A DNA stretch of 13,618 bases from a virus. Its lineage: Duplodnaviria; Heunggongvirae; Uroviricota; Caudoviricetes. How positions within the stretch are numbered: position 1 is the first letter of the stretch; the number at the start of each line of letters is the position of its first letter. A program made the translations under genes and the position numbers. The stretch lies in the IMG/VR virus record IMGVR_UViG_3300046462_000479; one strand, written 5' to 3'. Positions 1 to 13,618 of the stretch are shown here, one piece after another. The notes under the pieces are model-generated. The model was not told where the DNA came from. It was given only the letters and a program-made list of their open reading frames with translations, and did not search any database.

Positions 1-449
1 ATGCCTTGGAAGTTAAGTTTGCGTCCGTTGATCCAGGTGCGTGAGAAGAAGCTGAAGCCGGGCCAGAGGTAGTGGACGCCGGTGGCCGGATGGGTTTGGC
101 CGATGCCGTAGAAGCCGACGGCGTCGAGTTTGTCGATCAGGGTGGTGGTGCGGACAGGGAAGACGTCGTGGTCGAGGAAGCCGATGTAGTCGTAGCCTTG
201 TTCGGCGGCGTAGCGGGCGGCGAAGTCGAGCGCGTCTGGGTGCTCGTGTTTGGCTGATGCGGCCCGCTGGTAGCCGACGCCGATGCCGTGACATGATTTC
301 TCCATGTCGGGGGCGTCTTCGTCGAAGCTGTTGTCGATCAGGCAGATACCGAATGGGTCTTTCAGGTATTTGTCTAGAAGACGTTTCTGTTGTCCGACCA
401 GGTCGGGTCGTCCAAACCCGATCGTGAACAACTCGATTTTCTTCTTCAC
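1..449 (-). CDS. GT-A fold glycosyltransferase, 3'-truncated by the window edge (absent from the ORF track)
   Basis: Manual translation from GTG 449 (GTGA overlap with the 446 stop): MKKKIELFTIGFGRPDL...ICLIDNS...YDYIGFLDHDVFP...HYLWPGFSFF, open to base 1. It has a DxD motif (DHD) after a hydrophobic strand. Confidence 0.75.
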   Translation of the reverse strand, partial: MKKKIELFTIGFGRPDLVGQQKRLLDKYLKDPFGICLIDNSFDEDAPDMEKSCHGIGVGYQRAASAKHEHPDALDFAARYAAEQGYDYIGFLDHDVFPVRTTTLIDKLDAVGFYGIGQTHPATGVHYLWPGFSFFSRTWINGRKLNFQG

Positions 450-1108
450 CTGTTTCCTCGCTGGTTTGTGGTTTTGTCCAGGGCGACGATCTTCCTGGCA
501 TATTCTTTAGGCCAGACTGTTCGGTAGTAGTCATCGTGGTCTGGATGGCAATAAGCTGGCGGAAGCACGATGTTGGGAGGATTGGTAGCAAGGACGCTGT
601 TCAGGGCAGATTCGTCATGCCAGACCGGCGTGATCCCTTGTTCTACGTCTTTGTCGATGCGGAGGGCGATCTGGCTGGAGAGGACGTGCATGTCGTCGTG
701 CGGTCCTCCGACGAAGCCGCCGCAGCAGTAGACGACGCGCAGCTGTTCCGGGACGAAGCAGTGGCTGTCCGGCCGTGTTTCGAAGGGGAGCATGGGGCCG
801 ATCGTGTTGACGTAGCCGGGATGTTGGGTGGCGGTGATGCCGGTGCCGAGGATTTCTGTTCTGACTGGGCCTTCGAAGCGCATGTCGGCGTCGATCAGGA
901 ACACGTAGTCGGTGTCGGGGAACCGGTTGAGCAGGTGGTGGTGGCGGTACATGGTGCCGTCCGGCCAGCCTTCGTCTCCTTCGACGGTGAAGAAGTGGGG
1001 GTTGCGGTCGGCGAGGAAGTGGCTGGTGGCGCTGCTGAACATTTCGCGGGCGAAGTCGGTGTACAGGCCGGGGCTGGCGACGGCTACGAGGCTGACAGAT
1101 TCGGCCAT
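446..1108 (-). CDS. Family 6 (GT6, ABO/alpha-1,3-Gal(NAc)T-like) glycosyltransferase
   Basis: GT6 hallmark motifs in the correct order: VAVASPGLY, YVFLIDADMRF (DxD), QHPGY, PFETRPDSHCFVP, YCCGGFVGG, WHDESALN, C-terminal KIVALDK. Confidence 0.88.
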   Translation of the reverse strand: MAESVSLVAVASPGLYTDFAREMFSSATSHFLADRNPHFFTVEGDEGWPDGTMYRHHHLLNRFPDTDYVFLIDADMRFEGPVRTEILGTGITATQHPGYVNTIGPMLPFETRPDSHCFVPEQLRVVYCCGGFVGGPHDDMHVLSSQIALRIDKDVEQGITPVWHDESALNSVLATNPPNIVLPPAYCHPDHDDYYRTVWPKEYARKIVALDKTTNQRGNR

Positions 1109-1668
1109 AGCCTGGTCATTCCGGCTTGTGATTCGAGGAAGTGGACGGTGTAGCTGTCGGGGGTGCGGGCCATGAAGTCGGCGATGGCTTGTCCGGGCCC
1201 GTTGCGGGTGTCGTGGCAGAGCATGACGGCGGTGGGTGTGATCCGGTGGATGAGTACGAGTTCCCGGAACACGTTTTCTTTCAGGTGGTCGCCGTCGAGG
1301 AAGAAGAGCGGGCTGCGCATACCGGATTGGGCGTAGGCGAGCAGGGCGGTGGTGACGCCGTCTCCTCGTAGCTGTTTGACGGGCATCCGTTTCAGGAACA
1401 GTCCGGTTCCTTGTCCGGCGTGGTCGCGGTCTAACAGTTCCAGTTCGGGGGGCAGGTCGACGGTGACGATGGTCGGTTTAGTTCCTGCTGCTTTGCTGGC
1501 TTCGTGGAAGATGCGGGCTGAGCTGCCTCGGTTGGTGCCCCAGTCGCCGATGAAGTCTGGTTTGAGCCGTTCTACTGTTTCGGCCATGAACGTGACTTCG
1601 TCGCGGCCGTAGCCGGGAAGGCTCATGCCTTCGATTTTCTCGTTGACCTGGTCGACGATGCTGCTCAT
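1084..1668 (-). CDS. Class I SAM-dependent methyltransferase (Methyltransf_24/CmcI-like)
   Basis: Motif I variant IGDWGTNRGSS, then VTVD, LFFLDGDH and LCHD. ATGA overlap with the upstream gene. Confidence 0.8.
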   Translation of the reverse strand: MSSIVDQVNEKIEGMSLPGYGRDEVTFMAETVERLKPDFIGDWGTNRGSSARIFHEASKAAGTKPTIVTVDLPPELELLDRDHAGQGTGLFLKRMPVKQLRGDGVTTALLAYAQSGMRSPLFFLDGDHLKENVFRELVLIHRITPTAVMLCHDTRNGPGQAIADFMARTPDSYTVHFLESQAGMTRLWPNLSAS

Positions 1669-2552
1669 TCGAACGCTCTTCCGATCGCTTGGATCGAGTC
1701 CCGGTAGGTGTAGTTGCTGACGAAGCGTTGTTGTTCGCGGACGAGTTCGAGGTAGTCGTTCCGTTTCAGGCTGAGCGCCCAGTCGAGCTGTTCTTCGAGG
1801 CTGCCGACGGGGAAGCTGAGGCGGTGGGCGAGCAGGAACACGTTGGTGATGCCGAGCTGTCCGTAGCTGACGTTTTTGAAGGCGCGGCAGGGCAGGTAGC
1901 TGTGTTCTGTCTGCCAGCGTCCGGCGAAGGCTGGCGCGATCCTGCCTGCCCGGACCAGCTGCACGTTTTCTGTGTCGCTGATGTGGGTGTACAGGCGTAG
2001 GGAGAGGTGGCGGAGCAGGAGCAGCCGTTCCAGTTCGGAGATCATGGTTTTGTTGCCGAGTTCTGTTCCTGGTTTGGAGGTCAGGTCCGACCAGACGGCG
2101 CCGATGAAGGGGACGGTGGTCGCGGACGGGTTGTAGACGGGTTCGTAGAACTCTTCGGGGAGCAGGTCTGTGCCCCAGGGCTGGAAGAGGATGCGGCTGT
2201 CCGGGTCGTATTGGCGGAAGGTGTGGAGCGGCAGCCCGTAGGCGTCGCTGGTCCAGACTTGGAGGCGGAGTAGCCGGTCGGGTTCGACGGTCCGGCAGAG
2301 CGGGTCGGCACCGTCGAAGTTGTGGATGACGTAGTTGACGCCGGGGATGGCGTTGCCGATCTGTTTGCCGCAGACGTCGGCGGCGATGACGGTGGTGTCG
2401 GGCATGAGTTGGCTACGCGATTCTGGTGTGTCTGGCAGCCATAGGCTGACGATCCCCATTTTTAGGGCGGTCTGGTGGTAGTGGCGCCAGATGTGGCGGA
2501 GGCTGTCGAGGCTGTCGGTGCCGCCCCAGAGGACGAGCCGGTTTACCGCCAT
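1665..2552 (-). CDS. Putative GT-B-type glycosyltransferase (CgeB/Glyco_trans_1_2-like C-terminus)
   Basis: 295 aa. VPFIGAVW, and YLPCRAFKNVSYGQLGITN resembling the RxFE...G...ITN segment. Coupled within the GT operon. Confidence 0.55.
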   Translation of the reverse strand: MAVNRLVLWGGTDSLDSLRHIWRHYHQTALKMGIVSLWLPDTPESRSQLMPDTTVIAADVCGKQIGNAIPGVNYVIHNFDGADPLCRTVEPDRLLRLQVWTSDAYGLPLHTFRQYDPDSRILFQPWGTDLLPEEFYEPVYNPSATTVPFIGAVWSDLTSKPGTELGNKTMISELERLLLLRHLSLRLYTHISDTENVQLVRAGRIAPAFAGRWQTEHSYLPCRAFKNVSYGQLGITNVFLLAHRLSFPVGSLEEQLDWALSLKRNDYLELVREQQRFVSNYTYRDSIQAIGRAFE

Positions 2553-2791
2553 GACTCTTGGAGGAGTTCGGCGCTGGTGCCTAGCGTGGCAACAAGCTGG
2601 CTGGCGGCCCGAACAACGTTTTTGCAGGAGGACCAGAGGGCTTCCAGGTCTTCTCCGTCTGAGTCGGGTAGCTCGATGCCGTTGTCGGCTAGCGCTTTGC
2701 GGTAGAGCAGCAGCTGCATGGTTAGTCTGCCGAGTTCTTCTCGGTGGCGCATCTCGATGGCGATCAATGTGGCGTGTTCGCGGCTAGTCAT
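2543..2791 (-). CDS. Hypothetical helical protein (82 aa)
   Basis: ORF fills the gap with overlaps at both ends and has a helical/coiled-coil-like sequence. Confidence 0.7.
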   Translation of the reverse strand: MTSREHATLIAIEMRHREELGRLTMQLLLYRKALADNGIELPDSDGEDLEALWSSCKNVVRAASQLVATLGTSAELLQESWR

Positions 2792-2948
2792 TGCCGAGAC
2801 CGTATCCGTTGATGAATTCGTCGACGGCCCGCCGCGCGTCTCTGCCTGCCTGGTGTTCCTGTCCTTCTTCGATGATGACTTCGGTCGAGATTCTGAGTTT
2901 GTCTGCCGGGGTGGTTGCTACTTCTAGTTCTATTCGGATTGTTCTCAT
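2784..2948 (-). CDS. Small hypothetical protein (54 aa, MRTIRIELEVATT...GLGND; not in the ORF track)
   Basis: ATG 2948 overlaps TGA 2947-2945 (ATGA). Its TAG 2786-2784 overlaps the next start at 2791, so it fills the operon gap exactly. Confidence 0.7.
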   Translation of the reverse strand: MRTIRIELEVATTPADKLRISTEVIIEEGQEHQAGRDARRAVDEFINGYGLGND

Positions 2949-3748
2949 TCGAAGGTCAGCTCCATTTCTGCGTGTGCTGCAGTTACCCGATCGCTTTTAA
3001 TGCTGTCGAGGTTGAGGCGTCGTCCTTCGCAGTAGGCGTTGTTGAGGTCTCGTTCTGGCGCTTCATGGGTTTCTGCGTACCGGTTCGGGTGTGTTTCGTT
3101 GACGCGGTTGACCGGAACTCCTACTAGGTGCGATTCTCGATAGCAGGACGCGTAGGGGCTGAGCATGGTCTGTGTTTCGGATTGCAGTATTTCTTCGAGC
3201 TGGTTGGGGTTGTTGAAGTTGCGGCTGCCGTCGAGCATGTCCAGTAGGTCGTCTCTGTGGAACAGGTGGCCGTCGAGTGAGCCCATATAGCCGAAGTCGG
3301 CGTCGGCTTGCCGCCAGTCCCAGACAAGCAGGTCGTCGACGGCTTCGAAGGTGGGCAGGCCCTGAATGCGGCGCAGCGGGTAGCACTGGCCTGTGTTCAG
3401 TCCGAGCCGGAGGCTGAAGCAGAGGATCTCTTCCATTTTCAGGGCGACGTCCGGCCGGGTGAGTCCGTTAAGGGGACGGTAGAAGACGCTGTCGTCGGTG
3501 AGGAAGCAGGCGTGGTCGCAGGCGAGGTCGAGCAGGTCGAGGACCTGCGTCTGGAAGTTTGATTCTCTGAAGAAGTCGACGGGGTGGTCTTGCATCGTCT
3601 GCCAGTAGGCTCGTTCGTATTCGTCGTCGGTGGCGGTCCAGATGACGGTGATCTGGTCGAACAGGTTGTCGGTGTGACATGTCACACTGCGTAGGAGCAG
3701 GTCGAGCTGGCAGGCACGGTTTTTGCTGAAGACGATGGCGCTATTCAT
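2945..3748 (-). CDS. Putative GT-A-like glycosyltransferase (267 aa)
   Basis: Start reassigned to ATG 3748 (ATGA overlap). Motifs IVFSKNRACQLDLLLRS, CFLTDDSVF (acidic metal-binding motif), FGYMGSLDGHLF. Confidence 0.62.
   Translation of the reverse strand: MNSAIVFSKNRACQLDLLLRSVTCHTDNLFDQITVIWTATDDEYERAYWQTMQDHPVDFFRESNFQTQVLDLLDLACDHACFLTDDSVFYRPLNGLTRPDVALKMEEILCFSLRLGLNTGQCYPLRRIQGLPTFEAVDDLLVWDWRQADADFGYMGSLDGHLFHRDDLLDMLDGSRNFNNPNQLEEILQSETQTMLSPYASCYRESHLVGVPVNRVNETHPNRYAETHEAPERDLNNAYCEGRRLNLDSIKSDRVTAAHAEMELTFE
3672..3687. repeat. Palindrome copy 1 GTGTGACATGTCACAC
   Basis: Perfect 16-bp palindrome inside the 5' part of the 2945-3748 gene. Confidence 0.95.
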
Positions 3749-3966
3749 GTGTGGGTGGTGCCGTTGATGAGCGCGTGCTTTTTGCAGTGTTTGTGGACGG
3801 TTCCGGGGATGGGGACGGTGGCTGGCCGGATGCAGCCTTTTTCGACGCAGTGGAGGTGTCGGAGGGCGAAGAAGTAGGTGAGCGGCACCCAGATGATGCT
3901 GGCGACGAGGTTGGTGAGAACGGCTCCTGTGTCCCATCCGAACCAGTCGTTGACGATCCGGGTCAT
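3745..3966 (-). CDS. Small membrane protein (73 aa) with a Cys/His-rich C-terminus
   Basis: ATG 3966 (ATGA overlap). Hydrophobic segment GAVLTNLVASIIWVPLTYFFAL, then HCVEKGC...HKHC. Confidence 0.7.
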   Translation of the reverse strand: MTRIVNDWFGWDTGAVLTNLVASIIWVPLTYFFALRHLHCVEKGCIRPATVPIPGTVHKHCKKHALINGTTHT

Positions 3967-4175
3967 AGGGGGATCATGTCCATGTTGGTGATGTCTTCCG
4001 GCCAGAGTCGTCTGATGATCCCGTTGATTTTGACTTCGTAGACGACTCGCGGTTTTTCCCATTCTCCTCTGCGGTCGATGACCCGTTCGACTTCGCTGGG
4101 GGCTGCGACGATTGTTTCTCCGTCTGCTGTTTTGATCTGCCAGCGGAACTCGCGTTGTCTGCTGAGGCCTTTCAT
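3963..4175 (-). CDS. Hypothetical protein (70 aa)
   Basis: 4-bp overlaps at both ends, within the operon. Confidence 0.7.
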   Translation of the reverse strand: MKGLSRQREFRWQIKTADGETIVAAPSEVERVIDRRGEWEKPRVVYEVKINGIIRRLWPEDITNMDMIPL

Positions 4176-4807
4176 TGGTCGTCTCCCGGTCTGATGAGGG
4201 CGATGACGGTTCTATCGAAGACGGGTTCGCCGAGTTCTGCTTGTAGGGCTTGGGTGTAGTCCCAGTCGCCTTCGTATCGTTGGCCGAAGCGTGCGTTGCA
4301 GGGTCGGGCGAGGATCATGGGTGTGCCTATGTCGCCGTGGCGGAGTATGGGTTCTCGCCAGCAGGTGATGCTGCGGGCGGGGTGGTTGTCGCCGAAGTGC
4401 ATCCGGTAGATGGCCCAGGGGGCTGTTTGGCGTCTGAGTTGTCCGAGGGTGCCGGGGACGGCTATGTCGTCGTCGTCGATCGTCCAGATGTAGTCGGCGT
4501 CTGGTTGTTGGTCGAGGACGTGGTTGCGACTGTTGTGGCCCCAGCAGCCTCCGTCGTTGAAGGGGATATAGGTCCAGGTGGCGAGGCTGTAGCGTTTGTG
4601 TTCTTGGCTGAGGTAGGCGACGTCGATGCTTTCTGTTCCTGTTACCAGGTCTGTGTGGACGATGTAGACGTGGTCGTCTTCTTGTAGGTCTGGTGCGAAC
4701 GAGGAGAGGGTGCGGACGAGGGTTTGGCGGCCGATGGTGGGAACGATGATGGCGAGCTTGGTCGGAGAGGGTGTTGCTTCGCCGTCGAGCGTGTTTACTA
4801 CCGTCAC
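4172..4807 (-). CDS. GT2-like glycosyltransferase
   Basis: LAIIVPTIGR, GHNSRN, YIWTIDDDD (DxD), GDWDY. RBS AAAGGAG upstream of GTG 4807. Confidence 0.8.
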   Translation of the reverse strand: MTVVNTLDGEATPSPTKLAIIVPTIGRQTLVRTLSSFAPDLQEDDHVYIVHTDLVTGTESIDVAYLSQEHKRYSLATWTYIPFNDGGCWGHNSRNHVLDQQPDADYIWTIDDDDIAVPGTLGQLRRQTAPWAIYRMHFGDNHPARSITCWREPILRHGDIGTPMILARPCNARFGQRYEGDWDYTQALQAELGEPVFDRTVIALIRPGDDQ

Positions 4808-5010
4808 TTGTTTCTCCTTTCGTGGGGACGGCTCTGGCGCATACTGTCGGTGACGAGGTTGATGGGGTTGAAGGAGGGGAACAGGCAGTTGGTGCAGATG
4901 TGGGGTATGTGGTCCATTAGTCGTCTGGGGGTGTGTTTGCCGCAGTCGATGCAGTCGGCTGTCCCGTAGTCTGGTTGCGGCTGAGGGTTTGGTCCTTTGC
5001 TGCCTACCAT
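4804..5010 (-). CDS. Small Zn-ribbon protein (68 aa)
   Basis: ATG 5010 overlapping the upstream stop. CIDC and CTNC pairs. Confidence 0.65.
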   Translation of the reverse strand: MVGSKGPNPQPQPDYGTADCIDCGKHTPRRLMDHIPHICTNCLFPSFNPINLVTDSMRQSRPHERRNK

Positions 5011-5531
5011 TCCGGGACTGTCGTGAGCGGCTCGGTGGGGCGGCCTTCCATCAGCTGTTTTTTCGGGTTTAGGTGTTGTACTGCTGGGAGGTGCACGTGT
5101 GGCTGCTCCTTGTAGTGGCGGGCGAGAATGTGGCGCATGAGTACGACGTCGACTTGGTTCCAGCTGACGTTTGAGTCTTGGACTCCTTTCATTGCTGCCG
5201 GGTATTTGGCTAGGAATTCTGCTTTGAACCAGGTGCAGCCGAGGGCGGGGCCGACGTCGGTCAGCCACGGGTACGGGTAGCAGCCGTAGGGGCAGCCGCA
5301 GGTCCGGAACGCTTCGATGACGTCATGGCGGACGACGATGTCTGGTTCGACGACCATGAACGTTTCTCCGGTCTGCCAGTGGTTGGCAAGGACGCGTGCG
5401 TAGGCGTGCGGGTCGTCCGCACTGATTTCGGTCAGTTCGAGGTTAACTTCTTGTCCGAGGACGTGCAGTTCGAGGGCCGAGAGCGTTTCGTCGTACAGGC
5501 TGCCTGGCGTGTAGATGGTGACGACCCTCAC
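5004..5531 (-). CDS. Putative short GT-A-like glycosyltransferase (175 aa)
   Basis: FMVVEPDIVV (ExD variant of DxD), ALGCTWF (GxGC-like), WNQVD and a late His, consistent with a GT2-like fold. Confidence 0.55.
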   Translation of the reverse strand: MRVVTIYTPGSLYDETLSALELHVLGQEVNLELTEISADDPHAYARVLANHWQTGETFMVVEPDIVVRHDVIEAFRTCGCPYGCYPYPWLTDVGPALGCTWFKAEFLAKYPAAMKGVQDSNVSWNQVDVVLMRHILARHYKEQPHVHLPAVQHLNPKKQLMEGRPTEPLTTVPEW

Positions 5532-5548
5532 TGGTCGACCCTACGCTT

Positions 5549-7021
5549 CTATCCTGCTTCTGTCCAGCGGCTCCGGCCTGATCCGGGGCTGGCGATGACG
5601 GGGACGGGGAGGCTGGTTTGGTCTGGTAGCGGGTCGGTGGGGGTGAGCGGGCTGGTTCCGGGTTTGAGGCTGGCTTGGTAGCGGTTCCAGGCGTCGTTGT
5701 CTCCGGTTGCTTCGCTGGTCCATTTGCTGCCGCCGGTTTGGGGGATGCCGGTGGGCTGCATGTGTTTTTTGAGTTTCCAGGGCATCCGTTTGACGGCGAG
5801 GGCGACGGCCATGGCGATGTCGTCGTGGGCGCCTTCGGGGACGGCGTAGCGGACTCCGCGGGGGGTGTAGTCGTATTCGAAGCTTTCGAGTTCGTCTCGG
5901 AGGCTGCCGCGGCCGTCGGAGAGTTTGAGGTCGGGGAAGTGGATGCGTTCGTCTTGGATGGCGAGGGCGAGGCCTTCGAGGAGGTCTTGGCGGCTGCGTT
6001 CGCTGAAGGTGTAGCCGAGGACGCGCATGTCTCCGCGTCGTTGTAGGTCTTCGACGATGGCGTCGCCGGTGCCTGTGCTGTCGACGAGGGCTTGGGTTCT
6101 GCCGATGCGGCGGACGATTTCGGTCATGGTTTCGCGGTGGGGTTTGCGGAACCGGTCGAGGTGGGTCATGTCGCCTTGCCGGTCGAGGAGGCAGATGGCG
6201 GTGTAGTCGCGGGCTTCGGCGTCTCGGACGGTGGTGAGGTTGACGGCTCCGCGTCCTGCGAGGTCGACTCCGGCGGCGATCGGCTGCGCTTTCGAGTAGG
6301 CGGGAACGATGCAGTTTTCGATGGCTTTGAGTCCGAACGGGTTTGAGGTGTCGTCGAGGGCTTCGGCCATGTATAGCTGGCGGAAGACGTCGTCTTGGCC
6401 GAGCCGGTGGAAGTCGCGTTGGGCGGCTTTGATTTCGGTGTCGTCGAGGACTCCGGCTTGGACGGCGTCCCAGGCGGTGATGCGGTGGTAGGCCATGTCG
6501 GGTTCGCCGGATTCGGCGAGGCGGCTGAGCCGGTAGAACCAGTTTTTGCGGCCGCGGACGTTGCCGATGATGCGGACGGGTCCTTTGGTGAAGGTGAGGG
6601 TGCTGCGGATGGCGTGCCAGGATTCTTCTCTCATGCGGCTGGCTTCGTCCATGACGCAGGCGTAGACGTCTTCGCCGTAGAGGTCGTCTGGACGGTCGCC
6701 TGATTTGAACATGAGCCGGGTTTGGTTGGGGAGGGTGATGAGGAAGGTGGATTGGTTGCGTTTGCACATTCCTTTGATGGGGTTGAGCATGATCCAGCCG
6801 CGCCGGAAGGCGATTTCGGCTTGGCTGAAGACGGGGGCGACCCACCAGTAGTTTTGTCCGGGGTTGCCGCGGAGGGACTGTTCGATGATCCAGGCGAGGC
6901 AGCCTGATGTTTTTCCGGCTTTGGTTGAGGATTCGATGCAGCTGATGCGTGCGGGGTCGTAGATTGCGGCTTTTTGTTTGGGGTAGAGGGATGCTGGTTC
7001 GAACTGGATGGTTTTGGCCAT
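5549..7021 (-). CDS. terL: Phage terminase large subunit
   Basis: Walker A-like ESSTKAGKT, Walker B CVMDEASR, coupling motif IIGNV. RNase H-like nuclease motifs GVDLA...DYTA, VDSTGTG, HDDIAMAVALA. An in-frame TAA upstream fixes the ATG at 7021. Confidence 0.93.
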   Translation of the reverse strand: MAKTIQFEPASLYPKQKAAIYDPARISCIESSTKAGKTSGCLAWIIEQSLRGNPGQNYWWVAPVFSQAEIAFRRGWIMLNPIKGMCKRNQSTFLITLPNQTRLMFKSGDRPDDLYGEDVYACVMDEASRMREESWHAIRSTLTFTKGPVRIIGNVRGRKNWFYRLSRLAESGEPDMAYHRITAWDAVQAGVLDDTEIKAAQRDFHRLGQDDVFRQLYMAEALDDTSNPFGLKAIENCIVPAYSKAQPIAAGVDLAGRGAVNLTTVRDAEARDYTAICLLDRQGDMTHLDRFRKPHRETMTEIVRRIGRTQALVDSTGTGDAIVEDLQRRGDMRVLGYTFSERSRQDLLEGLALAIQDERIHFPDLKLSDGRGSLRDELESFEYDYTPRGVRYAVPEGAHDDIAMAVALAVKRMPWKLKKHMQPTGIPQTGGSKWTSEATGDNDAWNRYQASLKPGTSPLTPTDPLPDQTSLPVPVIASPGSGRSRWTEAG

Positions 7022-7036
7022 GCGGGGAGTATCGCA
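7022..7036 (-). promoter_or_regulatory. Possible extended -10 for leaderless terL transcription
   Basis: TG-C-GATACT 6 nt before the ATG and no SD upstream of terL. The first position of the -10 is non-consensus. Confidence 0.3.
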
Positions 7037-7040
7037 GATC

Positions 7041-7070
7041 TTGACACACCCCCCTGTACTGTAGTATACT
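7041..7070 (+). promoter_or_regulatory. Sigma70/SigA-type promoter for the rightward gene string
   Basis: TTGACA (7041-7046), 18-nt spacer, TATACT (7065-7070). Confidence 0.75.
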
Positions 7071-7077
7071 TATGTGT

Positions 7078-7160
7078 GGAGGAGTGCTGCGTGTGGGCGC
7101 GCGCTCCTCCCTCTCCAGGGGGGGCGGTCCGCTTGACCCGGCGGGCCGCCCCTTCTCCCC
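7078..7160 (+). other. Structured 5' leader with two hairpins
   Basis: GGAGGAG 7078-7084 / CTCCTCC 7104-7110, and GGGGCGGTCCGC 7121-7132 / GCGGGCCGCCCC 7141-7152 (12 bp, one G-U). Confidence 0.6.
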
Positions 7161-7164
7161 TAGC

Positions 7165-7176
7165 GTGACATGTCAC
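7165..7176. repeat. Palindrome copy 2 GTGACATGTCAC
   Basis: Intergenic, between the leader hairpins and gene 7209. Confidence 0.95.
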
Positions 7177-7208
7177 ACTGGCGGTTCGATCCTATGAGGG
7201 AGAGTGGT

Positions 7209-7433
7209 ATGCCGTACAAACACTATGAGGACAAGTTGGCTGCGCAGCGGCGCTGGTATGCGGCACATCGGGAGCAGGTGATCGCGAGCGTTGCTGCCCG
7301 GAAGCGGTCGTTGTATGCGGGTACGTGTCGGAGCTGTGGCGGGCCGACGGTCGGCAATTCGAAGCTTCAGGTTCCGGAGTGGTGCGGGAAACCTGAGTGT
7401 AGGAGGGCGCAGTGGATAGCAAAGAACAGATGA
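7209..7433 (+). CDS. Small basic Zn-ribbon protein (74 aa)
   Basis: ATG 7209 after GAGGGAGAG. CRSCG and WCGKPEC motifs. Confidence 0.72.
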   Translation: MPYKHYEDKLAAQRRWYAAHREQVIASVAARKRSLYAGTCRSCGGPTVGNSKLQVPEWCGKPECRRAQWIAKNR

Positions 7434-7714
7434 CGGTGATCGTGATGCGGGTGGAGGACCTGGAGGTTCCGTATGTCCCGTCGACGGTGTTGGTGTGTGA
7501 CCGGTGCGGGACGCCGGTGTGGTTGGACGTAAAGAACGTGCCGGTGGTGCGGCGGGAGGCGGCGAAGGTTGTCTGTCAGCGGTGTGCGCTGCCGGAGCTG
7601 CTGGTGTGCGGGATGGATGGGGCGATGGTGGGCGGAGACCGGGTCGACCTGCCGGACGACATGGCGGGCGAGATCATGGCAAACATGGTCGAGGACGAGT
7701 TGGGGCGGTCGTGA
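7430..7714 (+). CDS. Zn-ribbon protein (94 aa)
   Basis: ATGA overlap at 7430. CDRCG and CQRC motifs. Confidence 0.72.
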   Translation: MTVIVMRVEDLEVPYVPSTVLVCDRCGTPVWLDVKNVPVVRREAAKVVCQRCALPELLVCGMDGAMVGGDRVDLPDDMAGEIMANMVEDELGRS

Positions 7715-7890
7715 GGCGCCCGTTCGGGAAGCTGATGGATCTGTTGGAGGCCGATTTGCGTCAGCCGGACAGGCCGGACTGGAAGCTTGGCGAGCTGGCC
7801 TCGAAGTACGGTGAGCCGGTGGAGCGGATCATGGATGCGTTGGACGCGATCCGGGAACGCAACGGCGAAAAGACGTATATCTCGGTGTGA
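7711..7890 (+). CDS. Small protein, possible HTH (59 aa)
   Basis: GTGA overlap. WKLGELASKYGEPVERIMDAL is HTH-like. The stop TGA lies inside a palindrome copy. Confidence 0.65.
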   Translation: MRRPFGKLMDLLEADLRQPDRPDWKLGELASKYGEPVERIMDALDAIRERNGEKTYISV

Positions 7891-7900
7891 CATGTCACAC
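7885..7900. repeat. Palindrome copy 3 GTGTGACATGTCACAC
   Basis: Contains the stop codon of gene 7711-7890. Confidence 0.95.
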
Positions 7901-7919
7901 TCGATTGGGGAGGTTTGTG

Positions 7920-8204
7920 GTGGAGGATGAGGCGAAGATTGTGGAGCGGGAGGGTGGGGTCGAGGTGTTCGATCAGGGGGACGCGCACGCCCGCCATCTG
8001 ATTGAACGCGAGGGCAATGTGGCGGTGGTGGTGGCGGCGGTGACGAAGGACGGCGATTCGCAGTGTTTGGCGATGTTGGCGTCGCCGGTGAATGCGGAGC
8101 AGCGCAACTTTCTGTTGGCGTTTCTGGCGGAGGTGGGAAGGACGCTGGTCAATCGGGCTGAGTTGTTGGACGGGATGGAGTTCGATGGTGACGGCGAAGC
8201 GTAG
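7920..8204 (+). CDS. Hypothetical protein (~94 aa)
   Basis: GGGAGG RBS at 7908-7913 with GTG 7920. Alternative in-frame start at GTG 7887. Confidence 0.65.
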   Translation: MEDEAKIVEREGGVEVFDQGDAHARHLIEREGNVAVVVAAVTKDGDSQCLAMLASPVNAEQRNFLLAFLAEVGRTLVNRAELLDGMEFDGDGEA

Positions 8205-8922
8205 GTGGAGGGCGGCGGAGGCGGCCCGCCTGTATGGGCTGTTGGGGTCGCAGCGTCTGGTGGCGGAACGGATGGGCGTGTCCCGGAACGTGGCGTCGGA
8301 TCTGTTGTCGGATCCGGATCGGGCGAAAGCGTTGGCGCGCCGGGCGGGGTATGCGGGCGTGTGTGTGGATTGTGGCGGACCGACGGACGGCAGCCTGGGT
8401 GCGGGGAAGACTTCGAGGCGGTGTCTGGCGTGTAGTAGGGCGAGGGCTCGTGCGGGCCGGAAGTGGACGGAGGAGACGATCGTGGACGCGATTCGCCGGT
8501 GGGCTGACACGCATGACGGCCGTCCGCCTGGGGCGATGATGTGGAAGAAGGCGGACCGGGAGAACAACTATCCGTCGTTTTCGCAGGTGTATGCGCCTGG
8601 CGGCCCGTTTCCTAAATGGTCGGATGCGATTGTGGCGGCCGGGTTCGAGAGTCGTACGGGCGTCTATGAGCGGTCGGGTGTGCGCGGGTTGAAGCAGAGG
8701 ACGTTGCGGGGTTTGTTGTTTGTGCAGGAGCGTCGGGGTGGGCGGGTGACGCCGGACATGTTGGCGTGGAGGTTGGGGTTGGAGCCGTCGGCCGGGTTTC
8801 AGATGTTGGGGATTTTGTGTCGGCGCGGGCTGGTGGAGCGGGTGGCTCGTGGCGATTACCGGCTGACGGAGGCTGGAGAGCAGTGTGACTTGTCACACTT
8901 AAAGGAGGGGAAGAATGGCTGA
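8185..8922 (+). CDS. Multi-module DNA-binding protein: HTH + Zn ribbon + homing-endonuclease-associated repeat + winged HTH
   Basis: Start ATG 8185 after GGAG. SQRLVAERMGVSRNVASDLL (HTH); CVDC..CLAC; KWTEETIVDAIRRW...RPP...YPS...FPKWSDAIVAAGF (HNH_repeat-like); VTPDMLAWRLGL...LCRRGLVERVARGDYRLTEAG (wHTH). Confidence 0.75.
   Translation: MVTAKRRWRAAEAARLYGLLGSQRLVAERMGVSRNVASDLLSDPDRAKALARRAGYAGVCVDCGGPTDGSLGAGKTSRRCLACSRARARAGRKWTEETIVDAIRRWADTHDGRPPGAMMWKKADRENNYPSFSQVYAPGGPFPKWSDAIVAAGFESRTGVYERSGVRGLKQRTLRGLLFVQERRGGRVTPDMLAWRLGLEPSAGFQMLGILCRRGLVERVARGDYRLTEAGEQCDLSHLKEGKNG
8882..8899. repeat. Palindrome copy 4 AGTGTGACTTGTCACACT
   Basis: Immediately 5' of the RBS of gene 8915. Confidence 0.95.
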
Positions 8923-9187
8923 CGGTAATAGGTTCGAAGCGTTTTCGGAGTCGGAGCGGGTGTTGTTGATGATGGGTTTGACGTTAGACATCATGGATAT
9001 GATGTACGGGATCGTGTCTGATGAGCCTGCCTCTCCGGTTGTGGCGCGTGAGAAGATGCCGATCATGATCCGGATGGTGAACGAGATGGCGGACACTTTT
9101 GGCACAGACGCGGTTAACCGTGATCTGGTGGCGCAGCTGATGGCGGTGTTGGATCAGCGGGCGGCGGAGGCTCGTGATGCCGGTTGA
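8915..9187 (+). CDS. Hypothetical helical protein (90 aa)
   Basis: Strong RBS AAGGAGGGG and an overlapping start. Confidence 0.75.
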   Translation: MADGNRFEAFSESERVLLMMGLTLDIMDMMYGIVSDEPASPVVAREKMPIMIRMVNEMADTFGTDAVNRDLVAQLMAVLDQRAAEARDAG

Positions 9188-9377
9188 TGCGCGCATACCT
9201 GTTGCTGGTCGGGCTGCCGGTCAGGTCGCGACGGTTGGAGGCCTGGTACCGGAACATGTTTCTGCGGCCGCGTTTCACTGGTGGTGTGTCTTCTGTGGCC
9301 ATGACTGGGTGGGCGACGAAACGATGTTTGCGTGTCCTGAGTGTGCTGAGGAGACGTGGGTAGGCCACGATGCTTGA
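9187..9377 (+). pseudogene. Small Zn-ribbon gene apparently split by a -1 frameshift near 9273-9276
   Basis: Frame A from ATG 9187 (TGATG overlap) looks coding up to ...FLRPRF. The -1 frame then reads HWWCVFCGHDW...CPEC and ends at 9377, overlapping the next start. Confidence 0.45.
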
Positions 9378-9555
9378 TCCGCCCGACGATCTGGAAGAGA
9401 TGGTGGCAGAGATGTGGCGGAAAGGTCTGTCTCCGGAGGATGGGGGCGACATGCTGCTCAGCTTGTATTCGGCGGAAGATCTGGCTGTGCGGCTGGTCGC
9501 GATGGACCCGGACGGCTGGGTGACCGAAGAAGACGAGAAACGGTTTGGAGGGTGA
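9370..9555 (+). CDS. Small acidic hypothetical protein (61 aa)
   Basis: Overlapping start and coding-like codon usage. The stop TGA lies inside a palindrome copy. Confidence 0.7.
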   Translation: MLDPPDDLEEMVAEMWRKGLSPEDGGDMLLSLYSAEDLAVRLVAMDPDGWVTEEDEKRFGG

Positions 9556-9563
9556 CATGTCAC
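9552..9563. repeat. Palindrome copy 5 GTGACATGTCAC
   Basis: Contains both the stop of gene 9370 and the start of gene 9557. Confidence 0.95.
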
Positions 9564-9721
9564 AGTGGGCCGAGTTCGAACTGCTGCATCCCGGCTGGGC
9601 GCTGGCCGTCCGTCTGGTGGACCGGCTGCTCGTCTACGCGGTCGCGCTGGTCCTGGTCGTCTGCTTCCCCGTGACGATGCTGGTCTTGTATTTGGTGCAG
9701 TGGTGGAGAGGAAAGATTTGA
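9557..9721 (+). CDS. Small single-pass membrane protein (54 aa; not in the ORF track)
   Basis: GGAGG RBS 5 nt before ATG 9557, which lies inside the palindrome. LLVYAVALVLVVCFPVTMLVLYLV is a TM segment. TGATG overlap with the 9721 start. Confidence 0.72.
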   Translation: MSQWAEFELLHPGWALAVRLVDRLLVYAVALVLVVCFPVTMLVLYLVQWWRGKI

Positions 9722-9933
9722 TGGCCGAACAAAACGATCGGGACGACTTGAAGACCGCTTCCGTATGGGGTCGCTACGGCCCGCTCGCCTGCGACGAGTG
9801 CGAGCGGCACTTCCTCGACAACATGCCCGCGCTACTCCACGCCTCCGCATCGGTCGGCATCGAGCACGCCCTCACCACCGACATGGCGCTCGACGCCTAC
9901 TTCGAGGCTTACCACCGAGAGAATCATGCCTAA
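9721..9933 (+). CDS. Hypothetical protein (70 aa, CDECERH motif)
   Basis: Start reassigned to ATG 9721 (TGATG coupling, GAGGAAAG upstream). Confidence 0.7.
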   Translation: MAEQNDRDDLKTASVWGRYGPLACDECERHFLDNMPALLHASASVGIEHALTTDMALDAYFEAYHRENHA

Positions 9934-10483
9934 GCGCGAATCGCAGACCGCGAACGTATGCGGGAGGGTGGCCGATCTCATCGAGGGACTTGGCGAGATT
10001 TACACGCGCGAGGGCGTCCACATCTGGCTCACCGGACGCCACCGGCTGCTTGGCGACCGCACGCCACTCGATGTGATGCGCGACGAGGGCGGCCTCGACC
10101 GCGTAGAAGCCCTGCTCGCGTATGGGGGCGACCACTACGCGGCAGACCCGCTCGGGACACACATCTCATCGACCGCGAAAGATCGTGCGAAGTGGTCTGA
10201 CCTGTTGGACGAGGACGATCTCGCCATCATCGCGGAAGATGCGAACCCGAAGACCGCTTCCCTATACGAGCGCGAGACGAAGGCACAGGTCGCCTTCTGG
10301 CGCGAGCAGTTCTTCGGTGCCGACAGTCGCGTGGCAGAACTGAAGGAGGCGATCCGGGACGCAATCGAGAACATCGAGAGCGACGTTTACCTGAACGCCG
10401 TCGATGCGTTAGATACCGGCCCGATGATTGCGGCCATCGTGGAGACGAAGCAGCGGCTCAAGGCGGCGGTGGGCGATGTCTGA
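9926..10483 (+). CDS. Protein with an N-terminal Xre/MbcA/ParS antitoxin C-terminal-like domain fused to an acidic helical region
   Basis: IYTREGVHIWLTGRHRLLGDRTPLDVMRDEGGLDRVEALL fits the W-L-x4-x2-L-G-x2-P-L pattern of the antitoxin toxin-binding domain (DUF2384-like). Confidence 0.65.
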   Translation: MPKRESQTANVCGRVADLIEGLGEIYTREGVHIWLTGRHRLLGDRTPLDVMRDEGGLDRVEALLAYGGDHYAADPLGTHISSTAKDRAKWSDLLDEDDLAIIAEDANPKTASLYERETKAQVAFWREQFFGADSRVAELKEAIRDAIENIESDVYLNAVDALDTGPMIAAIVETKQRLKAAVGDV

Positions 10484-10706
10484 CGAGAACCTCAAGACCG
10501 CAAAAAGCTGTGTCGCGTGGCTGCTCGGTCGGAAGGTCGATCCGCGCGAGACGACCATCGTCAAATTCATGCCGACGAGTCCGCCGCTGCGCGGAACCAT
10601 CGTCCTCGTAGACGGAGTCCGCTGCCGGGTGAGCTACGCGCGCGTGACGTGGGATGGGCCGCGCTGGACGATCCGATCGCTGCGCGTCAAAGGAGCTGCT
10701 TTATGA
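10476..10706 (+). CDS. Hypothetical beta-rich protein (76 aa)
   Basis: ATG 10476 overlapping the upstream stop. ATGA overlap downstream. Confidence 0.68.
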   Translation: MSDENLKTAKSCVAWLLGRKVDPRETTIVKFMPTSPPLRGTIVLVDGVRCRVSYARVTWDGPRWTIRSLRVKGAAL

Positions 10707-10981
10707 CCGCTTCTGATACGCCGCCCATGAGTCCGTGCATCGGCTTCGGAGAGTTCGAGGGGACATGCGAGAACGAGGCCGGAGATTCACCGTGGTCGAA
10801 GCTGTGGTGTCTGCGCTGCGACCGTCTACGCCTCGACCACATCACGGCCCAGATGGAAAAGATCAGCGCCCGATTCGCTGTCGAGGCTCCTCCCCACCCA
10901 GAGGAACGGACACCAACATCCGAACCGGCAGGCCACGTTCCCTCCAAACCTGCCCCCAACCAGATTAACCGCTCCGCATAG
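10703..10981 (+). CDS. Cys-containing hypothetical protein (92 aa) with a Pro-rich tail
   Basis: AAGGAG RBS and ATG 10703. C-x9-C...CLRC spacing. Confidence 0.65.
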   Translation: MTASDTPPMSPCIGFGEFEGTCENEAGDSPWSKLWCLRCDRLRLDHITAQMEKISARFAVEAPPHPEERTPTSEPAGHVPSKPAPNQINRSA

Positions 10982-11149
10982 AACGGCGGGGCGTGGACGC
11001 TAACGGGCAAGCCGAACCGGAGGAACAAACGCACACATCCGCGTTCCTGCCTCCGTCCAGGACAGAACCGGCCAACCCCTAAGAAGGCGGGAACAGCCGA
11101 AGCTCGTCCACAAGGCGCACCGTGCGCCCCACCGCCAGCGAAGACACCA

Positions 11150-11169
11150 AGGCCCCCGAAAGGGGGCCT
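11150..11169. terminator. Hairpin between convergent transcription units
   Basis: AGGCCCCC-GAAA-GGGGGCCT, a perfect 8-bp stem. A weak T-rich tail follows on the minus strand. Confidence 0.6.
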
Positions 11170-11188
11170 ACGTGTACCCGCAAACAGT

Positions 11189-11200
11189 GTGACAAGTCAC
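11189..11200. repeat. Palindrome copy 6 GTGACAAGTCAC
   Basis: One base beyond the stop of the RHH gene. Confidence 0.95.
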
Positions 11201-11201
11201 G

Positions 11202-11477
11202 CTACCCATCACACACCCGGCAAAACTGATCCGGCCTCAACCGATGCTCACACATCACCCTCCGAACCTCCACAGGCGGCAACTCACTCACAACAACCGA
11301 CGGACCCGACGGCACCGGACGCAAAGGCTCCCGCACACCACCCCCACCCTCACCATCCCACCCATCCAAAAACCGCTCCAACGCCAACACCACAACACGA
11401 TGCTTCGCCGCACCCGTCAAACGACAATATGCCGCCAACCGCCCCTCCAACACCTCCGACAACCTCAAAGTAAACAC
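11202..11477 (-). CDS. Ribbon-helix-helix (CopG/Arc-like) DNA-binding protein with a C-terminal C/H Zn motif
   Basis: From GTG 11477: FTLRLSEVLEGRLAAYCRLTGAAKHRVVVLALERFL, the RHH strand-helix-G-helix pattern. Ends CEH...CRVC. Confidence 0.75.
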   Translation of the reverse strand: MFTLRLSEVLEGRLAAYCRLTGAAKHRVVVLALERFLDGWDGEGGGGVREPLRPVPSGPSVVVSELPPVEVRRVMCEHRLRPDQFCRVCDG

Positions 11478-11518
11478 ACACCAAACGATACCACAAGACA
11501 CCACACCACAAGATACCA
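11478..11518 (-). promoter_or_regulatory. Extended -10 promoter overlapped by three 13-bp direct repeats
   Basis: TG-G-TATCGT (11493-11485) 7 nt before the GTG. Plus-strand repeats CCAAACGATACCA 11481, CCACAAGACACCA 11491, CCACAAGATACCA 11506. Confidence 0.5.
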
Positions 11519-11706
11519 TTAAGTACCAACTGGGCCCACAACACAAAAACTAGCGGACAGCCCGCGCGCCCCGGCGGGTGTTGTCGGTTTCGTAAACTGT
11601 GGGTTTGTTGCCAGTCTAGGCTACGCCGGCCGCCCCCGTTGCCTTGTTGGCATACGTGTTGCCCGCACGGACAATGCTCCAGGCGCACGTTGCCCTAGCT
11701 GGCGAC

Positions 11707-11728
11707 GGAGCGTGACATGTCACGCTCC
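11707..11728. repeat. Palindrome copy 7 GGAGCGTGACATGTCACGCTCC
   Basis: Perfect 22-bp palindrome, intergenic. Confidence 0.95.
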
Positions 11729-11805
11729 CCGTCCCTCGCGCGTAGGCCCGCGTGGCACCGAGCCGGATAGGCCGCACGGGCGAGGGTGAGGGTGGGGGTG
11801 CGGCG

Positions 11806-11847
11806 GGCCGTGTGTGCGGCCGTGTGCGGCCGTGTGAGGCCGTGTGT
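11806..11847 (+). repeat. Four tandem copies of GGCCGTGTG(N), ~10-bp period
   Basis: Copies start at 11806, 11818, 11828 and 11838. Confidence 0.85.
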
Positions 11848-11864
11848 GGGTGGGTGGGCATAGA

Positions 11865-11892
11865 GAGAGGCCCGCCGGGTGGCGGGCCTCTC
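11865..11892 (-). terminator. Probable intrinsic terminator after the 314-aa gene
   Basis: Perfect 12-bp stem GAGAGGCCCGCC/GGCGGGCCTCTC with a 4-nt loop, 27 nt past the stop. No long U tract. Confidence 0.65.
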
Positions 11893-11919
11893 GGGTGGTG
11901 CGTGGTGGGTGGTGGGGTG

Positions 11920-12864
11920 CTACTGGGTGAGCTTGACTAGCTCGTCCGTCTCGTCCTTGGTGAAGCGGGCTGCCTTGCGGGCGTCGTTGTCCTTGACGGT
12001 TGCCTTTCCGTCGGCGACCTTGGCGGCGTAGCGCAGCTCATCGGATGCGCGGTTGAGGTGGGATGCCACGGCGGCCCGCTTGCCCGCGTACGCTTCCGGC
12101 TTGACCTTCCCCATCGTGTCGGCGACGAGGGTTGCTAGCCGGTTGAGGTTCGCCGCGACGAACAGCGGCGAGAGGGTGCCCGCCGCGAGGGCCTCGACGG
12201 CGGTATTCAGGGATGCCGACACGGACGAGGGTTCCCCTTCCGGGCCTGCCTGCTTGTCGGTCTTGCCTTTGACCGGGCCGCCGTACTTGACGGGGAGGTT
12301 CATCCCGGTTCGCCGGTACTCAGCCAGCACTGCCCGTGCGAACGCGGGATGTTCCTTCGGTGCTGCGGGCACGGACGGATGCCGTTCCGTCTCTTCGGTC
12401 CACTTCGTCACCTTGACGTCCGGGGTGACCTCGTCCAGCACGTAGGCCACAATGGCCGCTTCGAGGATGCCGTTGCGGCCCATCATCTGACGGGCGGCGT
12501 TCTTGATCCCCGACACGATCCTCTTGCCTTCGTCCGTCAGCTTGCCGTCGGAGTCCGCGAGGGATGCGAACGCCGCATCCTCCGCCTTGCCCACGGTTGC
12601 CCGGTACTCGTCCGTGTACGCGGTCTGGTTCCACACCGGGAGTCCCTTGGCGTCGCGGATGATCGAGCGAGCCGAGGCATAGGCAACGGCCAAGCCATAG
12701 TGCACTTCCGTCGCCTTGCGGCCAAGCTCCACGGCCTGAGTCAAGAGGGTGGTGATCGTCCCCACGATCTTGCCCAACAACTTCTCATCCTTTGCGGATG
12801 AACCGTCTGTGATCTCCACAGACTCCGTGCTGGTGGTGCTGGTGGTGGGTGCTGCTGCGGGCAT
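11920..12864 (-). CDS. Ala/Lys-rich helical hypothetical protein (314 aa)
   Basis: Long ORF with strongly biased codon usage, RBS GGAAGGAG, and its own promoter and terminator. No family recognised. Confidence 0.85.
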   Translation of the reverse strand: MPAAAPTTSTTSTESVEITDGSSAKDEKLLGKIVGTITTLLTQAVELGRKATEVHYGLAVAYASARSIIRDAKGLPVWNQTAYTDEYRATVGKAEDAAFASLADSDGKLTDEGKRIVSGIKNAARQMMGRNGILEAAIVAYVLDEVTPDVKVTKWTEETERHPSVPAAPKEHPAFARAVLAEYRRTGMNLPVKYGGPVKGKTDKQAGPEGEPSSVSASLNTAVEALAAGTLSPLFVAANLNRLATLVADTMGKVKPEAYAGKRAAVASHLNRASDELRYAAKVADGKATVKDNDARKAARFTKDETDELVKLTQ

Positions 12865-12913
12865 ATCCCGCTCCTTCCGGTGGGGAGAGGGTGACTCCCT
12901 CTCTTCACCAAGG

Positions 12914-12943
12914 ACACTATCGGTTCAGTACCGGGGGAGTCAA
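12914..12943 (-). promoter_or_regulatory. Sigma70/SigA-type promoter
   Basis: TTGACT (12943-12938), 18-nt spacer, TAGTGT (12919-12914), followed by a 7-bp leader hairpin at 12885-12903. Confidence 0.65.
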
Positions 12944-13004
12944 GGGTCACGACAGTACCTTCGTATGGGTATGAAACACACCTAGACGCGGCCTATCCGG
13001 GCCT

Positions 13005-13159
13005 GTGTTGCCCGCCTGGAATACGAACATACACGACCGCCCGCAACACGCACTAGCGTCGCCCGCCTGGAGCAAACCCGGTCGAGTGCCGGCCGGCACA
13101 TGCAAACACGGCTAGCGCCGCCGGCGCCAGGCAAACCCGGTAGAACATGCTCCAGGCGG
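13005..13159. repeat. Degenerate direct and inverted repeat region
   Basis: ~41-bp units at 13043 and 13102 (period 59); GCCCGCCTGGA at 13010 and 13061; 12-bp inverted repeat 13063-13074 / 13148-13159. Confidence 0.65.
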
Positions 13160-13166
13160 TGCGACA

Positions 13167-13182
13167 GTGTGACTTGTCACAC
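13167..13182. repeat. Palindrome copy 8 GTGTGACTTGTCACAC
   Basis: Core at 13169-13180, just past the 13192 stop. Confidence 0.95.
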
Positions 13183-13191
13183 CTCCGTCGG

Positions 13192-13401
13192 CTACATCAG
13201 GGGATGCCGTGACACCGGGACGGGAGTGTGACTTGTCACACTGTCACCCCCCAAACCCTCGACCGCTTTGTTCTCGCCACGGTGTACCGCCATCCCGATT
13301 AACCGTTCCAACATCTCGTCCCACTCGACCGATGGATTCTCGCGGGCCTCACGCGCCACAACCGGCAATAGAAGTCTCAGCTGCACGTTAGAAAGCTTCA
13401 C
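13192..13401 (-). CDS. Hypothetical protein (~69 aa)
   Basis: GTG 13401 (or 13407) after GGGGG. MKLSNVQLRLLLPVV... is divergent from the 13420 promoter. Confidence 0.5.
   Translation of the reverse strand: MKLSNVQLRLLLPVVAREARENPSVEWDEMLERLIGMAVHRGENKAVEGLGGDSVTSHTPVPVSRHPLM
13225..13242. repeat. Palindrome copy 9 AGTGTGACTTGTCACACT
   Basis: Core at 13228-13239, 59 bp from copy 8, with extra half-sites GTGACA (13209) and TGTCAC (13242) flanking it. Confidence 0.95.
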
Positions 13402-13419
13402 GTACACACCCCCAATCGC

Positions 13420-13448
13420 TTGACAGGGAATCGAACCAGGAGTAGTGT
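13420..13448 (+). promoter_or_regulatory. Sigma70/SigA-type promoter, leaderless
   Basis: TTGACA (13420-13425), 17-nt spacer, TAGTGT (13443-13448), ATG 7 nt later. Confidence 0.75.
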
Positions 13449-13455
13449 TCTCGGC

Positions 13456-13560
13456 ATGATCACTTACTTCCTCACCGCGTTGTTCATCGTTGCCGCCGTC
13501 CGCTACATCATCCGGTACGGCATCGGCAACGTCCGCCGCCCGCGGGGCTACCGTGCGTAG
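13456..13560 (+). CDS. 34-aa membrane microprotein (not in the ORF track)
   Basis: MITYFLTALFIVAAVRYIIRYGIGNVRRPRGYRA: hydrophobic N-terminus, basic tail, GC3-rich codons, start at the predicted TSS. Confidence 0.62.
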   Translation: MITYFLTALFIVAAVRYIIRYGIGNVRRPRGYRA

Positions 13561-13618
13561 CCCCGCGCGCATCATCCGCATCGAGTGGAAAGACGGATGG
13601 CAAATCGTCACCTTTGCC
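13553..13618 (+). CDS. Partial hypothetical gene running off the right edge
   Basis: GTG 13553 overlaps the upstream stop. MRSPARIIRIEWKDGWQIVTFA is open to the end. Confidence 0.45.
   Translation, partial: MRSPARIIRIEWKDGWQIVTFA

Follow-up and report, generated by a model that had tools for sequence, protein, structure and literature searches.

A cassette between terL and portal of an uncultured soil phage that probably builds a fucose-containing, methylated sugar chain

The window, a stretch of 13,618 nucleotides of viral DNA, derives from an uncultured soil phage of ~73–77 kb and contains the opening two thirds of a late-operon cassette of ~8.9 kb that is located between terL and a Mu-type portal gene. 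This cassette probably builds a fucose-containing, methylated sugar chain. We infer sugar identities, step order, and acceptor from the genes, and we lean slightly toward the phage's own virion proteins as the substrate that is glycosylated. This interpretation builds on direct observations of gene order, protein families, folds, lineage conservation, gene fusions, and a lack of export and DNA-modification partners, together with sugar specificities that are assigned by family resemblance.

The terL gene is the first of a leftward late operon and is followed in the ORF list of the window by a run of 12 tightly coupled ORFs, all on the minus strand:

5549..7021, minus strand: terL, large terminase subunit, 490 aa (phrog_2, 4.1e-32, and four other terL PHROGs; Terminase_3 weak)
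5004..5531, minus strand: 175-aa protein of a large virus-only family (conserved ExD [E62, D64], two Cys, three His)
4804..5010, minus strand: 68-aa ORF with CxxC...CxxC (Cys4, zinc-ribbon-like), from the ORF list and translation
4172..4807, minus strand: 211-aa GT2-type (GT-A) glycosyltransferase (family profile; PF00535 weak, 0.042)
3963..4175, minus strand: 70-aa lineage-conserved protein (tblastn, 37–45% identity in L011–L020)
3745..3966, minus strand: 73-aa protein with one transmembrane-like helix (hydropathy maximum 1.72, residues 16–34) and a Cys/His-rich tail
2945..3748, minus strand: 267-aa GT-A glycosyltransferase, GT74-like (AF2 pLDDT 94.9 and Foldseek)
2784..2948, minus strand: 54-aa ORF (called on the identical contig L008)
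2543..2791, minus strand: 82-aa ORF (ORF list; called on L008)
1665..2552, minus strand: 295-aa compact GT-B glycosyltransferase, CgeB/YkvP-like (AF2 pLDDT 96.4 and Foldseek)
1084..1668, minus strand: 194-aa SAM-dependent O-methyltransferase, Methyltransf_24/CmcI/TylF group (PF13578, 3.4e-6, above cut-off; PF04989, 2.3e-4)
446..1108, minus strand: 220-aa family-6 glycosyltransferase, retaining alpha-1,3-Gal/GalNAc/Glc type (PF03414, 2.6e-21)
1..449, minus strand: 235-aa GT-A-like protein, N-terminal 149 residues in the window (the gene leaves the window edge and is complete in L008, 10660–11367)

The ORFs named in the earlier note lie at the coordinates it gave, and its terL is confirmed. Its description of overlaps throughout the run holds for every junction downstream of the 175-aa gene (4–25 nt) if the 68-aa ORF, which overlaps its neighbors by 7 and 4 nt, is counted; terL and the 175-aa gene are separated by a 17-nt gap. 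Omitting the 68-aa ORF, which is missing from public gene calls, leaves a 196-nt gap in the run, and the coding status of this ORF is uncertain because it has no homologue in related loci. It is one of five small non-enzyme ORFs (68, 70, 73, 54, and 82 aa) interspersed among the enzyme genes of the window. The 54-aa and 82-aa ORFs likewise have no homologues in related loci, the 70-aa protein has no Pfam or PHROG family match, and a 64% identical homologue of the 73-aa protein is encoded elsewhere in the relative G001, indicating that this gene is not tied to the cassette. TerL is ~28% identical to the TerL proteins of Thermus, Halorubrum, and Tunturiibacter phages and has a C-terminal tail of ~70 aa rich in Pro, Thr, and Ser.

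As the earlier note had anticipated, the run continues past the window edge. A 31-kb contig (L008) that is 100% identical to window positions 1–11108 carries the cassette 3.3 kb further, through a 320-aa GT2, a 258-aa GT2, a 334-aa methyltransferase, and a 109-aa ORF, up to the portal gene. The whole cassette therefore encodes seven supported glycosyltransferases, namely three GT2 enzymes (211, 320, and 258 aa), the GT74-like GT-A (267 aa), the CgeB-like GT-B (295 aa), the GT6 (220 aa), and the GT-A-like protein (235 aa), along with the glycosyltransferase-associated 175-aa protein, two SAM methyltransferases (194 and 334 aa), and six small ORFs (68, 70, 73, 54, 82, and 109 aa). We found no promoter- or terminator-like sites on the minus strand inside the cassette. 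Hydropathy analysis detects no membrane segments in the cassette enzymes, the 73-aa ORF being the sole cassette product with one, and the cassette genes on the window and L008 include no flippase, polymerase, polyprenol transferase, or export machinery.

Five of the six glycosyltransferase-like calls of the earlier note are supported. The GT6 scores 76 bits against PF03414 (cut-off 25), also matches NF041524 (4.1e-31) and phrog_3317 (6.7e-22), contains DAD (residue 73) and HDES (residue 164) motifs, and is 24–31% identical to cyanophage GT6 genes. The model of the 295-aa protein matches GtfC/Gtf3, SenB, PimA, and MshA in the PDB with Foldseek E values down to 7e-6; its best BFVD match is a Hokovirus multi-glycosyltransferase protein (E 6.7e-12, TM 0.76), followed by CgeB-like giant-virus proteins, and several of its homologues carry PF13524. 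The model of the 267-aa protein aligns with residues 470–769 of Dictyostelium PgtA among Swiss-Prot models (E 2e-21, TM 0.88, rmsd 3.1, 21% identity), whereas the runner-up matches in this set reach only 4e-7; its PDB matches are POMGnT1, SpsA, GnT-I, and TarP, and D85–D86 are invariant in its family, for which 727 homologues were found. Based on this structural match, we consider the 267-aa protein a candidate GDP-fucose:beta-Gal alpha-1,2-fucosyltransferase. For both the 295-aa and the 267-aa protein, the nearest structural relatives are cytoplasmic, protein-acting enzymes. The GT2 assignment of the 211-aa protein stands at the profile level (TarP, 1.5e-6; RmlT, 2e-5; chondroitin synthase, 9e-5), with an N-terminal IIVPTIGR motif and an invariant DDDD at positions 111–114. 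In the family of the 235-aa protein, D39 and the DxD motif D93xD95 are invariant, and PF00535 is detected in two of 78 homologues; 58% of the nearest Atlas cluster carries PF00535.

The sixth call, a GT-A fold for the 175-aa protein, was not substantiated: no Pfam, PHROG, or PDB match was found and hhalign probabilities are ~1% or less. This protein matches 680 representative clusters, and Atlas offers Anp1, GT2, and GT7C at 0.93–0.95 as leads only. Relatives of the protein carry a fused GT2 domain (P0361) or adjoin GT2 or sugar-epimerase genes, and its gene lies within ~0.9 kb behind terL in every locus showing both. This context ties the protein to glycosylation; it may be a minimal GT-A enzyme. 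The methyltransferase call was borne out, and a sugar-type enzyme is part of the operon: the 194-aa protein contains the motifs DWGTNRG (42) and DGDH (125), matches the rhamnosyl O-methyltransferase model NF045824 at 2e-3, has no detectable similarity to any cultured phage, and is by sequence a candidate sugar O-methyltransferase.

The cassette is kept across a soil phage lineage with genomes of ~60–77 kb. It occupies the slot in which portal normally follows terL, as the earlier note had proposed: a sister lineage (L054) lacks the cassette and has adjacent terS, terL, and portal genes. The slot being filled here and empty there argues for a late, virion-related context. In the complete relative G001 the cassette is still directly upstream of portal although terL has been relocated, and in another backbone (L018) it lies behind a different terL type. 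The GT74-like and GT6 genes occur together in every locus covering the region and are fused as a single 495-aa ORF in a Solirubrobacteraceae MAG; L018 encodes the GT-B as a fusion with a methyltransferase, and L061 encodes it as a fusion with the GT74-like domain. Two relatives carry a GDP-mannose 4,6-dehydratase gene within the cassette (1.4e-129 and 6e-103); one of them, G001, also encodes a GDP-fucose-synthase-like epimerase. The co-occurrence of the GT74-like and GT6 genes, the fusions, and the dehydratase together support the coherence of the pathway. Structural modules contain additional glycosyltransferase genes: in this phage one for a 237-aa GT2-like protein, and in G001 one for a GT4 beside collagen-repeat proteins.

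Virion proteins are reportedly O-glycosylated in mycobacteriophages (Corndog gp35–38, Che8, and Myrna; Freeman et al. 2023), a process that is said to use a Ser/Thr-rich capsid tail. In Corndog, an O-methyltransferase and three glycosyltransferases are encoded between portal and protease and are expressed but are not virion components (Cresawn et al. 2015, PMC4351075). The two systems share the placement of soluble phage glycosyltransferases and an O-methyltransferase among head-morphogenesis genes, and gp35 and the window methyltransferase are both 194 aa and both match Methyltransf_24. However, no pairwise sequence similarity was found between Corndog and window genes, including the glycosyltransferases against gp36–38; the Corndog slot is portal–protease with four enzymes, whereas here it is terL–portal with about ten; and the mycobacteriophages are not reported to have GT6, GT74-like, or CgeB-like enzymes. 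Glycosylation there is proven and here is predicted from genes, and the capsid here has no C-terminal Ser/Thr tail: in nine lineage members, the capsid protein lacks a Ser/Thr-rich extension and terminates with a conserved ...DLGxYFxNAVSA. L022 has lost the sole capsid patch enriched in Ser/Thr (STWTGSTTG) but still carries the cassette. Both capsid observations count against a virion target. Thus, of the earlier proposal of a phage-built oligosaccharide serving as a virion glycan shield, the multi-enzyme glycan-assembly operon stands, but the virion target is weakened by the capsid sequences and by the lack of homology to the proven mycobacteriophage enzymes. Soluble enzymes without an exporter, glycosyltransferases in structural modules, and cytoplasmic, protein-acting structural relatives provide indirect support for a virion or other protein target.

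Other systems resemble the cassette in part. PgtA is a cytoplasmic, protein-glycosylating enzyme with a GT2 beta-3-GalT half followed by a GT74 alpha-2-FucT half (PMC6939170), the GT74 half being by far the strongest match of the 267-aa protein. As in the Dictyostelium/Toxoplasma Skp1 pathway, the phage enzymes are soluble and predicted to act stepwise in the cytoplasm, and the steps around fucose would involve a GT2 followed by an alpha-galactosyl-type transferase; unlike that pathway, the follow-on enzyme is a GT6 rather than a GT77, the cassette has no prolyl hydroxylase or GT60 initiator, and identity to PgtA is only 21%. The GT6 resembles those of cyanophage P-SSM2, Bacteroides ovatus (BoGT6a), and E. 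coli O86 (WbnI) in being short and soluble, with HDES and a Pfam GT6 match above cut-off, but its gene neighbors an alpha-2-FucT-like gene within a late structural operon. The phage GT6 keeps a DxD (DAD), in contrast to the metal-independent BoGT6a with its NxN. Chlorovirus PBCV-1 encodes its own capsid glycosylation, including A064R with two glycosyltransferase domains and a methyltransferase; both viruses would employ cytoplasmic machinery with several glycosyltransferases, a sugar O-methyltransferase, and 6-deoxy sugars, and GT-B–methyltransferase fusions occur in phage relatives and giant-virus matches. However, PBCV-1 infects eukaryotes and its glycans are N-linked, and it is likened to the cassette by general make-up and not by sequence homology.

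An unlikely alternative, though one with several points in its favor, is that the cassette modifies a host glycoconjugate, such as a wall-teichoic-acid-like polymer, a lipoglycan, or an S-layer or surface-glycoprotein glycan, on the cytoplasmic face, followed by export by the host. Receptors would then be masked, protecting progeny from loss to debris or preventing superinfection. The best solved relatives of the 211-aa GT2 in the PDB are wall-teichoic-acid glycosyltransferases, TarP (a prophage-encoded GlcNAc transferase) and RmlT, with TarP also among the fold matches of the 267-aa protein, and soluble glycosyltransferases could use host-made lipid-linked intermediates. Furthermore, a five-gene core is shared at 42–55% identity with ordinary Actinomycetota chromosomal clusters, in one case with the GT74-like and GT6 genes fused, where it presumably decorates a bacterial structure, and so is not intrinsically a virion-modifying module. 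Against this, neither this cassette nor those of two complete relatives include an initiating polyprenol-phosphate transferase, flippase, ABC exporter, or ligase; the genes occupy a head-morphogenesis slot of the late operon rather than an early or lysogeny module; and further glycosyltransferases are embedded among tail and fibre genes. Known seroconversion modules comprise one to three genes, which also counts against this alternative given the ten enzymes here: gtrABC and S. aureus TarP likewise involve a phage-borne GT2, and no solved structure matches the 211-aa profile better than TarP, but these modules confer lysogenic conversion and have membrane partners or act on a defined cell-wall substrate, whereas the cassette has no membrane partner.

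It is improbable that the product is instead a soluble cytoplasmic glycan, either a polymethylated oligo- or polysaccharide, free or lipid-primed and comparable to actinobacterial methylmannose/methylglucose polysaccharides, or a glycosylated small molecule; it would serve phage metabolism or assembly and not coat the particle. The mycobacterial MMP pathway likewise combines soluble GT-B enzymes with SAM methyltransferases and has no exporter, its mannosyltransferase (7qsg) appears among the GT-B fold matches, and the closest cellular homologues are in Actinomycetota. However, seven different glycosyltransferase types, including GT6 and GT74-like enzymes, suggest a branched hetero-oligosaccharide rather than a homopolymer, no MMP/MGLP-type hydrolase or acyltransferase was found among the window and L008 genes, and a metabolic role does not explain why the cassette always lies next to portal and head genes.

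The GT-B enzymes with which T-even phages glucosylate hmC-DNA are a precedent for DNA hypermodification, but DNA-modifying enzymes are normally expressed with replication genes and not between terL and portal. That the cassette decorates modified phage bases, thereby evading restriction, is very improbable: it adjoins a packaging gene, and large sugar-bearing thymidine adducts are known, as reported for YerA41 (PMC9023294), but the bacterial homologues sit in ordinary glycan clusters, and the absence of a base-activating enzyme from the window, pointed out earlier, extends to a 20-kb identical contig and to up to five related records including two complete genomes, in which we found no thymidylate synthase/hydroxymethylase (PF00303, four records), Tet/JBP (PF12851), or TGT/DpdA (PF01702), with control genomes scoring as expected.

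Returning to glycosylation of the phage's own virion proteins, we posit that late in infection cytoplasmic enzymes would assemble an O-methylated hetero-oligosaccharide stepwise from nucleotide sugars of the host, which in relatives could also be phage-made. In one segment, a GT2 would lay down beta-Gal, the GT74-like enzyme would place Fuc-alpha-1,2 onto it, and the GT6 would attach an alpha-1,3-hexose, yielding a histo-blood-group-like branch, with the TylF/CmcI-type methyltransferase capping sugar hydroxyls. The acceptor is probably cytoplasmic given that the enzymes lack membrane segments and no flippase, polymerase, or polyprenol transferase accompanies them, and would most likely be the capsid, a decoration protein, or the fibres, modified before or during assembly as in Corndog and Che8.

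The operon of multiple glycosyltransferase (GT) genes that the earlier note described behind terL is confirmed and extended. The window has a GC content of ~60% and a marked strand skew, and its minus strand carries all convincing open reading frames (ORFs) between positions 1 and 7021. Searching for exact copies of the GT6 protein led to a 31-kb Logan contig, a 20.7-kb stretch of which (L008) matches window 1-11108 at 100% identity and continues the run beyond the window edge, as had been proposed, through two GT2 genes, a methyltransferase gene, and a 109-aa ORF to the portal gene. The portal, capsid, and further GT genes that the note had suggested seeking in the flanks are all present downstream on L008.

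Genes of the leftward operon, from terL through the window edge into L008
5549-7021, minus strand: terL (five terminase PHROGs, best 4e-32), first gene of the leftward operon
5004-5531, minus strand: 175-aa protein
4804-5010, minus strand: 68-aa Cys4 ORF
4172-4807, minus strand: 211-aa protein
2945-3748, minus strand: 267-aa protein
1665-2552, minus strand: 295-aa protein
1084-1668, minus strand: 194-aa methyltransferase
446-1108, minus strand: GT6 protein
1-449, minus strand: N-terminal part of the protein at the window edge, 235 aa when complete in L008
L008, past the window edge: 320-aa GT2 (PF00535, 1.2e-5)
L008, past the window edge: 258-aa GT2 (3.3e-22)
L008, past the window edge: 334-aa class-I methyltransferase (1.5e-10)
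L008, between the 334-aa methyltransferase and the portal: 109-aa ORF
L008, after the 109-aa ORF: Mu-type portal (2.2e-26)
L008, 15878-18082: 734-aa histidine-phosphatase/S78-protease fusion (Peptidase_S78_2, 6e-25; His_Phos_1, 7e-28) with a Cys-rich N-terminal region
L008, after the protease fusion: scaffold-like protein, 144-aa head protein, and lambda-E-like capsid protein

Twelve ORFs lie downstream of terL. The coupling claimed for this run holds at the later junctions, each of which overlaps by 4-25 nt when the 68-aa ORF, which is omitted from public gene calls, is counted; it does not hold at the first, where terL and the 175-aa gene are separated by a 17-nt gap. No promoter- or terminator-like sites were found on the minus strand within the cassette, by which we mean the run of GT and methyltransferase genes between terL and the portal gene. 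Based on the gene order past the edge, the cassette spans ~8.9 kb, of which about the first two thirds fall inside the window. One further GT2-like gene is present among the tail genes on a 73-kb contig of this phage. The C-terminus of the terL product (5549-5760) is a ~70-aa Pro/Thr/Ser-rich tail that is apparently disordered and lies outside the terminase profile coverage, and no small terminase gene is recognizable upstream of terL (7021-7170). The protease-phosphatase fusion varies among related phages, with two loci (L011 and L014) encoding the protease without the phosphatase and two others (L012 and L013) retaining the phosphatase.

The region to the right of terL is divergent: a sigma-70-like, near-consensus promoter (TTGACA-18-TATACT, 7041-7070) faces away from terL on the plus strand and is followed by small early-type genes. 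Two proteins of this early region have recognizable domains.

8185-8922, plus strand: 245-aa MarR-like winged-helix protein (1.5e-5)
9926-10483, plus strand: protein whose C-terminal domain is of the Xre/MbcA/ParS antitoxin type (3e-8)

Nine copies of a 12-nt palindrome, GTGACWWGTCAC, are present in the window vs. 0 expected (200 shuffles), at positions 3674, 7165, 7887, 8885, 9552, 11189, 11712, 13169, and 13228, and at 7424 and 15856 of L008. Most copies are located at early-region gene starts, and one lies ~60 nt inside the 267-aa GT gene. The palindrome looks like a putative binding site of a dimeric regulator.

The family calls made previously for the genes at 446 (GT6), 1084 (SAM-dependent methyltransferase), 1665 (GT-B), 2945 (GT-A-like), and 4172 (GT2) are upheld. 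The GT6 protein matches PF03414 with 76.2 bits vs. a cut-off of 25 (E 2.6e-21) and contains both a DAD motif (residues 73-75), presumably the DxD metal/donor motif of GT6 enzymes, and an HDES motif (residues 164-167), a stretch that we take to bear the catalytic glutamate. Its sequence places it unambiguously in the GT6 family; its match to NF041524 (108 bits) is under the subfamily cut-off of 250. The 194-aa protein passes the PF13578 cut-off (28.3 bits vs. 26.3), contains SAM-binding and DGDH-type motifs, and is predicted to be an O-methyltransferase of the Methyltransf_24/CmcI/TylF type; its scores against rhamnosyl O-methyltransferase models are under the cut-offs of those models. At least 192 metagenomic homologs of the 295-aa protein exist, several of which carry PF13524. 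The predicted structure of this protein is a compact GT-B fold (pLDDT 96.4) whose two Rossmann-like domains resemble those of solved GT-B enzymes. Nearly all of its 43 PDB matches at E<=1e-3 are GTs, its solved structural neighbors being GtfC/Gtf3, SenB, PimA, and MshA and its viral ones giant-virus multi-GT and CgeB-like proteins. GtfC/Gtf3 extend O-glycans on serine-rich adhesins.

The 211-aa protein is below the Pfam cut-off as a single sequence (14.2 bits vs. 23.3). Its family profile matches TarP (1.5e-6) and other GT2s, with an invariant DDDD, and at this profile level we predict it to be a GT2 with an N-terminal nucleotide-binding strand and a DxD motif. In the 235-aa protein a DxD is invariant, and leads point to GT2; a PDB profile search gave nothing better than cellulose synthase (E ~0.17). 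The family of the 175-aa protein is very large (680 clusters), confined to viruses, and marked by conserved ExD, Cys, and His residues. Pfam and PHROG scans of 76 members gave no match, and the sole match in a PDB profile search, to ABCE1 ATPases, is ExD-based and was rejected as spurious. Alignment by hhalign to three GT-A families gave probabilities of ~1% or less, the ExD strand aligning to the DxD of two of them, and Atlas yields no more than GT leads. Some relatives of the 175-aa protein carry a fused classical GT2 domain (P0361), whereas others occur as tandem duplicates or adjoin GT2 or sugar-epimerase genes in unrelated contigs. These contexts link the family to glycosylation; the fusion in P0361 shows this link and has no bearing on the fold. 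We set aside as less probable the idea that this protein is the missing small terminase, based on the conserved ExD/Cys/His pattern and the GT2 fusions.

The 267-aa protein has 727 homologs and no Pfam match, and its predicted fold is GT-A (pLDDT 94.9). A Foldseek comparison with Swiss-Prot models, in which the structures on both sides are predicted, returned a single outstanding match, residues 470-769 of PgtA, the two-domain Skp1 glycosyltransferase of Dictyostelium (E 2e-21, TM 0.88, rmsd 3.1, 21% identity); the runner-up matches (4e-7) are 14 orders of magnitude below. The matched half of PgtA corresponds to its GT74 alpha-1,2-fucosyltransferase, whose cytoplasmic substrate is Skp1 (PMC6939170), and a GT-A fold has been predicted for GT74 (PMC12595478). 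On the modeled structures, the 267-aa protein is related to the founding member of GT74 and is a predicted fucosyltransferase.

Among 50,697 phage records, megablast found no match to window 1-7100, and tblastn found none to the methyltransferase. Related phage loci from IMG/VR and JGI (L011-L023) share 56-76% (terL), 51-72% (portal), and 76-84% (capsid) identity with this phage. Their cassette core consists of the 175-, 211-, 70-, 267-, and 295-aa proteins, GT6, and the 235- and 258-aa proteins at 31-60% identity and in partly reshuffled order, whereas the 320-aa GT2 and the methyltransferases are present or absent. The catalytic motifs are invariant. Sequence divergence is faster among the cassette proteins than among those of the head. 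The terL-cassette-portal order is found in the identical contig and about ten relatives. For a cassette-free comparison we used a portal-based sister lineage (45% identity in the portal and 31% in the capsid), in which terS, terL, and portal are directly adjacent without a cassette; it replaced loci L001-L007 (terL ~50% identity), which have no cassette and were unsuitable as controls given their unrelated head modules.

In the complete genome of one relative (G001, 71.9 kb), terL and the 175- and 211-aa genes are relocated to the far (3') end of the late operon as a block (9525-12610, vs. window 4172-7021) ~37 kb downstream of the remaining cassette, which stays immediately upstream of the portal gene. 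Given that these three genes move together, the cassette is composed of two sub-modules, one terL-linked and one portal-adjoining. The G001 cassette gains a GDP-mannose 4,6-dehydratase (1.4e-129), a GDP-fucose-synthase-like epimerase, a third SDR enzyme, and an extra GT-A-like gene. A phage with a different backbone and a Terminase_6C-type terL (L018) has the same core behind terL, again with a GDP-mannose dehydratase. Neither the dehydratase nor the epimerase is encoded in this phage's own cassette. The G001 portal gene (47315-49750; 11505-13868 in its locus, L023) contains a ~330-aa in-frame insertion with a weak LAGLIDADG_3 match, probably an intein with a homing endonuclease.

The cassette also has bacterial counterparts. 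When 185,579 species genomes were searched with the 267-aa profile, 59 loci were returned, the best of which (47% identity) are in Actinomycetota MAGs (one chromosome-level assembly; Solirubrobacteraceae), followed by Gaiellaceae (39%) and cyanobacteria (~35%). Cassette families are fused in two of the bacterial loci and in one phage.

L061, 7974-9725: GT74-like+GT-B fusion, 583 aa, Actinomycetota MAG chromosome
L062, 7989-9476: GT74-like+GT6 fusion, 495 aa, Actinomycetota MAG chromosome
L018, 12278-14041: methyltransferase+GT-B fusion, 587 aa, phage

The L061 block is contiguous, in the order 267-295 (fused)-GT6-235-258, and in L062 the fusion is followed by a GT2 and then a GT-B gene. The flanks of the bacterial genes encode an ABC permease, a histidine kinase, multi-GT2 proteins of 1,157-1,398 aa, a GT2-TPR protein, and methyltransferases. 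The two loci are glycan clusters of bacterial chromosomes and not prophages. A portal profile found no prophage relative in the 185,579 species genomes, and we therefore make no direct host assignment. The phage is present in soil and rhizosphere metagenomes, and a sequencing-run search returned DNA runs only, with no RNA run. A Thermoleophilia-type actinobacterium is a reasonable guess for the host. The bacterial clusters with the five-gene core, the cassette genes also present in Actinomycetota, indicate the donor phylum, probably the host phylum, and an uncharacterized actinobacterial glycan.

The most coherent reading of the predicted chemistry has four parts. GDP-fucose would come from the host, or from phage-encoded synthesis in relatives; the GT74-like enzyme would fucosylate a beta-Gal placed by one of the GT2s; GT6 would then attach an alpha-1,3 hexose by retaining transfer; and the methyltransferases would cap hydroxyls on the sugars. 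Characterized bacterial GT6 enzymes prefer Fuc-alpha-1,2-Gal. This reading is supported, indirectly, by the constant pairing of GT6 with a GT74-like gene and by the one natural fusion of both.

Virion proteins are our best guess for the acceptor, and the interpretation of the cassette as building a glycan on the virion is plausible. This acceptor is favored because the cassette stays beside the portal and head genes through rearrangements, because more GTs are found among tail genes and, in relatives, adjoining collagen-repeat proteins, and because two of the GTs most resemble protein-glycosylating enzymes. It is also favored by the predicted cytoplasmic location of all enzymes and the absence of an exporter; no membrane segment is present in any of them, and a membrane-like helix is found in a 73-aa ORF only. 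Unlike lysogenic-conversion O-antigen/WTA modules, the cassette has no membrane flippase/transferase partner and is located in the late operon. However, known virion glycosylation places the glycan on capsid or tail-tube subunits at Ser/Thr-rich C-termini, and the lack of such a tail on the capsid speaks against a virion acceptor: no Ser/Thr-rich C-terminus was found in capsids of the lineage, the capsid of this phage being covered up to its last 24 residues. One capsid loop has a Ser/Thr patch whose occurrence does not follow that of the cassette. Use of the core module by bacteria also counts against a virion acceptor, as does the lack of homology to proven systems. As in virion glycosylation of the type studied by Freeman 2023, the phage GT genes sit with virion structural genes, and the head module of mycobacteriophage Corndog has an analogous methyltransferase-plus-GT block (gp35-38; PMC4351075), which favors the virion; yet blastp of the cassette against this block finds nothing below E 0.2, and only the methyltransferase shares a Pfam family.

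The alternative that the cassette glycosylates DNA bases, in T-even-type or other hypermodification, is less likely given that relatives have no hydroxymethylase, Tet/JBP, or TGT homologs. PF00303 (four related records) and PF12851 and PF01702 (five) are all absent from the relatives' records scanned, two complete genomes included, with positive controls for PF00303 and PF01702. The lack of a base-activating partner that the earlier note saw in the window thus extends to these records, including for DpdA-type enzymes.

Just downstream of the capsid gene, two relatives carry large collagen-triple-helix-repeat ORFs: the record of L013 (G006, ~23,700-29,100; open frames of 737 and 1,065 aa) and G001 (35,604-36,230, 208 aa; 37,863-40,253, 796 aa), in which one lies beside a GT4 glycosyltransferase. 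Their products are candidate glycosylated head or tail fibers.

Phage-encoded glycosylation cassettes in structural operons are already known; specific to this system are the GT74-like/GT6 pairing, the link to GDP-fucose synthesis genes, and the five-gene core common to actinobacterial chromosomes. The cassette, part of the core of a widespread lineage of soil phages, comprises ~ten enzymes from families unrelated to the mycobacteriophage ones; small and soluble, these enzymes could serve glyco-engineering. To our knowledge, glycosylated phage particles have been demonstrated only in a few mycobacteriophages. Mycobacteriophage virion glycans blunt antibody recognition. If virions are decorated here too, phage glycosylation would be common and chemically diverse, with a concrete chemistry of a GT74-like fucosyltransferase feeding GT6 and sugar O-methylation. 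We tentatively suggest, while judging it unlikely as a whole, that a large, uncultured soil-phage lineage, probably on Thermoleophilia-type Actinomycetota, has an enzyme set centered on a Skp1-pathway-like GT74 fucosyltransferase and its GT6 partner and builds with it an O-methylated, fucosylated, histo-blood-group-like glycan on its own virion proteins in the cytoplasm, mimicking a host glycan made by homologous chromosomal clusters. If this mimicry reading is true, the phage particle would copy a surface glycan of its host, using enzymes unrelated to the mycobacteriophage set.

Follow-up and report, generated by a model that had tools for sequence, protein, structure and literature searches.

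A phage-encoded GT6 glycosyltransferase of the DxD type within a terminase-linked glycosyltransferase operon

The stretch of DNA considered here (the window, 13,618 nucleotides in full) encodes a glycosyltransferase of family GT6, to which the human ABO transferases GTA and GTB also belong, and it raises the question of which sugar a phage would transfer with such an enzyme, and onto what. The initial annotation had proposed a phage-encoded, metal-dependent UDP-GalNAc alpha-1,3 transferase with a DxD motif and an A-type donor pocket. In the earlier literature, GT6 of prokaryotes and phages was described as limited to 36 bacterial species, two cyanophages, and unassigned metagenome genes. A clade that combines a minimal catalytic domain with DXD was defined in 2012 from cyanophage P-SSM2, marine homologues, and PaGT6 of Parachlamydia (Thiyagarajan et al., PMC3516806); phage GT6 with DxD has been on record since 2010-2012, and a 2025 paper reports GT6 genes from soil phages (PMC12016548). 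The gene and the residues on which its reading depends are as follows.

446..1108, minus strand: GT6 glycosyltransferase coding sequence, 220 amino acids (P0001), with ATG at 1108 and stop at 446-448
884..892, minus strand: DxD motif D73-A74-D75 in FLIDADMRF, predicted Mn2+/Mg2+ site
815..823, minus strand: H96-P97-G98, equivalent to GTA H233-P234-G235 by HMMER
704..730, minus strand: donor-pocket strand Y127-C-C-G-G-F-V-G-G135, by HMMER alignment to GTA
608..622, minus strand: W163-H-D-E-S167, containing E166, the counterpart of catalytic E303 in GTA and of E192 in BoGT6a
458..475, minus strand: C-terminal tail K212...R217 in LDKTTNQR, predicted UDP-diphosphate contact

The open reading frame lies where the initial annotation had it, its full motif set (DAD, HPG, YCCGGFVGG, and WHDES) can be read from the DNA, and the assignment to GT6 is borne out by the Pfam family Glyco_transf_6 (PF03414), whose gathering score of 25 bits the protein exceeds with 76.2 bits (E 2.6e-21). 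PHROG 3317 also matches (E 6.7e-22), as do human GTA (1lz0, E 6.5e-19) and BoGT6a of Bacteroides ovatus (4ayj, E 1.8e-26), the latter being the best solved-structure match by sequence; the match to the family far exceeds chance. Among the matches listed, PF03414 is present in 120 of 120 homologues. The AlphaFold2 model (mean pLDDT 96.2) superimposes in Foldseek on the ABO transferases GTA and GTB with a TM of 0.87 and an rmsd of 2.1 Å, and the range across GTA, GTB, and BoGT6a is TM 0.82-0.87 with E about 2e-20. The protein consists of the minimal catalytic domain: stem, transmembrane segment, and C-terminal membrane-binding extension are all absent, it ends 8 residues past K212, and its Kyte-Doolittle 19-residue mean peaks at 0.93, below the level of a transmembrane helix. 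Membership in GT6 clade 1 is virtually certain.

Every catalytic or donor residue that can be mapped is intact. The DAD motif pairs with D211-V-D213 of GTA in the HMMER alignment and with N95-A-N97 of BoGT6a. In the donor pocket, C129 aligns by HMMER with L266 of GTA and G131 with G268, so that the small residue and Gly reported for positions 266 and 268 were found there, and G98 occupies position 235, where GTA has Gly and GTB has Ser. Because the HMMER alignment to GTA stops at residue 188, K212 can be equated with GTA K346 only by way of P-SSM2, whose 'ALKK' Lys pairs with it. This C-terminal Lys is conserved across all GT6 (PMC3961637), and K212 and R217 are predicted to serve like GTA K346, alpha3GT K359/R365, and BoGT6a K231. 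Within the subclade alignment (A1), Y16, W48, R55, D73, D75, H96, P97, G98, Y127, and G130 are invariant, as are W163, H164, D165, E166, S167, D211, K212, and R217. One position departs from the assayed enzymes: the window protein and most of its subclade have Pro108 where GTA has T245 and BoGT6a has T134, a residue that touches the sugar O6' (PMC3961637). With Pro in place of this Thr, the sugar-binding site differs from theirs.

The initial annotation had also implied that DxD was a surprise, given the NxN of bacterial GT6, and on this point the comparison with relatives went the other way. An HMM-column census of the nearest (environmental) homologues has DxD in 264 of 267 aligned domains and NxN in one (a regex count outside the subclade is noisy), and the clade itself was published in 2012. 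DxD is the normal, already described state of phage GT6, which makes the window gene genuine but unremarkable; it is the NxN, metal-independent type that stands apart, as a specialized clade from gut and pathogenic bacteria. Against the limited set of the literature, GT6 amounts here to 1,704 clusters at 50% identity, with relatives on at least 287 IMG/VR viral contigs, and DxD is almost universal among the 267 nearest aligned homologue domains. A pocket of small residue-Gly-Gly occurs in about 80% of the aligned homologue domains, as CGG in 126 and AGG in 80; Ala at 268 (CGA or AGA) is found in a separate minority of about 11 domains, a distribution that suggests functional choice at this position. 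(The pocket census on the IMG/VR loci is biased, the pocket motif having been among the search patterns.)

In a FastTree phylogeny, the window GT6 groups with environmental sequences: it sits in a clade of 55 rows, with SH-like support of 98, made up of metagenomic and IMG/VR sequences, and P0233, a BoGT6a-like NxN representative, lies outside. The tree, which contains no vertebrate sequences, bears on this placement and not on the three-clade GT6 topology. The subclade carries the signature YYCGGF(V/I)GG together with LDKTxxERGxR, and a homologue (P0002) is 69% identical to the window protein. Relatives in IMG/VR were found by a scan with alignment A1, and a scan with the single protein had returned none. 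A Megablast search of GenBank phages with the window gave no match, and scanning GTDB species genomes with A1 yielded 31 pattern matches, 0 of them relatives, a result from two peptide patterns that excludes close relatives only. The window gene adds one member, in a soil-phage subclade, to a clade whose description and assay date back more than ten years.

Four characterized or type enzymes serve as points of reference. PaGT6 of Parachlamydia acanthamoebae shares clade 1, the minimal domain, DXD, and the absence of the BHB domain, and is the only assayed member of the clade (PMC3516806); it is chlamydial and cellular rather than from a phage, and is compared with the window enzyme by description, not by alignment. 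The type phage GT6, that of cyanophage P-SSM2 (PSSM2_268, YP_214499; 231 versus 220 amino acids), aligns from end to end with 29% identity (E 8e-26) and has DVD, YYAGGFNGG, WHDES, and the C-terminal Lys. Its gene is likewise preceded by a methyltransferase gene and surrounded by a cluster of several glycosyltransferases, but P-SSM2, a marine myovirus of the T4-like group, has its cluster among auxiliary genes and not between terminase and portal, and the window GT6 falls in a separate subclade (the one with support 98). Shared neighbours were looked for and rejected: the P-SSM2 methyltransferase and both proteins flanking its GT6 are not detectable homologues of those in the window. BoGT6a (4ayj, 4cj8) has the same fold (TMq 0.84), an x-G-G pocket (AGG), and UDP-GalNAc as donor; it differs in having NAN instead of DAD, in being metal-independent, in its C-terminal BHB domain, and in building a cell-surface A-antigen mimic. 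Human GTA (1lz0) has in common the GT-A fold, DxD, HPG, the GG pocket, and WHDES at about 25% identity, but it is a Golgi enzyme with a stem and a transmembrane anchor, and it has Leu266 and Thr245 where the window protein has Cys129 and Pro108.

For the choice of donor, a tripeptide code has been described in which AlaGlyGly and LeuGlyGly are A-type, MetGlyAla is B-type, and HisAlaAla is of the alpha3GalT type (PMC6351642), and the DXD motif has been linked to metal dependence (PMC3961637). PaGT6 transfers GalNAc onto H-trisaccharide or 2'-fucosyllactose and requires Mn2+ or Mg2+ (PMC3516806); BoGT6a, with its AGG pocket, takes UDP-GalNAc (PMC3961637). In the window protein, C129, G131, and G98 give the A-type arrangement, that is, a small residue or Leu at 266 with Gly at both 268 and 235. 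The proposed mechanism is that of a retaining GT-A enzyme in which Mn2+ or Mg2+, held by D73 and D75, would bridge to the diphosphate of UDP, the C-terminal tail with K212 and R217 would close over the donor, and the catalytic carboxylate would be E166 of WHDES. With C129, G131, and G98 all small, space would remain for an N-acetyl group, which would make UDP-GalNAc the most likely donor, with UDP-Gal perhaps used too, and the sugar would be added alpha-1,3 to a beta-Gal-type residue of a glycan. The intact DxD together with small residues at 235, 266, and 268, the three donor-discriminating ABO positions that map with confidence, makes a metal-dependent UDP-GalNAc alpha-1,3 transferase the most reasonable reading, one that would agree with PaGT6. 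Its parts differ in strength: by analogy with the assayed DxD enzyme, metal dependence is very likely, a UDP donor of galacto configuration is nearly as likely, and a preference for GalNAc is slightly favoured.

A different donor would alter the product. Were the enzyme to use mainly UDP-Gal, as B-type and alpha-Gal-type enzymes do, or some other UDP-sugar, no A- or Forssman-like GalNAc epitope would arise. Small-pocket ABO variants can take both donors, and Cys at 266 has no assayed precedent that we found in the literature, which, with Pro in place of the donor-contacting Thr of BoGT6a, lends this possibility some weight. So does the finding that the code at 266-268 is context-dependent, its reading varying with the enzyme background even among vertebrate paralogues (PMC6351642). 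Gly at both 268 and 235 is nonetheless the A-type state, both assayed prokaryotic enzymes (BoGT6a, with its x-G-G pocket, and PaGT6) use UDP-GalNAc, and the relatives with Ala-268 stand apart as a minority, as though this position were under functional choice. A donor other than UDP-GalNAc is rather unlikely.

The acceptor has to be approached through the neighbouring genes, of which the following precede or follow GT6 in the window.

5549..7021, minus strand: terminase large subunit, 490 amino acids, PHROG_2 with E 4.1e-32, at the head of the operon
5004..5531, minus strand: conserved protein of 175 amino acids, first gene after the terminase, function unassigned
4172..4807, minus strand: GT2-like GT-A glycosyltransferase, 211 amino acids, with a TIDDDD motif (A4 profile)
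2945..3937, minus strand: putative GT-A 'GT6 partner', unclassified, open reading frame of 330 amino acids (alignment A7)
1665..2552, minus strand: GT-B-fold glycosyltransferase, 295 amino acids, AlphaFold2 pLDDT 94
1084..1668, minus strand: SAM-dependent methyltransferase of the Methyltransf_24/CmcI-rhamnosyl-O-methyltransferase type, 194 amino acids, PF13578 with E 3.4e-6 and PF04989 with E 2.3e-4
3..449, minus strand: GT-A-like protein, N-terminal 149 amino acids, cut by the window edge and about 235 amino acids long in relatives

The large terminase upstream of the GT6 operon, 72% identical over 490 amino acids to that of a related locus (L003), confirms that the window is phage DNA, as the initial annotation had supposed. 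(A 502-amino-acid open reading frame at 5541-7049 was considered as the gene before the operon and rejected, being in the wrong frame and without a family match.) Five glycosyltransferase-like genes and one methyltransferase gene form one coupled operon with overlaps of 4-25 nt; the methyltransferase gene runs 25 nt into the start of GT6, and GT6 in turn shares its last 4 nt with the start of the 3-449 open reading frame. In the relatives L001, L003, and L006, the order is terminase, glycosyltransferase operon, portal, and head protease. No transmembrane segments were found in the operon proteins.

The individual genes can be placed with differing precision. The protein directly after the terminase is 54% identical to L001:6367-6870 and occurs in 6 loci, with no Pfam or PHROG match. 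The profile of the GT2-like family (A4) matches TarP (6h1j) with E 3e-4 and 5tze with E 7e-3. The GT-B model resembles GtfC, Gtf3, SenB, and PimA in Foldseek (E 1e-7 to 1e-4), PF13524 is matched by 10 of 16 members of its family, and 34-35 of 80 viral loci have a homologue no more than 10 kb from GT6; a profile search of the PDB with the family alignment (A2) gave nothing useful by sequence. Homologues of the methyltransferase are present in L001, L004, L006, L007, and L036. The family of the truncated 3-449 protein has the motifs NRPD...VIDN...LDHD (alignment A3) and a weak match to SpsA (E 0.013). For the 2945-3937 protein, homologues begin at M64, and the true start is therefore probably 3748; the family has the motifs AIVFSKNRAxQLDLLL and FLTDD (A7), it matches no Pfam family and, by sequence or profile, no PDB entry, and in the ESM Atlas the protein scores 0.97 to mostly viral clusters, one of them auto-named glycosyltransferase.

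The genes around GT6 in 53 other phage loci encode GT2, GT25, GT11, GT31, GT10, methyltransferases, and GDP-sugar enzymes. Fucosyltransferases of GT11 and GT10, galactosyltransferases of GT25 and GT31, and enzymes of the GDP-fucose type are a setting that fits blood-group-like glycans. No GT11 fucosyltransferase was detected in the window operon, and an H-type acceptor is thereby unsupported here.

From this arrangement, GT6 would be a late or capping step of a cytoplasmic glycan pathway of several glycosyltransferases and a methyltransferase, whose genes stand directly behind the terminase and are probably co-expressed with the head genes. The most likely target would be the phage's own virion proteins, as in the glycosylation of actinobacteriophage virions. 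In Cluster O mycobacteriophages, three glycosyltransferases and an O-methyltransferase modify capsid and tail tube (PMC11600133, citing Freeman et al. 2023). The cassettes of Che8, Corndog, and Cluster O consist of tandem glycosyltransferases with an O-methyltransferase; they modify capsid and tail-tube proteins and are not known to include a GT6 (PMC11600133). The components of the window operon are all soluble and of the same kind. No glycosylated substrate could be identified within the window, and the putative head-region proteins inspected in relatives showed no Ser/Thr-rich tails. By analogy, virion proteins may be proposed as the target, tentatively and at somewhat less than even odds; the explanation as a whole, comprising the GT6 mechanism and the role in a glycan pathway, is reasonably probable.

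The main rival to virion glycosylation has the same enzymology but another destination. The operon would remodel a host envelope glycan (LPS, a teichoic-acid-type polymer, or a glycolipid precursor) on the cytoplasmic face and leave the virion undecorated, and the altered surface of the infected cell would, for example, block superinfection or change recognition. There is precedent for such a role, since BoGT6a and its relatives build surface O-antigen-type blood-group structures (PMC3516806), cyanophage glycosyltransferase clusters with GT6 are generally interpreted as serving cell-wall synthesis and modification at the host surface (PMC12801897), and the 2025 soil-virome paper counts GT6 and GT11 of phages among the host-directed auxiliary genes (PMC12016548); moreover, the GT2 in a relative's operon has weak GtrB-like PHROG matches. 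The part of the operon in the window, however, has no flippase, polymerase, priming transferase, or membrane protein of any kind, and the window GT6 does not have the C-terminal BHB membrane-binding domain of the bacterial clade that makes surface glycans (PMC3516806). Its place between terminase and portal, normally late genes, also argues against remodelling of the host, as a surface change at that stage would be of little use to the phage, and this destination is judged unlikely. A third destination, hypermodified bases of the phage DNA, whose glycosylation would evade restriction, is very remote. T-even phage glycosyltransferases do modify DNA bases, and the GT-B protein has a weaker Foldseek match to T4 alpha-glucosyltransferase (1y6f, E 3.5e-4). 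The known acceptors of GT6 are all sugars, and at least five transferases with a sugar-type O-methyltransferase imply an oligosaccharide rather than a mono- or disaccharide on a base; in addition, the window has no hydroxymethylase or other base-modification gene, and in other phages GT6 is found next to fucosyl- and galactosyltransferases.

Virion glycosylation, in its most specific form, would mean that an uncultured soil-phage lineage uses the terminase-portal operon to coat its virions with an oligosaccharide that is methylated and ends in an A- or Forssman-like alpha-GalNAc cap. This proposal is doubtful; if true, the coat would be the first GT6-dependent virion glycan, and blood-group-like epitopes would be common on environmental phage particles. 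The terminase-portal operon offers a convenient case for deciding between decoration of the virion and of the host cell by a phage GT6, and the same question applies to the cyanophage clusters.

Gene fusions, with the conserved neighbourhood, give GT6 defined partners. In P0121, P0131, P0132, P0133, and P0247, a member of the unclassified 2945-3937 family forms the N-terminal part of a fusion with GT6 (31-45% identity, E down to 2e-66), and this family could be the acceptor-making step; the GT-B protein was also considered as this N-terminal partner and ruled out. The family of the 3-449 protein is fused C-terminally to GT6 in P0263, and in some proteins GT6 is fused to GT2.

The minus-strand open reading frame at 446-1108 encodes a complete GT6 enzyme. 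It matches Pfam Glyco_transf_6 (E 2.6e-21; 76 bits, where the cut-off is 25) and PHROG 3317 ('glycosyltransferase'). Its top solved-structure match by sequence is BoGT6a of Bacteroides ovatus (E 1.8e-26); the human ABO A and B transferases (GTA and GTB) match at about 6e-19, and bovine alpha-1,3-galactosyltransferase at about 1e-13. An AlphaFold2 model, for which 35 homologues served as input, has a mean pLDDT of 96.2 and superimposes on ABO transferase crystal structures with a TM of 0.87 and an rmsd of 2.1 Å. The motifs were read from the DNA and equated with GTA residues by HMMER alignment:

446-1108, minus: GT6, intact 220-aa ORF with Pfam and PDB matches
884-892, minus: D73-A-D75, the DxD motif (GTA D211 and D213)
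815-823, minus: H96-P-G98 (H96 and G98 are GTA H233 and G235)
704-730, minus: Y127-CCGGFVGG (C129 is GTA L266; G131 is GTA G268)
608-622, minus: W163-HDES (E166 is GTA E303)

Profile, structure matches, model and motifs together fully confirm the initial annotation of a phage GT6 with a complete motif set. In pairwise alignment the NAN of BoGT6a faces the DAD of the window protein, which has no stem, anchor or BHB domain (the C-terminal membrane-binding domain of BoGT6a).

Three GT6 clades have been defined (Thiyagarajan et al. 2012, PMC3516806). Judged by its sequence, the window GT6 has every sequence-level character of clade 1, and it aligns end to end with the clade 1 GT6 of P-SSM2 (29% identity, E 8e-26). 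Another clade 1 enzyme, PaGT6 of Parachlamydia acanthamoebae, is active only with Mn2+ or Mg2+ and does not use LacNAc as an acceptor (PMC3516806). DXD has been associated with metal dependence and NXN with metal independence, and a C-terminal Lys is kept in all GT6 (Pham et al. 2014, PMC3961637). Phage GT6 and GT11 have also been reported among the auxiliary genes of soil phages, with GT6 coverage in those soils being mostly viral (PMC12016548, 2025). The window GT6 is thus a fresh member, from a soil-phage subclade, of a clade already described, and the interpretation first given to it was reasonable but repeats what is known of that clade.

Such enzymes are abundant. A word-indexed search returned 154 relatives, including a subclade of roughly 220-aa proteins with 45-70% identity to the window GT6, many of them encoded on contigs of 70-80 kb. 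When 1.84 billion cluster representatives were searched exhaustively with HMMER, 1,704 clusters matched at E<=0.001. Pattern matching across IMG/VR picked out at least 287 viral contigs encoding a relative, and among GenBank phages GT6 is present in 56 records, from cyanomyoviruses (P-SSM2 and ACG-2014f among them), huge phages and fragments of gut phages. When the GT6 domains of 264 proteins were aligned to the profile, 267 domains had residues at the motif columns; 264 of these have DxD, one NxN and one NxD. As pocket tripeptide, 126 domains have CGG, 80 AGG and 7 GGG, and about a dozen have Ala at the 268 position. The motif set of the window GT6 is therefore not unusual, and the rarity that the initial annotation implied for DxD with an A-type pocket does not hold; its statement that most bacterial GT6 use NxN is true only within one small clade of gut bacteria and pathogens that has been well studied. 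In a FastTree phylogeny the window GT6 falls in a 55-sequence clade (SH-like support 98) that takes in all of the 45-70% relatives and seven syntenic IMG/VR contigs; P-SSM2 and P0233, a BoGT6a-like NxN representative (E 2e-42 to 4ayj), lie outside it. The subclade signature is YYCGGF(V/I)GG with a C-terminal LDKTxxERGxR. (Two metagenomic proteins, P0134 of 1191 aa and P0148 of 1263 aa, contain two GT6 domains each, with His-containing pockets, HAT and HGS in the former and HAT and HGT in the latter, that are nearer to the HisAlaAla of alpha3GalT than to the A type.)

At ABO codons 266-268, AlaGlyGly or LeuGlyGly is A-type, MetGlyAla is B-type, Forssman synthase carries GlyGlyAla, and alpha3GalT and iGb3S carry HisAlaAla, although the functional repertoire of a tripeptide varies with the enzyme background (PMC6351642). 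The window GT6 has Cys-Gly-Gly here and Gly at position 235 as well. These residues leave room for an N-acetyl group, as does the AGG pocket of BoGT6a, whose donor is UDP-GalNAc, and UDP-GalNAc is therefore the best guess as donor from the pocket sequence. A literature search for an assayed precedent with Cys at 266 found none, and BoGT6a T134 (GTA T245), which contacts the donor sugar, is replaced by Pro108 in the window GT6 and in most of the subclade. Across 53 non-redundant viral loci, the pairs of ORFs that flank GT6 (97 proteins) most often belong to the Pfam families GT2 (11), GT25 galactosyltransferase (9), GT11 alpha-1,2-fucosyltransferase (8, best E 4e-34), FkbM-type methyltransferase (7), GT31 galactosyltransferase (6), epimerase/GDP-mannose-dehydratase (4) and GT10 fucosyltransferase (4). 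This is a toolkit for Gal-Fuc-GalNAc blood-group-like structures, which supports the earlier idea of such epitopes for phage GT6 generally; the flanking cassettes in IMG/VR loci L009-L080 look able to build fucosylated glycans of this kind, and no GT11 was detected within the window's own operon. (Sulfotransferase and pyruvyl transferase ORFs occasionally lie beside GT6 in these loci.)

The window is phage DNA, and its genes below the terminase form a densely packed minus-strand run with overlaps mostly of 4-25 nt:

5549-7021, minus: terminase large subunit (TerL), 490 aa (PHROG_2, E 4e-32)
5004-5531, minus: conserved 175-aa protein, function not assigned, with homologues in related loci
4172-4807, minus: GT2-like enzyme (family profile matches TarP, E 3e-4)
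3963-4175, minus: small ORF
2945-3937, minus: unclassified putative GT-A enzyme (motifs, ESM Atlas)
2784-2948 and 2543-2791, minus: two small ORFs
1665-2552, minus: GT-B-fold transferase (model pLDDT 94; Foldseek GtfC, Gtf3, SenB and PimA, E 1e-7 to 1e-4)
1084-1668, minus: CmcI/TylF-like methyltransferase (family match)
3-449, minus: GT-A-like protein, start only, the rest cut by the window edge

(A 502-aa ORF at 5541-7049, minus, was rejected as the gene upstream of the operon, being in the wrong frame and having no family matches; it overlaps TerL almost completely on the same strand and is a high-GC artefact.) Along its full length TerL shares 72% identity with the terminase of IMG/VR contig L003; with the terminases of isolated phages its identity does not exceed about 29% (best Tunturiibacter phage Tunturi_4, then Thermus phages), so the lineage has no cultured relative. 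The word-indexed search assigns the exact GT6 protein to a 77,618-bp contig. Related contigs L001, L003 and L006 have the order terminase, glycosyltransferase operon, portal (PHROG_113, E 2e-69) and head protease, with an operon longer than the window's by two GT2 genes. Within the lineage this cassette is being reshuffled or exchanged. In the window (446-1668) the methyltransferase gene comes first and GT6 second, an order that is reversed in syntenic L001 (10001-11183), L004 and L006; the window methyltransferase shares 52% identity with its counterparts in L006 and L007 and just 28% with that of L001.

Several natural metagenomic proteins fuse GT6 to these neighbours, the 2945-3937 homologue being N-terminal to GT6:

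P0121, P0133: 2945-3937 homologue, then GT6 (31-45% identity, E down to 2e-66)
P0131, P0132, P0247: 2945-3937 homologue and GT6, plus a GT2
P0263: GT6, then a homologue of the truncated 3-449 protein

Of 80 viral loci, 34-35 have a member of the GT-B family (PF13524 in 10 of 16 members) near GT6, 15-18 one of the 3-449 family and 13 one of the 2945-3937 family. Given the fusions and shared neighbourhoods, it is very probable that these enzymes and GT6 share a pathway, whose least understood and most interesting piece is the 2945-3937 family. This family has GT-A-like motifs (N-terminal AIVFSKxRAxQLDLLL, and FLTDDD), and ESM Atlas links it, at a score of 0.97, to clusters that are mostly viral, one of which is auto-named glycosyltransferase; neither Pfam nor the PDB yields a match to it by sequence. 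The 330-aa ORF probably starts at M64 (position 3748), since homologues lack the 63 residues before it, which are rich in Arg, Pro and His. The operon and this fusion partner are of modest interest, the GT6 gene alone of low interest.

An intact clade 1 GT6 thus sits in a coupled operon of soluble sugar-modifying enzymes right behind the terminase and, in relatives, in front of the portal. The operon would build a methylated oligosaccharide in the cytoplasm, onto which GT6 would put alpha-linked GalNAc or Gal. By analogy with Cluster O and F1 actinobacteriophages, whose tandem glycosyltransferases and O-methyltransferase act on capsid and tail tube (PMC11600133; PMC13313380), the target is most likely the phage's own structural proteins. 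The main rival, that the operon remodels host envelope glycans, is the usual reading for cyanophage clusters (PMC12801897). A structural-protein target is argued for by the position among late genes, by an operon devoid of membrane and export components (no operon protein in the window has a transmembrane segment), and by a GT6 without the membrane-binding domain of the bacterial surface-glycan clade. Glycosylation of DNA is unlikely.

Over 1-9000 the plus strand has a GC skew of +0.2 to +0.4 and an AT skew of -0.1 to -0.4, which makes the minus strand, the coding one, strongly enriched in C and A; beyond about 10,000, where the genes change direction, this asymmetry breaks down. A candidate gene at 8092-8922 (plus, 276 aa, C-terminal MarR/AbiEi-type winged-helix domain, E 2e-5) is opposite in strand to its surroundings and overlaps a competing minus-strand ORF at 7761-8567. 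At 9926-10483 (plus) lies a 185-aa protein with an Xre/MbcA/ParS antitoxin C-terminal toxin-binding domain (PF09722, E 3e-8), followed by a 154-aa ORF with no family match (10517-10981, plus); this part of the phage early region may hold an antitoxin with its toxin, or else an orphan antitoxin that acts in anti-defence. In L001 (15223-17634) the head-maturation protease is an 803-aa fusion with a NUDIX-like region (PHROG 1198, E 8e-13).

Follow-up and report, generated by a model that had tools for sequence, protein, structure and literature searches.

Dispersed palindromes of invariant sequence at gene junctions have been on record for more than a decade in several phage groups, among them Cluster O mycobacteriophages (2015; PMC4351075) and Microbacterium Cluster EG phages (2020; PMC7302621), with both their reader and their purpose still missing. 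The Cluster O and EG repeats are the closest described analogues of the palindrome GTGAC-WW-GTCAC, which is present as nine exact 12-nt cores in a 13.6-kb stretch of DNA from an uncultured soil phage (the whole stretch analysed, called the window here).

The Cluster O repeat, as in phage Corndog, is a 17-bp sequence, TGTTCGG-NNN-CCGAACA (Cresawn et al. 2015, PMC4351075). Like the window palindrome, it combines invariant inverted arms with a short A/T-rich spacer lacking convincing orientation bias, and most of its copies lie in short intergenic regions or close to the 5´ ends of genes, with some inside genes (PMC4351075). Cluster O genomes carry tens of copies (PMC4351075), compared with nine in 13.6 kb in the window and 16 in 21 kb in one of its relatives (L022). 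In both groups, rearranged segments are bracketed by sites, and methyltransferase and glycosyltransferase genes are found among the structural genes (PMC4351075). However, the sequence is different, the arms here are shorter (5–7 bp) with a spacer of 2–3 nt, the relatives of the window phage switch one base in concert, and one protein stands out as a candidate reader.

The 18-bp inverted repeat of Cluster EG, GATCAACC-NN-GGTTGATC (Jacobs-Sera et al. 2020, PMC7302621), shares the 2-nt spacer of the window copies, is located in short intergenic regions 14–22 bp upstream of start codons and, as here, is retained where the flanking genes diverge (PMC7302621). It differs in its sequence, in its 8–10 copies restricted to the right end, and in that variant switching is undescribed (PMC7302621). 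Membership of either cluster is ruled out by the different consensus, by the absence of any nucleotide match between the window and deposited phages, and by a large terminase (TerL) with less than 30% identity to that of every deposited phage, which also makes the Cluster O lineage unrelated to the window phage; both clusters serve as analogues only.

Cluster A stoperators, the sites of the L5 gp71 repressor, are dispersed over short intergenic regions genome-wide, where they act as elongation roadblocks, and from one related phage to the next they change together with their reader protein. They may serve as a working model for the function of the palindromes. However, stoperators are asymmetric, 13–14 bp long and aligned with the direction of transcription, and their binder is the monomeric immunity repressor of a temperate phage, whereas the sites described here are perfect, unoriented palindromes, and neither an integrase nor a cI-like repressor is evident among the window ORFs.

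The E. coli matS site recognized by MatP, GTGAC-RNY-GTCAC, is 13 bp long with a 3-bp centre. Its half-sites are identical to the GTGAC boxes of the window, and its copies are likewise dispersed, with an organising rather than a promoter role. It differs in that the centre is 2 bp in all nine window copies, with no exact 3-nt-spaced copy in the window, and in that the T- and A-type variants of the relatives do not fit it. The original prediction had pointed to matS and to the SlmA site; this likeness stands for the sequence but not for the protein, as nothing MatP-like or SlmA-like was found among the window ORFs scanned against Pfam, a scan that at its lenient threshold left out 10517-10981. 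Finally, the OB sites of KorB in the IncP-1 plasmid RK2 are about a dozen dispersed short palindromes, through which one element-encoded ParB-family protein controls many operons. The present sites are similarly dispersed on a mobile element, and ParB_N/HTH proteins are encoded in relatives, but sequence and site number are different and the window holds no ParB gene.

Sequence and placement of the palindromes

The nine core coordinates given by the original prediction are exact, as are the centres (AT in five copies, TT in three and AA in one), and its claim of rarity by chance agrees with 0 matches in 200 dinucleotide-preserving shuffles of the window. Permitting one mismatch with the 2-nt spacer yields zero extra sites in the window, so its copies are all-or-none. 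The flanks typically extend the core to (c/g)aGT-GTGAC-WW-GTCAC-ACt(g). The longer extension that had also been claimed is real, with a perfect 16-bp palindrome in five copies and 11-nt arms at 11712.

The reported overlap of copies with stop codons, start codons and coding frames holds after proper gene calling. None of the copies is assigned a strand, and three of them, at 3674, 8885 and 13228, are inside reading frames. The first (3674..3685) lies within the 5´ part of a late gene, 2945-3748(-), as the codons Ser-Val-Thr-Cys-His. The second copy (7165..7176) occupies the divergent control region between TerL and the small genes, with an ATG (7209) 32 nt further on. It is located in the leader of a sigma-70-like promoter, TTGACA-N18-TATACT (7041..7070, + strand, 11/12 matches), which drives the rightward small-gene block, and it does not overlap this promoter. 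The copy at 7887..7898 provides the TGA of gene 7735-7890 and is followed 18 nt downstream by a GTG (7917) with the RBS GGGGAGG, while that at 8885..8896 falls in the final codons of gene 8185-8922, with an ATG (8915) 18 nt on and the RBS AAGGAGG. At 9552..9563, one copy provides both a stop codon (TGA), for gene 9370-9555, and a start codon (ATG, 9557), for a gene encoding a 54-aa membrane protein.

The remaining copies lie beside or within two genes on the minus strand. The copy at 11189..11200 begins 1 nt past the stop of a ribbon-helix-helix (RHH) gene and precedes a bidirectional terminator hairpin (11151-11169), and the copy with the longest arms (11712..11723) lies 231 nt upstream of the same RHH gene, within 370 nt of non-coding DNA. 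The last two lie 11 nt past the stop (13169..13180) and within the final codons (13228..13239) of the gene 13192-13401(-), which encodes the 69-aa candidate reader discussed below.

Of 49 sites in six loci, 32 are intergenic, whereas intergenic DNA makes up 8.9% of the sequence (P ~3e-22). A start codon follows most sites at 11–32 nt, and the stop codon of the upstream gene falls in a palindrome arm at seven copies. An intrinsic terminator test found no palindrome site among the terminator-like matches in the window; the palindrome stems are weak, with no T run after them, and the real terminators of the window look different. Eight of the copies lie in its right half, as had been stated, but this does not mark the palindrome as an early-only element, and in relatives copies are also present among late genes (L018 at 10403, 13210 and 17176; L022 at 14682, 18282 and 20732). 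The bias to the right half arises because the small-gene region is non-overlapping, while late genes overlap tightly.

Switching of the central base among relatives

Relatives were found with TerL (5549..7021, - strand) as an anchor. All show ~70% nucleotide identity and come from soil-type metagenomes. Their sites consist of two GTNAC boxes with 2 or 3 A/T-rich bases between them, 3-nt-spaced copies occurring in L026 and L022. A rigid dimer would not usually tolerate a 1-bp change of spacer.

The central base N is identical in every copy within one genome and differs among related phages. The window, L018, L024 and L026 are G-type, L019, L020, L025 and L027 are T-type, and L022 and L028 are A-type, with L024 and L028 each typed from one site on a contig of ~1.3 kb. 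In the one-mismatch hybrid sites of relatives, the mismatch is the central N of one arm. The original prediction had called for relatives to be compared for conservation, and the motif indeed persists lineage by lineage, its central base switching in concert.

Two copies illustrate this persistence. The TerL-upstream copy is retained in all five motif-bearing relatives, each with the variant of its own lineage, and the counterparts of 7165 lie at 7036 in L018, 6548 in L019, 7448 in L020 and 9759 in L022. The in-gene copy at 3674 has a positional homologue in L018 (10403), where it is retained through synonymous codon choice. It is lost in L021, which, with L023, is a motif-poor relative and encodes SVTCN at the equivalent place with other synonymous codons (GTCACCTGTAAC).

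The RNA hairpins formed by the cores are weak and unequal (-3.8 to -10.7 kcal/mol), and at 9552 the core alone is not the minimum-energy RNA hairpin. Relative to the sense strand, TT and AA centres are balanced, 6:6. The conserved property is the sequence, not the structure, and because the hairpins are weak, unequal and without sense-strand bias, the palindromes are read as probable protein recognition sites on DNA. A symmetric protein is favoured since the core is invariant, the base switch is concerted, the TerL-upstream copy is kept and the RNA hairpins are weak and unbiased. Recognition by a symmetric phage protein, the core idea of the original prediction, is therefore the best-supported one, although the two binders that it named are poorly supported.

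A 69-aa protein as candidate reader

The most likely reader appears to be a new candidate outside these two, the 69-aa protein encoded with a GTG start at 13192..13401 (- strand), whose residue 4 follows the central base of GTNAC. Homologues adjoin sites in L020, L022 and L024-L028. In all eight genomes, the gene is no more than about 700 nt from a copy, usually 85–350 nt. Residue 4 agrees with the motif type in 8/8 genomes: Ser with G (window, L024, L026), Asn with T (L020, L025, L027) and Thr with A (L022, L028). For three of the eight, the motif type was predicted from the protein ahead of reading their DNA. Residue 4 is the sole column of ~48 aligned that partitions by motif type; K/R2, N5 and Q7 are invariant or nearly so in the eight typed members, and Q7 is present in at least 90% of 23 aligned family members.

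This agreement does not follow overall similarity of the proteins, as identity is 0.50 and 0.48 within the G and T types and 0.47 between them. In a poorly resolved tree built without the residue-4 column, the G label needs three changes and the T label two. With an identity of 0.64, the A-type proteins of L022 and L028 are closely related to each other and so count as one event. Eight genomes are a small sample, and since the tree is poorly resolved, protein and motif may have been inherited together in them. The co-variation would equally arise if the target of the small protein were the hairpin form of this sequence in RNA or single-stranded DNA, or if the protein partnered the true reader.

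About 25 representatives of the family, 65–110 aa long, are present among 1.8 billion. In the 69-aa protein, an N-terminal domain of ~45 aa (MKLSNVQLRLLLPVV...) is joined through a variable linker to a C-terminal HPL(F/L/M) tail that is conserved. The structure model of the 69-aa protein consists of a free N-terminal arm and two helices in a helical hairpin. Its charge is near-neutral, searches against Pfam and PDB gave no match to a known DNA-binding family or fold, and no copy overlaps its own promoter.

The favoured reading, with a probability of roughly 0.45, is that the palindromes would be genome-wide double-stranded DNA sites for a sequence-specific phage protein, most likely this 69-aa protein. 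The central N of GTNAC would be the specificity position, and the N-terminal arm and first helix might touch the box so that residue 4 meets its central base pair. A symmetric oligomer of the protein would read each box on its own, and the tolerance of 2- and 3-nt spacers would thereby be explained. The conserved HPLF tail may recruit a partner to gene junctions. The likeliest effect would be transcription controlled junction by junction, as a stoperator-like roadblock or insulator, with the marking or organising of the phage chromosome as a close second, and the lineage-specific variants might act as separate specificity ('immunity-like') groups. It is a tentative extension, with the odds against it, that the 65–110-aa family could be a new miniature DNA reader with a one-residue/one-base code, in which HPLF tethers a partner and through which co-occurring soil phages fall into specificity groups blind to one another.

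Here natural variation does the genetics: the relatives differ by one base per site and by one residue in a small protein, so that the question of the reader becomes cheaply testable. If true, this reading would yield a small DNA-recognition module that can be programmed, account for the wiring or marking of a whole phage genome by one short word, and open a way to finding what reads the repeats of Clusters O and EG.

Other possible readings

Some other phage protein could use the palindromes as DNA operators, either the RHH protein or a ParB_N/HTH protein exerting KorB/OB-like global control, with the small protein co-varying as a partner or by linkage. This is considered unlikely. The RHH protein (11202..11480, - strand) carries, from its translation, a Cys-rich tail, CxHRLRPDQFCxxCDG, and its Atlas neighbours are RHH families throughout, with scores below 0.9. 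Operators of Arc, MetJ and CopG are typically short boxes 7–8 bp apart, and a β-ribbon would fit 5-bp boxes with this separation. As had been noted, a site lies at the 3´ end of each named binder, 11189 for the RHH gene and 8885 for gene 8185-8922. With 11712 upstream, the RHH gene is flanked by copies, and so is its L022 orthologue (5772, 6518), which matches Pfam Arc (5.5e-5) and has the strand LSLRL where the window protein has TLRL. However, the RHH family occurs in just two of five motif-bearing loci (window and L022), and the L018, L019 and L020 loci, although they cover the syntenic stretch, yielded no RHH match; moreover, its structure model is unusable (pLDDT 39). The other binder originally named, a multi-HTH protein (8185..8922, + strand) that resembles a winged HTH of the MarR_2 type (Pfam 1.5e-5, below the gathering score) and bears an HNH-associated repeat, has no homologue in any relative's locus. 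A ParB_N protein with flanking HTHs is encoded 4.5 kb from the small gene in the G-type L026 (Pfam ParB_N 3e-7) and in an ENA relative. Neither the RHH nor a ParB-like protein accounts for exactly one small-protein residue tracking the motif.

An RNA element is quite unlikely. On this view, a phage protein, perhaps the small protein itself, would recognise a short hairpin ahead of the RBS, and in polycistronic transcripts this would determine how the mRNA is processed, how stable it is or how well the next gene is translated. Most copies are indeed within operons, 0–15 nt upstream of an RBS, and the stop codons in the arms of seven copies are consistent with this arrangement. Spacers that vary between 2 and 3 nt, and that can have any sequence in L022, would be readily accommodated in a loop but poorly by a rigid dimer on DNA, and arm changes are compensatory by construction. 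However, the hairpins are very unequal, with an invariant core of 4–5 pairs, and sequence rather than stability is conserved, with no sense bias of TT and AA. Copies also occur at convergent and divergent junctions and, through synonymous codons, in coding sequence. RNase III would need longer stems than these.

It is highly unlikely that the palindromes are recombination or cassette-boundary sites driving gene shuffling, their uniformity within a genome resulting from copying (gene conversion or spread) rather than from a regulator. The small-gene region differs almost wholly among relatives while the junction motif stays. A 314-aa gene has copies on both sides in the window, L020 and L022, and it shares the strand of TerL in the window and L021 but lies on the opposite strand in L020 and L022, which is circumstantial support; deletions between repeat copies are found in Cluster O phages (PMC4351075). 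Nevertheless, the window offers no recombinase linked to the sites, the relatives (all ~70% nucleotide identity) are too distant from one another for a breakpoint to be placed on a site, and dispersed repeats of any kind are expected to recombine as a side effect. Copying would leave unexplained the coding copy kept by codon choice and the single-residue co-variation.

Finally, a host factor reading the sites, with the G, T and A variants mirroring different hosts, would be compatible with the lack of a cultured relative at this TerL divergence but is extremely improbable, as the Cluster O repeat is missing from its host genome (PMC4351075), phages of all three types are closely related and share soil-type metagenomes, and a phage-encoded residue tracks the variant.

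The palindrome array and its genomic setting

A pattern search of the window returned exactly nine copies of the palindrome GTGAC-WW-GTCAC (GTGACWWGTCAC), at 3674, 7165, 7887, 8885, 9552, 11189, 11712, 13169 and 13228, in agreement with the original prediction, and no match was obtained in 200 dinucleotide-preserving shuffles. A one-mismatch scan of the window at the same spacing revealed no extra site. The symmetry continues into the flanks, as (c/g)aGT-GTGAC-WW-GTCAC-ACt(g); five of the copies are perfect 16-mer palindromes, and site 11712 has arms of 11 nt.

The predicted concentration at gene junctions was confirmed over six loci, in which 32 of 49 sites are intergenic, compared with 8.9% of the DNA (binomial P ~3e-22), most sites being located 11–32 nt upstream of a start codon. 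By our gene calls, the centres of five of the nine window sites fall between genes. Sites 7887 and 8885 are both separated by 18 nt from the following start and lie directly 5´ of the RBS, and the former also holds the TGA of the preceding gene. Site 9552 comprises the TGA of the preceding gene and the ATG of the following one, site 11189 begins 1 nt past a stop, and site 7165 lies in a leader, ~95 nt downstream of the promoter, its end being 32 nt from the ATG at 7209.

Positions 1–7021 are occupied by the minus-strand late genes, comprising a series of glycosyl/methyl-transferase genes and the large terminase, TerL. TerL was assigned to 5549–7021(-), the only frame with coding GC3 phase, a terminase Pfam match and homologues; the longer overlapping ORF 5541–7049(-) is an out-of-frame shadow that misleads homology searches. 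A sigma-70-like promoter (TTGACA-N18-TATACT, 7041–7070) heads the rightward small-gene block (7209–10981), which converges at a terminator (11151–11169) with three leftward genes, encoding a ribbon-helix-helix (RHH) protein (11202–11480), a 314-aa protein (11920–12864) and a 69-aa protein (13192–13401). No tRNA or Rfam family was detected in the window. On the plus strand, the GC skew is +0.15 to +0.4 over 1 to ~9500, independently of gene strand, and turns near 10–10.5 kb, which looks like a replication-type strand asymmetry with its switch point within the small-gene block. The product of 9926–10483(+) carries an Xre/MbcA/ParS antitoxin C-terminal toxin-binding domain (Pfam 3.2e-8), with no RES toxin close by. 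Tandem GGCCGTGTG(T)GC repeats are found at 11806–11859, inside a 370-nt non-coding stretch from the terminator of the 314-aa gene to the RHH gene.

The palindrome array is genuine and of a type already described. The nearest described repeats, sharing anatomy and placement with the palindrome, are the 17-bp repeat of Cluster O (PMC4351075) and the 18-bp repeat of Cluster EG (PMC7302621), both of unknown function; this phage belongs to neither cluster. A literature search turned up no subsequent study of the Cluster O repeat, and the motif strings retrieved only unrelated plant papers. Stoperators, the best functional model, are asymmetric, oriented sites, unlike the palindromes of the window. 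The E. coli matS site shares the G-type half-sites but differs in spacing, variants and protein. What this analysis adds is the anatomy of the sites (GTNAC boxes, base switching and tolerance of the spacer) and a concrete candidate reader that can be tested cheaply and whose specificity signal lies in one residue.

The GTNAC word in related phages

Among deposited phages, there was no nucleotide match to the window, and TerL was <30% identical to all of theirs. The window itself was not recovered from IMG/VR, and the TerL relatives from IMG/VR and JGI metagenomes were only ~50% identical and lacked the palindrome. Closer relatives were found among 2173 TerL homologues, ~40 of them at 66–79% identity, and the DNA around seven of these ~40 was fetched. 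All or part of the window is also contained in 20 public DNA sequencing runs from soil and rhizosphere, two of which may be its source; no RNA run was listed.

The copies in these related loci differ in a regular manner. L018 carries six copies of GTGACATGTCAC, the variant in L019 and L020 is GCGTTACATGTAACGC, and L022 has 16 copies of cGTAAC-N(2 or 3)-GTTACg with a free centre. The palindrome is nearly absent from the motif-poor L021 and L023, and the G-type contig L026 harbours two additional ATT-spaced copies. Hybrid one-mismatch sites in the relatives deviate in a single arm, at its central base. From the variants of these loci, the unit is a pair of GTNAC boxes in which the central base is specific to the lineage and the short spacer is tolerant of change.

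Comparison with related phages, as originally suggested, showed that the position is kept while the sequence switches between lineages. In every motif-bearing relative, the divergent region upstream of TerL contains a site of that lineage's type (7165 in the window, 7036 in L018, 6548 in L019, 7448 in L020 and 9759 in L022). Furthermore, the in-gene site 3674, read as codons AGT GTG ACA TGT CAC (SVTCH), is homologous to L018 10403. L021 encodes SVTCN at this position with other codons (AGC GTC ACC TGT AAC); the in-gene palindrome is thus kept through synonymous codons where the motif is in use. The recognition word is, then, selected, position-conserved and lineage-specific.

L021 also presents one perfect “C-type” palindrome at 16932 (GCGTCACATGTGACGC) and a decayed copy at 13092, the position homologous to 3674; these may correspond to a fourth variant or to a lineage losing the system.

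Recognition on DNA or in a hairpin

We consider the palindromes to be protein recognition sites on DNA, with a probability of about 0.65. Alternatively, a protein may read their hairpin form, and the freedom of a 2- or 3-nt spacer is the best argument for it, or for each box being read independently. RNA folding of the copies gave only -3.8 to -10.7 kcal/mol, with 11712 alone reaching -21, and the core of site 9552 is absent from the minimum-energy fold. The invariant part of the hairpin provides only four or five pairs; therefore, it is the sequence that is conserved and not stability. Moreover, TT and AA centres are tallied 6:6 relative to the sense strand, copies are present at convergent junctions, at divergent junctions and within coding sequence, and the terminators of the window are G+C-rich hairpins unlike the palindromes. 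These weak, unequal folds, balanced centres, mixed junctions and distinct terminators point towards a symmetric reader that recognises duplex DNA.

Three further readings were rejected: a sigma-70 promoter lacks a -10 element at the proper distance and would not explain palindromic sites, a CRP/FNR-type site has the wrong spacing, and a restriction/modification site would be avoided rather than enriched.

The candidate reader

The symmetric reader agrees with the dimeric phage protein originally proposed, although the two binders then suggested are poorly matched to the relatives, between which the region upstream of TerL is nearly all different. No homologue of the winged-helix protein (8185–8922) is present in the loci of the relatives, and the RHH protein recurs in L022 alone. 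This L022 orthologue (Pfam Arc match, 5.5e-5) shares the CxHRLRPDQFCxxCDG tail and, as in the window, has sites on both sides. The RHH structure model was unusable (pLDDT 39). Scans of viral and genome contig sets with the RHH and the 69-aa protein gave no match, nor did a profile search with the 69-aa protein against the RHH alignment. The RHH linker, GVREPxxPxxP, is also found in an unrelated-looking L019 protein (2276–2539), so tail and linker may be modular short motifs. The L022 RHH gene spans ~6096–6452; the database call (5595–6452) appears to start too early, taking in ~165 codons of non-coding leader with a palindrome copy.

The 314-aa protein was discarded as a binder, being encoded in the motif-poor L021 too. 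It belongs to a conserved 300–334-aa helical family with palindromes on both sides in the window (11920–12864(-)), L020 (1557–2459) and L022 (3876–4880); the L021 member is at 1–871. The gene lies on the TerL strand in the window and L021, whereas L020 and L022 carry it on the other strand, a difference that suggests inversion between palindromes. In the window it is flanked by a 20-nt inverted repeat (11756–11775/12988–13007).

The remaining gene in common encodes the 69-aa protein (13192–13401(-)), whose L020 and L022 homologues adjoin sites. A full HMMER search of 1.8 billion proteins found ~25 representatives of this family. Among the five genomes typed first, G-type sites go with Ser at residue 4 (window, L024), T-type sites with Asn (L020, L025) and A-type sites with Thr (L022). 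For three further members, P0131 (Ser), P0132 (Asn) and P0128 (Thr), residue 4 led to predictions of G, T and A, respectively, and all three were matched by the contigs read afterwards (GTGAC x9 in L026, GTTAC x4 in L027 and GTAAC x1 in L028). P0138, an untyped member, has Asp at this position. Of ~48 aligned columns, residue 4 is the sole one splitting by type. In the remainder of the domain, G-type proteins share 0.50 identity with one another and T-type proteins 0.48, against 0.47 between the two types. A weakly resolved tree built without this column requires three changes of the G label and two of the T label, and the A-type pair are closely related. One residue of the small protein neighbouring the sites follows the word.

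N5 and Q7 do not vary among the eight typed members, all of which have K or R at position 2; Q7 is conserved in at least 90% of the 23 aligned family members. The AlphaFold model displays a free N-terminal arm, two confident helices and a disordered linker, and a conserved HPL(F/L) tail terminates most members. The family had no match in Pfam, PDB sequences or known folds, and comparison of the model with the PDB (Foldseek, VIA-align) retrieved only generic helical hairpins (Z ≤6).

The 69-aa protein would bind the GTNAC word on DNA, with residue 4 reading the central base pair, and binding would regulate or mark gene junctions. We place this complete proposal, DNA sites together with this reader, slightly below even odds, and any particular physiological role is unlikely. 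A KorB/OB-like system is still a live alternative, since relatives encode ParB_N/HTH proteins nearby. Their variable small-gene region includes Acb2/Tad1-hairpin matches (anti-CBASS/Thoeris sponge type), a Ku homologue and a ParB_N protein between HTHs (L019 1503–1670; L020 5724–6062; L026 1394–2248 and 3730–4659).

Finally, divergent from the candidate reader gene, 13420–13560(+) contains a promoter-like TTGACA-N17-TAGTGT followed by a 34-aa hydrophobic ORF, an arrangement that resembles a small switch region.
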